DNA of 64,000 nt from Planctomycetota bacterium (GCA_022841245.1 JALHRW010000002.1:3362-67361), one strand, 5' to 3'. Shown: positions 1 through 64,000, counted from the stretch's first letter. Translations and numbers: made by a program. Notes: a model not told the origin generated them from the sequence alone.

Positions 1-1324
1 GGTGCAGCAGCACGACCAGGAAGCCGGAGATGCCGAGACTCAACGACACTTCGCTGGCGATGAAGTAGGCCAGGCCGATGACGGTGAAGTAGATCGAGCC
101 GTGCGCCAGGTTCTCGATCCCGCCGCTCTGCGCCACGCCGGGCAGCACGGTCAAGATCGCTTCATAGTTCTGCCAATGCAGGGTGATCCATGGCACGCGG
201 CCGGGGAACCACATGGCCAGGTAGTCGATGGCGTGCACGCCCAGCACCGGCACGAAGCCCCACCAGAACAACCGTGTGGTGAATATGTCGCTGATCAGCC
301 GGCCGGGCGAGCGCTGCAGCAGCGCGGTGGAGACCTGGGCGATGGGATAGGTCAGCTGCTCGTGCGAGGACCATTGGCGATGCACCAGCAGCGACAGCAT
401 CAGCACCGCGAGAGCGAGGAAGATGACCAGCGGCGCCCAGTAGGCGAAGGTCGGCAGCCATGCCCCGAACGGCACCTCGGACAGCGGCAGGGTGCGGTCG
501 CCCACCGTCAGACCTTGCATCGAGCCGGTATAGACGCGCTCGAACTCGTGCTTCGCCGCCGGCAGCCGCTCGCTCATGCCGGCGGTCAGGCGCGTCCTCG
601 CCCCACGCCAGGCGGCTGGCGCAGCGGGGTCGGCGAGGCTGGCTGGCAGCGTCTGCAGCAACGCACCCGCTGCGCTCCAGCGCTCGGGCTGGTCGGCGTT
701 GGCGCGCACCCAGGCCCGCTGCAGGTTGCTGCGCGCCAGTTCCTGCGATTCCTCGTCCAGCCATAGGCGCGGCGGCACCAGACCAGCGAGATCGAGGGCG
801 ACGGTGTAGGCGGCACGATCGGTGCCAGCCGCAGCCAGCTCGGCATCGCGCGAGCCGGCTGCGGATGCAGCCCGCTCGGCCGCAATCGCCGCATTCAGCG
901 CGGTCGCCTCGGCGCTGCCGTCGAGCGGGAATATGCCCTGCGGCAGATGGCCGAGGGTGTCGTGCGTGCGCCAGTCCGGCCGACCGTCGGCCTGCACCTG
1001 CGGCGTAACCACCACGCGCTGGAAGTAGCGGTAGAGGCTGGAATAGGGTACCCAGGCGCAGAGCAGGGTGAGGCCGAGCGCGACCACCAGCTCGCGGGTG
1101 GAGAAGCGCAGCCAGGCGAGCCGTCCGGCGGTGGGATTCCACAGCAGGGCGAGGATGACGACGAAGGCGAAGGGCGCTGGCGGCAGATGGTTGCCGATCA
1201 GCGACGACTGGTTGTTGTCGATCAGATTGCTGATCGCCGCTCCAGCGACTATGGCGCATACCCCGGCCAACCCGAACAGGACGGACTTCAGGGTGAAGGC
1301 CGTGCCGCTGTGCGCCTCAATCAC
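1..1324 (-). CDS. integral membrane protein of unknown function (3' end runs off the window)
   Basis: Absent from the ORF track because no stop lies inside the window. My own translation of the minus frame gives a GTG start at 1324-1322 preceded by GGAGGAG (1334-1328). The product reads IEAHSGTAFTLKSVLFGLAGVCAIVAGAAISNLIDNN ... FAYWAPLVIFLALAVLMLSLLVHRQW ... GSIYFTVIGLAYFIASEVSLSLGISGFLVVLL, with several hydrophobic helices. The listed ORF 162..1259 (-) is an Arg-rich shadow frame. Confidence 0.65.
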   Translation of the reverse strand, partial: MIEAHSGTAFTLKSVLFGLAGVCAIVAGAAISNLIDNNQSSLIGNHLPPAPFAFVVILALLWNPTAGRLAWLRFSTRELVVALGLTLLCAWVPYSSLYRYFQRVVVTPQVQADGRPDWRTHDTLGHLPQGIFPLDGSAEATALNAAIAAERAASAAGSRDAELAAAGTDRAAYTVALDLAGLVPPRLWLDEESQELARSNLQRAWVRANADQPERWSAAGALLQTLPASLADPAAPAAWRGARTRLTAGMSERLPAAKHEFERVYTGSMQGLTVGDRTLPLSEVPFGAWLPTFAYWAPLVIFLALAVLMLSLLVHRQWSSHEQLTYPIAQVSTALLQRSPGRLISDIFTTRLFWWGFVPVLGVHAIDYLAMWFPGRVPWITLHWQNYEAILTVLPGVAQSGGIENLAHGSIYFTVIGLAYFIASEVSLSLGISGFLVVLLH

Positions 1325-1609
1325 GGACTCCTCCCCTGGTAGAAAGCCCTTCGCCGCCACCTGTCCAGCTGCTGCGCACGGATCGGACTCCTCCAGCCAT
1401 GGCTGATGCAGCAGTCATACCGGTGCTCCTATGGTCAGCCATAGTTCTTGCTGCTTTTCCCATGTGAAATCACGACACCGGCGTTGCACCCGCCTGTCAC
1501 ATAAGTTCTATTTAGACGTTTGGCCATGGCCCAGGAATGCATCTGCAGCGGGCCCGGACGGCAATCCGTTGATTGTCACAATTAGTCAGTTTACATCACC
1601 ATTATCTCC

Positions 1610-1628
1610 GGTGCACCGACGATGCTCC
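1610..1628 (+). promoter_or_regulatory. copy of the GGTGCACC-N6-GCWCC element upstream of the AraC-family gene
   Basis: GGTGCACCGACGATGCTCC read directly. It lies in the 465-bp AT-richer divergent intergenic region, about 160 nt upstream of the ATG at 1790. Confidence 0.5.
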
Positions 1629-1789
1629 AGAGGCAGATGGTGGCCTTGCCACGCATCCGGACATCAGATTCTCTTGCACACATAATTGACATTACCAACT
1701 GGTTGGTTAGCATCACTGACGTCCCCCTCAGCAGCTATCGCTGCCGTTCCCGGCCGGGTGCCCAACCGCGTCAACAGGGAGTGCGAACC

Positions 1790-2635
1790 ATGTTCGACCA
1801 CAGCCATACCGCCAGCGCGTCTACCACTGCCGGCGAGACTCCGCCCCAGGCTGCCCCGGCCTGGCGCCTGCATGGCGTCGGCCGCTTCCGCGGGCACCCC
1901 GGCGAGATCGCCAACGAGGGCCCGCATCCGTACACCTCGATCCGCTACATCGAGGAGGGGCATGCCACCGCCTGGATCGACGGCTCGGTACGCAAGCTCG
2001 GCGCCGGCGATGTCTGCATCGTCCACCGCGAAGCCCGAGTGCAGATCTACCACGACCCGGCGCATCCCATCGCCGGCATCATGGTCGACTGTTCCGGCCC
2101 GTTGATCGCCCAGTTGATCGCAGCCTATCGCCTGACCGACCGCGCCCACATCGCCCAGGCCTCGATCGGCCCGGCCATCCGCAGCCTGCAAGGCATGGCC
2201 AGCACCAGCGACATCCCGCGGCGGGCCGGCCTGGCCTTGCACGAACTGCTGGCCCAGCTTGGCGAACGGGTCGAGGAACAGCCGGCCTGGCCGGAAGTCG
2301 TACGCTTGAGCAAGGCCTACATCGACGACAATATCGACTCGCCGCTGCGCTTGGCCGACGTCGCCCGCCACGCCCGCTGCTCGGAGGCCCACCTGAGTCG
2401 CATGTTCCGCCGCTACCTCGGTGTCCCTCCCGGCGACTACGGCCTGCGCCAGCGCATGGCCCTGGCCAAGCGCCTGCTGCTGACCACCGACGCTTCGATC
2501 AAGTCGATCGCCAATCGGCTCGGCTACCGCGACACCTTCGCCTTCTCGCACGCCTTCAAGAATGTCGAGGGCACCGCGCCGACGCTCTGGCGCACCGCCG
2601 ACCAGCGCTCGCGGGGGCTGGCCCGCGCCTCATGA
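1790..2635 (+). CDS. AraC-family transcriptional regulator (cupin-type N-domain plus AraC HTH)
   Basis: Part of ORF 1622..2635. I chose the internal ATG at 1790, preceded by AGGGAG. C-terminal HTH: HLSRMFRRYLGVPPGDYGLRQRMALAKRLLLTTDASIKSIANRLGYRDTFAFSHAFK. The N-terminal part is cupin-like (YIEEGHATAWIDGSVRKLGAGDVCIV). Confidence 0.85.
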   Translation: MFDHSHTASASTTAGETPPQAAPAWRLHGVGRFRGHPGEIANEGPHPYTSIRYIEEGHATAWIDGSVRKLGAGDVCIVHREARVQIYHDPAHPIAGIMVDCSGPLIAQLIAAYRLTDRAHIAQASIGPAIRSLQGMASTSDIPRRAGLALHELLAQLGERVEEQPAWPEVVRLSKAYIDDNIDSPLRLADVARHARCSEAHLSRMFRRYLGVPPGDYGLRQRMALAKRLLLTTDASIKSIANRLGYRDTFAFSHAFKNVEGTAPTLWRTADQRSRGLARAS

Positions 2636-3930
2636 ACAGCCTCCCCGTCGGCCTCGGCGCGCGCATTGCGAGCGCACAACCGGCCTTGTGGTGCAACCCA
2701 GGGCGACGACCGCTGGCCAGGCTCGCAACCCATCTCGCCGCGTGCCCGGCGGCGATCGACGATGCCGAGAACCGCCTGCGCCGCTTCGCTCCCCTGCTCG
2801 CCCGGCTTTTCCCCGAGCTAGCCGCCAGCGCCGGGCTCATCGAATCGCCGCTCATCCCGCTGCCGGGTTTCGCTGAGCGGCTCGGCGCGGGATCGGCACG
2901 GGTGCTGCTCAAAGCCGACCACGCCCTGCCGGTATCCGGATCGGTGAAGGCCCGCGGCGGCATCCATGCCGTGCTCGCCGCCGCCGAGCGCGTCGCAGCC
3001 GCAGAGGGGCTGCTGGGCATCGGGGAAGACCGCCTGGTGCTCGGCAGCGAGCGCGCCCGGGCCATCTTCGCCGAGCGCACCATCAGCGTCGGCAGCACCG
3101 GCAACCTCGGCATGTCGATCGGCATCGCCGGCCGGGCCCTCGGCTTCCGCGTCGTCGTGCACATGTCCGCCGACGCCAAGGCGTGGAAACGCGATCGGCT
3201 GCGTCGGCTGGGCGCGGTGGTGGTCGAACACGCCGGCGACTACCTCGCCGCCTGCGCCACCGCCCGGGCCGAGGCCGCGCAAGATCCGCGAACCAGCTTC
3301 ATCGATGACGAGAACTCGCCCGATCTGCTGTTCGGCTATGCCGTCGCCGGACGCCGGCTCGGGGCGCAGCTCGCCGCACTGGGCATCGTGGTCGATTCCA
3401 ACCGGCCGCTGGTACTGCATCTGCCGTGCGGCGTCGGCGGCGCACCGGGCGGCGTCGCGCTAGGCACCCGCCTGGCCCTGGGCGATGGGGCGCTCGCCAT
3501 CACCGCCGAGCCGGTGCAGGCCCCCTGCCTGCTGCTCGGCCTGGCCAGCGGCTGCCATGACGGCATCGCCGCCGCGGATCTCGGCCTGCACGGACGGACC
3601 CTGGCCGACGGCCTTGCGGTGCCGCGCGTCTCCGGCCTGGTCAGCCGCCTGGTCGAGCCGCTGCTCGACGGTTGCGCCACCGTCACCGACGAGGAGCTGT
3701 GCACGCATGTCGCCACGCTGCACCGCCACTATGGCCTGCGACTCGAACCGTCGGCTACGGCCGGCGTCGGCAGCCTGCGCCTGCTGCTCGCCTCGGCAGA
3801 CGGCACCGCCATGCGCACCACGCTGCGCCAGACCTGCGCCATCGACGAAGCGGTGCATATCCTCTGGGCCACAGGCGGTTCGCTGATCCCCGACGAGGAG
3901 TTCGCCACGATCCTCGCCCGCGCCGGCTGA
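2632..3930 (+). CDS. dsdA: D-serine ammonia-lyase (PLP-dependent, DsdA family)
   Basis: ORF 2632..3930. It is collinear with the DsdA family as I recall it: RLRRFAPLLARLFPE, the PLP-lysine motif SGSVKARGGIHAVL, SVGSTGNLGMSIGI, VHMSADAKAWKR, FIDDENS, LPCGVGGAPGGVA, LEPSATAG and WATGGSLIPDEE. The ATG overlaps the AraC stop (ATGA 2632-2635). Confidence 0.88.
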   Translation: MNSLPVGLGARIASAQPALWCNPGRRPLARLATHLAACPAAIDDAENRLRRFAPLLARLFPELAASAGLIESPLIPLPGFAERLGAGSARVLLKADHALPVSGSVKARGGIHAVLAAAERVAAAEGLLGIGEDRLVLGSERARAIFAERTISVGSTGNLGMSIGIAGRALGFRVVVHMSADAKAWKRDRLRRLGAVVVEHAGDYLAACATARAEAAQDPRTSFIDDENSPDLLFGYAVAGRRLGAQLAALGIVVDSNRPLVLHLPCGVGGAPGGVALGTRLALGDGALAITAEPVQAPCLLLGLASGCHDGIAAADLGLHGRTLADGLAVPRVSGLVSRLVEPLLDGCATVTDEELCTHVATLHRHYGLRLEPSATAGVGSLRLLLASADGTAMRTTLRQTCAIDEAVHILWATGGSLIPDEEFATILARAG

Positions 3931-3945
3931 CCAGGAGACCCGACG

Positions 3946-4917
3946 ATGTTCGACGACGTGATCACCAGGGATGACGACGCGACTGGATGGCCGGCGCGAC
4001 GGGCGCGCATCCGCCAGCGCATCCTCGCCAGCATGGGCACGCCGTCCTGCCCGCTGCCGGGCGCGGTCGCCTGCCGCAGCGAAGGCCACCTGGTCGAGTA
4101 CGGTCTGCAGCGCGAGGACATCGCCTTCGAGGTGCTGCCCGGCCTGGTCTGCCACGGCCACTTCTACCACGGCGGCGGCACCGGCCTGCCCGGGGCGGTG
4201 TGCATCCACGGCACCAACCGCGATCTCGCCTGCAAGGCCGTCGCCGCGCCCGAGCTGAAGCCGGACATGGCCTACGCCATCGAACTCGCCCGACTCGGCT
4301 TCCTCGCCATCACCGTCGACCAGTTCGGCTTCGGCCGCTGGTGCGGGAAGGACGGCGAAGAGGCGTTGTACCGGCGCTTCTTCGCGGCGCACCCCGACTG
4401 GTCGCTCGACGGCATGCGCCTGCACGTGCAGCGCTGCGCGGTCGACGTGCTGCGCGCGCACCCCCTCGCCGATCCGACGCGCACCGTCTGCATCGGCAAC
4501 TCGCTCGGTGGGCGCTCGGCCCTGCACCTGGCAGCCTTCGATGAGCGCATCAACGCTGCTGCCGTCTCCACCGGCGTCAGTCCGAACCTGACCAACGTCT
4601 ACCGCAACACCGCGACCGATCCGTGCCTGGCGCTGAGCCCCCGGCTCAACGCCGCGATCGCCGAGGACGGCCGACCGCCCTGGGAATACCCGGAACTGCT
4701 CGCCCTGGTCGCGCCACGCACGCTGCTGCTGATCGAGCCGTTCAACGATCCGTACAACCCGTTCATCGAGGCGACCACCGCCTGCTTCCTGGCGGCGCGG
4801 CGGGTCTACGAACTGCTCGGCGCACCGCAACGCCTGTCGCTGCTCTGCCACGGCAACGGCCATGGCACGGCCGAACCGCTGCGCGCCTACGCCTACGCCA
4901 TGCTGCGCACGGCCTGA
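3946..4917 (+). CDS. alpha/beta-fold hydrolase (esterase / dienelactone-hydrolase-like)
   Basis: ORF 3946..4917 with AGGAG at 3933-3937. Nucleophile elbow GNSLGG. General alpha/beta hydrolase layout. Substrate unknown. Confidence 0.6.
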   Translation: MFDDVITRDDDATGWPARRARIRQRILASMGTPSCPLPGAVACRSEGHLVEYGLQREDIAFEVLPGLVCHGHFYHGGGTGLPGAVCIHGTNRDLACKAVAAPELKPDMAYAIELARLGFLAITVDQFGFGRWCGKDGEEALYRRFFAAHPDWSLDGMRLHVQRCAVDVLRAHPLADPTRTVCIGNSLGGRSALHLAAFDERINAAAVSTGVSPNLTNVYRNTATDPCLALSPRLNAAIAEDGRPPWEYPELLALVAPRTLLLIEPFNDPYNPFIEATTACFLAARRVYELLGAPQRLSLLCHGNGHGTAEPLRAYAYAMLRTA

Positions 4918-4920
4918 TCG

Positions 4921-7900
4921 TCAGCGCGACAGCTGGGCGATGCGCCACTCGGCAAAGCGCTCGATCAACGGATCCGGCCACGGCGCGGCGAGCCGGCGCT
5001 TGTGCCCGGGTAGGGCGAGGAAGGCCTTCCAGCCGGCCAGGGCCACGGCGGTGTCGCGCTGGGCGTCGGCACACATCGCGTCGCCCACGATGCGCCAGGC
5101 TTCGGCCTCGACCTGCATCGGTTGGGCGAGCAGGGCCTGGACCGGATCGGTCCCGTCGCAGTAGCGGGCGAGATGCCAGGCGCGACGGGCGAATCGGGTA
5201 TCGAAGGCCTGGGCTGCGGTCAGCCCGCGCCGCCAGGCACCCTCATTGCCGGCCAGCTCCTGCTGCAGCGGGATGGCGAAAAGCGGGAGGAACCAGTGGC
5301 GATCGAGCGGCGAGCGCCGGATGTCCTCGCCCAGCGTCCCGGCTTCGGCCCGTCCTTCCTCGATGGCGCGCAGCCAACGGGCCTGCTTGCGATGACGCGG
5401 TTCGTAATCGGTGAGGAAGCCCTCCTCCCAGCGGCCGAGACGATAGAGCGCTTCGCACGGCACCCAGGTGACGCCGGCCGGATCGGCGGCCTCCTCCCAG
5501 CGGCCGGCCAAGGCGAGCAAGGCTCGATTGCGCGCCCAGCCTGGCCTGGCCAGGGCCGCATCCACCTCACCACGCGCGATGTGGGCATAGACGCTGTCAG
5601 CCTGCGTGGTCGCCAGTTCCGACTGCAGATAGCGCCCGGACATGAGCAGGAGCACGGCGCGGCGGCCGGTCTCCAGGCCATCGAGGGCCAAGGCGTTGTC
5701 GACATCACCCAGTTCGACGAGGGCTTCACCGCGTTCGATGATCAGCGCCTCGGGGCTGTCGGCCACCTCGCGGCAGCGGCCCAAGGCGAGCAGAGCCGCG
5801 CAGCGCTCGCGTGGCAGGACGTACGGATCACGCAGCAGCTCTTCAGCCCGGTCCAGGCGCACCAGCATGCTCGCGGTGATCATCGCCGACGCCTGGTCGG
5901 CCGGCATGCAGCTGCGGCGGAGTGCGATCAGTTGGGCGCAAACGTCCTCCGCCGCCTCGCCTGGAATCTTGTTCCAACGCTGGGCCCAGCCCTGCCAGAG
6001 GTTGGACAGCATGGTGGCCAGCTGCGGCGCGCGGCGGTGCAGGGCGACGAAACGCTCGCCGATGCGGGGATCCCAGTCACCCGCTGCAGCATGCGTCAGC
6101 CGGTGGGTCTCGGCCCGATCGTTCCAGATGCCAGGTGGCAGCGCCGACCACAGGTCCAGGGCGCGCGCGGCGCGCTGGTCGCGGAAGGCGGCGAGCCCCT
6201 GCAGATAGCGCGCCTCGGCGCCCAGCTCGCCGGTGCGCATGGTGTCGGCGACCTGGCCCCAGCGGTGCTCGGCGCTGGCGAAGCGGCCCTCGGCGAAATC
6301 GGCCTCGCCGACCGACAGCACGCTGATCAGCTCGGCCGGCTGGCGGTTGTAGATGCGGATGTTGGAGAAGGCCTTGCCCGGATGGTAGGCGTAGAGCTCG
6401 AGGTGGCCGTTGCCCACCGTGGTGACGTCGTCGTTGAACGACAGCAGCTTGCGCCCGTCGATCGACAGCGAGAGGTTGCGGCCATCGATCTCGGCACGCA
6501 GTCGGTAGCGCCGCCCCGGCTCGAGACGCAGCGGCGAGAAGGCGACGAACTCGTTGGCGGGCAGGCGCAGGATCGCGCAGTGCGAATTCTGGAAGGCGCC
6601 GGCCTTGATCGCCCAGCCCGCCTTCGGCTTGCCGTCATCGGGACCATCGACCAGCCACTGGATCGAGAGGTCGCCGGGCACGGCGTTGGGCAGGAATTCG
6701 GCGTCGTATTCGATGGCCAGCTGCGGATTGAGCGGCCGCTTCAGGCGCAGGCGCGAGTCGTAGCCGCCGCGGCTGACCATCAGGCCCGGCCGGCGGTCCC
6801 AGGTGCCGACGAGGTCTTCTTCCCAGCGCTGGCGCCAGCCGTCGTCGCGGAAATCCTCGACCACCAGCGGCTCGCCCCAGCGCGCCACCTGGCGCATGCG
6901 TTCGCCATAGACGTACCAGCCGGCGGCGAGCAGGCATAGCGCGACCGCCGCCGCGATGGCGATGCGGCCGGCGTGCGCCCGCAGGCGCACGAGGGCGCGT
7001 TCGGCCAGACCGGGACGGTAGGCGCGCAGGGCCAGACCCTGCTGCCAGCGCGACAGCTCGGCGCCGAGCTCGCCGGCGTCGGCGTAGCGCCGCTCGGGAT
7101 CCGGATCGAGCGCTTTGCGCACCACGGCGAGCAGTTGGCGTCCGACGCGTTGCTCCTCGGCCGGCGACGGCCACGTGACGGCGCCCCGGCGCTTGCGCTC
7201 CCAGAACGCGGCGGGGTCGTCCTCATGGATGGGGACGCGCAGCAGCAGGGCCTGGAACAGCGAGCAGCCGATGGCGTAGACGTCGCTGCGCCGGTCGGCC
7301 GGTTCGCTGCGCGCCTGCTCCGGGCTCATGAAGTACGGCGTGCCGACCAGCCGGCCGATCGACGCCGAGGCCTCGCCGATGACCCGGGCCTCGCCCCAGT
7401 CCACCACCTGGACCTCGCCGTGCAGACCGAGCATGATGTTGTCGGGCTTGATGTCGCGATGGACGATGCCGCGGCTGTGCGCGCGGGACATCGCTTCGCA
7501 CACCTTGATGAACACGCCGACCACCTGCCCCGGCGTGGTCAGGTCGGCGACACTGCCGCCGCTGGTGGCCTGCGCGATCGCGTTGCCCAGGCTGCGCCCG
7601 ACGATCCGGCGCATGGTCAGGCAGGCCTTGCCATCCGGCTCGACCAGCAGGTCGTAGATCGGCACGATGTTGGGATGGTCGAGGCTGGCGGTGATGCGCG
7701 CCTCGCGCAGGAAGGCCTCGCCCTGCCGACCGGTGGTCGCGGCGAGCATCTTCAGCGCCACCTGGCGGCCGAGTACCGTGTCGCAGGCCTCGTAGACCGG
7801 TCCGCTGACGCCGCGACCGAGTTCGCCACCAAGGACATAGCGGGAGGCGGGCGTGCCGCCGGCGGCAGTCGCTTCGGCCGGACCCTCGCGGATCGTCTCC

Positions 7901-7929
7901 TCCAGTTCGTCCTGCCAGGGCCCGCTCAT
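4921..7929 (-). CDS. Hanks-type Ser/Thr protein kinase with one TM helix and a large extracytoplasmic C-terminal region
   Basis: ORF 4921..7929. Kinase motifs: GRGVSGPVY, VALKML, HRDIKPDN, DWG (DFG-like) and GTPYFMSPE. TM segment IAIAAAVALCLLAAGWYVY. A roughly 170-aa beta-sandwich-like segment follows (GWRQRWEEDLVGTWD ... GHLELYAYHPGKAFSNIRIYN), then helical repeats. The ATG overlaps the upstream stop (ATGA 7926-7929). Confidence 0.9.
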   Translation of the reverse strand: MSGPWQDELEETIREGPAEATAAGGTPASRYVLGGELGRGVSGPVYEACDTVLGRQVALKMLAATTGRQGEAFLREARITASLDHPNIVPIYDLLVEPDGKACLTMRRIVGRSLGNAIAQATSGGSVADLTTPGQVVGVFIKVCEAMSRAHSRGIVHRDIKPDNIMLGLHGEVQVVDWGEARVIGEASASIGRLVGTPYFMSPEQARSEPADRRSDVYAIGCSLFQALLLRVPIHEDDPAAFWERKRRGAVTWPSPAEEQRVGRQLLAVVRKALDPDPERRYADAGELGAELSRWQQGLALRAYRPGLAERALVRLRAHAGRIAIAAAVALCLLAAGWYVYGERMRQVARWGEPLVVEDFRDDGWRQRWEEDLVGTWDRRPGLMVSRGGYDSRLRLKRPLNPQLAIEYDAEFLPNAVPGDLSIQWLVDGPDDGKPKAGWAIKAGAFQNSHCAILRLPANEFVAFSPLRLEPGRRYRLRAEIDGRNLSLSIDGRKLLSFNDDVTTVGNGHLELYAYHPGKAFSNIRIYNRQPAELISVLSVGEADFAEGRFASAEHRWGQVADTMRTGELGAEARYLQGLAAFRDQRAARALDLWSALPPGIWNDRAETHRLTHAAAGDWDPRIGERFVALHRRAPQLATMLSNLWQGWAQRWNKIPGEAAEDVCAQLIALRRSCMPADQASAMITASMLVRLDRAEELLRDPYVLPRERCAALLALGRCREVADSPEALIIERGEALVELGDVDNALALDGLETGRRAVLLLMSGRYLQSELATTQADSVYAHIARGEVDAALARPGWARNRALLALAGRWEEAADPAGVTWVPCEALYRLGRWEEGFLTDYEPRHRKQARWLRAIEEGRAEAGTLGEDIRRSPLDRHWFLPLFAIPLQQELAGNEGAWRRGLTAAQAFDTRFARRAWHLARYCDGTDPVQALLAQPMQVEAEAWRIVGDAMCADAQRDTAVALAGWKAFLALPGHKRRLAAPWPDPLIERFAEWRIAQLSR

Positions 7930-8999
7930 GACCGGACATCCTGAGCCGCCCCGCTGACCGGCAATGGCCGCACCGCCAGCCGGAACGGCGGACCAGCGAC
8001 ACCGGCGAGATTGAGCGAGCGCAGCGACAGCGCGATGCCCTTGGCCGGCAGGCGCAGCGAGAACAGTTCATGGCAGGCCTGCCAGGTCGCGCCGTCGGTC
8101 GACACCTGGTAGGCGGCGAGATTGGGCGTGCACGAATCGATGCGCACCTGCAGCAGGCCGCTCTCGATGCGCAGATCGCAGGCGAGCACGTTCGGCGTCC
8201 ACTCGATCCACGAGCGGTGCACCGTGCGGATGAAGAAGCCGGCCTCGTAGGCCCAGTGCGGCTTGCCGTCGCGGATCCAGGTGCCGGCGCGGAAGGCCTC
8301 GTCGTCGAGCACGACCAGGCTCGCCTGCCCGCTGCACGGCAGCGAGCTGAAGGCGGCGGTACCGGGCTCCCACGACAGCCAGCGGTAGAACGAAGCGTCC
8401 TCGCCACCGCGGCGCGGCCCCTCGCGGCGCTCGGGACCATAGACCAGTCGCACGCCGGTCGCGCCGTCGCGCAGCACCTGGTCGCGGATCTCCAGGGCCG
8501 AGAGCGGAACGCCGTCGAGCTCGTAGTGCAGGTCGTACTTGGCGTCGACCACCACCCATTTGCGCAGAGCGTTGACCCACACCTCGTTGACCCCGTGGTG
8601 GCGCCCGTCCTGCAGCGTACCCGGGCCGACGCCGAGCCGCCGGCAGACGTGGCCGTAGGCGTTGAGCACCGTGTCCTGCACCACGGTGAAATGCGCGCAG
8701 TGGAAGCGCCCGCCCTGCGCCGCCGCATCGAGGATGGCGACCGCGTGGCCATGCAGGGTCGGAGTCGGATTGGCGTCCTCGATGCCGATGCGCCGGGCGA
8801 TCCAGTGCCGCAGGGCGAGGATGCGCGCCAGCTCGTCCTCGACTCCGGCGACGGCCTCGTCGATGGCGAAGCGCGCACGCAGCGCAGCGAAGCGGGGATC
8901 GCGCAGGTCCTCGTAGGCGGGGAACAATTCATTGCGGCGCAGCTCGGGGTTGCCCGACTGGTCTATTTCGAATCCCGGGTGAGTCGCTTGGGACGTCAT
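7926..8999 (-). CDS. transglutaminase-like (Cys-His-Asp core) protein, paralog 1
   Basis: ORF 7926..8999. Papain/transglutaminase-like triad context: GGRFHCAHF ... GRHHGVNEVW ... VVDAKYD. No obvious signal peptide. It is clearly paralogous to 48912..49994. ATGA overlaps occur at both ends. Confidence 0.7.
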   Translation of the reverse strand: MTSQATHPGFEIDQSGNPELRRNELFPAYEDLRDPRFAALRARFAIDEAVAGVEDELARILALRHWIARRIGIEDANPTPTLHGHAVAILDAAAQGGRFHCAHFTVVQDTVLNAYGHVCRRLGVGPGTLQDGRHHGVNEVWVNALRKWVVVDAKYDLHYELDGVPLSALEIRDQVLRDGATGVRLVYGPERREGPRRGGEDASFYRWLSWEPGTAAFSSLPCSGQASLVVLDDEAFRAGTWIRDGKPHWAYEAGFFIRTVHRSWIEWTPNVLACDLRIESGLLQVRIDSCTPNLAAYQVSTDGATWQACHELFSLRLPAKGIALSLRSLNLAGVAGPPFRLAVRPLPVSGAAQDVRS

Positions 9000-11899
9000 T
9001 GATCCACCGCCGAACGCAGGCCCTGGTAGCGATTGCGCAGCCAGCGCTGGAAGAGGACGTGGCTGTCGGACATGCCGGTACCGGCGGCACGAACGGCAGG
9101 CGTGCTGTAGACGAAGTTCCGGTCCACCACATCGCCATCGGGATCGACGACGTACACCGTCTCGAGGTTGTCTTGCGCAATGGCGACGCCACGCACCTCG
9201 TCGAACACTTCGCCACGCACGAAGATGCGGTAGAACCGGCTCTTCTGGAAATCGATGTAGCCGGTCAGGGAGAAGCGCTTCATCGCAGCACCGGCCACGC
9301 TGGCGGCTGGCACGTTGCCCCCCGAATAGCAGCTGCAGCGCACGATGCCGTCATCATCGAGATCCAGCGGCCGGAAGTCGGGGTAGGATGGACTGGCGCC
9401 GAAGAAGCTCATGCGCATGTCGTTGACCACCAGCTCCATCAAACCGGCCTCATCGGTCTGACCACCCAGACGGATCGTCTTGATCGTCGCGCTCTGTACC
9501 GTGGCCAACGGCGTCATATCCACCAACTCTATCGCCGGCGGCTTCTCACTCGTTCCCTTCAAGACGCGAATACCATCCACCGGAACCGTCGGGCGGCTAC
9601 CCGTTGCATATTCAAGCGGACTTTCTCCGAGATTCCGAAGGAATTGCGCGTCTACTTCACGCACCGTATCGAAGGTCGACGGCACATCCGGTACACCATC
9701 GCCATCGACGTCACGGTCACGGGCGAAGCCGTCAACGGAGAAGTTCGGTGCGTCGGCAACCGGGAAGTATCCTGCAGGTATGTACCTCGCCGTCGATGAC
9801 GAAGGCCAACGCGGCACACCCGAACCAGGGGTCAACGATGTAGCACCAACCAACTTGTCGCACCAGGCCCAGTGGGCCAACGCGAGAGCATTCATCATCG
9901 AGGCATGCAGATCCTGCCAATAGGTAACGAAGTACGAAGTCTGATTCACCAGTTCGATGTACGCGCCATCGGTTATCGCCGCGTTCTGCACTTGCTTCAG
10001 CACCGTTTCCGAGAGCGCATTCTTGAGCGGGATGGTATACGTCGCATCCGATCCAACTTGGCTGATGCCTGCATCATCAAGATACCTCGTCGAATCCCAG
10101 AAAGCGTTCCCATTGCGATCCAACCACGAATGGGGCTCCCATCCCCCGGGGCCTGATCCAGGGTGGTTGCACGGCGAGCCACCTGGCCTTTCCGCTGGAT
10201 TCTGGATATCGTCACCATTCGGATCGCAAATCGGACAGGTCTTGTCCCACATCGTGATGACGGTGTCGGGTTCATTGTGGGACAGCACTCGCATGCCCAG
10301 ATCCGAAGCCCATCCTGGCATACTCGCCAGATCGCTGCCCGGATACGGAGCTCCGGGATGGATCCCGCCACGATCCGCGAAGTAGGCCTCCCCAGCCATG
10401 GCGGAGAAGAGCCGCACATGGTGGGCCTCCAGCATCCACGGATTGCCGACAGGCGCGTCCTCATCTGGGCAACCGGCATCATCCCAGGTCGAACCGGTCC
10501 AGTTGGATTTCTTCTTCTTCAGATAGGCACGAGCAAGGAATTCGGCTGGCATGTAAGCGGTGACCATCTGGGCGAGCGCGCGTGGCGCCGCCGTGGGCAG
10601 GTTGATCCGCCAGGGGCAGTCGACATAGCCCTGGTTCCACGCCATCGGAGTTGCCGCCGGCTCCGGGATCCTGCCGAATGGCGTGAACAGCAGTTGCAGC
10701 CAGCAGATGTTCCCATCCGTCGTCATCTGCTGCAGATGCATACGATGGAAGCTGGGCATCGGGCCCAGGGCGAAATAGTCGAATACGCCACTGTCCGATC
10801 TGCGCGCGTTGGGGCGTCTGTCCGCTTCGCCAGGATCGGTCGCATTGATGTAGTCCTGCCAACGCTGCAGATCGCCGGCGGGGCCAACCCCTCCGAGCAG
10901 ACGTCGGGATCGCCCGCCCGACAAGCCGGTGCCCGAATCCGACCCGGGAGGCGACACCATCGGCGTTCCAAGACCGCTGAAGGCGAGATCGAGCAATTCG
11001 CCATAATTTCCCACGCTCGACGGATGGGTGTGCCGTGCGAGATTGTTGATCGCACCGGCATAGCGTCGGGAGAGCACCGGATCAACTTCGGCAGCACGCG
11101 TCTGGTCGGCATCCGCCGGCACCGTCGGGGGGGTGGCGGCAGCGGAGCGGGCCGCAGGATCGTAGGATCCAGGAGCCGCGGCCAGCAGATGACCGCCGAG
11201 GTCCTCGACAGCCACCGCATAGCGCAAGCGGTAGCGACGTTGCGCCGGATCCTCGGTGGCGACGAAGGACGCATCGTACCACAATGGCGCATTGATGTCC
11301 GGCGACCAGTTCTCTCCAGCGCGTCGCGCCGGATCGAGACTGGCGGGCTGCGACGGACAGGGATGCGGCAGATGGAAGGACAGCGGCTGTGCCAACGGAT
11401 CCGTTGTCAGCACCCCCGGCTCGTACCAGCGAGCATTCCCGCTGTGGAGGAGGTAGCCATATCTGATGGCATTGTCGCGTTCACGGTAGCCGCTGCCCCT
11501 CGGGTGGCGGTCCATGTACAGATCGAGCAGCCGGCTCTCCCACTGGACATCGTTCCCGTTGACATCCTCTGGCGATCCCGCTTCGCCCAACGGCGCCTTC
11601 TGACTCGACGGCGGGCTGGTGTACCGAACCTTCATCGCATCAATCGGCCAGAAGTGGGTCCGCCAGGCATCGGTCAGCTGCGTCGGGATCGCCTTGCGGT
11701 TGTCGAATTGCCTGCGGATCACGCCGATGGCGTGATCGACCCCCTCCTGGGCGGCGAGTTGGGCGAGCGCCGGGGCCTGCAGGGTGCGTTGTCCTGCATA
11801 CGCCGCCCGCGCCGAGACCAGCATGGCGAAGGCCAAGGCGATGATGATGCCGAGCAGTCCGAGGATGGTGAGGAAGACGAGTCCGGATGCGGTCTTCAT
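8996..11899 (-). CDS. giant (967 aa) pseudopilus-associated protein, GspK-like N-terminus
   Basis: ORF 8996..11899. The N-terminal anchor MKTASGLVFLTILGLLGIIIALAFAMLV resembles a prepilin helix but lacks Glu5, as in GspK-type minor pseudopilins. The large extracellular part has Asp-rich Ca-binding-like segments (DRDVDGDGVPDVP). It is translationally coupled on both sides. Confidence 0.6.
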   Translation of the reverse strand: MKTASGLVFLTILGLLGIIIALAFAMLVSARAAYAGQRTLQAPALAQLAAQEGVDHAIGVIRRQFDNRKAIPTQLTDAWRTHFWPIDAMKVRYTSPPSSQKAPLGEAGSPEDVNGNDVQWESRLLDLYMDRHPRGSGYRERDNAIRYGYLLHSGNARWYEPGVLTTDPLAQPLSFHLPHPCPSQPASLDPARRAGENWSPDINAPLWYDASFVATEDPAQRRYRLRYAVAVEDLGGHLLAAAPGSYDPAARSAAATPPTVPADADQTRAAEVDPVLSRRYAGAINNLARHTHPSSVGNYGELLDLAFSGLGTPMVSPPGSDSGTGLSGGRSRRLLGGVGPAGDLQRWQDYINATDPGEADRRPNARRSDSGVFDYFALGPMPSFHRMHLQQMTTDGNICWLQLLFTPFGRIPEPAATPMAWNQGYVDCPWRINLPTAAPRALAQMVTAYMPAEFLARAYLKKKKSNWTGSTWDDAGCPDEDAPVGNPWMLEAHHVRLFSAMAGEAYFADRGGIHPGAPYPGSDLASMPGWASDLGMRVLSHNEPDTVITMWDKTCPICDPNGDDIQNPAERPGGSPCNHPGSGPGGWEPHSWLDRNGNAFWDSTRYLDDAGISQVGSDATYTIPLKNALSETVLKQVQNAAITDGAYIELVNQTSYFVTYWQDLHASMMNALALAHWAWCDKLVGATSLTPGSGVPRWPSSSTARYIPAGYFPVADAPNFSVDGFARDRDVDGDGVPDVPSTFDTVREVDAQFLRNLGESPLEYATGSRPTVPVDGIRVLKGTSEKPPAIELVDMTPLATVQSATIKTIRLGGQTDEAGLMELVVNDMRMSFFGASPSYPDFRPLDLDDDGIVRCSCYSGGNVPAASVAGAAMKRFSLTGYIDFQKSRFYRIFVRGEVFDEVRGVAIAQDNLETVYVVDPDGDVVDRNFVYSTPAVRAAGTGMSDSHVLFQRWLRNRYQGLRSAVDQ

Positions 11900-12894
11900 G
11901 GGCCAAACTCCGGCAGCATGGGGGCGGTACGGATGGTGAAGGTGCAGGTGCGGGACGGCTCATGCGCCAGGTCGGCCGGTTCGAGCTGGTTGGCGGTCAC
12001 CAACCCGAACGAGATGCGCATGAGGAGCGGGCGCTGCGCCGATGCCAACCTGGCGCTGCCGACGGCGGCGAGCGGGCGAGCGTCGAGCCAAGCCCCATCC
12101 AGGACGTGATTGAACCCGTCGGCCCAGGGCTGGCCGATCGGCACCTGCGCGGCGCCGAGACGGTTGCGGATGGTGACTCCGGAATCGGGGCCGGCGCGGA
12201 CTGCATAGCCATCGCCATCGACCCACTCGATGACCAGTCGGCGGACCTGGTTGAACGGCAAGTGCATGAGCCGCAGGTTGCGGTCCAGATCGGCGCCGTT
12301 GCCCGGCAACTGCAAGGCGGCATAGACGCCTGCCGTCATACCTGGCAGGTGCCGCAGGTCATTGTCGTCCATGTCCCGGCGACGGTCGCGCCGCGCCTGC
12401 GGACCGGTACGGACCGACCCGGAGCTGGTCGAGGCCGCCGGTGAAGCGATGGACTGAGACAAGCGAATGGGGCTGGACACGGCGTACTCCAACCGGCCGC
12501 CGTCCTTGCCGCTGCCACGACCAGTCCAGCGCAGGCGGTTCCAGACCAGATCGGATACGTGGCCCGGCTGGACGTCCATGGTCGGCTCGTCCACATCACC
12601 CTGGGCCGACATCCAGGTCAGCTCGACCACCTCATTGCCATCGTCCCACACCGCCGGGCTCTCGCCCGGATCGACGCGCAACCGGACCTGGGCCGGGTGG
12701 TACATCGCCGACAGCGACCGGGCGAGCCGCTGGTGGATGGACGCCGCCAGATCGCAAGCCTGCAGCATGGCGATATTGCGATTGAACGCCCGGCTGACGT
12801 GCAAGAGGGCGTTGGTGCCCAGAGCGATCAGCGCCAGGCCGATGGCGATGCTGATCAGCAGTTCGATGAGCGTGAAGCCGTTGCGACGCGGCAT
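11896..12894 (-). CDS. prepilin-type N-terminal cleavage/methylation domain protein (minor pseudopilin, GspJ-like position)
   Basis: Within ORF 11896..12993. I chose the ATG at 12894 because it gives MPRRNGFTLIELLISIAIGLALIALG, the canonical G/FTLIE prepilin motif. This ATG shares one base with the upstream TGA (TGATG). Confidence 0.8.
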   Translation of the reverse strand: MPRRNGFTLIELLISIAIGLALIALGTNALLHVSRAFNRNIAMLQACDLAASIHQRLARSLSAMYHPAQVRLRVDPGESPAVWDDGNEVVELTWMSAQGDVDEPTMDVQPGHVSDLVWNRLRWTGRGSGKDGGRLEYAVSSPIRLSQSIASPAASTSSGSVRTGPQARRDRRRDMDDNDLRHLPGMTAGVYAALQLPGNGADLDRNLRLMHLPFNQVRRLVIEWVDGDGYAVRAGPDSGVTIRNRLGAAQVPIGQPWADGFNHVLDGAWLDARPLAAVGSARLASAQRPLLMRISFGLVTANQLEPADLAHEPSRTCTFTIRTAPMLPEFGP

Positions 12895-13340
12895 CAGGGC
12901 CCCCGCGGAATGCAACGCAGGACCCGTCGACGGATCGAGGTGAGGTGCTCGTCCTCCTGACCGGCGTACACATGCACCGTCACCATCGACCAACGGCTGG
13001 CATCATCGATGAGGTCGGCGGCACTCGAGGATTCCTGACGCACGACGTAATAGCCGTCGAGCCAGCCGTAGACGGAGAAGTCGTAGGTCGCTGCCGCCGT
13101 GACCGCTAGCGTGCCAGAACCGTACCAACCATCCTTGTCGGCATCACCGGCATCCGCCGTACGCCCTCCCGGCAGCGGATCGTAGAGGACGGTCTCGGCC
13201 GCCGCGACCGCCGTCATGCGCAACTGCGCCGTCACGCCCAGGCGGGTGGCGTAGCGCATCATGCCGATGACGGCCGCCACACCCATGACCGCCAGCAGCA
13301 GGCTGGCGAGGATTTCCAGCAGGGTGAAGGCGCGCCTCAT
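12894..13340 (-). CDS. small prepilin-type protein (minor pseudopilin, GspI-like size)
   Basis: Within ORF 12894..13526. The internal ATG at 13340 gives MRRAFTLLEILASLLLAVMGVAAVIGMM. ATGA overlap with the upstream gene (13337-13340). Confidence 0.8.
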   Translation of the reverse strand: MRRAFTLLEILASLLLAVMGVAAVIGMMRYATRLGVTAQLRMTAVAAAETVLYDPLPGGRTADAGDADKDGWYGSGTLAVTAAATYDFSVYGWLDGYYVVRQESSSAADLIDDASRWSMVTVHVYAGQEDEHLTSIRRRVLRCIPRGP

Positions 13341-14845
13341 TCGTCGAACCACCAGATGCGGTCCGCAAGCATGCGCTCGGTGACGATATAGTTGATCGGT
13401 TTCCCGGTACGCTGCAGGGCATAGCCGGTCGTTGCCTTGTCTTGATGCAGCCAGCCGAGTCGGCAGCGGCGGAACACCGGATTGCCCGCCGACGTCTGCA
13501 GCCAATCGCTGGGATTGGCCGGCCACACCGCATGCCCGTCCAGGTAGGCGTCCTGGCGGCGCTGCACCCGCATCACCTGCACCGCACCCGATGACCCGAC
13601 GTAGACGCGATAGGCTGGCGTGATCGCATCGAGCACCGCCCGGGCATCAGGGAAATCATTGCCGTCGACCACGGCGTCTGGTCCCAAGGTGATGTGGTAC
13701 CCGGCATTGTGGCCCTCGAAATGCACCACCTCGGCATTGCAGTCCTCCTGGAGGTAGTCCCAGCGGCTGATGGTGTACTGTTTGCCCTGTCCGCCCTGGT
13801 CGACGAGGCTCTGATCGCTGCAGTTCTTGGCCCGGTCATTGCACCCATTCTTGCGGAACTGCGGCCAGTTCTCGTCTCCTGGCGTCGGTGCCGTGGACTG
13901 CACCGGCTCATAGGTCCGACGCCCCTGGTTCCACTCGAGGAAGGTCGCCTGGCCAAGCGGATTGAACACGATGCAGGCATCCATCCAGTCGGCGTTGACC
14001 AGCGGGCGCGGCTCGCCGATCCGCCAGAGCGCAAAGCCGACTTCCCGTTCGCGCAGGTCGTCGACATCGCCGTCCCCGTTCATGTCGACATCCTGGAACA
14101 CGCCATCGAGCAGCTCCGCGCGGCGGAAGCTGTTGTTGAACACGCGGCTGTCTGGATTGCGCGAATCGCCGATCGGGCCGCCGCTACCTTCGTAGTAGAA
14201 ACCGGAATATTTGACCGCCTGCTGGTAGCCGCCCCATGGCCACCACTTCTTCGCCGCCGGATCGAACCAGCCGAACCAGGGACGCGGATAGGTCCGTTCG
14301 CCGCCATCCCCGTAATAGATGTCGATCGGGCCAGGAGAATTGTTGAAGCGCGGGGCCTGGGTGCGGCGCGGCCCCTCATCGATGTCGGCCAGGGCGAGGA
14401 AGCGCACCTGCCGCGCAGGCAGGCGCACCGGCTCGCTCACCCAGCTGTCTGCGATATTGGCGATGTAGTCGGGGAAGTTCGGCTGGAAATGGCGATTGGC
14501 GTCGTCGCGCAGATTCCACACCGGCGCGATCAGGGCGCGCGAATTCAGGTTGCCGCCCAGCTGGTGCGGTCCGATGACCCGGTACCAATGGCCACCCGAC
14601 CAGTTGTTGAGCACCAGCCCCGAGGTACCGGGCTGGTTCTGGATGTTGAAGACGACGCCGAAGGCGGCCTGTTCGCTCATCGCCCGGCTGCGCGTCTGGC
14701 GCAGCACCGCGGCGAGGCCCTCGGCAGCGCCGCGTACCTGGGCGTCCTTCTCATCGCGCTTCATCGAGCGCATGCCGATACCCATCAGCAGCAGCACGAT
14801 GCTCAGCACGACCAGCAGTTCGACCAGACTGAAGGCCCGCCTCAC
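13337..14845 (-). CDS. large (502 aa) prepilin-type N-terminal domain protein
   Basis: ORF 13337..14845. The GTG start overlaps the upstream stop (GTGA). N-terminus: MRRAFSLVELLVVLSIVLLLMGIGM. The globular part is unusually long and contains DVDMNGDGDVDD. Confidence 0.8.
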   Translation of the reverse strand: MRRAFSLVELLVVLSIVLLLMGIGMRSMKRDEKDAQVRGAAEGLAAVLRQTRSRAMSEQAAFGVVFNIQNQPGTSGLVLNNWSGGHWYRVIGPHQLGGNLNSRALIAPVWNLRDDANRHFQPNFPDYIANIADSWVSEPVRLPARQVRFLALADIDEGPRRTQAPRFNNSPGPIDIYYGDGGERTYPRPWFGWFDPAAKKWWPWGGYQQAVKYSGFYYEGSGGPIGDSRNPDSRVFNNSFRRAELLDGVFQDVDMNGDGDVDDLREREVGFALWRIGEPRPLVNADWMDACIVFNPLGQATFLEWNQGRRTYEPVQSTAPTPGDENWPQFRKNGCNDRAKNCSDQSLVDQGGQGKQYTISRWDYLQEDCNAEVVHFEGHNAGYHITLGPDAVVDGNDFPDARAVLDAITPAYRVYVGSSGAVQVMRVQRRQDAYLDGHAVWPANPSDWLQTSAGNPVFRRCRLGWLHQDKATTGYALQRTGKPINYIVTERMLADRIWWFDE

Positions 14846-15720
14846 GGCAGCTCTCCGCGGATCGTCCTGAGAGCGACGTTGTCGCGATTCGCCACTTCAT
14901 CACGCTGCGCGGCGATCAGCCCGTCGGGGCCCATGCTGACCAGCTCGAAGGTGCGGCACAGGCGCGGCGGAGCCGTGGTGCGCATGTCCGATGCCGCCGT
15001 GCTGGCAGGCAGCCGGCCACTGCCCGTCATGCCATACCAGTCCAGCCGCACGAAGAAGCTGCAGTCGGCTGGCACACGCGAGCGCATGCCGGGGAGCACA
15101 GGGCTGATGTAGACCAGTGGCCGCCGCCAGGCATCGACCACCGCATCGCCCTGCCTGACGTCGACGGCCAAGCCATCGAGGTAGGCATCGGCATAGCCGC
15201 GCGATTTCGGATTCGGCACCACCGCCGTGGTCGGCTTGTTGCGCAGACCGGTGACCGCGGTGTTTCCGGAGAGGATGGCCAGCGTCGCGCGTTCCGCCCC
15301 CATGCGGTTCACCATCGCCACATGCGGCGGCTTGAGGTCGCCGGCCGCGGTTTCCGGATTCAGATCGGCCTGGCCGAACACATGCGAACCACCGAGCTGG
15401 TACGCAGCCTTGGCGGTGGCGAGGTCGTCGTCCAGATCCTGGCGTTCGGCAGTGGTCAGCGCGTGTCCCAGGACCCAGGCCAGGCGATTGTCGGCGGCGG
15501 GGAATGCCGAGGCGGTCGGATGGTCCTGGAACGGCAGCACGTTCATGTCGGCCTGGAACAGGCCGATCGCGGTCTCCACCTTCGCCAGCACGGCCCGAGT
15601 GTTGGTCAGCGCTGCCGTGCGCCGCGCCAGCACGGTGATCGGCGCCGCCAGTCCGATCAGCACGGTGATGATGGCCATCACCATGATCAGCTCGATCAGG
15701 GTGAATCCGCGGCGCCTCAT
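14842..15720 (-). CDS. prepilin-type N-terminal domain protein (292 aa)
   Basis: Within ORF 14842..16011. The internal ATG at 15720 gives MRRRGFTLIELIMVMAIITVLIGLAAP. ATGA overlap with the upstream gene (15717-15720). Confidence 0.8.
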   Translation of the reverse strand: MRRRGFTLIELIMVMAIITVLIGLAAPITVLARRTAALTNTRAVLAKVETAIGLFQADMNVLPFQDHPTASAFPAADNRLAWVLGHALTTAERQDLDDDLATAKAAYQLGGSHVFGQADLNPETAAGDLKPPHVAMVNRMGAERATLAILSGNTAVTGLRNKPTTAVVPNPKSRGYADAYLDGLAVDVRQGDAVVDAWRRPLVYISPVLPGMRSRVPADCSFFVRLDWYGMTGSGRLPASTAASDMRTTAPPRLCRTFELVSMGPDGLIAAQRDEVANRDNVALRTIRGELP

Positions 15721-16274
15721 CGTCCGCCCTCGCACAGGATCCAGCGTTCCGCGTCCTCGGACTTGCCGCCGTTCCCAAGCGACCAGAGATAGGCGAACGG
15801 CAGCGCACCTTCGATGCGCTTGAGTGGATCGGTCGGATCCGGCCGCACCCCCCAGCCTCGCTCGCGACCGGCCGCGGCGTCCCAGTTCCAAGCCGACAGT
15901 TCCGTCGATCCAGTCGCCGGCACGGGCCTGGCCAGGGCGTAGCGATAGAAGGCGCCCCAGGGGTCGAGCAGGCGACCATCGACATCGACCTTCCGTTGGC
16001 TGCGCTGCCACATGCGCTTGTCCTCCAGATGCTCCTGGAGCGCTGTGCCGATCGACAGGTCGACCGCCACGGCCGGGAAGCGGCGGCGGGCATCCTCGTT
16101 GCGGTACAGGTCGAAGGCGGTCTGCAATTCCCGCAGCGTCTGCTTCGTCTCGGTAACCCTTGCGCGGGTGCGCACCAGACCGACGGCAGGGATGAGGATG
16201 CCAGCGAGCAACGTGATGATGCCGACCACGACGAGCACTTCGATCAGAGTGAATCCGCCGCGCGCCGTCGCCAT
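15717..16274 (-). CDS. gspG: type II secretion major pseudopilin GspG-like
   Basis: Within ORF 15717..16928. The ATG at 16274 gives MATARGGFTLIEVLVVVGIITLLAGILIPAV plus the GspG-like LLDPWGAFYRY motif. An alternative in-frame ATG at 16340, inside the GGTGCACC element, would add a 22-aa leader. Confidence 0.8.
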   Translation of the reverse strand: MATARGGFTLIEVLVVVGIITLLAGILIPAVGLVRTRARVTETKQTLRELQTAFDLYRNEDARRRFPAVAVDLSIGTALQEHLEDKRMWQRSQRKVDVDGRLLDPWGAFYRYALARPVPATGSTELSAWNWDAAAGRERGWGVRPDPTDPLKRIEGALPFAYLWSLGNGGKSEDAERWILCEGGR

Positions 16275-16329
16275 GCGTCCACTATAGGCGGACCAACCGG
16301 GTTGCCCAGTCCATCGCGCCGTGGCGTAT

Positions 16330-16375
16330 GGCGATCCCATGGTGCACCATATATCGCGCGGCACTGGCCTCACAA
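16330..16375 (-). promoter_or_regulatory. candidate promoter plus GGTGCACC element of the pseudopilin operon
   Basis: The minus strand reads TTGTGA (16375-16370), a 16-nt spacer, then TATATG (16353-16348) running directly into GGTGCACCATGGGATCGCC (16348-16330). Confidence 0.5.
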
Positions 16376-16530
16376 CGCCTATTGCGTCATTCCTCAACCC
16401 GATTCCGGCCATCGCTTTATCGATATTTTGCTTGAAAGAGCAACTGTTTTCCGCCATCCTGATGAAGCTACCCATTACCCCTAAGCAACTTGCAGATATC
16501 AGTCGCATAGCTGCCTCCAACCATATAGTG

Positions 16531-16550
16531 TGGTGCACCATGGGTTCACT
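16531..16550 (+). promoter_or_regulatory. GGTGCACC element overlapping the oxidoreductase start codon
   Basis: TATAGT (16523-16528), then GTG, then GGTGCACCATGGGTTCACT (16532-16550). The embedded ATG (16540) is the only plausible start of the downstream CDS. Confidence 0.5.
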
Positions 16551-17622
16551 TACACACAATCTGGAAAGCCTCCCTCTCGCCACTGGTGCACCACAGCGCC
16601 GGACACGTCGGCCGGCCCGACTGGCCTTCGTCGGATTGGGCAAATTCGCGCAGGAACTCGCCACTGCCTGCACCAAGCAGCCACGGCGGATCACCATAGC
16701 CTCGTGCTTCACCCGCACCGCCGCCACCCGCGACGCGTTCGCCCGGACCTTCGCCTGCGGCCAGCACGACTCGTTCGAGGCCCTGTGCGCCGATCCCGAT
16801 ATCGATGGTGTGGTCCTGGCGACACCCAACGACACGCACGGCGACCAGACCGTCGCCCTGGCGCGCGCCGGCAAGCACGTCTTCGTCGAGAAGCCGCTGT
16901 GCAACACCCTCGACGAGGCCGATCGCATGATCGCCGCCTGCGCCGAAGCCGGCGTGATCCTGGCGGTGGGTCACCAGGAGCGTCGGCACAGCGTCTACCG
17001 ACGGATGAAGAACATGCTGACCAGCGGCGCGCTCGGCCGCGTCCTCGCCTTCGAGGCCAACCACTGCGGCAACCTGGTCGGAATCTGGCCGAAGGACGAT
17101 TGGCGCTTCGACACGGCGCGCGGGGTCGGCCCGCTGCTGCACAAAGGCATCCACAAGATCGACATCCTCAACTACCTCTTCGGTCGCGCCGAGACGGTGG
17201 CGACGCTGACCATCCCGCTGGCGATCAATCCGGCCATGCCGGGCACCACCGTCTCGGTGCTCGGCTTCCGCGGCGGCATCATCGGCAGCCTGACCTCGGG
17301 CTTCGAGCACAACAACTCCTCCTTCACCATCAGCGGCAGCGTACGCTCGATCGCCTACTCCGGCCACGGTCCGAGCATCCGGGTGAAGGACGAGCGCACC
17401 TGGACCTTCCAGGAGATCGATTGCGGGGCCGACGATCCGCTCGGCGAGGAGCTCGGCGAGTTCGCCGAGGCGGTGCGCGGCGCCGGCCCGGTCGAGGTCG
17501 ACGGTCAGGCCGCCCGCGAGGCCATCGCCGTCGCGGTGGCGGCGCAGAGCGCAGCCGAACGTGGAGCCGTGGTCCAGCTCGACGAGTTCCGCCACGCCGC
17601 GATCGCGGCCGAATCCGCTTGA
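16540..17622 (+). CDS. Gfo/Idh/MocA-family NAD(P)-dependent oxidoreductase
   Basis: Within ORF 16321..17622. Rossmann start LAFVGLGKFAQ. Family motif HVFVEKPL and AVGHQERR. Start placed at ATG 16540; no ATG lies closer to the Rossmann fold. Confidence 0.8.
   Translation: MGSLTHNLESLPLATGAPQRRTRRPARLAFVGLGKFAQELATACTKQPRRITIASCFTRTAATRDAFARTFACGQHDSFEALCADPDIDGVVLATPNDTHGDQTVALARAGKHVFVEKPLCNTLDEADRMIAACAEAGVILAVGHQERRHSVYRRMKNMLTSGALGRVLAFEANHCGNLVGIWPKDDWRFDTARGVGPLLHKGIHKIDILNYLFGRAETVATLTIPLAINPAMPGTTVSVLGFRGGIIGSLTSGFEHNNSSFTISGSVRSIAYSGHGPSIRVKDERTWTFQEIDCGADDPLGEELGEFAEAVRGAGPVEVDGQAAREAIAVAVAAQSAAERGAVVQLDEFRHAAIAAESA
16584..16593. promoter_or_regulatory. third TGGTGCACCA palindrome, 53 bp downstream of the second and inside the 5' end of the CDS
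   Basis: Exact TGGTGCACCA read at 16584-16593 (codons ACT GGT GCA CCA). It lacks the GCWCC extension. Confidence 0.35.
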
Positions 17623-17677
17623 CCGTGCCTGCGCCTGGATCACCTGCGGTGCGCCAGCCAAGGTACGAGGAGAGCCC

Positions 17678-18718
17678 GTGAGCAAGGCCAGCGACATCGC
17701 CGACACCATCCTGAAGCGCGTCCGCACCGGCGCCTACCCGGACAAGGTCCCCGGCGAACGCAGTCTGGCCGAGGAGTTCCGCGCCGATTTCAAAACTGCA
17801 AATCGCGCCATCGGTCTGCTGGTCGAGCAGGGCGTGCTGGAGCGCCGCCGCGGGCAGGGCACCTTCGTCAAGCGCCTCGACCAGCGCCGCGACGCCACCC
17901 TCTCGCTGTGCTTCTACAAGTTCGCCGATCTCGGCCGCGATCCGGTATTCACCCGCTTCTTCGCCGGCATGAACAGCGCCGTCACCAGCCACCGCGTGCG
18001 CCTGCACGTCACCACGCTCAAGGATGTGGTCGGCGACGACAAGCTCGATCCGGCGCAGAGCGCCGAGCGCTTCGTGCGCGATGCGCTGGCGGTCGATCCC
18101 GACGGCATCATCTACCTCGGCAACGTCGACATCCCGGTGATCGAGCGCCTGCGCGCCGACCGGCCGCTGATCGCGGTCGCCGAATGCCCGCCGTCCCTGG
18201 CGGTCGACAGCGTGCGGCGGAACATCCGCGCCGGCACCGCCGACGCCGTGCGGCGCTTCGCCAAGGCCGGCCACCAGCACATCGCCCTGGCGACCTACCG
18301 CCACGATGCCACCTCCTTCGACCTGGCCGAGAAGGAGCGCGGCTACCTGGAAGCGATCGAGGAGCTCGGCCTGCAGCCGCGCATCCTGCACCGCACCAGC
18401 CCGGCCGAGGAGCAGCTGACGCAGCAGCTCCTCGCGGTGACCCCGCGTCCGACCGCCGTGGTCGCCAGCGAAAGCACCATCGGCCTGGCCCTGGTGCGCA
18501 GCGCTCCCGGCCTCGGCCTGCGCATTCCGCAGGATCTCGCCGTCACCTCGTTCGACGACGGCGACATCGGCTCGTTCACCCAGCCGCAGATGTCGAGCAT
18601 CCACGCCTTCGGCGAGGAACTCGCCACGCTGGCGGTCGAGCGCATGATCGGCCGGCTCGATGGCCGCATCACCGGCCGGATCGACGACGTCCTGCCCTGC
18701 CCGAGCATCGAGCGTTGA
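17678..18718 (+). CDS. hybrid transcriptional regulator: GntR-type winged HTH plus LacI/PBP1-type sugar-binding domain
   Basis: Within ORF 17561..18718. GTG at 17678 is preceded by GGAGAG. N-terminus: ERSLAEEFRADFKTANRAIGLLVEQGVLERRRGQGTFV. The C-terminal domain is LacI-like (IALATY ... LAVTSFDDGDIG). Confidence 0.8.
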   Translation: MSKASDIADTILKRVRTGAYPDKVPGERSLAEEFRADFKTANRAIGLLVEQGVLERRRGQGTFVKRLDQRRDATLSLCFYKFADLGRDPVFTRFFAGMNSAVTSHRVRLHVTTLKDVVGDDKLDPAQSAERFVRDALAVDPDGIIYLGNVDIPVIERLRADRPLIAVAECPPSLAVDSVRRNIRAGTADAVRRFAKAGHQHIALATYRHDATSFDLAEKERGYLEAIEELGLQPRILHRTSPAEEQLTQQLLAVTPRPTAVVASESTIGLALVRSAPGLGLRIPQDLAVTSFDDGDIGSFTQPQMSSIHAFGEELATLAVERMIGRLDGRITGRIDDVLPCPSIER

Positions 18719-18759
18719 AGCGGAAGCGTCACGACCGGGATTGTGCCGCATTCTGTGTT

Positions 18760-18779
18760 AGGTGCACCATAGGTTAACC
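18760..18779 (+). promoter_or_regulatory. GGTGCACC element upstream of the jelly-roll / heparinase operon
   Basis: TGTTAG, then GGTGCACCATAGGTTAACC (18761-18779), 15 nt before the ATG at 18794. Confidence 0.5.
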
Positions 18780-18793
18780 ATTCTAGAGGCCAC

Positions 18794-19828
18794 ATGCGCT
18801 ACCTGACCTGCTCCGTCCTGTTCGCCGCCCTTGCCGCCCAGGAGCCTGGCATCGCCGCGCGCTACGCTGGTGACGTCGGCATCGACAAGGACCCGGCCGT
18901 CGTCTTCAGCGAGGACTTCGAGAAGCCGGACCTGCAGGCGCGTTGGCAGAATGTCTCCAAGGTCGGTGACGACGGCCCCCTCGCCTTCGACGCCCAGGTG
19001 AAGACGGTCGGTCGTCCGGGCACGGCGATGCGCATGACCGCGACCAAGGGCAAGAACGAGGGCGGGTCGCTCTACAAGGTGCTCAAGCCCGGCTACGACG
19101 AGCTGTTCGCCCGCATCTACGTCCGCTTCGACGAGAAGGCCGGCGGCTTCGCCCACTTCGTCAAGCTGGGTGGCGACAAGGACGTGAAGAACTGGTGGGT
19201 CGGCCGCGCCGGCACCAAGCCCGACACCTGGTTCATGACCGGACTCGAACCGGTCGGCTACCTCACCCACACCTGGCCGGGCAAGAGCTACCCGCTGCCG
19301 GGCTTCTGGGCCTTCTACACCTACTGGCCAGAGATGCATTCCTGGCAGACCGAAGGCGGCGAGAGCAACGGCAAGCCGAACCCGTACTACGGCAACCGCT
19401 TCGCCCCCGCCACGCCGGAACCGATCAAGCGTGGCGAATGGATCTGCATCGAATGGTCGGTGAAGCTCAATTCCGCCCCGGACAAGAGCGACGGTTCGCA
19501 GCGCTTCTGGGTCGACGGCAAGCTGGTCGGCGAGTGGGGCCCGGGCACGCCGGACGGCTACTGGATACGCGAGAACTTCCGCATCCGCCCCGACCAGCCG
19601 GACAAGCAGAAGCCGTTCGGCGGCTTCCGCTGGCGCACCGATCCGGCGGTGAAGATCAACATCCTCAAGCTGGAGAACTACGTCAACGAGGGCGCCTTCA
19701 AGGGCACCGAGGGCTACGCCAAGGAGCACCCGGAATATCCGCTCGACACCGAGCGGGCCACCGTGTGGTTCGACCACCTCGTCGTCGCCACCACCTACAT
19801 CGGGCCGATGGCTCCTGCGAAGAAGTGA
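18794..19828 (+). CDS. secreted beta-jelly-roll (ConA-like) protein, candidate polysaccharide lyase
   Basis: ORF 18794..19828. Signal peptide MRYLTCSVLFAALAAQ. Composition and length resemble the generic Polysacc_lyase / ConA-like fold. It has paralog-like relatives at 23519, 33187 and the N-terminus of 41012. The function is inferred, not proven. Confidence 0.5.
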   Translation: MRYLTCSVLFAALAAQEPGIAARYAGDVGIDKDPAVVFSEDFEKPDLQARWQNVSKVGDDGPLAFDAQVKTVGRPGTAMRMTATKGKNEGGSLYKVLKPGYDELFARIYVRFDEKAGGFAHFVKLGGDKDVKNWWVGRAGTKPDTWFMTGLEPVGYLTHTWPGKSYPLPGFWAFYTYWPEMHSWQTEGGESNGKPNPYYGNRFAPATPEPIKRGEWICIEWSVKLNSAPDKSDGSQRFWVDGKLVGEWGPGTPDGYWIRENFRIRPDQPDKQKPFGGFRWRTDPAVKINILKLENYVNEGAFKGTEGYAKEHPEYPLDTERATVWFDHLVVATTYIGPMAPAKK

Positions 19829-20613
19829 CCTACCACAAGACCATCGACGAGCACCGCGCGATGCTGTATGGCCTCGTGCGCCTGCAGCTGCACTTCCTGC
19901 ATCGCTGGTGTGCGACGCATCCCAGCGAGCCATTCGCCGAGACGCTGGCGAAGCGGGTCGACATCTGGCGCAAGACCGACCTCAACCATGGCGGACTGGT
20001 CGCCGAGCCGAGCGATCCCGGCGGCATCTGGGCCGCGCTGTCGGCGCAGCTGGCCGCGATCCACGCGCGCTGCGGCGATGCCGACGCCTTCGAAGAGCAG
20101 GCGCACGCCGTCCTCGCTGCGCGCATCGATGCCCGCGCCGCGCTCGACCTGCAGCTCGAGATCGATCGCGACCACCTGCGTGACTACACCTACGGCAGCC
20201 TGCGCTTCCACGACTGCGCGCCCGCCGAGCCGGGCACGGTGTTCATGCACATCGCCAACGCGATCGCGCCGCGCTCGATCTTCGAGGATCCCGCCTATCT
20301 GCCCGGCTGCCTGCGCCGGCTGCTCGACCGCGCCGAAGCGATCGGCGCCAACCGCGTGCGTACCGAGACCTGGCTCAACTCCCACCCGGCCTGGCTGGCG
20401 CTGCTGCCCGCCTGCTGGAGCGAACGTCTCGGCCCGCCGCTGCATGACGTGCAGTGGCACTACGGCTACTGGGGCCAGTTCCTCAATGCCCGCGGCTGCC
20501 TGAACACGCGGCTCGCGGCAGCCTTCCGCGCCAGCGGCGTCCTGCCCTACGCCCCGCGCACCTCGTGGGCGACGATCGCGGAATTGCGCGCCCATCTCGC
20601 AGGCCAACCATGA
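19825..20613 (+). CDS. hypothetical protein
   Basis: This is the C-terminal part of ORF 19195..20613; the 5' part of that ORF overlaps the previous gene out of frame. GTG at 19825 overlaps the upstream stop (GTGA). An alternative ATG lies at 19861. I recognised no motif. Confidence 0.55.
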   Translation: MTYHKTIDEHRAMLYGLVRLQLHFLHRWCATHPSEPFAETLAKRVDIWRKTDLNHGGLVAEPSDPGGIWAALSAQLAAIHARCGDADAFEEQAHAVLAARIDARAALDLQLEIDRDHLRDYTYGSLRFHDCAPAEPGTVFMHIANAIAPRSIFEDPAYLPGCLRRLLDRAEAIGANRVRTETWLNSHPAWLALLPACWSERLGPPLHDVQWHYGYWGQFLNARGCLNTRLAAAFRASGVLPYAPRTSWATIAELRAHLAGQP

Positions 20614-21329
20614 AACTTGTCGATCTCCTGGTCGTCGCAGCGCATCCCGATGACGAGGTCGCCACCTTCGGCGCCATCATCCCGCACAGTCTCGTCCTCG
20701 GTCGCACGGTGGCGGTGGCCTGCCTGACCCGCCAGGCGGACCTGGAGATCGCAGCGCAGCGCGAGAACGAGTTGCGTGCCAGCCTGCATGCCTGCGGCCT
20801 GCCCGGCGAACCGGTGCTGGGCAGCTTCCCCGACTGCGGCTACGTCGGGCCGGGCCGCTTCGAGAGCCTGGCCTGGGTATGGGAGCGCTGGGGCGGACGC
20901 GACGCGGCCAAGGCATACATCGCATCGCTCTACCGCCGCTTCCGGCCGAGGGTCGTCTTCGCGCATCACCCCGAGACCGGTGAATACGGCCACCCCAACC
21001 ACATGGCCGCCGGCTGGGCCTGCGTCGACGCATGGGACGAGCTGCATGCCGCCGGTGATCCGGCGACACCGTGCAAGATCTACGCCCGCAGCGATGCCGC
21101 CGACGCCTGGCACCCCGACTGGTTCGCGCCGCAACCGGCCCTGGACGGACGCAGCCCGGCCGAGCTCGGCGCCGCGGCCCTGCGCTGCCACCGCAGCCAG
21201 AGCTGCGCCGATGCCGGCATCCGCCCGTATCTGCGCTACCGCACCATCCGCAGCCGCGTCGGCGACGATGCGCTGCGTTGCGACATCTTCGAGAACTGCC
21301 AGACCGTGGAGGCCCCATGCGCATCCTGA
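20610..21329 (+). CDS. PIG-L/LmbE-family N-acetylglucosaminyl deacetylase
   Basis: Within ORF 20454..21329. ATG at 20610 (ATGA overlap). Hallmark motif VVAAHPDDEV and a later HPNH metal-binding motif. Confidence 0.8.
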   Translation: MKLVDLLVVAAHPDDEVATFGAIIPHSLVLGRTVAVACLTRQADLEIAAQRENELRASLHACGLPGEPVLGSFPDCGYVGPGRFESLAWVWERWGGRDAAKAYIASLYRRFRPRVVFAHHPETGEYGHPNHMAAGWACVDAWDELHAAGDPATPCKIYARSDAADAWHPDWFAPQPALDGRSPAELGAAALRCHRSQSCADAGIRPYLRYRTIRSRVGDDALRCDIFENCQTVEAPCAS

Positions 21330-23512
21330 TCGCCTGCCTCCTCGCCGTCTGCGCCGCCGCCGGCGAGCACGGCGTGGCCGCGACCCATCCGCGCATCCTG
21401 GTCAACAAGGCCGGGCTGCCCGCCCTCGCCGCGCGCTGCGCCGGGCCGCTCGCCCGCGAGTACGCCAACATGAAGGAGCAGGCCGATGCGGCGGTGAAGA
21501 ACGGCCGCATCCGCTACCTCGACAACAAGTGGGGCACGCCCACCGACCTGATGTCCTGCGGCCTCGCCTACCTGGTCGAGCGCGAGGCGGGGCGCAACGC
21601 CAAGCCCTACGCCGAGGTCATCCTCAAGGCCTGGGGCGACGGCCGCATGCTGGGCAACAAGGACAACTGCGTCTTCGGCTGGCACGCGCTGGCCTACGAC
21701 TGGATCTACGACGCCATGGATGAGGCGCAGCGCAAGCGCTACGGCGACGCGCTCGGCGGATGGCTGACCTGGTTCACCAACGAAGCGGCGATCACGCTCA
21801 AGGCCGGCAGCTGGGACTACAACCAGACCTGGGGCCCCAGCCACCTGAACGTCATGCACAGCCGCGACGCGATCACCCAGAAGCTGTTCATCAGCCTGGC
21901 CATCACCGGCGCCGGCACCGCCCGCGAAGCCGAAGCGAAGGCATTCCTCGCCTCGTGGGCGACGCGCATCCCGCGCGACTGCATCCCCTATTTCGACGCC
22001 ATGGGCGGCTCGTGGTCGGAGAGCCACGGCCACGGCGCCTACGGCCCCATCCAGGTCGTCCCCCTCGCCTTCGAGGCCTGGCGCACCGCCACCGGCGACA
22101 ACCTCTTCGCCGCCGGCAAGCCGTGGAGCTACCTCAACGAGATGTCGCGCTGGCTGGTCCTGCTGCAGCTGCCGCATAACGGCCGCCAGGCCTACCTCGA
22201 TGACGGCGGCGGCGGCGAGGACTCCGGCTTCGGCGTCGTCGCCCCCTTCGTCGCCCGCGCACTCAAGGATCCACTGGCGCAATGGTGCGCCGACCGCGCC
22301 GATGCGCGGGGCGCGGGGAAGTGGGCTCCGTGGCAGCGCGTGGTCGGCTACGACCCGTCGGTCAAGGCGCTGTCGCCCGGCGAAGCGAAGCTGCCGCTCG
22401 GCTACCTGCTGCAGGGTGCCGGCCACGTCTTCATGCGCTCGGCCTGGGACGACCCCGACGCCACCTGGGCCTTCTTCGGCGCCGGTCCGCACCGTGTCGG
22501 ACACCAGCACGACGACGAGGGCCACTTCATGATCAGCAGCCGCGGCGGCCTGGTCTCCAAGGGCGCAGGCCAGGGCGGCAACGACGACGATCACTACTGG
22601 GGCGGCTCGCTCGCCTTCAACGTCCTGACCATCTTCGATCCCAAGGAGCAGTTCCGTCGCAACGAGAAGAACGAGAACGACGGCGGCCTGCTCCGCCACG
22701 TCTACGACAACAGCATCAAGGAGCGCGGCAGCATGGTCGCGTTCTCGCACGCCAGCGAATACACCTACGCCGCCGCCGACCTGACCAAGGGCTACAACGC
22801 AGCCAAGGCCGGCGAGGTGACGCGCCAGTTCCTCTGGCTGCGCGGCAAGCCGGGCGGGGACGAGTTCTTCGTCGTCTGCGATCGCGTCGCCTCGACCCAG
22901 GCGTCGTTCGCCAAGCACTTCATGCTGCACGTGCCCGACGAGCCGACCGTCTCCGGCACCGCCACCGAGCGCGTGCCCGGCCACGTCAGCGAGCACGCCG
23001 GCCCGGACCTGACCAGCACCTGGCTGAGCCTGCCCGACGATTTCGGTCCCGAGGTCAAGGTGCAGAGCACCGGCCGCAGCCGCATGTTCCTGCGCACGCT
23101 GCTGCCCAAGGAGGCGGTGATCACCAAGCGCGGTGGCGACGGGCACATGAACTGGGGCCATCCGCTCGAGCCGACCGCGCAGTACGACCACGCCACGCCG
23201 GGCCGCGCCAAGCCGCCGTTCTGCCGCTGGCGCCTGGAGGTCGCCGCCCCCGCCGCGGAACGCACCATGTTCCTGCACGTCTTCCAGGTCACCAAGGAAG
23301 GCGCGACGGCGATGGCGCCGGTGCAGCTGCTCGACGACAAGCCGCAGGTGCGGCTGGAGATCGGCCCGGCCGGCCACACCTGGAAGGTATCGATGCCGAC
23401 CAGCGGCCCGCTGACCGCCAGCGTCACCCCGCCCGGCGCCAAGGCCGAGGTGCGCATCCCCGCCGCCATCGACGTCGCCGACCAGTTCCCGGCGGCCAAA
23501 GGCAAGCGCTGA
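21317..23512 (+). CDS. heparinase II/III-like polysaccharide lyase
   Basis: Within ORF 21071..23512. ATG at 21317 follows GGAGG. Signal peptide MRILIACLLAVCAAAG. The N-terminal region is alginate-lyase/DUF4962-like (THPRILVNKAGLPAL). The C-terminal signature HQHDDEGHFMISSRGG is heparinase II/III-like. Confidence 0.75.
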   Translation: MRILIACLLAVCAAAGEHGVAATHPRILVNKAGLPALAARCAGPLAREYANMKEQADAAVKNGRIRYLDNKWGTPTDLMSCGLAYLVEREAGRNAKPYAEVILKAWGDGRMLGNKDNCVFGWHALAYDWIYDAMDEAQRKRYGDALGGWLTWFTNEAAITLKAGSWDYNQTWGPSHLNVMHSRDAITQKLFISLAITGAGTAREAEAKAFLASWATRIPRDCIPYFDAMGGSWSESHGHGAYGPIQVVPLAFEAWRTATGDNLFAAGKPWSYLNEMSRWLVLLQLPHNGRQAYLDDGGGGEDSGFGVVAPFVARALKDPLAQWCADRADARGAGKWAPWQRVVGYDPSVKALSPGEAKLPLGYLLQGAGHVFMRSAWDDPDATWAFFGAGPHRVGHQHDDEGHFMISSRGGLVSKGAGQGGNDDDHYWGGSLAFNVLTIFDPKEQFRRNEKNENDGGLLRHVYDNSIKERGSMVAFSHASEYTYAAADLTKGYNAAKAGEVTRQFLWLRGKPGGDEFFVVCDRVASTQASFAKHFMLHVPDEPTVSGTATERVPGHVSEHAGPDLTSTWLSLPDDFGPEVKVQSTGRSRMFLRTLLPKEAVITKRGGDGHMNWGHPLEPTAQYDHATPGRAKPPFCRWRLEVAAPAAERTMFLHVFQVTKEGATAMAPVQLLDDKPQVRLEIGPAGHTWKVSMPTSGPLTASVTPPGAKAEVRIPAAIDVADQFPAAKGKR

Positions 23513-23518
23513 AGCGGC

Positions 23519-24532
23519 TCAGCGGCCGGTCAGCTCCGCCGGCTCGCTCCCCGACCAAGTGATGCGCGACATGTGGAAGGTGGTGTCGCGGTCGAAGCCG
23601 GAGTTGGCCCAGCCCATCAGGTAGCCGTTGCACCACTGCTGCTGGCCGGCCGGCGCGTCGCTGCGCCTATCGAGTTCGGCATTGGCGATGTCGTGGTGCC
23701 TGCGGTAGTCCTGCTCGCCCTCGCGGCGCACCCAGCTGCGGATGACCCCGTCCTTGGCGCCGGGCTTGCTGCAGAAGCGGCCGTGGAAGATGATGTCGAT
23801 GAATTTCCCGCGATCAGCCTCGCTGACCAGCACCCCGGCGGTCGCCGGAGCGCGGCTGACAGTGTGGTTGCCGGCGGAGTAGCCGACGGTGAAGATGCTC
23901 TCCTTCTTGCCGTCGCCCCAGTTCAGATCGGTCTGCCAGATCAGCGTCGGTCCCAGGCCCTTGGCCGAGTAGCCGTCGGCCCAGATCGCCAGCAGCTTGT
24001 TGTTGGCCCCCCACTGCGAGCGCCCGGTGCTGGGCAGCGTGCTCGTGCGCGTCAGGTTGGTGATGCCGCCGACCCACGACTCGTTGTAGTACGAACGCGA
24101 GGCGTAGCGCAGGAAGATGCCCTTGGCATCGACCTGCGAGATGACGCCCTTCGCCTCGGCGACGGTGCCGCGCACCTCGTCGCCGATCTGCCAGCCGGCC
24201 GTGTCGGCTCCGACGATATCGAGGTGGGTGTCGTGGCGGTGGTGGTAGTCGGCCGGGATGTGCCAGCGGAAGCCCAGCCAGAAGGCGTCGGCCGGCGGCA
24301 TGGTGAAGCGCATCTCGCGCATGCCGTAGTTGCCTGGCCTGGTCCCGGTGAACTGGAAGGGCAGACCCTGGCCCTTGCGATCCGCCAGCGGCGTCAGCGC
24401 CCAGTTGGGTTCGGCGAAGGCCCATCCGCCCTTGGCTGCCAGCGTGTCGCCAGCGGCGAAGTCGTAGACCACGCCCTCGGCGGTCGTACCGGCGGCATGC
24501 AGCATCAGGCAGGCGATGAGTATATGGCGCAT
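23519..24532 (-). CDS. secreted beta-jelly-roll (ConA-like) protein, candidate polysaccharide lyase
   Basis: ORF 23519..24532. Signal peptide MRHILIACLMLHAAG. The C-terminal YLMGWANSGFDRDTTFHMSRI matches the corresponding YLLGAANSGFAEDTDFYIDDV in 33187..33969. Confidence 0.55.
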   Translation of the reverse strand: MRHILIACLMLHAAGTTAEGVVYDFAAGDTLAAKGGWAFAEPNWALTPLADRKGQGLPFQFTGTRPGNYGMREMRFTMPPADAFWLGFRWHIPADYHHRHDTHLDIVGADTAGWQIGDEVRGTVAEAKGVISQVDAKGIFLRYASRSYYNESWVGGITNLTRTSTLPSTGRSQWGANNKLLAIWADGYSAKGLGPTLIWQTDLNWGDGKKESIFTVGYSAGNHTVSRAPATAGVLVSEADRGKFIDIIFHGRFCSKPGAKDGVIRSWVRREGEQDYRRHHDIANAELDRRSDAPAGQQQWCNGYLMGWANSGFDRDTTFHMSRITWSGSEPAELTGR

Positions 24533-24547
24533 GTGGTGACCTGTGGA

Positions 24548-26353
24548 TCAGGGGGACAGATCGGCGTCGCGGCCGTGGCTGTGGCGCCATGGCGAATCAG
24601 CGGGGAGATGGCCGTCGCCATCGAGCACCACCTTGCCCTGGACGCCGTTCACATCGACGCCGCAGGCGCGCAGCCCGCTCCACTTCATCACCGTCTTGGA
24701 GTAGCCGGCCTTGATCATCGCAGCCTCGTCGACCAGGTTGCGGTCGCACCAGACGAAGCGCCAGCGGTTGGCGAAGTCGATGCCGGCCGGCACCCGGCTG
24801 GTGAAGAAGCCCTGGTCCGCATCCGCCGGCCGGGCGATGGCGTTGGCCCAGGCGAAGATCAGGCGCTGTTCGCGCGGATAGTCGCGGACCAGGGCCTGGC
24901 ACTCCGGATCGGCGGGGCCGTCGAGGGCCCGGCCAGCCGGATCGACCTTGTCGGGCCCCAACGCGCCGCCGCCCATCATCTGCAGGGCGCCGCGCACGGC
25001 ATTGTGGTGGAACCAGATGTTGCGCACCCAGCCCGGCTGCTTGCCGAGCGTGACGTGCCCGTCGATGAAGTTGTGGTGGATGTCGATGCCGTCGGTGCAG
25101 CCCTGGGCGGAGATGTTGAAATCACCCAGGAACACGTTGTTGCGGTAGGTGTTCTCCCAGCCGTTGTCCTTGTCGCTGATGGTCACGCCGTGGTGCATGC
25201 GTTCGAAGCGGTTGTCCTCGATCAGGCTGCCCTGGGTGGTGTACCAGGTGATGCCGCCGCCATGGCCGGCCTGCTTGAAGGTGTCGTAGGGGCGGTCGGA
25301 GAAGGTGCACTCCTGCACCACCGTGTGGAGGTAGGGTTGCGCCTGCGGCCGTCGGCCGAAGGGGCAGGCCTCCTCCTTCGAGCGCTTTTCCATCCCCGGC
25401 ATGCGTTCGTAGGTCCGCTCGGCGGCATAGCCGAAGATGAACGAGGGATTCTCGCCACCGTCGGCGTACATGTGGTGCAGATTGCAGCGCCGCCAGGTGA
25501 GGCCACGGCGCTGCCCGTGCCACATCACGAACATGTAGTAGTTCGCGTTCTTCACTTCCAGGCCGTCGAAGAGCAGGTCGTCCGTACCCGCGTCGATGAA
25601 GACGCGATGGCCATGGTTCATCGTGGTGACGTTGTCGTACGTCTTCTTGGGATCCGTGGCTGGATCGGCTGCGGCCTTGGCGTCGGCCTCGGCCATCAAG
25701 CCAGCCAGCGTGCTCTTCCACACCGCCTCGGTGAAGCCGAGGTCGATCACCGGCTTGTCGCCGGGCCAGGCCACCCAGCGGCGCGGCGAGGTGTCGGCGA
25801 TGCGCAGCACATTGCGGTTGGTCTTGCCCGGAGTCGCCGGGACCTCGACCAGGTAGGTGCCGCTGCGCAGGTACAACGTCGCCCGGGCGGCATCGGCCAC
25901 CGGTTGGGCGGCGCGCACCACCGTCTTCCACGGCTGCTCGAAGGTGCCGGGGTTGGCATCGTCGCCGGTCGGGCTGACGAAGAAGAACCCCTCCTTCCCC
26001 ACCGTGATGGTGAACGACTGCTCGGCCTTCCTGCTCGCCTGGTCGACCAGGGCCACCGTGACCGGCACCTCGCCCGCGCTCTGCGGAACCTGCCAGGTGA
26101 TGGTGCCCGTCCGGGCATCGATCACCATGCCGGTCGGGCCAGCGCGCAGCATGAATCGGTAGGGCCAGGTGCCGCCGGTTACCGCCGGGCGCATGTTGAA
26201 CTCGACCCCCGGATAGGCCCGCGGCAGTGGCAGCGAGATGAAGGTCGGCTGGCGGAAATAGGGAGCGTCTTCGGGCCGCGCGAAGCGATCGGATTCCTGG
26301 GCTCCAGCCATGAGACACATACTGAGCATTGTCAGAACATGACTTGCGCGCAT
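24548..26353 (-). CDS. secreted Ig-like domain plus right-handed beta-helix protein (family A)
   Basis: ORF 24548..26353. It has a signal peptide. A putative Ig domain follows (YPGVEFNMRPAVTGGTWPYRFMLRAGPTGMVIDARTGTITW). Then comes the pectate-lyase-fold entry motif FFFVSPTGDDANPGTFEQPWKTV. Paralogs lie at 50003 and 52970. Confidence 0.7.
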   Translation of the reverse strand: MRASHVLTMLSMCLMAGAQESDRFARPEDAPYFRQPTFISLPLPRAYPGVEFNMRPAVTGGTWPYRFMLRAGPTGMVIDARTGTITWQVPQSAGEVPVTVALVDQASRKAEQSFTITVGKEGFFFVSPTGDDANPGTFEQPWKTVVRAAQPVADAARATLYLRSGTYLVEVPATPGKTNRNVLRIADTSPRRWVAWPGDKPVIDLGFTEAVWKSTLAGLMAEADAKAAADPATDPKKTYDNVTTMNHGHRVFIDAGTDDLLFDGLEVKNANYYMFVMWHGQRRGLTWRRCNLHHMYADGGENPSFIFGYAAERTYERMPGMEKRSKEEACPFGRRPQAQPYLHTVVQECTFSDRPYDTFKQAGHGGGITWYTTQGSLIEDNRFERMHHGVTISDKDNGWENTYRNNVFLGDFNISAQGCTDGIDIHHNFIDGHVTLGKQPGWVRNIWFHHNAVRGALQMMGGGALGPDKVDPAGRALDGPADPECQALVRDYPREQRLIFAWANAIARPADADQGFFTSRVPAGIDFANRWRFVWCDRNLVDEAAMIKAGYSKTVMKWSGLRACGVDVNGVQGKVVLDGDGHLPADSPWRHSHGRDADLSP

Positions 26354-26376
26354 ATATCGCTTTCAGGATAGGCGTT

Positions 26377-26399
26377 ATGGTGCCCCATTGGTGCACCAA
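26377..26399 (-). promoter_or_regulatory. GGTGCACC element upstream of beta-helix gene 24548..26353
   Basis: The minus strand reads TTATTG, then GGTGCACCAATGGGGCACC (26397-26379), 25 nt before the ATG at 26353. Confidence 0.5.
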
Positions 26400-26438
26400 T
26401 AACGGACGCGATACGCTTCTGTGACGTTACCTTGTGCT

Positions 26439-27527
26439 TCAGCTGTGCATCTGCAGCAACCGCGCCGGGTTGTCGACCAGGATGGCACGGATGTCGGCCT
26501 CACTGACACCGTGCCGGCGCAGGCCGGGTACGGCGAAGTCGAGCATGCCGGCATAGCCGAAGCCGCCGCCGGCACGGGTCAGCGCTTTCTGATAGACGTC
26601 GTTGCCGATGACGATCTGCCGCGCGTAGCCGGCGCGCAGCAACAGGATCAAGCCGGCGAGACGTACATTGTCCTCGTGGTCGGAAGGCGAGCCGAAAAGG
26701 TCGATGCATACGTTGACCCCGGCATCGAGAAGACGCTTGGCCCAGTCGAGATCGATGGACTGCCGACCTGGCTCCAGTAGCAGGCCAACCGGATCGGCCT
26801 GCAGGAAGGTGAACTGCAGGTGGCAGAACAGCAGACGCGAAGGATCCATGCCATATTCAAGGAAGGCGTCGAGCATGGCCTGCCGGCGGGCCGGGGCGGT
26901 GTAGCCACTGGTGTGCGCCGTGACCAGCATGCCCATCTCGCCCGCCACCTCGACGGTCGGACGGAGGAAGCACATCTCCTCATCGACGCCGTGGCGGATC
27001 GCCGTCTTGATGTGGCCGGCGCGGATATCCGTACCGTCCATGCCCTCGCCGATTTCCTGACGCAGATAGGCACGGAAACCGTCCGCATCCATACCGTGGA
27101 AGCGGGCTGGCCACGAATCGCGCACGTAGAGACCGGTGCTGGCAATGATGTGCACGCCGGTGGCCTGGGCGATGCGGCGCAGACCCGAAACATCGCCGCG
27201 GATGCCCGGGGCGCCTGGCTCAAGGATGGCTCCGCCGCCACGCGCCTTGAAATGAGCCACCTCGCGCTCCATCATCGCCTCATCGGCCAGCTCCCAGTTG
27301 TCGAGGTTCCTACCGCGCAGGCCGCACCGGTTGAGATAGCACAGATTCTCGATACCGAGCGGCGCATCGATGTCGATCGGACAGGCAGCCCGCTCCTCGG
27401 CGCTCAGCGGCTTGTGGAAGAACGGCGCCAGCACTGCCAGCACGTGGTCGTGCATCGAGGTGGTGCCGAGCGCGGCGGCCTGGACTGGGCCGCACACGGT
27501 CATGATCTGTCCCGTCGGTTGCATCAA
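26439..27527 (-). CDS. phosphotriesterase-family (amidohydrolase superfamily) protein
   Basis: ORF 26439..27527. The TTG start may really be the ATG at 27524 or 27503. HxH metal motif GTTSMHDHVL. TIM-barrel landmarks ASTGLY, GHIKTAI and VTAHTSG. Confidence 0.7.
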   Translation of the reverse strand: MMQPTGQIMTVCGPVQAAALGTTSMHDHVLAVLAPFFHKPLSAEERAACPIDIDAPLGIENLCYLNRCGLRGRNLDNWELADEAMMEREVAHFKARGGGAILEPGAPGIRGDVSGLRRIAQATGVHIIASTGLYVRDSWPARFHGMDADGFRAYLRQEIGEGMDGTDIRAGHIKTAIRHGVDEEMCFLRPTVEVAGEMGMLVTAHTSGYTAPARRQAMLDAFLEYGMDPSRLLFCHLQFTFLQADPVGLLLEPGRQSIDLDWAKRLLDAGVNVCIDLFGSPSDHEDNVRLAGLILLLRAGYARQIVIGNDVYQKALTRAGGGFGYAGMLDFAVPGLRRHGVSEADIRAILVDNPARLLQMHS

Positions 27528-27588
27528 CGTGATCTATCGGCTGGGTCTGGCGAGGACAGTCACCAGGCAACCAGGGTTGCGCACCTCC

Positions 27589-27607
27589 GCATAGCCCGAC
27601 GTGCACC
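27589..27607 (-). promoter_or_regulatory. degenerate copy of the GGTGCACC element upstream of the phosphotriesterase-family gene
   Basis: The minus strand reads ATGGTGCACGTCGGGCTATGC. There is one mismatch in the octamer and the second half is poorly conserved. Confidence 0.3.
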
Positions 27608-27631
27608 ATTCGACGACACGCGCTCGCCTGA

Positions 27632-30271
27632 TCAAGGCACGTCGCCCTCCAACGTGGGCATCAGCCAGAGCAGCTGCGCGATCACCTGGTTGCGCGTGAC
27701 GTTGTTGCCGATGCCGCCGGGCGCGTCGAAGACCAGTTTCTCGAGGGTGCGGAATGGCAGTGGCCACACGCCCTCGGGCAGGACGTCGGCGCTCATCGCA
27801 TCGCGGAAGCTGGCCGGCTTGCGCTTGGCCCAGGCGAAGAACTGCGCGCGCACACCCTTGTCGGGGAAGAGGGTCTCGAGGTCCTTCTTCAGCCGCTCAC
27901 GCCACTGCGTCTCGCCCTGCGAGAGCAGGTAGGCGCGCACGAAGGTCGCCGAGGGATCGTCGATCTCGGCCCAACCCTTGAGCCGATCGCGCACCCCACC
28001 GTGGGTGCGGATGTCGTGCAGCATCAGCGCCATGCCGCTGTCGAAGATCAGGCGGCCATAGCCGACTCCCGGCTTCACCTGCTTCTGCAACGCCTCGTCG
28101 ATCAGCTGCTGATCCCCGAGCGCATCGGCCATGTACAGGGCCGAGAGCACGCCCTCGTTCTCGTAGCGGTTCTTGCGCAACAGCCACGGGGCGAAGGCGC
28201 GCATCGCATCGAGGTCGCGGCCCTCGCCGGTGAGGAAATAGTGGTGCGCGACGGCGATCGAGGGGATGCCATAGCTGGTCATGTAGGTGCCCCAGTGCTG
28301 CTGGTCGTGGCGGTGGCCGCCACCGAGGCGCTCGCCGCCCTTGTTGTCGGTCGGCCGCGGCCCGTCGTCGGGGGTGTCCCAGAAGCAGCCGTCGACATCG
28401 CGGTGATGGCGCAGCCAGGTCTCGGCCTCGCGGAAATAGCGGTCGCGGCCGCTGCGCAGGTACTGCACGAACATCCACTGCCCGGTGCGGTAGGCCTCCT
28501 GGCCCCAGCCGCTGTAGCCCCAGTTCTGGAACAGGCCGGGATTCTCCGGCGCCTCCAGCTCCCAATTGATCGATTCGTACTCCAGCAGGTGGTCGCCATG
28601 GTCGAGCCAGCCGTACCAATGGAACTCCTGCGCCGCGCGCAGCGGCCAGGCGAAGGACAGGTCGACGTAGTTCTCGATGCGGGCGAAGCGCTTGGTGTCG
28701 TAGGGCGCCAGCGGACCGAACACGCCGGTGGCGCAGCTCCACGCCGGATCGGCGTAGGGGCGCAGCGGCTCCTGGAAGGCGCGGAAGGACTCGTCGACCT
28801 TGGCCGCCGCCTGGCCGCCGGCGTGGAAGCGGAAGAACAGCTCGCTGCTCTTGGCCAAACCGACCGCCGAGCCGGGATTGTTGAACTCGCGCCGCGCCGC
28901 CTTGCCGAAACTACCGCCCTTCTTCGGGCCATTGCCGCGAACGTCCTCATAGCGCCGGCGCAGATCGAGCGTGCGGTCGCCGTGGTCGGGCCACAGCCAC
29001 ACGCCGATGCGCCCGTCGCGGTACTGCACCTCCTTGGGATGCTCGCGCCAGAAATCGCGCAGGCCGACGGCGATGCCGAGCGTGCCGTTGGACACGTCAG
29101 CCCAACCGGAGGGATGGAAGCCCTTCTGCCGGCTGGTGCCGTCCTGCACCACCTCGTACTCGACGCGCAGGTCGTGGCTGGCCGGGACGTTGTGGTAGTA
29201 TTTGTCGGGACCGACGGACAGCAGATGCGCCGCGCCCTTCCGCGCCACTGTGCCGGCGATGATCTCGCTCGGACCGCGCTCGACCGGGATGTACGGGATG
29301 CTGTCGAGGCCGGGATTCAGCACTACCGGCTTGCCGGACTGCTCGAATGGTCCACCGAAGGCGTAGGCGAACTGCTCGCCGCTGAAGCCCACCGGCACCT
29401 CGATGGCCATGCGACGGATGAAGTTCTTGTCGGGATCGCCGGTCATCACCCAGGTGTGGTGCACGCGCACCGCATCCTGACCGGCGCTGAAGTGCAGGTA
29501 GAGGGTATACGCGCCGAACTGGCGGCCCTTGGCCGAGCGGTGCATGCCTTCCATGCGCAGCACCGTCTCGGTGGGACCGCTGCGGAAGACGCTGACCGCG
29601 TAGTCGCCGGCCGAGGCGAGGTAGCGCTCGCTGGTCTTGGCCTGCGACTTGCGCAGCCAATTGCCCCCCTCCATGCCGAAATACCACTTCCGGGGATACT
29701 CGCGCTCGCCGGCATCGCGCTCGCCGGGCGGCGCGTCGTCGAGGTCGATGAGCATCTCGCCCGGACCGTCGACCACCCGCTCGGCGGCGGCGTAGCTGCC
29801 GTCGCCATTGGCATCGACCCAGACCTGGCCGAGGAAGGCGAAGCGCTTGCGCTCGATCACCGCCTTCAGCCTGCCGGTATCGACGGTGATGGCGTCGGCG
29901 GTCTCGCTGACCCGGATGCCCTTGGCCTGACGGGCGGCCGGAGCCAGACGCAGGGTGTAGGCGCTGCCGCCACCGGCCGGCACATGGGCGAGGAAGTCGA
30001 GCAGCAGCCAGCGCACGCTGCCGTCGTCCCAGCGGCCGAGGACGGTGCCACGCTGCAGGCTGTCGACCGGCTTGCCGGCCTGGTCGAGCAGCTGCAGGCG
30101 GTCGAGCTGCGCCTCGCTGAGCGCCCCGCGCGGCATGGGGATGCCGCCCGAGACCGGCGCAGCGCGTCGCTGCACGCCGGCGTGCTCATCAACGCGGATC
30201 GGCACGCTGAGCGTGTCCGCCGCCCCCAGCAGGGCAGTCAGCAGGCAGAGGGCGGCAGGCGCATGGTCCAT
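27632..30271 (-). CDS. large secreted protein (879 aa), possibly a lyase/hydrolase of unassigned family
   Basis: ORF 27632..30271. Signal peptide MDHAPAALCLLTALLGAADT. The N-terminal VPIRVDEHAGVQRRAAPVSGGIPMPRG weakly resembles what I recall of bacterial exo-rhamnogalacturonan-lyase-like proteins. That assignment is weak. Confidence 0.45.
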   Translation of the reverse strand: MDHAPAALCLLTALLGAADTLSVPIRVDEHAGVQRRAAPVSGGIPMPRGALSEAQLDRLQLLDQAGKPVDSLQRGTVLGRWDDGSVRWLLLDFLAHVPAGGGSAYTLRLAPAARQAKGIRVSETADAITVDTGRLKAVIERKRFAFLGQVWVDANGDGSYAAAERVVDGPGEMLIDLDDAPPGERDAGEREYPRKWYFGMEGGNWLRKSQAKTSERYLASAGDYAVSVFRSGPTETVLRMEGMHRSAKGRQFGAYTLYLHFSAGQDAVRVHHTWVMTGDPDKNFIRRMAIEVPVGFSGEQFAYAFGGPFEQSGKPVVLNPGLDSIPYIPVERGPSEIIAGTVARKGAAHLLSVGPDKYYHNVPASHDLRVEYEVVQDGTSRQKGFHPSGWADVSNGTLGIAVGLRDFWREHPKEVQYRDGRIGVWLWPDHGDRTLDLRRRYEDVRGNGPKKGGSFGKAARREFNNPGSAVGLAKSSELFFRFHAGGQAAAKVDESFRAFQEPLRPYADPAWSCATGVFGPLAPYDTKRFARIENYVDLSFAWPLRAAQEFHWYGWLDHGDHLLEYESINWELEAPENPGLFQNWGYSGWGQEAYRTGQWMFVQYLRSGRDRYFREAETWLRHHRDVDGCFWDTPDDGPRPTDNKGGERLGGGHRHDQQHWGTYMTSYGIPSIAVAHHYFLTGEGRDLDAMRAFAPWLLRKNRYENEGVLSALYMADALGDQQLIDEALQKQVKPGVGYGRLIFDSGMALMLHDIRTHGGVRDRLKGWAEIDDPSATFVRAYLLSQGETQWRERLKKDLETLFPDKGVRAQFFAWAKRKPASFRDAMSADVLPEGVWPLPFRTLEKLVFDAPGGIGNNVTRNQVIAQLLWLMPTLEGDVP

Positions 30272-30349
30272 GCCGGAGAACCATGCCGAGGCGCGCCTGT
30301 GACGCCAGATGCCATGGAGCTTCCTGACCGGGCGATGTCGGATCGCGAC

Positions 30350-31633
30350 TCAGCCACGGACGCGCATCACCGACGGCACCAGTCCAAGGGTGACCACCAG
30401 CAGCATGACCATGATGCCGCTGAGCATGAGGATGGCGTCGTATGGTCCGAGATGCAGGCCGAACAGCGACCATGTCTGGCTGAACACGCCGATCTTGAGC
30501 AGTGCCGAGCTGCAGATGCCTGACAACGCGATGCCCAGGCCGGCCAGCGACTGGTTCACCGCCGTGGCCATCGGCTTGTTGTCGACCGGGATCGCCGAGA
30601 GCATCTCGGTGGTCATGGCGACGCTCGAAGCGGCCTGGACCAGCCCGAAGAGCACTGAGAGCGCGCCGATCACCACGCCGACGTGGACCGGGGGCAGCTC
30701 GCGGCCGAGGAAGGCGAGCAGCACCAGGGCGAAGGAGAAGTGGCAGAGGACGAAGATCGCCTTGGTGCCGATGCGGTCGATCAGCCGGCCGGAGACGAGG
30801 AAGCCGACCAGCGAGCCGAAGGTCGCGCAGTTGCCGATCACCAGCACCTGGCTCTGCGGCAGCAGCAGAGTGTCCTTGGCCAGCAGGCTGAACAGGGTGG
30901 TGCACGAGCCGGTGAACAGCGAGAGCAGGAAGACGTAGGCGCAGAACGGCAGATAGCCGGCGTGGCGCAGGGCGGCGACGAGGCTGTCGCGCAGGCTGGC
31001 GGCCCCTTCGCTGACGCGACGCACCTCCGGGATCCTGGCGAACTGCACCGTGCCGGCGACGCGCAGGACCAGCGCCACGCCGAGGAAGATCTGGAACACC
31101 AGCACCGTCGAGTGCCGTTCCAGGCTCCAGCTGGCGATCAGGGCGAAGACGATCGAGGCGGTCTGGTAGAGGAAACGCAGCATGCCGAAGAAGCGCCCCC
31201 GCTGCCCGTCGGGGACGATGTCGGAGATCAGCGGGAACCACGCATTCATGTACATGCCCGAACCCAAGCCGACGCAGACCATGGCCATGGCGGTCAGGGA
31301 CTCGACCGCCCAGCCCGGTGCCGAGCCCGCGGCGATGAGCAGGACCAGCGACAGCGAACCGAACGAGATGCCGATGGCGCCAAGCCGGACCTTGCCGATG
31401 CGCTCGGTCCACTGCGCGAACGGCACCAGGGTGAGGATCTTGAGCACCGACGGCAGAGCCAGCCAGACGAGGATGCGCTCGCTGGGGATGCCCAGTATCG
31501 CCAGGTACAGCAGCATGAAGCTGTTGGCATACAGCAGGTCGCTGATGCCATACTGCATGGTCGACAGGCGGATCGACCACTCCAGGCGACGATAGGCCCC
31601 GGTGCCCGGCGGCGGAACGGCGTCGGTGGGCAT
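30350..31633 (-). CDS. MFS transporter
   Basis: ORF 30350..31633. About 12 hydrophobic segments. MFS motif-A-like GRLIDRIGTK. Confidence 0.8.
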   Translation of the reverse strand: MPTDAVPPPGTGAYRRLEWSIRLSTMQYGISDLLYANSFMLLYLAILGIPSERILVWLALPSVLKILTLVPFAQWTERIGKVRLGAIGISFGSLSLVLLIAAGSAPGWAVESLTAMAMVCVGLGSGMYMNAWFPLISDIVPDGQRGRFFGMLRFLYQTASIVFALIASWSLERHSTVLVFQIFLGVALVLRVAGTVQFARIPEVRRVSEGAASLRDSLVAALRHAGYLPFCAYVFLLSLFTGSCTTLFSLLAKDTLLLPQSQVLVIGNCATFGSLVGFLVSGRLIDRIGTKAIFVLCHFSFALVLLAFLGRELPPVHVGVVIGALSVLFGLVQAASSVAMTTEMLSAIPVDNKPMATAVNQSLAGLGIALSGICSSALLKIGVFSQTWSLFGLHLGPYDAILMLSGIMVMLLVVTLGLVPSVMRVRG

Positions 31634-31693
31634 GCGGCGGCACCATACCGGCTGAGCGGGCCGGCACCAGCCGGCCGCAGAAGTGTTGTGGCC

Positions 31694-33112
31694 TTACGAT
31701 TTCGCGGTCTGGGCGACCGCCTTCGTCGACTGCGCCTGCGCAGCGTCCCAGCTCGCGCGCAGTCGGCTCGCATCGACCGCCGGGAACGTCTTGCCGCTGC
31801 CGGGCACCAGGCTCTTCTTCTCCAACTTCGGCAGAAGGTCGCCATGGGCCGCGATCATCTCGTCGCACATCTCGACGATGCGGTCCGGGGTCAGGGTCGC
31901 AGCGGTGAGCGGGTCGAACATGCAGGCCTGATAGACGTGGTCACGCCGGCCTTCCATGGCGGCACGGATGAAGAGTTCGTGCTGGATGAGGTGCGGCTGG
32001 ATGTAACCGACCAGCTCGGGCGGCAGCTCGCCGACCCGGGCATGATGCAATCCGGTGCGATCGACCAGGGTCGGAGCCTCGACGATGGCGGTCGGCGGCA
32101 GGTTCGGGATCGTGCCGCCATTGGGCAGGTTGCCGTAGACGACGCGCGGGACCCCGGTGCACATCGCGTGCATGATGGTCGAGCCATATTCATGCGAGAA
32201 CTTCACCTCGGTGACCGGCTCCGAACCGGCGGCGAAGGCCTTCAGCTTCTCGAACTCATGCACGCTGCTGTCGCAGCGCCGGAGGTACTCGTCGATCGGG
32301 ATGCCGAGCTTCGCCTGGCAGCCGCGCCCATGCGGGATGAACCAGCCACTGTATTCCGCAGTGTGCTCGCTGGACTCGGCGACGAAGCGACCAAGGCGCC
32401 GCATCAGTTCGAAGCGGACCTTGTTGGTGTTGTAGATCTCCTCCTGCTCCATCGCCGCGAACAGGCGCGGATACAGATCCACCCCATCCTTCTCCAGCTT
32501 GAGATAGAAGGCCAGATGGTTGATGCCGGCGCAGGTGAAGGCGATCTTGGCCGGATCCTCGCCCAGGTAACCCATGAGCTGGTCGAAGGTGGCCTGGACG
32601 CTGTGGCAGAGGCCGACCGCGCTCAGCCCGGGGGCGGTGCGGAACACGGTCTGCATGTTCATCGACATCGGGTTGGAATAATTGAGCAGCGTGGCGCGCG
32701 GGCAGACCTCCTGCATGTCCCGGCACAGCGACGACAGCATCGGAAATGTGCGCAAGGCGCGGAACAGCCCGCCAGGGCCGGTGGTGTCGGCGATGGTGAA
32801 CTCGAGGCCGAACTTGCGCGGGATCTCGAAGTCGACCAGGGTCGAGTCGAAGCCGCCGATCTGCACCATGTTGATGACGAAATCAGCGCCCTGGAGCGCC
32901 TCGCGACGATCCATCGTTGCCGTGATCGTCGGCTTGGCGCCCATCGCCTCGGCCTGCTTCCGGCAGAGCTGCTGCGAGACCTCGAGCCGCTCGCGGTCGA
33001 TATCCATGTAGGCGATATGGATGTCGCGGAACTCGGGGATTCCGAGGATATCGCCGGTGAGGGCGCGCGAGAAAACCACGCTGCCCGCACCGATCATGGC
33101 GACTTTGATCAT
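31694..33112 (-). CDS. glycoside hydrolase family 4 (NAD/Mn-dependent alpha-glucosidase/alpha-galactosidase type)
   Basis: Within ORF 31694..33556. ATG at 33112 gives MIKVAMIGAGSVVFSRALTGDIL, a typical GH4 Rossmann N-terminus. Also NYSNPMSM and CHSVQ. Confidence 0.8.
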   Translation of the reverse strand: MIKVAMIGAGSVVFSRALTGDILGIPEFRDIHIAYMDIDRERLEVSQQLCRKQAEAMGAKPTITATMDRREALQGADFVINMVQIGGFDSTLVDFEIPRKFGLEFTIADTTGPGGLFRALRTFPMLSSLCRDMQEVCPRATLLNYSNPMSMNMQTVFRTAPGLSAVGLCHSVQATFDQLMGYLGEDPAKIAFTCAGINHLAFYLKLEKDGVDLYPRLFAAMEQEEIYNTNKVRFELMRRLGRFVAESSEHTAEYSGWFIPHGRGCQAKLGIPIDEYLRRCDSSVHEFEKLKAFAAGSEPVTEVKFSHEYGSTIMHAMCTGVPRVVYGNLPNGGTIPNLPPTAIVEAPTLVDRTGLHHARVGELPPELVGYIQPHLIQHELFIRAAMEGRRDHVYQACMFDPLTAATLTPDRIVEMCDEMIAAHGDLLPKLEKKSLVPGSGKTFPAVDASRLRASWDAAQAQSTKAVAQTAKS

Positions 33113-33186
33113 GGATGTGTTCCTGCCCGCATGGGGCGTTCTGCAGAGTTGATACAGGACTGGAATGGAGGGATGGCCCCTGGGAC

Positions 33187-33969
33187 TCAGCGGGACGGCA
33201 GCGCCTGGCCACCGGGCGGATGGGCGGGCAGGTCGACATCGGCCCTCGTGGTACCGAAGACCACGTCGTCGATGTAGAAGTCGGTGTCCTCGGCGAAGCC
33301 GCTGTTGGCGGCACCCAACAGGTAGCCCTGCTTGTAGGCGTGGATGCCGCTTTCCTTGTACAGGGCCACCTGATTGGGGTTGTCGATGATCAGAGTTCCG
33401 TTCTTCCAGATCTGGATCGTCCCCTTCACCTCGGCGGTGGCGGCCTCGCAGTGGATCATGATCCGCATCCACGTCCCGAGGTCGGCGGCGGCAATGAAGT
33501 TCGGATGGCCCTTGCCCGCCTCGCCCATGCCACCGCCGGTGGCATCCCAGTCGCACCTCAGGCGGGAGAATCCGTCGGCCGGGTTGTTGCCCCAGGTCGA
33601 GGCGCCGATCTTCTCCTTGTCGCCGTAGTCAGTGCCCCAGAGGCGGAAGAACTTGTTGTTGGCCCCCCGACGGTGGGTGTAGTTCTTGGGGATGTAGAGC
33701 GAGTACGCGAACCACAGATCACGATACGGCTTGCCGAGGTCGAAGCGCAGCTCGGCCCAGGCGTCGCCATTGGGATCGGGCTTGCCGGTGAAGTGGAAAC
33801 GTGCGGCCTTCGTGCCGCTGACCGCCTGGCCTTCGACGACCGAGACGTGGGGATTGCCGATCCACAGTGGCTTGCCCAGCATACCGCTCTCGAAGTCCTC
33901 TTTGGCGATCTCGCTGCTCCAGGCAGCGCCAGCGAGGAGGCAGCAGAGGGGCAGGATGCGGAGGTTCAT
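33187..33969 (-). CDS. secreted beta-jelly-roll (ConA-like) protein, candidate polysaccharide lyase
   Basis: ORF 33187..33969. Signal peptide MNLRILPLCCLLAGAAWS. C-terminal YLLGAANSGFAEDTDFYIDDVVFG. Confidence 0.55.
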   Translation of the reverse strand: MNLRILPLCCLLAGAAWSSEIAKEDFESGMLGKPLWIGNPHVSVVEGQAVSGTKAARFHFTGKPDPNGDAWAELRFDLGKPYRDLWFAYSLYIPKNYTHRRGANNKFFRLWGTDYGDKEKIGASTWGNNPADGFSRLRCDWDATGGGMGEAGKGHPNFIAAADLGTWMRIMIHCEAATAEVKGTIQIWKNGTLIIDNPNQVALYKESGIHAYKQGYLLGAANSGFAEDTDFYIDDVVFGTTRADVDLPAHPPGGQALPSR

Positions 33970-33988
33970 GGTTGGGGTTCCGTGGAAT

Positions 33989-34999
33989 TCAGCACGGGTA
34001 CTTCAGGCAGTAATCGACGAGTTCCTGCACCTTGCAGGTGGCGACGCAGCAGACCGAATCAGCAGCGCCATAGTAGACGAAGAGGGTGTCACCGATGACC
34101 ACGTTGCCGCAGGGGAAGACCACGCGATTCACCGCCCCCTCCAGTTCGAAGGGCTCCTCCGGCTCCATGATGAAGTCCGGGGCGCGGGCGATGATGCGCG
34201 CCGGATCGTAGAGGTCGTGCAGCATGACCCCGGCCCGGTAGGCCTGGCCCTTGCCATCGATGTCGCCCACCGCGTGGTAGATGTCCAGCCAGCCGGCCGC
34301 GGTACGGATGGGCGGGGCGCCGGCGCCGATGCGCAGGGCCTCCCACGGCTGCTCCGAGCGGGCGATGCAACGGTCGCCGGTCCAGGTCTTCAAGTCGTCC
34401 GAGTAGGCGATCCAGATCGCCGGGGTCTTGTACTGCGCGTACTTCTTCTCGGTCCGGTCCAGAGCGCGATGCAGCATCACGTACTTGCCGGCGATCTTCT
34501 CCGGGAACAGCATCACGTCGCGGTTGTCGACATCATCCGGCGTGCACGGCCCCAGGCGGTCGAAGTGGCGCAGGTCCTTCGAGCTGGCGAGGCCCGAGCG
34601 GGTCCAGTTCTCGGTCCAGGTGGGCGTCTGCGCCGGCAGGATCTCGCGCTTGCGCCCGCCCCAGTGGGCATGCGGGGGATGGGCGCGGGCGGCATAGGCG
34701 ACGATGTACTCGTCGCCGAACTTGACGATGCGCGGATCCTCGATGCAGCCGGCGTCCCAGCCCTCGACCGACGGCGCCAGTACCGGCTCGGTCCCGGTGC
34801 GCTCGAAGTGGAAGCCGTCGCGGCTCTCGGCCAGGCCGAGGTAGATGCGGTAGTCGATGTCCTCGCCAGCAGCGCGGTAGAGCAACTTGACCGTACCGTT
34901 GTCGTACCAGGCGCCGGGGTTGAGCACCGCCATCTTCTCCCAGGGGCTGCCGGGACGGGCGCGGAGGATGGGGTTGCCGGGCCATTTCGTGAGACGCAT
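33989..34999 (-). CDS. glycoside hydrolase family 130 (mannoside phosphorylase/hydrolase type)
   Basis: ORF 33989..34999. GH130-like landmarks: NPGAWYDNGTVKLLYRAAG, LGLAESRDGFHFER, GCIEDPRIVKFGDEYIVAY, DNRDVMLFPEK and VVFPCG ... LFVYYGAADS. Confidence 0.8.
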   Translation of the reverse strand: MRLTKWPGNPILRARPGSPWEKMAVLNPGAWYDNGTVKLLYRAAGEDIDYRIYLGLAESRDGFHFERTGTEPVLAPSVEGWDAGCIEDPRIVKFGDEYIVAYAARAHPPHAHWGGRKREILPAQTPTWTENWTRSGLASSKDLRHFDRLGPCTPDDVDNRDVMLFPEKIAGKYVMLHRALDRTEKKYAQYKTPAIWIAYSDDLKTWTGDRCIARSEQPWEALRIGAGAPPIRTAAGWLDIYHAVGDIDGKGQAYRAGVMLHDLYDPARIIARAPDFIMEPEEPFELEGAVNRVVFPCGNVVIGDTLFVYYGAADSVCCVATCKVQELVDYCLKYPC

Positions 35000-35007
35000 G
35001 ACGATTC

Positions 35008-36486
35008 CTAGGGTTTCGCTGTGGTGATGACGTGGCCCTTGCCGGGCACCGGCTTCACCAGGCTGCCGTCGGGCTTGAGATTGCCCTCGCGGGCATCGAA
35101 CAGCAGGTTGCCGGAGGCTACGATCGCCGAGGCCGGCCCAGTGACGCCGATGTTGTCGACCACGGCGTTCTTGGCGTCCGGCTTGCGGGGTTGGCCGACC
35201 AGCACGTTGTCGCGGAAGGACATGGCCGGGTAGTCCGGCGAGTAATGGAAGAGGTGGATGCGTCCGATGATCGTGTTGCGGTAGATGTAGGACGGAAGTT
35301 CGACCGGAGCCCCGGATTGGTGGATCGTCAGAGCATAGGCATCCGGACCATCGCCGGCCTCGATCAGATTGTAGGCCACTTCCATCTCGCCATAGGGGTT
35401 CGACGACTTCTCGTGGTGGGCGTAGTACAGCCAGACATTCTGCACCGCGTTGCGGGCGAAGCGGTTCTCCCGGATCACCCAGCGCTGGCAGTCCACCTTG
35501 GGGCCGACCGGCAGCGAACTGGTCCCGGTCGGATCATCCATCTCGGTGAAGCTGGAGCGGCCGACCAGCAGCTTCTCGACCGCATAGCCGATGATGCCGT
35601 AGCCGTGATGGACGCGGGTGAAATCGCAGTCGAGAATCGCCCAGCGTTTTCCGTCGCCGCCATTGCAGGCCATGATGCACGACTGGTTGTCCGAACCGGT
35701 GCTCGCGGCGAAGTCGCTGAAGCGGGTGCGCCAGAAGGTGACGTCCGACGAGCTGCCGGTGAGGCGGAAGCCGAACTTCGCGGTCATCGGGCCGACGTCG
35801 AAGCCGTCGAGGTAGAAGTTGTCGAGCGTGCTGTCGGCGAAGAGGAAGCTGCCAGTCAGGTCGAGCTTCGGCCGCGTCCCCGGATAGGCGAGGAACACCA
35901 CCGGTTGGCGCTGCGTCCACTGCACATCGCCGCCGTTGGGCGTCCACCCGTCCAGCAGGTAGGTGCCCTCCTTGACGTAGACGAAGCGATCCTTGTGCGC
36001 TTCGGAGTATTTGCCTTCGCGCGCCTTGGCGCCGTAGACCTGCAGCATGGTCTTGAACGGGGCTTCGCGCGTGCCCGTGCCGCCCTCGGCCGCGGCGGCA
36101 TCGACGAACAGCCAGCCCTCGCTGGTCACCGTGATCGGCCAGCGCACCTGCTGCACGGCCTGCGCCGCATCGGTCACGGTCAGCGTCACCTCGACCTTCC
36201 CCTCGGCGGGGCTCGGCCAGGTGATGACGCCGGTCGCGGCATCGATGGTCATGCCGGCCGGCGCCGCGGTCAGGGCGTAGCGATAGGGGAAGACCCCGCC
36301 GATCGCCGACACCGGGACGCTGTATTCCAGGCCTGGGTAGGCGCGATAGAAGCGGTTGCGCGTGTCGAGGCCGGCGTGCGGCTGGATGATCTCCAGCGCG
36401 AACGGGGTGTAGGCGACGACGCCTTCGGCCGCCTGGATGGCGGCGGCGAGCATGAGCATGGGCAGCAGCAGGCGGTATGGGGTCAT
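35008..36486 (-). CDS. secreted Ig-like plus beta-helix protein (family A-like, tandem array member 4)
   Basis: Within ORF 35008..38049. ATG at 36486 (ATGA overlap) gives the signal peptide MTPYRLLLPMLMLAAAIQA. The Ig-like segment is YPGLEYSVPVSAIGGVFPYRYALTAAPAGMTIDAATGVITW. It is followed by WLFVDAAAAEGGTGTREAPFKTM. Confidence 0.7.
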   Translation of the reverse strand: MTPYRLLLPMLMLAAAIQAAEGVVAYTPFALEIIQPHAGLDTRNRFYRAYPGLEYSVPVSAIGGVFPYRYALTAAPAGMTIDAATGVITWPSPAEGKVEVTLTVTDAAQAVQQVRWPITVTSEGWLFVDAAAAEGGTGTREAPFKTMLQVYGAKAREGKYSEAHKDRFVYVKEGTYLLDGWTPNGGDVQWTQRQPVVFLAYPGTRPKLDLTGSFLFADSTLDNFYLDGFDVGPMTAKFGFRLTGSSSDVTFWRTRFSDFAASTGSDNQSCIMACNGGDGKRWAILDCDFTRVHHGYGIIGYAVEKLLVGRSSFTEMDDPTGTSSLPVGPKVDCQRWVIRENRFARNAVQNVWLYYAHHEKSSNPYGEMEVAYNLIEAGDGPDAYALTIHQSGAPVELPSYIYRNTIIGRIHLFHYSPDYPAMSFRDNVLVGQPRKPDAKNAVVDNIGVTGPASAIVASGNLLFDAREGNLKPDGSLVKPVPGKGHVITTAKP

Positions 36487-37994
36487 TTGCGTCGTCCGTC
36501 GTAGATGTGGTATCCGCGCTGGCCGCGGAACCGCTCCAGCGCAGCGCCTGTCAGTTTTCCGGCCTGATCGACGATGCCGTCCTTGCCATGGCACTCGCCG
36601 TCCCGCACCGCGAAGCCGGCGGAATCGTTGGCCAGTCCGCCTTGCGGGTTCTGCATGACGTTGGCGACGAAGTCGACGTGATTGGACTTCTTCCAATCCT
36701 TGGCCACCACGGCAGCGCCGATGTAGGTGTTGCGATAATCGTGGCACGCTTTGGTCGCGGCGGTGGCCGAGGCGTTCCAGAACGCCGCCGCTCCATCCGC
36801 CCTGGCACGGACGAAGTTGTAGCGGATCTCGCCCGAGGCGGTCCCGTTCTCCACATTGTTGGACGCATCGAGAACCCCGTACGGCGGAGCCCCGGTTCCT
36901 GGATTGTCGAAGCGATGGCGGCGCAGGTCGAAGTCGCAAACCGCCTTCGGGAACCAGACCGGCTCGACGATCTTCGCCTCGGTGGTGGTAAAGACGTCGC
37001 GCTCGGAGAGCAGCGGACCGACGGCATAGAAGACGAACGCGGCGATGTCGACGCAGCCCTCGAAAGTGTTCTCGGCCAGCATCACATGCTTGCGCTTGAC
37101 GCTGCCCTCGGTGCGGGCGCAGAACCAGATGGACTCGTTGTTGTTGACCTTGGGATCGCCGGCGCAGTCGACGAAGCTGTTGCGCCACACGGACAGGCGC
37201 TCGACGTGGTTGTAGGTGGAGATGATGCCGGCATTGCTGATGCGGAAGCCGCGCAGGCGCAGACCGGTCAGCATGATGTCGTTGCTGTTGGCGAGGAATC
37301 GCACCCCGGGCGCCTGGGCGACGATCTCCGGCCGGTCGCCCGGATAGGCCATGATCGAGACCGGCTTGCCCCAGGCCGCCACCAGATGGAAGGCTGTGGT
37401 CAGCGGGTAGCTGCCGGTGGCGAGCACCACCACCTTGCCCTTGGCCGGGCTGGGATCCTTGTCCGAGGCCCCATACACGCCGCTGAAGGCCGCCTGGTCG
37501 GCACGGCTCGATCCATCCCCCTTCCCGGTCGCGACCGGGGCGACGAAATAGTGGTGCTGCTCGTCCACCACCAGGGTCCAGGTGCAGTCGACCGTCTTCC
37601 CCTCCTGATCGGTGATGCGCACCGCGATGGGATGCGTCCCAGCCGATGGCTTCAGCCAGGTGAGCGTGCAGTACGCCGCGTCCTCGGTCAGTTCCCCATC
37701 CGGCTGCTTCGCCAGCCACGAGCCGATGGTCATGCCGGCCGGCCCGGTGACGATCTGGGCGTGGTAGGGATAGGCGCCGAAGGCGGCCCGCACCGGGCAA
37801 TCCCAGCGCATGCCGGGATGGGCGACGCGGTGGTAGGCCTCGGGCGACGTCTCGCTGTCCGGTCGCGGATGGATGGCGGTGAGCGGGAAGCGCGCCGGTT
37901 CGAAATGGCCGGCAGGCAGGCGCCAGTCCTCGGCACCCCAGACGGCGCTGACCAGCAGGACGAGGAGCGTCAGGGGCAGGCGATGATGGTTCAT
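36483..37994 (-). CDS. secreted Ig-like plus beta-helix protein (family B, tandem array member 3)
   Basis: Within ORF 36483..38447. ATG at 37994 (ATGA overlap) gives MNHHRLPLTLLVLLVSAVWGAEDWRLPAGHFEPARF. HHYFVAPVATGKGDGSS marks beta-helix entry. It is a close paralog of 39496..40995. Confidence 0.7.
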   Translation of the reverse strand: MNHHRLPLTLLVLLVSAVWGAEDWRLPAGHFEPARFPLTAIHPRPDSETSPEAYHRVAHPGMRWDCPVRAAFGAYPYHAQIVTGPAGMTIGSWLAKQPDGELTEDAAYCTLTWLKPSAGTHPIAVRITDQEGKTVDCTWTLVVDEQHHYFVAPVATGKGDGSSRADQAAFSGVYGASDKDPSPAKGKVVVLATGSYPLTTAFHLVAAWGKPVSIMAYPGDRPEIVAQAPGVRFLANSNDIMLTGLRLRGFRISNAGIISTYNHVERLSVWRNSFVDCAGDPKVNNNESIWFCARTEGSVKRKHVMLAENTFEGCVDIAAFVFYAVGPLLSERDVFTTTEAKIVEPVWFPKAVCDFDLRRHRFDNPGTGAPPYGVLDASNNVENGTASGEIRYNFVRARADGAAAFWNASATAATKACHDYRNTYIGAAVVAKDWKKSNHVDFVANVMQNPQGGLANDSAGFAVRDGECHGKDGIVDQAGKLTGAALERFRGQRGYHIYDGRRK

Positions 37995-39499
37995 GGGGCG
38001 ATCTCGAAGCCGACCGAGCCGACCCGCGTGCGGTCGACCAGCGTTCCATCCGCCGTGACCACGCCGTCCTTCGGCGCGGCCAGCAGGTTCGGCACCACCG
38101 TCTTCATGCCGGCCACGTCCCAGTGCTTCGCCTGGGCGGTGACCACCACGTTGCCATCGGTCTCGTACGGGATGCGGCCGGGGAAGCGGACGCTGGCGAA
38201 GCCGTTGACGAAGGTGTTGCGGTAGATGAACGAGTTGTAGTGCTGGCCCTTGAAGTGGTCGCTGCCGCAGAACTGCATCGCCGGCCCGTCGGTGCCGCTG
38301 ACCACCACGCGGTTCCAGCAGATCTCGTGATCGTGCGGCAAACCGCCGCCGGCCACGCCATAACCGATCGTGACCTGCCTGCCGCCCACCCGCTCGAAGG
38401 CCTGGTTGGCGCGGATGGTGCTGAAGCCGATGCTGCACTTCAGCCACAGGCCGTAGTCGGTGACGCTGTCGCGGATGGTGTTCTCCTCGACCAGGATGTG
38501 GTTGGCGCGGTAGATGTCGAAGTAATGGCCGTTGCCCTTGCTGTTGCGGATGCCGCTCAGCAGGTTGCCCTTGTAGAGGATGTTCTCCTTGACCGTCTCG
38601 CTGCGCGAGATGAACACCGGTCCGGTGTTGTCGTCGCCGGCGGTGCCCGGTCCCATGTCCGTGAAATGGTTGCGCCAGAAGGTGCAGCGGCTGACCTCGC
38701 CGGTCAGCCAGAAGTAGTGGGCGTTGGCGACATCCTGGCGCGCATTGCGCCAGGTGATGCCGGCGACGAAGATGTCCTGCAGATCGCCGACCATCACCTT
38801 CGAGCGCGAGGCGTCGACCACCGGCACCTCGCCGGGGAAGCCGATCAGGCTGGGGGTCTTGGTCTCGGGCTTCAGCCGCAGGTTGCCCTTCTCCGCCGGG
38901 TTGCCGATCTGCTCGTAGGACCCGCCGCGCAGGACGACGATGCGGTTGCGGAAGGTCGCGTCGTCGACGCTATCCTTGTACCACTCGGCCAGGCTGGCCA
39001 GCGGGGCGTCGATGGTGCCGGTGCGCTCGCCGGTCCAGCCGCTCTTGATGAAGAGGAACGGGGCCGCATCCACCGTCACGCGCCAGACGGCCTCGACGGT
39101 GTGCAGCTCCTGATCGGTGATGCGCACGGTGAAGGTCACCGGATCGGCGGCAGCAGGCGTCCAGCTGACCACGCCGTAATCCGCCTCGCCGGGCAACGCA
39201 CCGATGCGCGCGCCGGCCGGGGCGCCGACCAGTTCATAGCGGAAGGGCCAGGCCCCGCCCTGCACGCCGATCGGGATCTCGTAGCGCATGCCTGGATGGG
39301 CCCAGCGGTGGCGGGCTTGCGTCTGCGTCTCGGCATCAGGCCGCGGAAAGACCAGATGCATGGGCAAGCGCGCCGGGATGAAGCGCCCGGCCGGCAACGG
39401 GAACTCCATGGCCGCAAGCGGCAGGACGGACAGCAGCAGGAGGAAGCAGGCGGGGAGCATGGACATGTGGGACATTCCGCGTGATGACACGTGATTCAT
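37991..39499 (-). CDS. secreted Ig-like plus beta-helix protein (divergent family B, tandem array member 2)
   Basis: Within ORF 37991..39598. ATG at 39499 (ATGA overlap). The signal region is MSMLPACFLLLLSVLPLAA. FPLPAGRFIPARLP parallels the family B N-terminus. Repetitive N-rich turns are typical of parallel beta-helices. Confidence 0.65.
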   Translation of the reverse strand: MNHVSSRGMSHMSMLPACFLLLLSVLPLAAMEFPLPAGRFIPARLPMHLVFPRPDAETQTQARHRWAHPGMRYEIPIGVQGGAWPFRYELVGAPAGARIGALPGEADYGVVSWTPAAADPVTFTVRITDQELHTVEAVWRVTVDAAPFLFIKSGWTGERTGTIDAPLASLAEWYKDSVDDATFRNRIVVLRGGSYEQIGNPAEKGNLRLKPETKTPSLIGFPGEVPVVDASRSKVMVGDLQDIFVAGITWRNARQDVANAHYFWLTGEVSRCTFWRNHFTDMGPGTAGDDNTGPVFISRSETVKENILYKGNLLSGIRNSKGNGHYFDIYRANHILVEENTIRDSVTDYGLWLKCSIGFSTIRANQAFERVGGRQVTIGYGVAGGGLPHDHEICWNRVVVSGTDGPAMQFCGSDHFKGQHYNSFIYRNTFVNGFASVRFPGRIPYETDGNVVVTAQAKHWDVAGMKTVVPNLLAAPKDGVVTADGTLVDRTRVGSVGFEIAP

Positions 39500-40995
39500 G
39501 GGGCGGCGATCTCGCAGCCGCGGCGCCCGAGGAAGCGGCGGCGCAGGTCGCCGGCGAGCCGGCCCTGGGCGTCGACGATGCCGGTCTTGCCATGGCATTC
39601 GTCGGCGGTGACGGTGCAGGCCGCGGCGCTGCGCGGGGAGATGCCGCCGTCGGCGTTCTCGATGACGTTGCCGGCGAAGGCGACGCGAGCCCGCTTGGTG
39701 TGATCGAGGGCCATCACCTTGGCGCCGAGGTAGGTGTTGCGGTAGTCATGGCAGTCGGTGGCGATGGCGGTGGTGGCGTTGTTCCATTTCGCGGTGGCAC
39801 CTTCACCCGGGGCGGTACGCACGAAGTTCCAGCGGATCTCGCCGCTGCTCAGCGGCTGGTCGCCGGAGGTATTGGCGTTGTAGCCGGCCATCACCCCGGA
39901 GCCGGGCGCGACGGTGGCAGAGATGTCACAGACGTGGCGGCGGATGTCGTAGTCGCACATCGACTTGGGGAACCACAGCGGCTCGCTGAGACTGCTCTGG
40001 GTGGTGGTGAACACATCGCGCTCGGAGAGCAGCGGCCCGACCGTATAGAAGTCGAAGATGGCGACATCACGGCAGTCGTGGTAGCGATTCTCGGCCATCA
40101 GCAGGTGGCGGCGCTTCCCCTTGTCCAGACGGCTGCAGTACCAGACCGACTCGTTGTCGCTGATCTTCGGATCGCCGAACAGGCCGGTGAAGGCATTACG
40201 CCACACCGTCAGCCGATGCACGGTGTCGAAGGTGAATATGCAGCCTTTGGGACCGAAGTTCCGCAGATGCAGACCGGCGAGGAAGCCGTCGTCTGACTTG
40301 AAGGCGAATCGCGCCTCGGGCGTGGTGGCGGTTATTTCCGGGGTCTCGCCGGGCATCGCCACGACGGCGGTCGGCTTGCAGCGTGCATCCAGGCGGAATG
40401 CCTGCGCCAGGGTGTAGGCGCCGCCAGCCAGCATCAGCACCTTGCCACAGGCTGGGCTGACCGCCTCATGCGAGTCGCCATACACCGTAGCGAAGGCGGC
40501 GCGGTCCGCTGGGCTTGAGCCGTCGCCCTTCCCAGCCGCCTCCGGACCGGCGAAGTAGTGGTGCAGCGCATCGACGGTCAGCGTCCAGACGCACTCCACC
40601 GATGCACCCTGCTGGTCGGTGATGGTCACGGCGATGCGATGCGTCCCAGCCACCGGGGCTGGCCAGCTCAGAGTGCCATACGCCGGGGTCTCCCGCAGGG
40701 TGCCATCCGGCTGCCGTTCCAGCCAGGCGCCGATGGTCATGCCCTGCGGAGCAGTGGTCAGGCGGTAGTGGTACGGGTAGGAGCCGAATGCCGCGCGCAC
40801 CGGGCAGTCCCAGCGCAGTCCGGGGTGAGCGACGCGGTGGTAGGCCGTCGGGGCGGTCTCGGTCTCGGGCCGAGGGTGGATGGCGGTCAGGGCGAATCGC
40901 GCCGGCTCGAAATGGCCGGCAGGCAGGCGCCAATCCTCCTGGGCAGTGAGCTGCAGGGCGGCCAGCAGCAGGACGCAGGCAGGCAGGTGGCGCAT
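39496..40995 (-). CDS. secreted Ig-like plus beta-helix protein (family B, tandem array member 1)
   Basis: Within ORF 39496..41034. ATG at 40995 gives MRHLPACVLLLAALQLTAQEDWRLPAGHFEPARF. It aligns along its whole length with 36483..37994, including the C-terminal ECHGK(T/D)GIVD motif. Confidence 0.7.
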   Translation of the reverse strand: MRHLPACVLLLAALQLTAQEDWRLPAGHFEPARFALTAIHPRPETETAPTAYHRVAHPGLRWDCPVRAAFGSYPYHYRLTTAPQGMTIGAWLERQPDGTLRETPAYGTLSWPAPVAGTHRIAVTITDQQGASVECVWTLTVDALHHYFAGPEAAGKGDGSSPADRAAFATVYGDSHEAVSPACGKVLMLAGGAYTLAQAFRLDARCKPTAVVAMPGETPEITATTPEARFAFKSDDGFLAGLHLRNFGPKGCIFTFDTVHRLTVWRNAFTGLFGDPKISDNESVWYCSRLDKGKRRHLLMAENRYHDCRDVAIFDFYTVGPLLSERDVFTTTQSSLSEPLWFPKSMCDYDIRRHVCDISATVAPGSGVMAGYNANTSGDQPLSSGEIRWNFVRTAPGEGATAKWNNATTAIATDCHDYRNTYLGAKVMALDHTKRARVAFAGNVIENADGGISPRSAAACTVTADECHGKTGIVDAQGRLAGDLRRRFLGRRGCEIAAP

Positions 40996-41011
40996 GAGGG
41001 TCCTGGATGAT

Positions 41012-43300
41012 TCAGCGTGCAGGTACGCGAGCATCGTAATCGTCGGGGTCCGGCCCCTGCAGCGAGCCGACGCCGAAGCCGTCGCCGTCGCAATCCATCA
41101 CCTCCGGACCCGGCGGATCGGAAACGACGTTCGAGAGCAGGCCGGCCTGTCCCGCCTGGTCGATGGCGCGCACGGCCACGTGCCAGGTCTTACCTTTGGG
41201 CAGCCCCTCGAGGATGATGCGCTCCTCTGTACCGCTCTTCTGCGGCGCAGGCGGATTGGCCAGGCGCGTGGCCGTCTCCCAGGTGGAGACGGTCAGCGGC
41301 CGGTCCGACCAGCGGATGTCGTAGGACGCGGCCTGGCCGTGACGGCCATCCTCGCCCGGGGCGCCGAACGACAGCTCGACGGCATTGTCCGAGCTGCGCT
41401 TGAGGCTGCAGAGGATCTTGCGCGGAGCCAGGGTGTCGCCGCAGGTGAAGGTCGCGTCGGGCGTGACCGTGCGGTTGCCCAGGCCATCGACCGCGGTGAC
41501 CCGCCAGTGGTAGGTCCTGCCGACCTCCAGCTTGCCGAGCTTGATGAACGGATAGCGGCCGTCGCCCTTGGCGCTCTTCCCGTACGCAGTCGTTTCCCCG
41601 AACTCGATCGTGGCCTCGACCTCGGTCGACCAGCGACCGCAATACGACGGTTCCTCGGGCTTGTGGAAACGGGTGCTGTAGATGGCCTGCGCCAGGCACT
41701 GCGGGGGATCGGCGCCGGGGCCCGGCGTGATGCGGAAGGCCACCTGCTTGCTCGCACTCTGCTCCCAATCCTTTTCGCGCCAGACGGTGTGCTCGACCAC
41801 CAGATCGTGCTCGCCGGCGGCCATGTCCCGGCGCAGCATGCCGGTGTTGCTGTGGTGGCCCTGCGTCCGGTTCACCCGGTCATGCAGCACTGCGCCATCG
41901 AGAGTGATGCGCAGGCCGTCGTAGGCTGCGAAGCGGACGACGTGCGGCCCGCCGGCGAAGCGCGCCCGCTTGCTGTAGCGGATCGACAGCGCCTGGGTGG
42001 TGTCCAGTCCGAGCTCGGCGTCGACCCCGGGCCAGGATACCGAACTGAGCGACTCGAATGTGCGCACCATGGCCGGGGCGCCGCTGAAGCCGCGGCCGAG
42101 GAAGATCTCGCCCTTCCACGCCCCGGCTGCGCCAGCGGCATCGACCGCCGCCGCCTTGCCGGGGATGAGATCGGGGTACGAGTCGGCGCGGGCGGCGACG
42201 ACCAGCGGCGACGACTCGAGCCGGCGCCCCTTGGCGTCCTCGACGATGGCGACCAGGGCATAGCGCTTGCCGGGTTTCATCCCGGCGAGGTCGACAGCAT
42301 GGAAATAGCCGGGAGCCTCGACCGTACCGGCAGTGGTGACCGCCGTCTTCCGCCAGTCGGGCCCCTCCTCGCCCCACAGCACGGCGATGCTGCGCGCCGG
42401 CACCGTGCTGTCGAAGCGCAGGGTCAGCGCATCGGGCTTGAGCCCGGTCATGCGCAGGCGCTCGATCTGCGCCCGGTTCGGTCCGAACTCGACGAACTGC
42501 TTCGAGATGATCAGGTTGTCGAGCAGGATCTCGAAGGCCGGGTGCGGCGGAGCGGTGAACGACTCGAAGACGTTGGAGACGGTGTCCTTCGGCACATACT
42601 CCATCGAGTGCCAGTAATTGCTGATCCAGAAGGTGTCGAATGAGGAGATGGTGTCGTGCTTGCAGAAATTCGACAGCACGCCATCGACCCACACCTTCAT
42701 GCGTCCGACCGCCGGATCCTTCTGCGACGGCACGATCATCACCTGGTAGGAGTGCCATTCCCCGCGCCGACCCGGCTCATGACCTTCGAACGAGCGCAGG
42801 ATGCGATGATAGCCGGAGCCGCGCAGGACGGAGAAGCCGTGGGGGTCCCATTCCGGATCGAGCCAGGGACGATGGTCGGTGGCATGATCGACCACCGCCA
42901 TGCCGCCGTCCTTGCCGCCCTTCCCCTTGGTCGCATCGAAGAGATAGTAGCCGTGATCGCCGCGACCGATGTAGAAGTTCGCCGGCACCTGCACCATGTA
43001 ATGGGCGAAGAGCACGCCGTCGTGGCGCGGGAAGCGCACCTCGGGGTATGGCGGCAGGCCGTTGTTCTCGACCAGCACATTGCTGTAGCCGAAGCCCGAT
43101 TTCCAGCCGGCTCCGGCGCGCACTCCGTGCCGGCCGGTGATCGAGAACGGCGGCAGGGCGCCGGTCTGTTCACGCCCGGACTCGAAGTCCTCGCAGTAGA
43201 GGTAGTCGGGGTTGCCCTTGTCCGGCAGGACGGCGGTCTCGCCGGCCCAGGCTCCGGCCCCGGCCAGGGCCAGCGATGCAGCCAGGCGCAGGCCGCTCAT
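41012..43300 (-). CDS. secreted multidomain protein: jelly-roll N-domain, FN3-like modules and a PA14-like module
   Basis: Within ORF 41012..43378. ATG at 43300 (ATGA overlap with the ald stop) gives the signal peptide MSGLRLAASLALAGAGAWA. The middle segment WKGEIFLGRGFSG ... FAAYDGLRITLDGAVLHD is PA14-like. The C-terminal FN3-like repeats include YHWRVTAVDGLGN and WHVAVRAIDQAGQ. Confidence 0.6.
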   Translation of the reverse strand: MSGLRLAASLALAGAGAWAGETAVLPDKGNPDYLYCEDFESGREQTGALPPFSITGRHGVRAGAGWKSGFGYSNVLVENNGLPPYPEVRFPRHDGVLFAHYMVQVPANFYIGRGDHGYYLFDATKGKGGKDGGMAVVDHATDHRPWLDPEWDPHGFSVLRGSGYHRILRSFEGHEPGRRGEWHSYQVMIVPSQKDPAVGRMKVWVDGVLSNFCKHDTISSFDTFWISNYWHSMEYVPKDTVSNVFESFTAPPHPAFEILLDNLIISKQFVEFGPNRAQIERLRMTGLKPDALTLRFDSTVPARSIAVLWGEEGPDWRKTAVTTAGTVEAPGYFHAVDLAGMKPGKRYALVAIVEDAKGRRLESSPLVVAARADSYPDLIPGKAAAVDAAGAAGAWKGEIFLGRGFSGAPAMVRTFESLSSVSWPGVDAELGLDTTQALSIRYSKRARFAGGPHVVRFAAYDGLRITLDGAVLHDRVNRTQGHHSNTGMLRRDMAAGEHDLVVEHTVWREKDWEQSASKQVAFRITPGPGADPPQCLAQAIYSTRFHKPEEPSYCGRWSTEVEATIEFGETTAYGKSAKGDGRYPFIKLGKLEVGRTYHWRVTAVDGLGNRTVTPDATFTCGDTLAPRKILCSLKRSSDNAVELSFGAPGEDGRHGQAASYDIRWSDRPLTVSTWETATRLANPPAPQKSGTEERIILEGLPKGKTWHVAVRAIDQAGQAGLLSNVVSDPPGPEVMDCDGDGFGVGSLQGPDPDDYDARVPAR

Positions 43301-44403
43301 GCCGCCGCCCTCTCGAAGCGTCCCGCCTGCAAGCCGTGCGCCTGCGCCACCGCCGGCAGCACGATCTGGCGCTGCCACACGTTCACGCCCTCGCGCAGGC
43401 CGGGACGGCGGCGGCAGGCTTCGGCCAGCCCGTGGTTGGCGAGCAGCTCGATGTACGGGGCGGTGACATTGCCGAGAGCCTGGGTGGCGGTGCGGGCGTA
43501 GGCGCCGGGCATGTTGGCGACGCAGTAGTGGATGACCCCCTCTTCGACGTAGACCGGATCCTGGTGCGTGGTCGGGCGCGAGGTCTCCAGGCAGCCGCCC
43601 TGGTCGATGGCGATGTCGACCGCCACCGAACCGGGCCGCATCAGGCGCAGCATCTCGCGCGTCACCAGGCGCGGCGCGCGCGCGTTGGGCACCAGCACGG
43701 CGCCGATCAGCAGGTCGACCTGCGGCAGCAGCTGGGTCAGGTGCGCTTCGCTGGAGTACAGCGTGCTGGCCGAGGCGATGGTGATGTCGAGGAAGCGCAT
43801 GCGCTCGACGTCGACCTCCAGGATGGTGACGTCGGCGCCCAGGCCCTGGGCCATGCGCGCGGCGTTGATCCCGGCGGTTCCGCCGCCGAGCACGCAGACC
43901 TTGCCGGGCAGCACGCCGGGCACGCCGCCGAGCAGCACGCCGGTGCCGCCGTTGCTCTTGGCCAGCCAGTGCGCGCCGACCACCACGCTCATGCGCCCGG
44001 CGATCTCGCTCATCGGTTCGAGCAGCGGCAGGCGGCGGTTCTCCACCACCGACTCGTAGGCGATGCCGGTGACGCCGCTGTCGCGCAGGGCGAGGGTCAG
44101 CTCGCGCGCCGCGGCGAGGTGCAGGTAGGTGAAGAGCAGCTGGCCGGGGCGGAACAGCGCCACTTCGGACATCTGCGGCTCCTTGACCTTGACCACCAGG
44201 TCGGCGGCGAAGGCCTCGGCATGGCTGTCGACCAGCCGGGCGCCGGCGCGCAGGTACTCCTCGTCGATGAAGCCGCAGCCGGCGCCGGCCTGCCGCTCGA
44301 CCAGCACCTCGTGGCCCTGGCGGACCAGCTGGTGGGCGATGGCGGGCATCAGGGCGACGCGGTACTCGCCCGCCTTGATCTCCTTGGGGACGCCGATGAT
44401 CAT
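43297..44403 (-). CDS. ald: alanine dehydrogenase
   Basis: Within ORF 43297..44463. ATG at 44403 follows AAGGAG and gives MIIGVPKEIKAGEYRVALMP. NAD-binding loop VLGGGTAGINAA. DIAIDQGGC. Length 368 aa is typical of Ald. Confidence 0.88.
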   Translation of the reverse strand: MIIGVPKEIKAGEYRVALMPAIAHQLVRQGHEVLVERQAGAGCGFIDEEYLRAGARLVDSHAEAFAADLVVKVKEPQMSEVALFRPGQLLFTYLHLAAARELTLALRDSGVTGIAYESVVENRRLPLLEPMSEIAGRMSVVVGAHWLAKSNGGTGVLLGGVPGVLPGKVCVLGGGTAGINAARMAQGLGADVTILEVDVERMRFLDITIASASTLYSSEAHLTQLLPQVDLLIGAVLVPNARAPRLVTREMLRLMRPGSVAVDIAIDQGGCLETSRPTTHQDPVYVEEGVIHYCVANMPGAYARTATQALGNVTAPYIELLANHGLAEACRRRPGLREGVNVWQRQIVLPAVAQAHGLQAGRFERAAA

Positions 44404-44419
44404 GTGGACTCCTTGGGTG

Positions 44420-46474
44420 TCAGGCGCCGATTTCGGTCGCCTCGTACTGATCGTTGAAGGCATGCAGCCGCGCCAGGTAGCCGTCGAGGTCGAGGAGATC
44501 CTCGTCGACCATCAGATAGCGCATGTCGGCGGTGCGGTTGGCGAAGTGGCGGGCGCGCTCCGGACGCCACATGTAGGTGCGCCCGTCGGCGGCCAGACCC
44601 TTGGGCAGGCGGGTGCGCTCCCAGCAGGCGACCAGCTCGCGGTAGACGCGCTCGCGCTCGGCGATCAGTCCGCCCAGCACCTCCTCCATGCCGCGCAGGC
44701 AGCGCAACGCGCCGGCACGGTCGATGACGTGCAGATCGTAGGAGGCCGTCTTGAGCAGCTCCTCGACCCGGCCGAGGCCGAGGATGAGGTCGACGTTGTG
44801 ACGCATCAGCGCGACGCAGGACAGCATCACCTCGAGGTCGTAGGCATGATGCGCGCCGTGAGCCAGGTTGGCGCGCAGGATCGACTCGGCGCGTTCCAGG
44901 CCCTGACGCTGCTCGTGCGCTCGGCGCAGCATCGGCGCATAGCGTTTGCGCCAGAAGGTGTCGTATTCCAGCCCGGCGCGCGGGAGGTCGGGGAGGTGCA
45001 CCTTGCCGACATCGCCCCAGTGCCAGACGCGGCGCTGCAGCGTGTCGTCGTAGAACAACGCCCCCTCCTGCAGCAGGCGCTGGCATTCGCGCATGCTCCC
45101 GGCCTGGGCGCCGAAGTAATGCAGGTAGAAGCGGTCGATCCAGGCGTCGAGGTCGGGCTCGTCGGGGTTCCAGCTCCAGGCGCAGGCGCAGGCGAAGTGC
45201 GGCATGAACATCTGGTTGTGCAGGCCGGAGTCGTCCCACGAGGTGGTGATCGAACCGCGCACCGAGCCGTCGCGCGCGGCGCGGCGGATGGCGTCGCTGG
45301 TGCGGGCGAAGCCGCCGACCCAGCGCTCGCCCGGCCAGTCGCTCCACATCGACGACTTGACCCACGGCAGCTGGAAATCGATCAGCGCGGTGACACCGGT
45401 GTTGGGAGCGTAGATCCAGCAGGGATAGCCGGCCTCGGCCGAGGCCTTGACCACCTCCGGCCGCTCACCGTCGCACCACACCATGCCCGGACGCGGTGGA
45501 CGGCCGCCCGGCTTCCACTGCCCGCCCCACGACAGGCAGGTGCGGCCCTGCGCTTCGACCCAGTCGGTGCAGCGGTCGATGAACAGCCGCATCAGGTCGT
45601 CCTTGCCGTGCGCCGCCGCGTGCGCGGCGCAGCCGCAGGCGGTGCCCAGGCCCAGCTCGTAGGTTTCGTCCGAGCCGATGTGCAGGAAGCGGCTGCCCGG
45701 CGTCGCCTCGATCGCCTCGCTCCACAGCTGGAAGAGCAGCTCGTAGCTGCCCTCCTTGAGCGGGCAGAATTCCCAGTCGGAATCGGGGATCTCGCGCAGG
45801 TGGCGGAACTCGCGGTGCTTGAGGATGAAGGGCACGTGGCCGAGGCCCTGCACCAGCGGCACGATCTCGACGTGGTGACGGCGGGCGTAGGCGGTCAGCT
45901 CGGCCATCTGCGCGATGGTGAAGGCGCCGGGCGCGCCGAGCTGCGGGTGCCGACGCCAGGCGAGCTTGTCCTCCCACTCCCACACCAGGATGTTGGCCTT
46001 CCACGCCGCGATCTCGCGGATGAACGACTGCACGTAGGCGTAGGTGTCCTGGTGGTGCTTGGTGTCGTAGTGGATGGCGCGATGGGCCAGGGCCGGCGCG
46101 TCGTCGATGCGCAGGCAGGGCAGGCGCCGCCCGTCGAGGCACTGGATCAGCGTCTGCACCGCGTAGTAGACGCCGGCCGCGTCGTTGCCCACGATGCGGA
46201 TGCCGTCGGCCGCGATGTCCAGGCGGTAGCCCTCGACCGGACCGTCGCCCCGGGCGATGCTGACCAGCGGCGCTGCGCCGCCGATCATCGCCGTGATGCC
46301 GAGCTCGTGCAGAGCCTCGATCAGACAGGTGGCAGCGAAGGCATCCTCGTCGTCGTCAGCGGCAATGCGGATGGCCAGGCGCGCAGGAAGCACCAGCTCC
46401 CCGCCGGTGAGGTTCAGTGAACGCGGCGTCGGGATGAGGTTGGGCGTCATGGGCTCGGTCTCGGTCGAGCTCAT
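44420..46474 (-). CDS. glycoside hydrolase family 20 beta-N-acetylhexosaminidase-like
   Basis: ORF 44420..46474. The N-terminal domain is GH20b-like (IPTPRSLNLTGG ... GYRLDIAADGIRIVGNDAAGVYYAVQTL). The catalytic region carries the H-x-G-x-D-E motif (FLHIGSDETYELG). The ATG overlaps the upstream stop (46471-46474). Confidence 0.75.
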   Translation of the reverse strand: MSSTETEPMTPNLIPTPRSLNLTGGELVLPARLAIRIAADDDEDAFAATCLIEALHELGITAMIGGAAPLVSIARGDGPVEGYRLDIAADGIRIVGNDAAGVYYAVQTLIQCLDGRRLPCLRIDDAPALAHRAIHYDTKHHQDTYAYVQSFIREIAAWKANILVWEWEDKLAWRRHPQLGAPGAFTIAQMAELTAYARRHHVEIVPLVQGLGHVPFILKHREFRHLREIPDSDWEFCPLKEGSYELLFQLWSEAIEATPGSRFLHIGSDETYELGLGTACGCAAHAAAHGKDDLMRLFIDRCTDWVEAQGRTCLSWGGQWKPGGRPPRPGMVWCDGERPEVVKASAEAGYPCWIYAPNTGVTALIDFQLPWVKSSMWSDWPGERWVGGFARTSDAIRRAARDGSVRGSITTSWDDSGLHNQMFMPHFACACAWSWNPDEPDLDAWIDRFYLHYFGAQAGSMRECQRLLQEGALFYDDTLQRRVWHWGDVGKVHLPDLPRAGLEYDTFWRKRYAPMLRRAHEQRQGLERAESILRANLAHGAHHAYDLEVMLSCVALMRHNVDLILGLGRVEELLKTASYDLHVIDRAGALRCLRGMEEVLGGLIAERERVYRELVACWERTRLPKGLAADGRTYMWRPERARHFANRTADMRYLMVDEDLLDLDGYLARLHAFNDQYEATEIGA

Positions 46475-47514
46475 GCCGCCCGCTGCGCCGCTGCAGCGGT
46501 CCAGGCCAGGCGTCGAGCCTGCTCGATCAGCGGCGCGCCGGTGAAGCCGGGCGGATAGGGCAGCCAGTCGTAGCGCATGGCGTCGAACGCCGACGAGGGC
46601 ATGAAGTCGTCGGATGCGCTCAGGCGCAGCGGCAGATCGCCTTCGGCTCCGGGCGGCAGACCGTGTTCAGCCAGCAGCGCGGCGAGATCGCGCCGCTGGC
46701 CGGAACGCTCGCGATGCAGGGCGGCGAAATCGATGTTGCGCAGATCGCGGCGGGCCTTCAGCCAGTCGAGCCAGCCGGAGCAGCGCCGCTGGTAGCGCTC
46801 GACCTCGTCGGCCGGACGCAGCGGCGCTGGCGGGCAGTCGGCGATGGCGCGGCGACGGCCTTTGGCGAAGGCCTGGTCCCAGAAATCCGCCGTCACCAGC
46901 CGGGTGGGATGGGTGTAGAGCACGATGACGCCGTCGGCCGGCGTGGCCGCGACCAGCTCGTCGATGCGCTGCTCGAACGCGCCGGGCATGAAGCGGCTGT
47001 CCTCGTAGAAATCCTGGAAATCGAGATCGTAGTTCGACACCAGCAGGCCGCAGTACCAGTGCGGCGTGCGCGGGAAACCCGCCAGCTTGTCGTTGCAGAA
47101 CACCTGCAGGCCCATGCGCGCCATCGCCAGCAGGGTCGCCGGCGTCCACGAGTCGCCGGGCGAGCAGTAGCTCACCGGCCAACGCCCGAAGGCCTCGGCG
47201 ATGCTCGCCAGGCCGGGCGCCTCGCGGCGCAGCACATGCGCGATGCCGTCGCGCAGGCTGAGATCCTGCACTGCTTCGGGATGGGTCGGCGGCTGCGAGT
47301 GGCGGTCGGTGTGGAAGCCGATCTCATGCCAGGCGATGGCGTCGATCACGTCCTGGCGATCCCAACGCCGCAACGCGCGCACCAGTTCGCCGACCAGCTG
47401 GAACGAGCCGCGCAGCCCGCGCCGGCTCAAAGCCTGGGCCCACCACAGTTCCGCCTCCGCCGCCTGCGGCGTGAGGTAGTCCTCGCTGTCGAAGGAAATG
47501 ATCAGGTCTGTCAC
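46471..47514 (-). CDS. NodB/CE4-like polysaccharide deacetylase family protein
   Basis: ORF 46471..47514 with a GTG start. NodB-like motif 1 is SFDSED and motif 2 is H-T-D-R-H (EIGFHTDRH). It is the first gene of the long minus-strand train. Confidence 0.55.
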   Translation of the reverse strand: MTDLIISFDSEDYLTPQAAEAELWWAQALSRRGLRGSFQLVGELVRALRRWDRQDVIDAIAWHEIGFHTDRHSQPPTHPEAVQDLSLRDGIAHVLRREAPGLASIAEAFGRWPVSYCSPGDSWTPATLLAMARMGLQVFCNDKLAGFPRTPHWYCGLLVSNYDLDFQDFYEDSRFMPGAFEQRIDELVAATPADGVIVLYTHPTRLVTADFWDQAFAKGRRRAIADCPPAPLRPADEVERYQRRCSGWLDWLKARRDLRNIDFAALHRERSGQRRDLAALLAEHGLPPGAEGDLPLRLSASDDFMPSSAFDAMRYDWLPYPPGFTGAPLIEQARRLAWTAAAAQRAA

Positions 47515-47515
47515 T

Positions 47516-47562
47516 GGAGCACCTATGGTGCACCTTATACGCGACGGCTACCTCATATTCAA
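47516..47562 (-). promoter_or_regulatory. candidate promoter plus GGTGCACC element of the 24-kb minus-strand gene train
   Basis: The minus strand reads TTGAAT (47562-47557), a 17-nt spacer, then TATAAG (47539-47534) running directly into GGTGCACCATAGGTGCTCC (47534-47516). An A follows, then the GTG start at 47514. Confidence 0.55.
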
Positions 47563-47692
47563 GTCGTCAGGCCCTTAGCAATTGCAGGCAATGGACTAAT
47601 GACTCATCCGTGAGCACAGAGGACGCAGAAGGCGAAGAGCTGGGTTGGGTCCTCCTCGAGCCTCCTTCTGTGCAAGGCCTATGATCAGCACC

Positions 47693-48793
47693 TCACCGGC
47701 CCTTCAGCACGCGCGCCGCGACCTGTTCGCCCAAAGCGCGCGCGGTGGTCCACTTGCCGCCCAGCACGGTGGTGACGCGGCCCTGCGCTTCGATGACGTA
47801 CTCGCGGGTGGCGCGGCTGGGGTCGGCAGCCGAGCGCAGCAGCGGACGCAGGCCGGCGAAGGTCGAGACGACGTCGCTGACGCCCGCCGGCGTGCGCATG
47901 ATGCGGTTGTGGAAGGCGAGCATGTACTCGCGCTCGGCGTCGCTGCAGCGCGGCTCGTGATCCAGCGCCTGCCGCTCCTCGGTGGTGCCGACCAGGGTGC
48001 GGCCCTGCCACGGCAGGACGAAGGCGATGCGGCGCTCGCCCTGGACCTCGGCCAGCACGCCGGCCGGGCAGGGGCGGTCGAGGATGAGGTGGCTGCCGCG
48101 CACCAGGTCGAGGGTGTGGGCGCAGGCGATGCCGCTGACGCGCAGCAGCTCGCAGGCCCACGGCCCGGCGACGTTGACCACGCGGTCGAAGGCGGTGCGG
48201 CTGCCGGACAGCCACAGGCCGCCGTCGGCATCGATGCGCTCGACCGGCGCGTTCTCGTGCATGCGCACTCCGGCTTCGCGCGCGCGCTCGGCAGCCCACA
48301 GGCCGAGCGCACGGTCGTCCATCTGCCCGTCCCAGAAGGTGAAGCCGCCGCGCAGACCTTCGGGCGCCAGATCGGGCTGCAGGCGCAGCAAGGCGTCGCG
48401 ATCGTGCCAGCGGTGCTTGCCCAGCGAACGGTCGCCAGACAGCCAGTGGTACATGCCCAGGCCGATGCGTACCATCCACGGCGGTCGGCGCGACCAGTCG
48501 TACACCGGCAGGATGATCTCCAGCGGATGCGCCAGATGCGGCGCCTGGCCGATCCACCAGGCGCGCTCGCGCAGGCCTTCCTGGACCAGGCGGAACTCCA
48601 TGTTCTCGAGATAGCGCAGGCCGCCGTGCAGCAGCTTGGTCGAGGCCGAGCTGGTCGCCCCCATCAGCGTGCCGCGTTCGTAGAGCTCGACGCTGTGGCC
48701 AGCCTTGGCCAGCGCCCAGGCGCTCATCACACCGTTGATGCCGCCGCCGATGACGGCGACGCGCAGGGCTTGGACGGTTACGGCTCGGCTCAT
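47693..48793 (-). CDS. FAD-dependent oxidoreductase, GlpD/GlpO-like (short form)
   Basis: Within ORF 47693..48847. ATG at 48793. Signature VIGGGINGVMSAWALAKAGHSVELYE ... TSSASTKLLHGGLRYLE, typical of glycerol-3-phosphate dehydrogenase/oxidase. It lacks the C-terminal domain of the long GlpD forms. Confidence 0.7.
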   Translation of the reverse strand: MSRAVTVQALRVAVIGGGINGVMSAWALAKAGHSVELYERGTLMGATSSASTKLLHGGLRYLENMEFRLVQEGLRERAWWIGQAPHLAHPLEIILPVYDWSRRPPWMVRIGLGMYHWLSGDRSLGKHRWHDRDALLRLQPDLAPEGLRGGFTFWDGQMDDRALGLWAAERAREAGVRMHENAPVERIDADGGLWLSGSRTAFDRVVNVAGPWACELLRVSGIACAHTLDLVRGSHLILDRPCPAGVLAEVQGERRIAFVLPWQGRTLVGTTEERQALDHEPRCSDAEREYMLAFHNRIMRTPAGVSDVVSTFAGLRPLLRSAADPSRATREYVIEAQGRVTTVLGGKWTTARALGEQVAARVLKGR

Positions 48794-48911
48794 GGGAGCA
48801 TCGTACCCGTTCAGCACCGGACCGAGGCCGTGTCCGGCGAGCTGCACGATGACTCAGTCGCGGCAACAACTTGCAACGGAGGTGCGTTGTCGGAGGCCGC
48901 CGACATGGCCC

Positions 48912-49994
48912 TCAGGGCAGCGGCATGATGGCGACGCGATGCGCCGGTCCGGCGACACCAGCGAGGTTCTCGACGCGGAACTCCAGACGCAGACCGGTCG
49001 CGGGAATGGGCAGTTCGATGGTCTCAGCGCACGGCTGCCAGTCGGGCTCGCTGCGCATGGCGTAGCTGCGGAAGTTGGGCGCGCAGCTTCCGAGGCGGAT
49101 GTGCACGCGATCGCCAGCACAACGTACGCCGCAGGACACCACATTCGGCGTCCACTCGAACCAGCCGCGGTGCGGGACGGTGACGAAGAAGCGGGCGTCG
49201 TAGGCCCAATGCGGTTTGCCGTCGCGGTACCAGATGTTGGCCTTGGCGTAGTCGTCCTCGTACAGCGCCAGAGCCGAGGAGACATGGGCGGGGAAGGCGC
49301 TGAAGGCGTCGCCGTTGAACTCCCACGACAGCCAGCGGTAGGTCTCCAGGACCTCGGCATGCGGGCCGGGCCGGCGCTCGCGCCGTGGTCCGTAGGCGCG
49401 CTCGACCTTGGCCCCGCCGTCGGCGAGGATCTCGGCGCGCATCTCGATGGCCGACAGCGGCACGCCGTCCTTCTCGTAGTGCAGATCGTACTTGGCGTCG
49501 CTCAACACCCACTTGCCCAGCTCGCCCACCCACACCTCGTTGACGCCGTGGTGGCGGCCGCGCTCCTGGCGCCCGTCGCCGACGCCGAGACTGCGCGTGA
49601 CATGGCCGTAGGCCGAGAGCACGGCCTGCTGCACCAGGCGGAAATGCGCGCAGTGGAAGCCGCCGCCGGCCTCGGCCGCCACCAGGATGTCCCAGGCGTC
49701 CTGGTGCGCTATCGCGGTGGGATTGTCGTCCTCGATGCGGATGCGGGCATGGATCCATTGGCGCAACGCCAGGATGCGGGCGAATTCGCCATCGACGCCG
49801 CGCACCACATCATCGAGCTTGAAGCGGCTGCGCAGCTCGGCGAAGCGCGGCGAGCGCAGATCCTCGCAGGCGAAACGCAGCTCGTTGATGCGCAGCTGCG
49901 GCCCCTCCTGCACGACGCGGTAACGCGGCGCGGGATCCTCGCCGGCAGCAAGGGCGAGGGCGGCGAGCAGCGGCACTGCCGGGCGCAGGTCCAT
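48912..49994 (-). CDS. transglutaminase-like (Cys-His-Asp core) protein, paralog 2, with signal peptide
   Basis: Within ORF 48912..50054. ATG at 49994 gives MDLRPAVPLLAALALAAG. Core: GGFHCAHF ... GRHHGVNEVW ... LSDAKYD. It is collinear with 7926..8999. Confidence 0.7.
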   Translation of the reverse strand: MDLRPAVPLLAALALAAGEDPAPRYRVVQEGPQLRINELRFACEDLRSPRFAELRSRFKLDDVVRGVDGEFARILALRQWIHARIRIEDDNPTAIAHQDAWDILVAAEAGGGFHCAHFRLVQQAVLSAYGHVTRSLGVGDGRQERGRHHGVNEVWVGELGKWVLSDAKYDLHYEKDGVPLSAIEMRAEILADGGAKVERAYGPRRERRPGPHAEVLETYRWLSWEFNGDAFSAFPAHVSSALALYEDDYAKANIWYRDGKPHWAYDARFFVTVPHRGWFEWTPNVVSCGVRCAGDRVHIRLGSCAPNFRSYAMRSEPDWQPCAETIELPIPATGLRLEFRVENLAGVAGPAHRVAIMPLP

Positions 49995-50002
49995 GACGAT
50001 CC

Positions 50003-51754
50003 TCAGGGTTTCGGCGGTTCGAGGCCAGCATCGCGACCGAAACGCGCACGCCACGGCGAAGCGGCGGGCAGGCGTCCCTCATCGTCGAGGACGACGGCGC
50101 CGCTCGCTCCGTCGATGTCGAAGCAGCCCTTGAGTGCGCTCCACGGCGTGCGCTTGCCGCCCCAGCCGGGGATGAACTCGGCGCGCTCATCGACCAGGTT
50201 GCCGTTCCAGGCGACGTAGCGGAAGGCCTTGGCGAAGCCGCTGTCGTGCGGCAGGCGGGCGAGGAACGGCACCTCCTTGCCGGTCTGCGCCGGCACGGCG
50301 ATGGCGTTGGCCCAGACGTGGATCAGGCGGCGGTCCTTGGGGAAATCGCGGACGATCGCCTGCGCATCGGGGTCGTTGGGCCCGGCCAGCTTGCGGTCGC
50401 CAGCCTCCAACGGCTCGGGCGCGGCGGCCGCCCCGCCCATCAGCGTCACCGAGCCACGCAGGGCGTTGTGGTGGATCCAGATGTTGCGCACCCAGCCCGG
50501 CTGGCTGCCGATCTGCAGGTCGCCGTCGACGAAGTTGTGGTGGAAGTCGATGCCATCGTTGCAGCCCTGGGCGGCGTACATGACGTTGCCCTTGAAGACG
50601 TTGTTGCGCACCGTGTTGTCCCAGCCGTTGTCCTTGTCCATGAAGGCGTGGCCGCGGGTGCGTTCGAAGCGGCTGTCCTCGACCAGCATGCCCTGGGTGG
50701 TGTACCAGTGGAAGCCGGCGCCGGCCTCGCCGAGCACGTCGGAGATGGTGCACTCCTGCAGCACGATGTGGCGGTAGGGCAGCGACTCGGGCCGCTTGCC
50801 GAAGGGGAAGGTCTCGCCGGGTGCGGCCTTCTCGTACTTCCGCTCGGCGGCGAAGCCGAAGATGAACGAGGAGTTCTCGCGCCAGTCGCCCCACAGGTGG
50901 TGCAGCTTGCAGCGCCGCCAGGTCAGGCCGCTGCGCTTGCCGTCCCACATGACGAACATGTAGAAGCAGGCGTTGCGGAACTCCAGGCCGTCGAAGACCA
51001 GGCCGTCGACCTGGTGGTCGATGTAGACGCGGTGGCCGTAGCCGGTGGTCGAGGCCCCCTCCTTCTTCACCGCGCGCTCGGCGGCCAGGGCCGCCGACCA
51101 CTTCTCCTCGCTCCAGCCGAGGTCGATCACCGGCTGCTCGCCCGGCCAGGCCGCCCAGCGCCGTGGCGAGGTCTTGCCGATGGTCAGGACGTTGGCGTTC
51201 TTCTTGCCCGCCGCGGCGGGCACCTCGACCGCATAGGTGCCGCCACGCAGGTACAGCGTGGTGCCGGCCGGATCTTCCACCGGCTGCGTCGCGCGCATCA
51301 CCGTCTTCCACGGCTTGGCGAAGGTGCCGGGATTGGCGTCGTCGCCCTCGGGGCCGACGAAGACGAAACCCGCGGTTCCCACCGCGATGCTGAAGGTCTG
51401 CTCGGCCTGCCGTCCGGCCAGGTCGGCCACCGTCACGGTCACGGGCACGCTGGCCTCGGCCTGCGGCGCCGTCCAGGTGATCGCACCGCTGCGCGGGTCG
51501 ATGGCCATGCCGGCCGGCGCCCCGCGCAGGGCGAAGCGGTACGGCCAGGTGCCGCCGGTCACCGCCGCACGCGCCTCGTAGCGCGCGCCGGGATAGGCGC
51601 GCAGCGGCGGCGAGGTGATGAAGGCCGGCTGGGCGAAGGCCGGCGCGTCCTCGGGCCGGACGTAGCGGGCATCGCCCTCGGCGGCGCCGAGGCAGGCGGT
51701 GAGCAGCAGACAGGCGAGTGTGAAGCGATGCATGGTTCCGTTCCCAGGTTTCAT
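50003..51754 (-). CDS. secreted Ig-like plus beta-helix protein (family A)
   Basis: Within ORF 50003..51784. ATG at 51754 (ATGA overlap); an alternative ATG lies at 51733. The Ig-like segment is YPGARYEARAAVTGGTWPYRFALRGAPAGMAIDPRSGAITW. It is followed by FVFVGPEGDDANPGTFAKPWKTV. Confidence 0.7.
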   Translation of the reverse strand: MKPGNGTMHRFTLACLLLTACLGAAEGDARYVRPEDAPAFAQPAFITSPPLRAYPGARYEARAAVTGGTWPYRFALRGAPAGMAIDPRSGAITWTAPQAEASVPVTVTVADLAGRQAEQTFSIAVGTAGFVFVGPEGDDANPGTFAKPWKTVMRATQPVEDPAGTTLYLRGGTYAVEVPAAAGKKNANVLTIGKTSPRRWAAWPGEQPVIDLGWSEEKWSAALAAERAVKKEGASTTGYGHRVYIDHQVDGLVFDGLEFRNACFYMFVMWDGKRSGLTWRRCKLHHLWGDWRENSSFIFGFAAERKYEKAAPGETFPFGKRPESLPYRHIVLQECTISDVLGEAGAGFHWYTTQGMLVEDSRFERTRGHAFMDKDNGWDNTVRNNVFKGNVMYAAQGCNDGIDFHHNFVDGDLQIGSQPGWVRNIWIHHNALRGSVTLMGGAAAAPEPLEAGDRKLAGPNDPDAQAIVRDFPKDRRLIHVWANAIAVPAQTGKEVPFLARLPHDSGFAKAFRYVAWNGNLVDERAEFIPGWGGKRTPWSALKGCFDIDGASGAVVLDDEGRLPAASPWRARFGRDAGLEPPKP

Positions 51755-52968
51755 CGGACGAGTTCCACCGCACCGATGTCGCAACGGCCATCGGCCGCGT
51801 CCTTGGCGTCCTCCGGCGAGCCGGCGTCGATCAGCGGCGAACCGGGCTTGGGCGCGTAGGCCGAACGATAGCGCTGCAGGACCGCGGTCACGGTGATGCT
51901 GCCATCCAGCATCTGCTCCATGCTGTACGGGAAGGGGTAGCCGAATTCCGGATCGACGCAGACCGCGCCGATCGCGGCGGCCTCGAGCGAATGCTGCTCG
52001 CAGCCCGCCTCGCCGGGCTTCCTGGCGCTCATCACCACGCCCTTGTGTCGCACCGGCGCATCGGCGAAGAGGTTGTAGTCGGTGCTGGCGATGGCGTCCG
52101 GGGTCTTCTCCTCGTCGTGGATGCCGACGCAGCGCATGAACAGGTTGTTGCGCAGGACCAGGCCCTTCGCCTTGGGCTCGGTGAGGTGGAACATGTGCCC
52201 GCTGCCCTTGCCGTTGCGCATGTCGATGGTGTTGTTGCGGATCAGCGCGCCCTCGCCGTTGTGCCGGCCGATCGACATCACGGCGGCGTAGCTGCGGCCG
52301 ACCAGGATGTTGCGCTCGATGCGCGCCTTGGGATGGACGCCGCAGATGTGCTCATGGGTGAAGTCGTTCTGGCTGGCGCCCTCGGGGACCGCCTGGGAAA
52401 TGAAGACGCAGCCGCTGATCGTCCCGCCCAGGGCCTTGCTCACCCAGGCGCCGCCGCTGAACACGCAATCGCTCACCTGCGAGCCGGGCGGGATCTCGAC
52501 CACCGCGTACTTGTTGCGCCCGGCGTCGACGAAGGTGCGGCGCACCTCGACCGGGTTGTTGTAGCAGGCCAGCTGCGCATCGACGATGACGCAATCCTCC
52601 AGCCTCAGATTTGGCCCTTCGCCCTGCAGATACCACGAACCGACGCCGACCTGGGACAGGCGGCAGAAGGCCAGGCTGATGCGGCCGCCGTTGGCGCCCA
52701 TCCCACCCGGGCCGGTCATGCGGATCGGCTTCTCCGCGCTGCCCTGGCCGCGGAAGTGGCCGCCGCCTTTGACGGCGATGCCGAACTTGCTCTGGAAGGT
52801 GATGACGGTGCCGGCTTCGACCGTCACCTCGGCGCGCAGCTCGACCTCGCCGGTGATGGCAACCTCGCCGCTCCAGTTCTCGGGCTTGGCAATGAGGCCG
52901 CTCTTCTCGCTCTTCTCGGCGGCCTGCGCCGCTACCAGCAGCACGCAGAGGATGATGCAGCGCAGCAT
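51751..52968 (-). CDS. secreted right-handed beta-helix repeat protein (no Ig domain)
   Basis: ORF 51751..52968. Signal peptide MLRCIILCVLLVAAQAAE. It has repetitive short beta-helix-like turns (NNTIDMRNGKGSGH, VLRNNLF). Confidence 0.6.
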   Translation of the reverse strand: MLRCIILCVLLVAAQAAEKSEKSGLIAKPENWSGEVAITGEVELRAEVTVEAGTVITFQSKFGIAVKGGGHFRGQGSAEKPIRMTGPGGMGANGGRISLAFCRLSQVGVGSWYLQGEGPNLRLEDCVIVDAQLACYNNPVEVRRTFVDAGRNKYAVVEIPPGSQVSDCVFSGGAWVSKALGGTISGCVFISQAVPEGASQNDFTHEHICGVHPKARIERNILVGRSYAAVMSIGRHNGEGALIRNNTIDMRNGKGSGHMFHLTEPKAKGLVLRNNLFMRCVGIHDEEKTPDAIASTDYNLFADAPVRHKGVVMSARKPGEAGCEQHSLEAAAIGAVCVDPEFGYPFPYSMEQMLDGSITVTAVLQRYRSAYAPKPGSPLIDAGSPEDAKDAADGRCDIGAVELVR

Positions 52969-52969
52969 G

Positions 52970-54724
52970 TCAGGGCCTGTTCTGGCCGGCGTCGCGGCCG
53001 TAGTTGGTGCGCCATGGCGACTTCGCCGGCAGACGGCCCTCGTCGTCGAGGACCACCGCGCCGCTGGCTCCGCTCATGTCGAAGCAGACTTTCAGCTCGC
53101 TCCACTTCACCCGCTTGGCCGACCAGCCGACGACCAGCTCGGCAGCCTCATCGACCAGGTTGCCATCCCACCAGACATGGCGGTGGGAATTGGCGAAGCC
53201 GGCGTCGGGCGAGACGCGATTGAGGTGCGGCTTCTCGCCGCCGGGCTTCTGCTCAGGCACATCTATGACGTTGGCCCAGGCGAAGATCAGACGCTGCTCG
53301 CGCGGGTTGTCGCGGATCGCGGCGAGGCTGTCAGGATCGGCTGGCCCGGCCAGCTTGCGGCCGGCTGCATCCAGCTTGCCGGGGCCGCCCGTCGCCCCGC
53401 CCATCAGCGACACGCCGCCGCGGATGGCGTTGTGGTGCAGCCAGAGGTTGCGCAGCCAGCCCGGCTGGGCGCCCAGGTGCAGATCGCCATCGATCCAGTT
53501 GTGGTGGATGTCCAGCCCATCGTTGCAGCCCTGGGCGGCGATCATGACGCCGCCGCGGATGACGTTGTTGCGGTAGGTGTTGTCCCAGCCGTTGTCCTTG
53601 TCGAGGATGGCCATGCCGCGGGATATGCGCTCGAAGCGGGTATCCTCGACCAGGCAGCCCTGCGTGGTGTACCACACCAGCCCGCCGCCGTGCCAGGCCC
53701 CTTCGCGGACGTTGTGGTAGGGCCGGTCGGTGATGGCGCAGTCCTGCACGACCATATGGCGATACGGCTTGACCCCCGGCCGCTTGCCGAAGGGGAAGCT
53801 TTCCCCCGTCTCGGTCTTCTCGTACTTCCGATCGGCGGCGAAGCCGAAGATGAACGAGGAGTTCTCAGCGTAATCGCCATAGAGATGGTGCATGTTGCAG
53901 CGCCACCAGGTCAGGCGCTCGCGATTGCCCTCCCACATCACGAACATGTAGTAGGCCGCGTTCTTCACTTCCAGGCCGTCGAACAGCAGATCGTCGATCT
54001 GATGGTCGATGGAGATGCGATGGCCGTAGCCTTGGGTGGTGACGACATCCTTCCTCTTGGCGTCGACCTCGGCCTGCTCCGCCGCCAGCGCCGCCTTCCA
54101 CTTCTCCTCGGTCCAACCGAGATCGATCACCGGCTTCTCGCCGGGCCAGGCCCGCCAGCGGCGCGGCGAGGTACGCTGGATGCCGAGGACGCCGTCGTTC
54201 TTCTTCCCCTCTTTGGCCGGAGCATCGATCGTGTAGGTGCCGCCGCGCAGGTAGAGCGTGCTGTTCGCCGGATCCTCGACCGGCTGCGCCGCGCGCGTCA
54301 GCGTCTTCCACGGCTTGGCGAAGGTGCCTGCATGGGCGTCGTCGCCGTCCGGAGCGACGAAGTGGAAGCCTGAAGTGCCCACGGTGATGGTGAAGGACAG
54401 CTCGGCCGACCGCTCGGCCAGATCCGTCGCCGTCACCGTCACCTCGACAGGACCCTCAGCCGCCGGTGCCTTCCAGGCGATGGCGCCGCTACGCGGATCG
54501 ATGGTCATGCCCGCTGGCGACGCCCGCAGGGCGAAGCGGTACGGCCAGGTGCCGCCAGTCACCGCGGCCCGCGTCTCATAGAGCGCGCCGGGATAGGCCC
54601 GGGGCGGCGGCTGGGTGATGAAACCCGGCTTGGCCAGAGCCGGTGAGTCCTCGGGCCGGACGTACCGTCCGTCGTCCTGGGCGGCGAGGGTCAGACAGGC
54701 GAGCAGCAGGAGTACGTAATGCAT
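52970..54724 (-). CDS. secreted Ig-like plus beta-helix protein (family A)
   Basis: Within ORF 52970..54739. ATG at 54724 gives the signal peptide MHYVLLLLACLTLAAQ. The upstream in-frame ATG at 54739 lies inside the GGTGCACC element. FHFVAPDGDDAHAGTFAKPWKTL. Confidence 0.7.
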   Translation of the reverse strand: MHYVLLLLACLTLAAQDDGRYVRPEDSPALAKPGFITQPPPRAYPGALYETRAAVTGGTWPYRFALRASPAGMTIDPRSGAIAWKAPAAEGPVEVTVTATDLAERSAELSFTITVGTSGFHFVAPDGDDAHAGTFAKPWKTLTRAAQPVEDPANSTLYLRGGTYTIDAPAKEGKKNDGVLGIQRTSPRRWRAWPGEKPVIDLGWTEEKWKAALAAEQAEVDAKRKDVVTTQGYGHRISIDHQIDDLLFDGLEVKNAAYYMFVMWEGNRERLTWWRCNMHHLYGDYAENSSFIFGFAADRKYEKTETGESFPFGKRPGVKPYRHMVVQDCAITDRPYHNVREGAWHGGGLVWYTTQGCLVEDTRFERISRGMAILDKDNGWDNTYRNNVIRGGVMIAAQGCNDGLDIHHNWIDGDLHLGAQPGWLRNLWLHHNAIRGGVSLMGGATGGPGKLDAAGRKLAGPADPDSLAAIRDNPREQRLIFAWANVIDVPEQKPGGEKPHLNRVSPDAGFANSHRHVWWDGNLVDEAAELVVGWSAKRVKWSELKVCFDMSGASGAVVLDDEGRLPAKSPWRTNYGRDAGQNRP

Positions 54725-54728
54725 GTTA

Positions 54729-54747
54729 GGTGCCCCCATGGTGCACC
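54729..54747 (-). promoter_or_regulatory. GGTGCACC element upstream of the second beta-helix operon
   Basis: The minus strand reads GGTGCACCATGGGGGCACC (54747-54729), then TAAC, then the ATG at 54724. Confidence 0.5.
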
Positions 54748-54817
54748 GTTTGTGTCCTCAATCAACGTCTGAGCCCAGGGCTTGTGACCCTATGGCCCTT
54801 AAACCAATGCAACTACA

Positions 54818-55226
54818 TCAGATGCGATAAACCAAACGGCTGCCCGGGACCACGGCCTCGTCCCATTCCAGACGGAGTCTGCGCTCGAGCAGCCCTGGCT
54901 GGGCGGCGAGCAGCGCGAGTTCGCGGCGGACGATGCCGCGCATGGCCTCGGGGTCGAGCGGCTGGAAGGCGATGATGCGGTCGATGCGGTTGACGAACTC
55001 GGGACGCCAGGCCGACAGCGCCAGGCGCGGGTCGGGCACCGACGCGGCACCGAAACCGACCGGCGGCGAGGCGTCGGCGCCGAGGTTCGCTGTCATCACC
55101 ACGATACTGCTGCGGAAGCTGGCGACGCGTCCCAGCGCGTCGGCCAGGCGGCCGCCAGCCGCTGCGCGCACAACGCCTGGCAGGCCGCCTGCGGATCGCT
55201 GTCGCGGGAGATATAAGCTGACCGTT
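54818..55226 (-). pseudogene. fragment of a ClpA/ClpB-type AAA+ ATPase (part of the D2 module only)
   Basis: In ORF 54818..55411, the stretch GGRLADALGRVASFRSSIVVMTANLGA ... RPEFVNRIDRIIAFQPLDPEAMRGIVRREL matches the Clp D2 sensor region (DGRLTD..GR.VDF.NT.IIMTSN.G ... PEFLNRID.II.F..L). There are no Walker motifs or N-terminal parts. Upstream, the frame runs into the heptamer array. Downstream, homology stops about 10 codons before the stop. Confidence 0.6.
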
Positions 55227-55317
55227 GGGCGCTGGGCCCTGGTCGCTGGGCGCTGGGCGCTGGGCGCTGGGCGCTGGGCGCTGGGCGCTGGGCGCTGGGC
55301 GCTGGGCGCTGGTCCGC
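55227..55317 (+). repeat. heptanucleotide tandem array R1, unit GGGCGCT (13 units, 9 of them perfect at 55248-55310)
   Basis: Counted directly: GGGCGCT GGGCCCT GGTCGCT, then 9 x GGGCGCT, then GGTCCGC. Confidence 0.95.
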
Positions 55318-55428
55318 AAGCGTAGGATGAAGCTGCAGTTCGGCTCCTTGCTACACCTACCTTACCGCACGTGCTCGGCATCAAGGCGATGGTCTCGGAA
55401 CCCCATACCACGCGCAGGAGCAGGCCAC

Positions 55429-55491
55429 CCAGCGGCCAGCAGCCAGCAGCCAGCAGCCAGCGGCCAGCGGCCAGCAGCCAGCAGCCAGCGG
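55429..55491 (+). repeat. heptanucleotide tandem array R2, unit CCAGC(G/A)G (9 units, 63 bp), approximately the reverse complement of R1
   Basis: Counted directly: CCAGCGG, CCAGCAG x3, CCAGCGG x2, CCAGCAG x2, CCAGCGG. The reverse complement C(C/T)GCTGG matches the R1 phase GCGCTGG at 5-6 of 7 positions. Confidence 0.95.
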
Positions 55492-55593
55492 CATGCCTTT
55501 CGAGACTGCAAGGCTAGCCGCAACGACCCGGGCAATGCAATTGACCCAGGGGCAGCCCCCTCTATTCTCCCCGGCCCTTCTGAGGAAGCTCAT

Positions 55594-56865
55594 ATGCCAA
55601 CCGCCGCGCTGCCCCCCTGCGCCCAGGTCCTCGCCGCCGCCGAGAAACCGACCCCGGCCCAGATCCGCCGACTGCGCATCGCCGTCGGGCAGGATGTCGA
55701 GGAACGCGCCCGCCTCGCCGCCGCCGTCGCCGATGGCCACGGCTTCGGTAAGGACAAGTCGCGCCTGGCGATCGCCAACTTCGCGCTCGGCCGCTTCGCC
55801 GACGCCGAAGACCTGCTCGACCCCAAGGACGCCTACAGCGCCCTGGTCCTCGGCCTGATGGAAGTCGAACTGGCCGAGCACGCCGAAGCCAAGACCCATC
55901 TGACCGCTGCCGGCAAGAGCATCCCCGAGGCCAAGGCCGAACTGGTCCGCGCCCATCTCGCCGCCGGCAGCCCCGAGGACGCCGAGAAGGCCCTCGCCGG
56001 CGTGCCCAACGGCGCCGACCGCGAGTACCTCGCCGGCGCCATCGCCGAAGCCAAGGGCAACGTCGAACCGGCGATCAAGGCCCTTGAAGCCGCCCTCGAA
56101 GCCGACGGCGAGCACATCGAAGCCGCCTTCAAGCTCGGCGTCCTGCTCGACCGCATCGGCGACGACGAACTCGCCGCCGAGCACTACCTGGTCTGCGCCG
56201 ACGCCTGGCCGGCCTACCTGCCCGGCGCGCTCAACCTGGGCATCCTCTACGAGGAGCGCGGCGAGCCGAACGCGGCGATCGACTGCTTCCGCCAGGTGCT
56301 GGCCTACAACCCGCGCCACCGCCGGGCCCTGACCCTGCTGCGCGACGCCAAGAGCAGCCGCTCGATGCACTACGACGAGAAGGAGGAGCGTGAGCGCGAG
56401 CGCATGGAGAAGATCATGCGCACCAGCGTCAACGACTTCGAACTGTCGGTGCGTTCGCGCAACTGCCTGGCGAAGATGAACATCTTCACCCTCGGCGACC
56501 TGCTGCGCATCTCCGAGAGCGAGATGCTCTCGTACAAGAACTTCGGCGAGACCTCGCTGAAGGAAGTGCGCGAGATGCTGGCCGCGCGCAACCTGCGCCT
56601 GGGCATGTTCCGCGACGAGTCCGAGCACGGCCCGACCAAGGCCGACCAGAAGATGCTCGGCGAGAGCGTCGACAAGCTCGAGCTGACCCCGCGCGCCGTC
56701 CAGGTCGTCACCGACCTCGGCATCACCCGCATCGGCGACCTGGTGCAGTACACCGACCTCGACCTGTACAAGGCCAAGGGGTCGGGCCAGAGCGTGGTGC
56801 AAGAGCTTTCGACGGCCCTTGGCGCCTGCGGCGTCAACCTCCGCAAGCCCGACGTCAGGTTCTGA
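55594..56865 (+). CDS. TPR-repeat protein with two RNA polymerase alpha-subunit C-terminal-domain-like (HhH) modules
   Basis: Within ORF 55225..56865. ATG at 55594 follows GAGGAAG. FELSVRSRNCLAKMNIFTLGDLLRISESEMLSYKNFGETSLKEVREMLAARNLRLGM closely matches the RpoA alpha-CTD. A second, weaker copy is LELTPRAVQVVTDLGITRIGDLVQ. The N-terminal half is TPR-like. Confidence 0.8.
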   Translation: MPTAALPPCAQVLAAAEKPTPAQIRRLRIAVGQDVEERARLAAAVADGHGFGKDKSRLAIANFALGRFADAEDLLDPKDAYSALVLGLMEVELAEHAEAKTHLTAAGKSIPEAKAELVRAHLAAGSPEDAEKALAGVPNGADREYLAGAIAEAKGNVEPAIKALEAALEADGEHIEAAFKLGVLLDRIGDDELAAEHYLVCADAWPAYLPGALNLGILYEERGEPNAAIDCFRQVLAYNPRHRRALTLLRDAKSSRSMHYDEKEERERERMEKIMRTSVNDFELSVRSRNCLAKMNIFTLGDLLRISESEMLSYKNFGETSLKEVREMLAARNLRLGMFRDESEHGPTKADQKMLGESVDKLELTPRAVQVVTDLGITRIGDLVQYTDLDLYKAKGSGQSVVQELSTALGACGVNLRKPDVRF

Positions 56866-56887
56866 TCCCAGGATCAGCCTGACCTCT

Positions 56888-56922
56888 GCACCCCAGGCCA
56901 ATGGCCTGGGGTGCTTCGTTTC
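56888..56922 (+). terminator. rho-independent terminator after the TPR/alpha-CTD gene
   Basis: Perfect 12-bp stem GCACCCCAGGCC / GGCCTGGGGTGC with a 3-nt loop (AAT), followed by TTCGTTTC. Confidence 0.7.
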
Positions 56923-57151
56923 AACCGTTCGGAGCGTGTGTACCGCTATGACGGCGCAGGCGTAAGCCGAGCACGTCCCCGCCGACATCGTCCGCGCAAT
57001 ACGCGAGCGCGTGAAGCGCAAGCGGGGGGCTCCGGGACGCGGCCAGCAGTCCCGCAGGGGGTCGCGGGGGACGCCCCGCGTCGGGGGTCCTAGGGGGGCG
57101 AGACCCCTAGATGCAGACGTGCCCCGAAAACGGAATACTACGCCGCCTCCC

Positions 57152-58534
57152 CTACCGCACGGCCTCTGCAATCATCTCAAACAGCTTTTCCCGAAGCGCC
57201 GAGCCCCATCCCCAGTTCGAAGCAGTCCCCTGGCCGAGTAGAATGGCAAAGGCCAGGCGTCCACCGCGTCCGTCGACGTAGCCGGCGAGGCAGCTGGCGG
57301 TCGCTAGCGTGCCCGTCTTGACCTGACCGGTGACGCCGGCGTGGGGCTTATCCTTGAGGCTGGCCGCGAACAGCGGTCCGAAGCGGTGCGCGTCCATTGA
57401 CGCGAGCAGCCGGCACAGGGCCCGAGCGCTGGCCACGTTGCCGTAGCTCAGACCTGAACCGTCGAGAACGGTCAGGGTGGCGACGTCCTCGCCCATGAGC
57501 GGCGCACAGGCCTCGCGCACAGCGCGGGAACCAGCAGCGACCGAACCCTCGCCGAGGCGACGGAAGCCGAGGATGCGCAGGATCTGCTCGCCGTAGAAGT
57601 TCTGGCTGCGCTGGTTCATCAGCGTCAGCGCCGGGACCAGTTCGGAACGCTGGTCGACCAGCTTCGCCCCCAGACGCGGATCGACCGGCCCGATGCGCAC
57701 CTTCCCGGTCAGCTGGATCCCGGCGTCGCGCAGGGCGGCGGCGAAGGCGTCGCCGGCGAGCAGATCCGGATCCTCGTGGATCGCGACCGGGAACCACGCC
57801 GTGGCACGGGCGAAGCTGCCGCCCACGGTCACCACGTTGGCCTCGGCGGCGCGATCGACCATGAACCTGGCGTCGCCCGAGCCGGCCGCGGTGCGCGTAC
57901 GGTTCTCGATCTGGATGCGCGGGCTGCGCGGGCGCGTCTCGATCCGGCACGACTCGCCCGGGGCGGTCGGCACGGCGCGCACATCGATGCAGTTGTCGTT
58001 GTAGGCGAAGGCGCTGGCCGGGGCACTGAACCATTTGGTCAGGTTGCCGCCATCGCTGGGGTAGCTCGCCGGGCGGATCGGGCCGCGGAACAGGCGGTTG
58101 TCGATCACCAGGTCGCCATCGATGCGGGTGATGCCGGCGACGCGGATCCGCTCGGCCCATTGCCGCAGGCAGCGTTCCGGCTCGCCGTTCCAGAAGTGCT
58201 CGTCGAGGGTCGGATCGCCACCGCCGATCAACCCCAGCCCGGGGATGGTGGCCCCCTGCTGCGGGCCAAGAGCGTGCAGCCGAGTGATGAAGCGGAAATC
58301 GGGGGTCAGCTCAGTCAGGGCCGCGGCTGCAACGAGGAGCTTGGTGGTGGAGGCCAGCCGCAGCGGTCCTGGGTCGCCGGCGATCACCACCCAGGCCGAG
58401 GTCCGGCAGTTCCACACCGCCACGGCAGCCTCGCCCCCGCGCGGAACCTGCGCCATCGCGGCCCGCAGGCGGTCATCGAGGTCAACCGCCCCGACCAGGC
58501 TGGCAAGACATAAGGCCAGGATGGACCGCTGCAT
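57152..58534 (-). CDS. dacB: D-alanyl-D-alanine carboxypeptidase/endopeptidase (PBP4, peptidase S13)
   Basis: Within ORF 57152..58588. ATG at 58534 gives the signal peptide MQRSILALCLASLVGA. SxxK motif ASTTKLL. KTG motif QVKTGTL. Overall PBP4-like length. Confidence 0.75.
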   Translation of the reverse strand: MQRSILALCLASLVGAVDLDDRLRAAMAQVPRGGEAAVAVWNCRTSAWVVIAGDPGPLRLASTTKLLVAAAALTELTPDFRFITRLHALGPQQGATIPGLGLIGGGDPTLDEHFWNGEPERCLRQWAERIRVAGITRIDGDLVIDNRLFRGPIRPASYPSDGGNLTKWFSAPASAFAYNDNCIDVRAVPTAPGESCRIETRPRSPRIQIENRTRTAAGSGDARFMVDRAAEANVVTVGGSFARATAWFPVAIHEDPDLLAGDAFAAALRDAGIQLTGKVRIGPVDPRLGAKLVDQRSELVPALTLMNQRSQNFYGEQILRILGFRRLGEGSVAAGSRAVREACAPLMGEDVATLTVLDGSGLSYGNVASARALCRLLASMDAHRFGPLFAASLKDKPHAGVTGQVKTGTLATASCLAGYVDGRGGRLAFAILLGQGTASNWGWGSALREKLFEMIAEAVR

Positions 58535-58585
58535 GTGGCGGGATGATCGGGCCGAAGCGGCAGACGGCAACCGGCGGCCGGCGGC

Positions 58586-58612
58586 CATTCATCATTCCTT
58601 CATATGAAGATG
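58586..58612. promoter_or_regulatory. candidate control site in the dacB/pstS divergent region (TTCAT direct repeats 11 bp apart; 12-bp palindrome CTTCATATGAAG)
   Basis: CATTCATCATTCCTTCATATGAAGATG read directly. TTCAT occurs at 58588 and 58599. The palindrome spans 58598-58609. The site lies about 75 nt upstream of the pstS ATG. Confidence 0.3.
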
Positions 58613-58683
58613 GACAAGCCGGGCATTCACATCTTCTGAACCTGCGGGGCGACCTTGCCGCCTCACCCATCCACGGAGACCAC

Positions 58684-59640
58684 ATGTCCCGGACCCCCTT
58701 CGCCTGCGCCGGCATCCTCGCCATCGCCTGCACCGTCAACCTCTCGGCCGCGGTCGAACTCGACCCCAAGCTGCCCGAATACACCAAGGTCGCCGGCGTC
58801 AGCGGCAACCTGAATTCGATCGGCTCGGACACCCTCAACAACCTCATGACCCTGTGGGCCGAAGGGTTCCAGGAGATCTACCCCAACGTCAACATCCAGA
58901 TCGAAGGCAAGGGCTCGTCCACCGCCCCGCCAGCGATGATCGAAGGCACCGCCCAGCTCGGCCCGATGAGCCGTGAGATGAGCTCGAAGGAGATCGACGC
59001 CTTCGAGAAGAAGTACGGTTACAAGCCGACCGGCATCAAGGTGGCGATCGACGCCCTGGCCGTGTTCGTGCACAAGGACAACCCGGTCAAGGGCCTGAGC
59101 ATGGCGCAGGTTGACGCGATCTTCTCCAAGACGCGCAAAGCCGGCTTCGCCAGCGACATCACCGACTGGGGCATCGTCGCTCCGGAGTGGCAGGGCAAGG
59201 CACTGTCGCTCTACGGCCGCAACTCGGCCTCGGGCACCTACGGTTTCTTCAAGGAAGTCGCGCTGAAGAAGGGCGACTACAAGCCCACCGTCAAGGAACA
59301 GCCGGGGTCGTCGGCCGTCGTCCAGGGCGTCGCCAGCGACCTCGCCGGTGTCGGCTACTCCGGCATCGGCTATGTCACCTCCGGCGTCCGTCCGCTCCCG
59401 CTCTCAGCCAAGGATGGCGGTGAGATGATGGAGCCGAGCTACGAGAACTGCCTGTCGAACAAGTATCCGCTCGGCCGCTTCCTGTTCGTGTATGTCAACA
59501 AGAAGCCGAATGAGCCGCTGCCGACCCTGGTGCACGAGTTCGTCCGCTTCGTCGAGTCGAAGCAGGGCCAGGAGGTCGTCGTCAAGGATGGCTACTACCC
59601 GCTCAAGGCCGAGATGACCTTTACCGCCGGCGCCAAGTAG
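58684..59640 (+). CDS. pstS: phosphate ABC transporter substrate-binding protein
   Basis: Within ORF 58543..59640. ATG at 58684 follows GGAGA. It has a signal peptide. PstS-family motifs: SIGSDTLNNLMTLWAEGF, IEGKGSSTAPPAMIEGTAQLGPMSREM and YGRNSASGTYGFF. Confidence 0.85.
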   Translation: MSRTPFACAGILAIACTVNLSAAVELDPKLPEYTKVAGVSGNLNSIGSDTLNNLMTLWAEGFQEIYPNVNIQIEGKGSSTAPPAMIEGTAQLGPMSREMSSKEIDAFEKKYGYKPTGIKVAIDALAVFVHKDNPVKGLSMAQVDAIFSKTRKAGFASDITDWGIVAPEWQGKALSLYGRNSASGTYGFFKEVALKKGDYKPTVKEQPGSSAVVQGVASDLAGVGYSGIGYVTSGVRPLPLSAKDGGEMMEPSYENCLSNKYPLGRFLFVYVNKKPNEPLPTLVHEFVRFVESKQGQEVVVKDGYYPLKAEMTFTAGAK

Positions 59641-59662
59641 TCGGCAGCCGACTCCACGACTG

Positions 59663-59690
59663 CTCCGGGGCAGGTCAGCCTGCCCCGGAG
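59663..59690 (+). terminator. strong stem-loop between pstS and pstC (attenuator or mRNA-stabilising hairpin)
   Basis: Perfect 12-bp stem CTCCGGGGCAGG / CCTGCCCCGGAG with loop TCAG. There is no T-tract, so it is probably a partial terminator or processing/stability element. Confidence 0.5.
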
Positions 59691-59692
59691 CG

Positions 59693-61951
59693 ATGTGCTC
59701 CCCAACCACCCCGCAGCCAGGCGGCCGCATGCCCGATCCCGACCGCTTCCAGACCGCGCGCTCGACCCTGATGGTCGACCGCTTCATGACCTCGTTCATC
59801 AAGGTCGGAGGTCTGGCGATCATCGCCGCCGTATTCGGCATCTTCGTCTTCATCCTGATCGAGATCCTGCCGTTGTTCCGCCAGGCCTCGGTTGAGCCGA
59901 CGGGAGAGCGCCAGGGACCGCAGGCGCCGGCCGCGGTCATCGGTGTCGACGAATGGGGTGAACTCCCCTTCGTCCTGACCGAGGACGGCACCCTCCACTT
60001 CCTGCCCGCGACCGGCGCACCTAGCGCCTTCAAGCTGCCGCTGAACGATGGCGAGCGGATCAGCGCCACCGACTACAATCAGAAGGAGCAGTTCCTCTCG
60101 GTCGGCACCAGCACAGGACGCGTGCTGCAGGCGAGCCTCAACTACAAGAACGCCCCGATCGCCAACGCCAGCACCAATGCTGTCGTCGCCGCGCCAGAAA
60201 TCCTCGCCGAGCTCGCCATCGGCCAGTCCGGCAAAGCGATCACCGGCCTGGGCTTCGGCGAGGCAAGCGAAGCCAAGCTGCTGGCCGTGATCCAGGACGG
60301 CAAGGTCCATGCCACCGCCTTCAACGTCGCCCGCACCATGATGGGCAAGGGCGCGGTGGAGAAGCTGTGGGAGAAGGACATCACCGGCCTGCTGCCGGCC
60401 ACACCGACGCGTATCCTGGTCGACGACCGGGCTGAATCGATCGTTACGGCGGACGCCGAGGGCCGCGTCACCGCGCTCGCGGCCAGCAGCGACGATGTGA
60501 CGGTATTCCAACCCCCCTTCCAGCCGTTCGCCGACCTCGCCGACCGGCGCATCGCCTCGATCGACTTCCTCTTCGGTGACGTGTCGCTGGTGCTCACCGC
60601 GCCCAGCGGCGAGAACCGCATCTTCTCGCTGTTCATCGACCCGGTTTTGCAGAAGCGCCAGTACGGCAAGACCAAGGATCTGCCCAAGCTGCAGGCCGGC
60701 GCCACCGCCTACGTCAACAGCGTGCGCAACAAGTCCTTCCTCCTCGCCGACGGGCAGGAGGTGTCGCTGCGCTTCGCCACCTCGGCGACGGTGCGCTGGG
60801 AAGGCACCGTACCCTACCCGGTGCGCGACGCGGCGATCTCCGGCAAATACGACCGCATCTTCCTGCTCGACGAGCGCGGCACGATGCACGACTTCTCCCT
60901 CTCCGATCCGCACCCCGAGGCCGGCATCCAGGCCTTCTTCGGCAAGGTCTGGTACGAAGGCGGAGACTCGCCCGAATACAGCTGGCAGAGCAGCGGCGCC
61001 ACCGACGACTTCGAGCCGAAGCTCTCGCTCATCCCGCTGATCGTCGGCACGCTCAAGGGCACGCTCTATGCGATGCTCTTCGCCGTGCCCATCGCCCTGC
61101 TCGGCGCAGTCTACACCAGCGAGTTCATGCACCCACGCTTCAAGATCTGGGTCAAGCCGACCATCGAAGTGATGGCCTCGCTGCCGTCCGTCGTGCTCGG
61201 CTTCCTCGCCGCCCTGTGGCTGGCCCCGCTGATCGAGGAGCGCGTGCCGGCCGTGCTCGTCTGCATCATCGGCCTGCCCGCCGCCGCCCTGCTCTTCGGC
61301 TGGATGTGGAGCAGCCTGCCCGACCACATCCGCAGCCGCATCCGTCCCGGCTACGAGTTCATCGCCTTCGCGCCGGTCATGCTGGTGACACTGGTGGTGT
61401 GCTGGAACCTGGGCGGCCCGATCGAGCAACTGCTGTTCCGCGGCGACTTCCGCAGCTGGTGGCCGCAGGCGACCGGCGCCGCCTTCGAGCAGCGCAACTC
61501 GCTGGTGGTCGGCTTCATGATGGGCTTCGCCGTCATCCCCATCCTCTTCACCATCGTCGAAGACGCCCTGACCAACGTGCCGCAGGCGCTGCGCTCGGGC
61601 TCGCTTGCCCTCGGCGCCAGCCGCTGGCAGACCGCCATGCGCGTGGTCGTGCCGACAGCATCTGCCGGCATCCTCTCGGCGATCATGATCGGTCTCGGCC
61701 GTGCCGTGGGCGAGACCATGATCGTGGTCATGGCCACCGGCAACACGCCGGTGATGGACCTCAACATCTTCAACGGCATGCGCACCCTCTCGGCCAACAT
61801 CGCGGTAGAACTGCCCGAGGCGCCGCACGGCGGCACGCTCTACCGGGCGCTGTTCCTCGGCGCGATGCTCCTGTTCCTGATGACCTTCCTCGTCAACACC
61901 GCCGCGGAGGTGCTGCGCCAGCACCTCCGCGAGAAGTACAAGACGGTCTAA
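59693..61951 (+). CDS. pstC: phosphate ABC transporter permease PstC, long form with a large N-terminal extension
   Basis: ORF 59693..61951; an alternative ATG lies at 59729. The C-terminal third has the PstC core (LIPLIVGTLKGTLYAMLFAVPIALLGAVYTSEF ... ALGASRWQT ... VMATGN). Confidence 0.8.
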   Translation: MCSPTTPQPGGRMPDPDRFQTARSTLMVDRFMTSFIKVGGLAIIAAVFGIFVFILIEILPLFRQASVEPTGERQGPQAPAAVIGVDEWGELPFVLTEDGTLHFLPATGAPSAFKLPLNDGERISATDYNQKEQFLSVGTSTGRVLQASLNYKNAPIANASTNAVVAAPEILAELAIGQSGKAITGLGFGEASEAKLLAVIQDGKVHATAFNVARTMMGKGAVEKLWEKDITGLLPATPTRILVDDRAESIVTADAEGRVTALAASSDDVTVFQPPFQPFADLADRRIASIDFLFGDVSLVLTAPSGENRIFSLFIDPVLQKRQYGKTKDLPKLQAGATAYVNSVRNKSFLLADGQEVSLRFATSATVRWEGTVPYPVRDAAISGKYDRIFLLDERGTMHDFSLSDPHPEAGIQAFFGKVWYEGGDSPEYSWQSSGATDDFEPKLSLIPLIVGTLKGTLYAMLFAVPIALLGAVYTSEFMHPRFKIWVKPTIEVMASLPSVVLGFLAALWLAPLIEERVPAVLVCIIGLPAAALLFGWMWSSLPDHIRSRIRPGYEFIAFAPVMLVTLVVCWNLGGPIEQLLFRGDFRSWWPQATGAAFEQRNSLVVGFMMGFAVIPILFTIVEDALTNVPQALRSGSLALGASRWQTAMRVVVPTASAGILSAIMIGLGRAVGETMIVVMATGNTPVMDLNIFNGMRTLSANIAVELPEAPHGGTLYRALFLGAMLLFLMTFLVNTAAEVLRQHLREKYKTV

Positions 61952-61955
61952 CGCT

Positions 61956-63605
61956 ATGGCGAATCCCATGCCCCTGCTCAAGAGCAATGGCCGACCGGCC
62001 GGCGAGCCGATGGTCTGGCTGACCTCGATGGGCTTGGCCGTCGGCCTCGCCATGGTCGTCTTCCTGCTGTATACGATCATCGTCAACGGCGCATCGGTGT
62101 TCTGGCCCAAGCGCGTCCATGCCTGGACCATCGAAGTCGATGGCAAGCAGGAGGTGCTGTGGGGCGAACTCGCCCGGGTTCAGGACAAGCGTGTCGGCGT
62201 AGGCGAAGAGATGCAGATCTTCACCGGCAACCGCGACGCCTTCAACGCCAGCTTCCGCTTCGTCGACTTCGCTGCGGTGAAGTCGCAGGAGACCCCGGCC
62301 GGCATCATCGACATCGAACGCATGGAATATGGCGACGCCATCGGTCTGCCGGTGAAGCTGATGCTGGCCGACGGCACGACCCTGCCGGTCGAGGACCCGG
62401 CCTTCCGCGAGCGCCTGGCGGCGCTGGTCGCTGAAGTCAGCGCCCGCCGTGACGAGATCTCGCACCTTGAGAAGGGCCTGATCGGCGAGAACAGCCGTGA
62501 CATCTACCGCCAGGACATCCAGGTCCGGCGCGGGAAGCGCACCGGCGACACCGCCCTGGTCGCCAAGGCCGAAGCGGAGATCGCCCGGCTCAAGACGATC
62601 TTCGATGCACTCTCGGCCAAGGCCACCACTCTGCGCGATCAGCAGTCGGCCAACCGGCTGGTCATCCGCCTGTGCAACGGCAAGGAACGCCGCATCGTCC
62701 TCGGCCAGATCGCATCGTACTACTTCCCCAACGAACTGGACCTCGGCAGCCGGCTGAGCAAGACGGTGGCGAACGTGGGGGCGTTCCTGTTCGAGAATCC
62801 GCGCGAGGCCAATACCGAAGGCGGCATCTTCCCGGCCATCGTCGGCACCTTCGTCATGACCATGCTGATGAGCGTGGCGGTGACGCCCTTCGGCGTCCTC
62901 GCCGCCATCTACCTGCGCGAGTACGCGCGCCAGGGTCCATTCGTCCGCGCCGTGCGCATCGCCATCAACAACCTGGCTGGCGTTCCCTCGATCGTCTTCG
63001 GCGTCTTCGGACTCGGCTTCTTCGTCTACGGCGTCGGTGGGGCTCTCGACAACATGCTCTTCGAAGACCGCCTGCCCACGCCGACCTACGGCACCGGCGG
63101 CATCATCTGGGCCGCTGCAACCCTGGCCTTGATGACCGTGCCGGTGGTCATCGTCGCGACCGAGGAGAGCGTCGCAGCTGTGCCGCGCGGCGCCCGCGAG
63201 GGTTCGCTGGCCTTGGGCGCCTCGAAGTGGCAGACCATCCAACGCATCGTCCTGCCTGCAGCAGTACCGGGCATCCTCACCGGGCTGATCCTGGCGATGG
63301 CGCGCGGAGCCGGCGAAGTAGCCCCGCTCATGCTGGTGGGCGTGGTCAAGCTGGCGCCTGGTCTGCCCATCGACGGGACGTGGAACGACACCGACCTGCT
63401 GCCGTTCATGCACCTCGACCAGAAGTTCATGCACCTCGGTTTCCACATCTACGACCTCGGTTTCCAGAGTCCCGACTCGGACGCGGCCAAGCCGATGGTC
63501 TACGCCACCACCTTCTTCCTCATCTGCCTGGTCCTGGTGCTCAACCTGACCGCCATCCTCATGCGCGAGCGCCTGCGCAAGAAGTTCGCAACCGGAGCAT
63601 TCTAA
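61956..63605 (+). CDS. pstA: phosphate ABC transporter permease PstA, long form
   Basis: ORF 61956..63605. PstA core: [35 protein letters not shown] ... [27 protein letters not shown]. Confidence 0.8.
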
Positions 63606-63606
63606 A

Positions 63607-64000
63607 ATGTCCGCCTTCTCGCCAACCACCGCCTCGCCCTCGGCCGCTCTGCCCCAGCCGGTCACCGACCAGCCACCGTACAACGGCAACCCGGCCTACA
63701 TCAAGATCAGCAAGTTCGACTTCTTCTACGGCGCCAACCAGGCGTTGTTCGACATCAACATGGACATCCCGGAGCGCCAGGTGACGGCGTTCATCGGACC
63801 ATCCGGCTGCGGCAAATCGACGCTGCTGCGCAACATCAACCGCATGAACGACCTGGTCGATGGCGCCCACCACCGTGGCGACATCACCGTCGGTGGCCAG
63901 ACCATCTACAACCGCAACCTCGAGGTGACCAGCCTGCGCAAGCGCATCGGCATGGTCTTCCAGAAGTCGAATCCGTTCCCCAAGTCGATCTACGAGAACG
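63607..64000 (+). CDS. pstB: phosphate import ATP-binding protein PstB (5' part; runs off the window)
   Basis: Not in the ORF track because no stop lies in the window. My translation from ATG 63607 reads MSAFSP ... [51 protein letters not shown] ... [22 protein letters not shown]. It has the Walker A motif and PstB-specific motifs. Confidence 0.85.

Follow-up and report, generated by a model that had tools for sequence, protein, structure and literature searches.

Four tandem genes for secreted Ig-like/beta-helix paralogs, candidate exopolysaccharide depolymerases, in a bacterial catabolic operon

We identified a tandem array of four paralogous genes (m1 to m4; Table 1) in a 64,000-nucleotide stretch of DNA from a Planctomycetota bacterium (uncultured and Lentisphaerales-like), hereafter the window. 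The encoded proteins are predicted to be exported and to consist of an Ig-like domain followed by a beta-helix. On balance, we infer for them an activity, a substrate and a division of labour: they would be independent secreted glycan depolymerases, differing in linkage specificity, that attack an acidic polymer resembling bacterial exopolysaccharide (EPS). Polysaccharide cutting appears the most likely role given the place of this family inside the EPS synthesis loci of other bacteria. The paralogs probably act independently, as the membership and order of the array vary in relatives and m1 and m3 each have orthologs of their own.

Table 1. Positions of the array genes, their predicted parts, their junctions and related or neighbouring genes (window coordinates).
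Feature	Position	Strand	Remarks
Member 1 (m1)	39496..40995	-	499 aa; ORF and translation
m1 signal peptide	aa 1-19, nt 40939-40995	-	
m1 N-terminal strand and Ig-like domain	to ~aa 143, nt 40567-40938	-	
m1 right-handed beta-helix (predicted)	aa ~146-499, nt 39499-40560	-	
Member 2 (m2)	37991..39499	-	502 aa; architecture as m1
Member 3 (m3)	36483..37994	-	503 aa; C-terminal ECHGK.GIVD..GKL motif in common with m1
Member 4 (m4)	35008..36486	-	492 aa
m4 signal peptide	about aa 1-20	-	
m4 He_PIG domain	aa 48-120, nt 36127-36345	-	Pfam He_PIG, 1.1e-10
m4 beta-helix (predicted)	aa ~124-492, nt 35011-36117	-	
m1/m2 ATGA start/stop overlap	39496..39499	-	sequence; 4-nt overlap also in relative L010 (8506-8509)
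m2/m3 ATGA start/stop overlap	37991..37994	-	sequence
m3/m4 ATGA start/stop overlap	36483..36486	-	sequence
Longer paralog ('family A')	24548..26353	-	601 aa; He_PIG and beta-helix with inserts; tblastn; Pfam He_PIG 3.8e-11
Longer paralog ('family A')	50003..51754	-	583 aa from ATGA-overlapped start; He_PIG 2.1e-11
Longer paralog ('family A')	52970..54739	-	589 aa; BLAST comparison, family profile
fn3-domain protein, upstream operon gene	41012..43300	-	762 aa; ends 16 nt before m1 start
GH130 (beta-mannoside phosphorylase/hydrolase family)	33989..34999	-	Pfam PF04041, 6.5e-49; 8 nt after m4 stop
Polysaccharide lyase (PF14099)	33187..33969	-	Pfam
GH4 glycosidase	31694..33142	-	Pfam

Each of the four open reading frames has one terminal stop in translation, and their codon-position composition (GC3 0.86-0.92 versus GC2 0.47-0.54) is as expected for real genes in a genome of 68% GC. 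The initial annotation had described four genes of about 490-500 aa with a signal peptide, an Ig-like domain and a beta-helix, and this description holds. All four N-termini combine one or more basic residues, a hydrophobic core of 10-14 residues (Kyte-Doolittle 2.5-2.95) and a small-residue cleavage region, in keeping with the signal peptides assigned to every member. The beta-helix opens in m1-m4 with YF/LF..P...G.G.GS/T...P/A, so that the reported pectate-lyase-fold entry motif is present throughout. The claim of a putative Ig domain stands in part: it is supported by Pfam for m4 and by structural models for m1 and m4, but m1-m3 do not reach Pfam significance. Against the He_PIG gathering threshold of 24 bits (PF05345), m4 scores 42.2, m1 14.2 and m2 13.3 bits, and m3 has no match; the model matches 49 of 88 family members.

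The AF2 models of m1 (pLDDT 89.6, pTM 0.91) and m4 (pLDDT 93.1, pTM 0.92) are confident and contain at least 25 short strands in regular series, forming a predicted right-handed parallel beta-helix. The fold on which the initial annotation had staked its case is therefore predicted with high confidence in both, and m2 and m3 would share it by homology. In Foldseek searches, the C-terminal domains of the two models found exclusively beta-helix glycan enzymes, tailspikes or beta-helix virion proteins, including GH87, GH49, PL6, PL9, GH28, GH136, PL1, AlgG, LKA1 gp49 and the adenovirus LH3 protein. The N-terminal domains matched the Ig-like domains of Rib, SraP and cadherin (TMt 0.45-0.66). Similarity to characterised enzymes is weak (TM no higher than 0.47). 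Of PDB entries, the PL9 rhamnogalacturonan lyase 5olq lies closest to m4 (E 5.7e-6, TMq 0.41, TMt 0.47), and the best BFVD matches are Rhizobium phage proteins (E 1e-10 to 2.5e-8, TM about 0.4).

A polar set (Y, E, K, R, E, N, R-N-T and N) is conserved family-wide in 88 sequences, with Y317, E325, R352, E386, N390, R419-N420-T421 and N443 in m1 numbering. These residues lie at fixed offsets from an Asn ladder, on successive rungs, and, as read from the alignment, may form a Glu/Arg stack that has a structural role and no part in catalysis. We considered Y317/E325/K344/R352/E386/R419 as a catalytic set and dropped it as unproven, since the rung-by-rung offsets allow such a stack. Across the 88 sequences, Asp is conserved at less than 75% in every column of the beta-helix domain, and thus a Ca2+-dependent lyase site of the PL1, PL3 or PL9 kind is not evident. 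The 'LLVExN' rung has Glu in 91% of the family and Gly in the m4 orthogroup.

Pairwise comparisons (BLASTP) indicate that m1-m4 are true paralogs, with similarity far beyond chance. m1 and m3 are 57% identical across 481 aa (E=0) and carry the C-terminal motif ECHGK(T/D)GIVD..G(K/R)L, which is kept across their 12 homolog clusters; both the full-length pairing and the motif had been noted before, correctly. m2 was also rightly called divergent: it is 29-32% identical to m1 and m3 (E 1e-38 to 1e-42) and forms its own clade in a neighbour-joining (NJ) tree, the most widespread clade of the family; the family profile matches its full length (634 bits). m4 shares 26-28% identity with the other three (E 1e-22 to 1e-26). 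Its proposed resemblance to the family A proteins extends over the N-terminal 170-255 residues only; its alignment with m1-m3 runs over 400-490 residues. The 601-aa family A protein reaches 161 bits against the family profile, over profile positions 59-363 only. The profile finds seven members in the window, one fewer than the eight beta-helix proteins counted earlier.

Homologs fall into 12 clusters for m1 (54-98% identity), 130 for m2 (the nearest outside the lineage being Cellvibrio, at 59%) and 61 for m4. The m3 orthologs P0007 and P0008 (89% in a Lentisphaerales MAG) are distinct from the m1 orthologs in the NJ tree; with separate orthologs for each, the m1/m3 duplication appears to be old, with both copies kept. 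Sequence relationships suggest that m1-m4 represent three old subfamilies of one large family, which comprises about 1,900 clusters at 50% identity (E<=1e-30). In the relative L010 the gene order is m4, fn3 protein, 347-aa protein, GH20, m1, m2, GH130; in the Lentisphaerales MAG it is m3-like, m1/3-like, m4, and m2 is absent. A related-locus search with the m1/m3 alignment returned a single genome. We also considered recent horizontal transfer of m2 from Gammaproteobacteria and rejected it: composition gives no support (GC3 of 0.92, like its neighbours), and m2 orthologs of 85-95% identity adjoin m1 orthologs in relatives.

The initial annotation could not place these proteins in a named CAZy family, and neither could our searches. 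For m1-m4, Pfam at E<=1 returned He_PIG alone, with no pectate lyase or Pel9A-like model, and NCBIfam, PHROGs and PDB phmmer returned no match. Profile searches of the PDB (profiles A1 and A4) matched nothing beyond fragments of Ig domains and 57 residues of GH110. Among the 88 aligned members, no specific lyase family was matched at E<=0.01, and the generic PF13229 was matched in 11. No solved family representative in the Foldseek PDB library (structures up to April 2026) came close to the m1 or m4 models. We conclude that this is probably a new CAZy-type family, the fold itself being familiar. A literature search found no paper on the He_PIG and beta-helix family or on an assayed member, and a beta-helix gene of this kind goes unmentioned in the original PEP-CTERM/EpsH paper. 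The literature did offer the WceF precedent, discussed below, and an unstudied beta-helix gene in a Burkholderia EPS cluster.

The seven family copies of the window share a minus-strand catabolic operon of roughly 31 kb with GH130, GH4, GH20 and three genes of lyase-like type. The array is flanked on its own strand by genes for GH130, the PF14099 lyase, GH4, an MFS transporter, a PcRGLX-like protein and GH20; on the opposite strand lie genes for a heparinase II/III-like protein and for a PIG-L de-N-acetylase. Same-strand gene gaps are tight, and a promoter/terminator scan of 30-46 kb did not exceed shuffled expectation, with no terminator-like sites on the minus strand. The start of the fn3 gene overlaps the alanine dehydrogenase gene (ATGA). 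This fn3 gene is syntenic with family genes also in the relatives L001 and L010, and GH130 lies downstream of family genes in both. The window contains no GH88/GH105-type unsaturated uronyl hydrolase, the presence of which would argue for lyases, and no glycosyltransferases, Wzy or exosortase.

The window copies therefore lie outside an exosortase-associated EPS locus, unlike most of the sampled homologs. In seven of the eight non-Lentisphaerales contexts sampled, the homologs, m2-type and m4-type alike, are found inside an EPS biosynthesis locus. These loci have a common core of Polysacc_deac_1, GT4, LMWPc and Wzy_C, usually with ATPgrasp_Ter. As exosortase markers, Exosortase_EpsH was found in L012 and PrsT scored above cut-off in L005; other marker models were below cut-off. 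Loci of the exosortase type have been connected with the formation of flocs and biofilms by environmental bacteria.

We propose that m1-m4 are co-transcribed within the long minus-strand catabolic operon, their translation probably coupled by termination-reinitiation at the overlapping stop and start codons. The products would be exported by Sec as soluble proteins in which an Ig-like (He_PIG-type) domain at the N-terminus precedes one right-handed parallel beta-helix. Each may be an endo-acting depolymerase, either lyase or hydrolase, that holds the polysaccharide chain in the groove of its beta-helix, while the Ig-like domain may serve as a spacer or binding module. The paralogs may differ in the linkage or decoration that they accept and could jointly open a complex acidic heteropolysaccharide containing amino sugars. 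This polymer would most likely be a bacterial exopolysaccharide of the type made by exosortase-associated EPS loci. Enzymes encoded nearby (GH130, GH4, GH20, the de-N-acetylase and the lyase-like proteins) could then handle the fragments.

The junctions of the array bear on a different idea, put forward in the initial annotation, that ATGA overlaps enforce equimolar synthesis of a fixed hetero-oligomer. The overlaps themselves are real: at all three junctions (CCCATGAAT, CCCATGAAC and AAATGACC) the TGA of the upstream gene is overlapped by the ATG of the downstream gene. None of the three shows an obvious Shine-Dalgarno sequence, so that translation of the downstream genes is probably coupled. 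Two complete modules are fused in one chain in the database proteins P0195, P0197, P0201 and P0307, and many beta-helix tailspikes, as well as WceF, are known to form oligomers. Stoichiometric co-translation does not follow, however. Coupling alone does not guarantee equimolar output, and four-base start/stop overlaps occur at no fewer than 13 gene junctions in the window, some between functionally unrelated genes. The array is also variable in close relatives, where genes are apart (m4 is separated from m1 and m2 in L010) or missing (m2 in the MAG), and the family is single-copy in most genomes. With overlaps so widespread and array order and membership so variable, a fixed four-part complex is very improbable; the overlaps are in line with ordinary translational coupling between closely packed operon genes.

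The proteins might instead modify their polysaccharide, as an AlgG/AlgE-like C5-epimerase or a beta-helix carbohydrate esterase, and so remodel the substrate before the operon lyases act. The homologs, conserved and single-copy in EPS biosynthesis loci, do occupy the position of AlgG in alginate loci, and the three lyase-like genes already in the operon could do the cutting. AlgG (4ozy) and Escherichia coli YbhC, a CE8-like protein, are among the weak Foldseek neighbours, but the match to AlgG is marginal (E about 0.01, TM 0.19-0.26) and no AlgG/AlgE profile matches m1-m4. The catalytic motifs DPHD of AlgG/AlgE and QDT of CE8 are absent from all four proteins, and seven copies in one catabolic island are hard to explain for an epimerase or esterase. 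We regard this role as unlikely. We give slightly less credence still to non-catalytic surface or glycan-binding proteins, that is, beta-helix lectins or adhesins on an Ig-like stalk that capture polymer for the operon enzymes. He_PIG is common in giant adhesin-like proteins (many profile matches are He_PIG repeat proteins of 3,000-5,700 aa), the conserved polar residues may have a structural role, the Glu that is highly conserved elsewhere is missing from the m4 orthogroup, and WceF agglutinates in a lectin-like manner with its substrate (PMC7949094). Against such a role, m1-m4 show no lipobox, C-terminal anchor, PEP-CTERM or repeat architecture in a sequence check of all four, and a compact helix of ~350 aa keeps several invariant charged residues at only 20-25% identity. 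In addition, every close structural neighbour of known function is an enzyme.

More tentatively, and with doubt prevailing, we speculate that the family arose as enzymes trimming or cleaving exosortase/PEP-CTERM-type EPS, and that Lentisphaerales captured it and multiplied it to seven copies (at least three subfamilies) in an operon dedicated to feeding on the EPS of other bacteria. In that case, the locus would serve as a genetic marker of the degradation of bacterial EPS (floc or biofilm matrix) and an enzyme source for a polymer class without known depolymerases. Should m1-m4 prove active as depolymerases, a new enzyme family would be established, of the size given above and without a curated model. 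The proteins would also offer a first way into the function of a gene that is conserved in exosortase-type EPS loci but has been ignored, and point to recycling of bacterial exopolysaccharide by PVC-group bacteria. If inactive, they would be one more beta-helix paralog expansion in a polysaccharide utilisation island, as is common in Lentisphaerae, Verrucomicrobia and Planctomycetes.

Among known systems, the PL9 enzymes (BT4170, PDB 5olq/5olr; Pel9A) resemble m1-m4 as secreted right-handed parallel beta-helix proteins. The N-terminal cap motif of the family resembles the Pel9A/PelN entry motif, and in the longer paralogs of the window, as in some m4 homologs, the cap region matches Pfam PF22842 and NCBIfam PelN below threshold. 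However, m1-m4 have no significant PL9 profile match, identity is 14%, PL9 is absent among the Foldseek neighbours of m1, and PL9 enzymes do not have the He_PIG domain. PL9 catalysis is defined by a Ca2+ site, and PL9, PL1 and PL3 have conserved acidic Ca2+ ligands and a Lys/Arg base in the groove; the vWiDH motif of PL1 is absent from m1-m4. YeGH28, a Yersinia exo-polygalacturonase (PDB 2uve) that also has an N-terminal FN3/Ig-like domain, is the second-best neighbour of m4 (E 2e-5), but with a TM of only 0.29-0.39 and 9-10% identity. Neither m1-m4 nor the 88 family members match Pfam Glyco_hydro_28. The GH28 catalytic motifs are NTD, DD, GHG and RIK; none of m1-m4 has this set, the isolated matches (GSG in m1, GDD in m2) being due to chance. 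The GH110 alpha-1,3-galactosidases (PDB 7jwf, 8pvs) are the sole PDB sequences with profile similarity apart from Ig-domain fragments (E 2e-4 with profile A4, 0.027 with A1). We rejected GH110 as the family, as the match covers ~57 residues (two helix rungs) and falls short of family-level significance; GH110 is also absent among the top Foldseek neighbours of m1 and m4. Phage tailspikes that depolymerise EPS or capsules have a beta-helix body similar to that of m1 and m4, but m1-m4 lack PHROGs matches, nearby phage genes, and trimerisation or particle-binding domains.

A precedent for the proposed role is WceF of Pantoea stewartii, a beta-helix protein encoded in an EPS locus, for which glycosidase activity on the EPS of that same locus is demonstrated (PMC7949094). 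This tailspike-like trimer is outside the top 50 Foldseek neighbours of the m1 and m4 models, and profile searches of the PDB found no sequence similarity between it and the family. Its locus is biosynthetic, whereas the window copies lie in a catabolic one. The likeness is one of functional analogy only: WceF/AmsF sits inside an EPS cluster much as the m2 and m4 homologs sit inside exosortase-type loci.

We identified four open reading frames (ORFs) arranged head to tail on the minus strand (m1 to m4; see the table), each with a strong third-position GC bias (GC3 0.86-0.92, GC2 0.47-0.54) in a window of ~68% GC. At all three junctions (CCCATGAAT, CCCATGAAC and AAATGACC) the upstream TGA overlaps the downstream ATG. 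Comparison of the four proteins revealed homology over their entire length, with 57% identity between m1 and m3, 29-32% between m2 and m1 or m3 (E 1e-38 to 1e-42), and 26-28% between m4 and the other three (E 1e-22 to 1e-26). A typical Sec signal peptide opens each of the four proteins, none of which has a lipobox or C-terminal anchor. The array described in the initial annotation is borne out in its coordinates, ORFs, ATGA overlaps and paralogy. All of its motifs were also found, namely the Ig-domain pattern, the beta-helix entry motif and, in m1 and m3, a C-terminal ECHGK.GIVD..GKL that is conserved among m1/m3 homologs.

Features of the window; the first 21 rows follow operon order, and family A denotes the longer He_PIG plus beta-helix paralogs
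Feature	Position	Strand	Length (aa)
Family A paralog	52970-54739	-	
No-Pfam ORF	51751-52968	-	
Family A paralog	50003-51754	-	
No-Pfam ORF	48912-50054	-	
DAO-type FAD oxidoreductase	47693-48847	-	
No-Pfam ORF, function not named	46471-47514	-	347
GH20		-	
Alanine dehydrogenase	43297-44463	-	
fn3 protein		-	762
m1	39496-40995	-	499
m2	37991-39499	-	502
m3	36483-37994	-	503
m4	35008-36486	-	492
GH130		-	
PF14099 polysaccharide lyase		-	
GH4		-	
MFS transporter		-	
PcRGLX-like protein		-	
Phosphotriesterase-family protein		-	
Family A paralog	24548-26353	-	
No-Pfam ORF, no named function	23519-24532	-	337
Kinase/transglutaminase string	4921-12993	-	
Two N_methyl proteins	13337-16011		
TPR/PF03118 protein	55225-56865	+	546
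Phosphate-type ABC system	58543-63605	+	

AlphaFold2 models were built from alignments of 88 family sequences for m1 (mean pLDDT 89.6, pTM 0.91) and 66 for m4 (mean pLDDT 93.1, pTM 0.92). In both, a low-confidence N-terminal helix corresponding to the signal peptide is followed by a beta-sandwich of ~90 residues and then a long regular run of short strands. In Foldseek searches of the PDB the sandwich matched Ig-like domains of the Rib, SraP and cadherin type (TMt 0.45-0.66), and the remainder of each model matched right-handed beta-helix proteins only. The neighbours of m1 were GH87 alpha-1,3-glucanase (E 3e-4), adenovirus LH3, GH49, YbhC, PL6 chondroitinase B and the phage LKA1 tailspike. 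Those of m4 were the PL9 rhamnogalacturonan lyase 5olq (E 5.7e-6, TMq 0.41, TMt 0.47), GH28 exo-polygalacturonase (2e-5), GH136, Dex49A, PL1, AlgG and PL6. No close relative of either model was found in the PDB; among predicted viral structures the best matches were Rhizobium-phage beta-helix proteins (E 1e-10 to 2.5e-8, TM ~0.4). Together, the models and their structural neighbours indicate that the predicted beta-helix is real.

The initial annotation had left these proteins outside any named CAZy family, and that view stands: a beta-helix is predicted, and searches of Pfam, NCBIfam, PHROGs and the PDB gave no confident placement in a characterised family. He_PIG is the sole Pfam match of m1-m4; the m4 score is significant, and those of m1 and m2 fall below the threshold. 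Across the 88 aligned family members it matched 49 and the generic Beta_helix model 11, and none matched a catalytic-family model. Searches of NCBIfam and PHROGs and sequence searches of the PDB gave no match, and PDB profile searches returned nothing beyond fragments of Ig domains and a GH110 match spanning two rungs (E 2e-4). The signature motifs of AlgG (DPHD), GH28, PL1 and CE8 are absent from the m1-m4 sequences. Across the family alignment no Asp column of the helix domain is conserved at 75% or more, which leaves no evident counterpart of the acidic Ca2+ site found in PL1/PL3/PL9. Automatic database names for homologs, including ‘pectate lyase’, ‘parallel beta helix pectate lyase-like protein’ and ‘Ig domain-containing protein’, mirror the fold only.

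The polar residues conserved family-wide (m1 numbering) are Y317, E325, R352, E386, N390, R419-N420-T421 and N443. A Lys at the K344-equivalent column is conserved in the m2 and m4 clades and lies one column off in m1/m3. Because these residues occur at regular offsets from the Asn ladder (motifs Y..LLVExN, GPK....W.IRxN, EIxxN and YRNT), they may be partly structural. At the E325-equivalent position of the ‘LLVExN’ rung, 91% of the family has Glu, and m4 (G309) and its close orthologs (P0134-P0141) have Gly; the Asn that comes next is Ser in the m4 orthogroup. This substitution may mark altered or lost catalytic activity in that orthogroup.

When 1.84 billion cluster representatives were searched with a profile built from the 88-sequence alignment, the number of matching proteins was 16,118 at E<=1e-3, 6,466 at E<=1e-10 and 1,891 at E<=1e-30. 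The majority of the top matches are 490-620 aa long and align end to end, and the family as a whole is uncharacterised. A neighbour-joining tree resolved three clades. The widespread m2 clade has members in Cellvibrio, Salinimonas, Reinekea, Flavivirga, Thiodiazotropha and many metagenomes, and the m4 clade includes members from Thioalkalivibrio, Pseudomonadales and others. The m1/m3 clade comprises only 12 clusters at 90% identity, and m1 and m3 have separate orthologs in the tree, so their duplication is old. A peptide-pattern scan derived from the m1/m3 alignment found this clade in one of 185,579 species genomes, an uncultured Lentisphaerales MAG, which suggests that the window belongs to the same lineage. 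Tandem duplication recurs in the family across unrelated phyla, as Flavivirga jejuensis (L007, 10001-13581) carries two m2-type copies 400 nt apart, each 47% identical to m2.

The ATGA overlaps had been read in the initial annotation as implying stoichiometric co-translation. Four-base start/stop overlaps occur, however, at at least 13 junctions in the window, including alanine dehydrogenase/fn3, 347-aa protein/GH20 and a kinase/transglutaminase/unknown string, and close relatives have the same genes in other arrangements. In the contig of one relative (L010) the order is m4 (95% identity), fn3 protein, 347-aa protein, GH20, m1 (84%), m2 (85%), GH130 and MFS. Of the four array genes, only m1 and m2, here with the same 4-nt overlap, adjoin each other directly in another contig. 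In the Lentisphaerales MAG a family A paralog is followed, after other genes, by m3 (89%), a second m1/m3-type gene, m4 (88%), GH130, a lyase and the fn3 protein, and further on by GH20 and a third m1/m3-type gene; the MAG lacks m2, and its m3 and m4 remain within a single array, separated by the second m1/m3-type gene. We conclude that the four-gene array is specific to the genome of the window. One observation points the other way: in four database proteins (P0195, P0197, P0201 and P0307; 1,031-1,358 aa) a single chain comprises two complete modules of Ig domain plus beta-helix. These proteins are either genuine fusions of tandem paralogs or the product of frameshifts at ATGA-type junctions in metagenome assemblies. 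They show that tandem copies can act side by side, but not that they must act together. A stoichiometric complex of the m1-m4 products is thus not supported, and the number of overlapping junctions and the differing arrangements in relatives argue for ordinary translational coupling within a compact operon. In the kinase string itself, three consecutive ATGA overlaps link the genes for a Ser/Thr kinase (1,002 aa), a transglutaminase-like protein, an unknown protein (967 aa) and a protein with a prepilin-type N-methylation motif, beyond which lie two further N_methyl proteins.

The array belongs to a minus-strand run of ~21 closely spaced or overlapping genes that extends from ~54.7 to ~23.5 kb, and no terminator-like site occurs on that strand between 30 and 46 kb. 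Convergent with it, the plus strand encodes a heparinase II/III-like protein, a PIG-L de-N-acetylase, a GntR/PBP regulator and a GFO/IDH/MocA oxidoreductase. The window encodes no glycosyltransferase, and the family profile finds exactly seven members in it. We conclude that the locus is a catabolic island, probably directed at an acidic polymer that contains amino sugars. In the three family A paralogs the profile match ends at position ~365, an insert of ~40-60 aa follows the first rungs and the C-terminal half differs; they likely represent a distinct subfamily with a specificity of their own. The operon also contains four no-Pfam ORFs of 337-405 aa. The 347-aa ORF adjoins GH20 in L010 too, and in the MAG (L001) GH20 is preceded, two genes upstream, by a 352-aa ORF; by gene neighbourhood, the 347-aa ORF is therefore probably a conserved pathway component of no known function. 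Elsewhere on the plus strand, one protein combines TPR repeats with two RNA polymerase alpha-subunit C-terminal domains (PF03118, E 1e-30), a fusion unusual in a non-RpoA protein, and the phosphate-type ABC system combines a PstS-like PBP_like_2 protein with two permeases of unusual length (752 and 549 aa, one BPD_transp_1 domain each).

Of eight genomic contexts sampled from beyond the Lentisphaerales lineage, seven place the homolog within an exopolysaccharide (EPS) biosynthesis locus: those of Cellvibrio fibrivorans, Salinimonas marina, Thioalkalivibrio and four metagenomic contigs. The eighth, the Flavivirga tandem pair, lacks EPS genes. The recurring core consists of polysaccharide deacetylases, GT4 transferases, a low-molecular-weight phosphatase, a Wzy_C protein and usually an ATPgrasp_Ter enzyme, often with CapK-like ligases, sulfotransferases and APS kinase. 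Exosortase_EpsH itself is encoded in one of the loci, and PrsT exceeds the NCBIfam cut-off in that of Salinimonas; other genes match XrtA/PEP-CTERM-system models below cut-offs. This locus type was described by Haft et al. 2006 (PMC1569441), in which the beta-helix gene is unmentioned. The ATP-grasp and CapK-like ligases of these loci, the alanine dehydrogenase and DAO-type oxidoreductase within the glycan-catabolic operon, and an alanine racemase at the corresponding place in the MAG (L001, 6807-7943) hint that the target polymer bears amino-acid substituents, perhaps alanine.

We propose that each of m1-m4 is a putative glycan depolymerase, a lyase or hydrolase, that would bind its chain along the helix groove. 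In the organism studied here, multiplied copies with diverged specificities may attack a foreign EPS-like polymer, and the resulting oligosaccharides would then be finished by GH130, GH4, GH20, the de-N-acetylase and other lyase-like proteins. In EPS producers, a single copy might trim or process the cell's own polymer, by analogy with WceF, the beta-helix glycosidase of the Pantoea stewartii EPS locus, which trims or processes its own EPS, stewartan (PMC7949094). Overall, the array is a paralog expansion of a large uncharacterised beta-helix family within a polysaccharide utilisation island. Such islands are already familiar in PVC-group bacteria; what is added here, and apparently undescribed, is the regular presence of this family in exosortase-type EPS loci.
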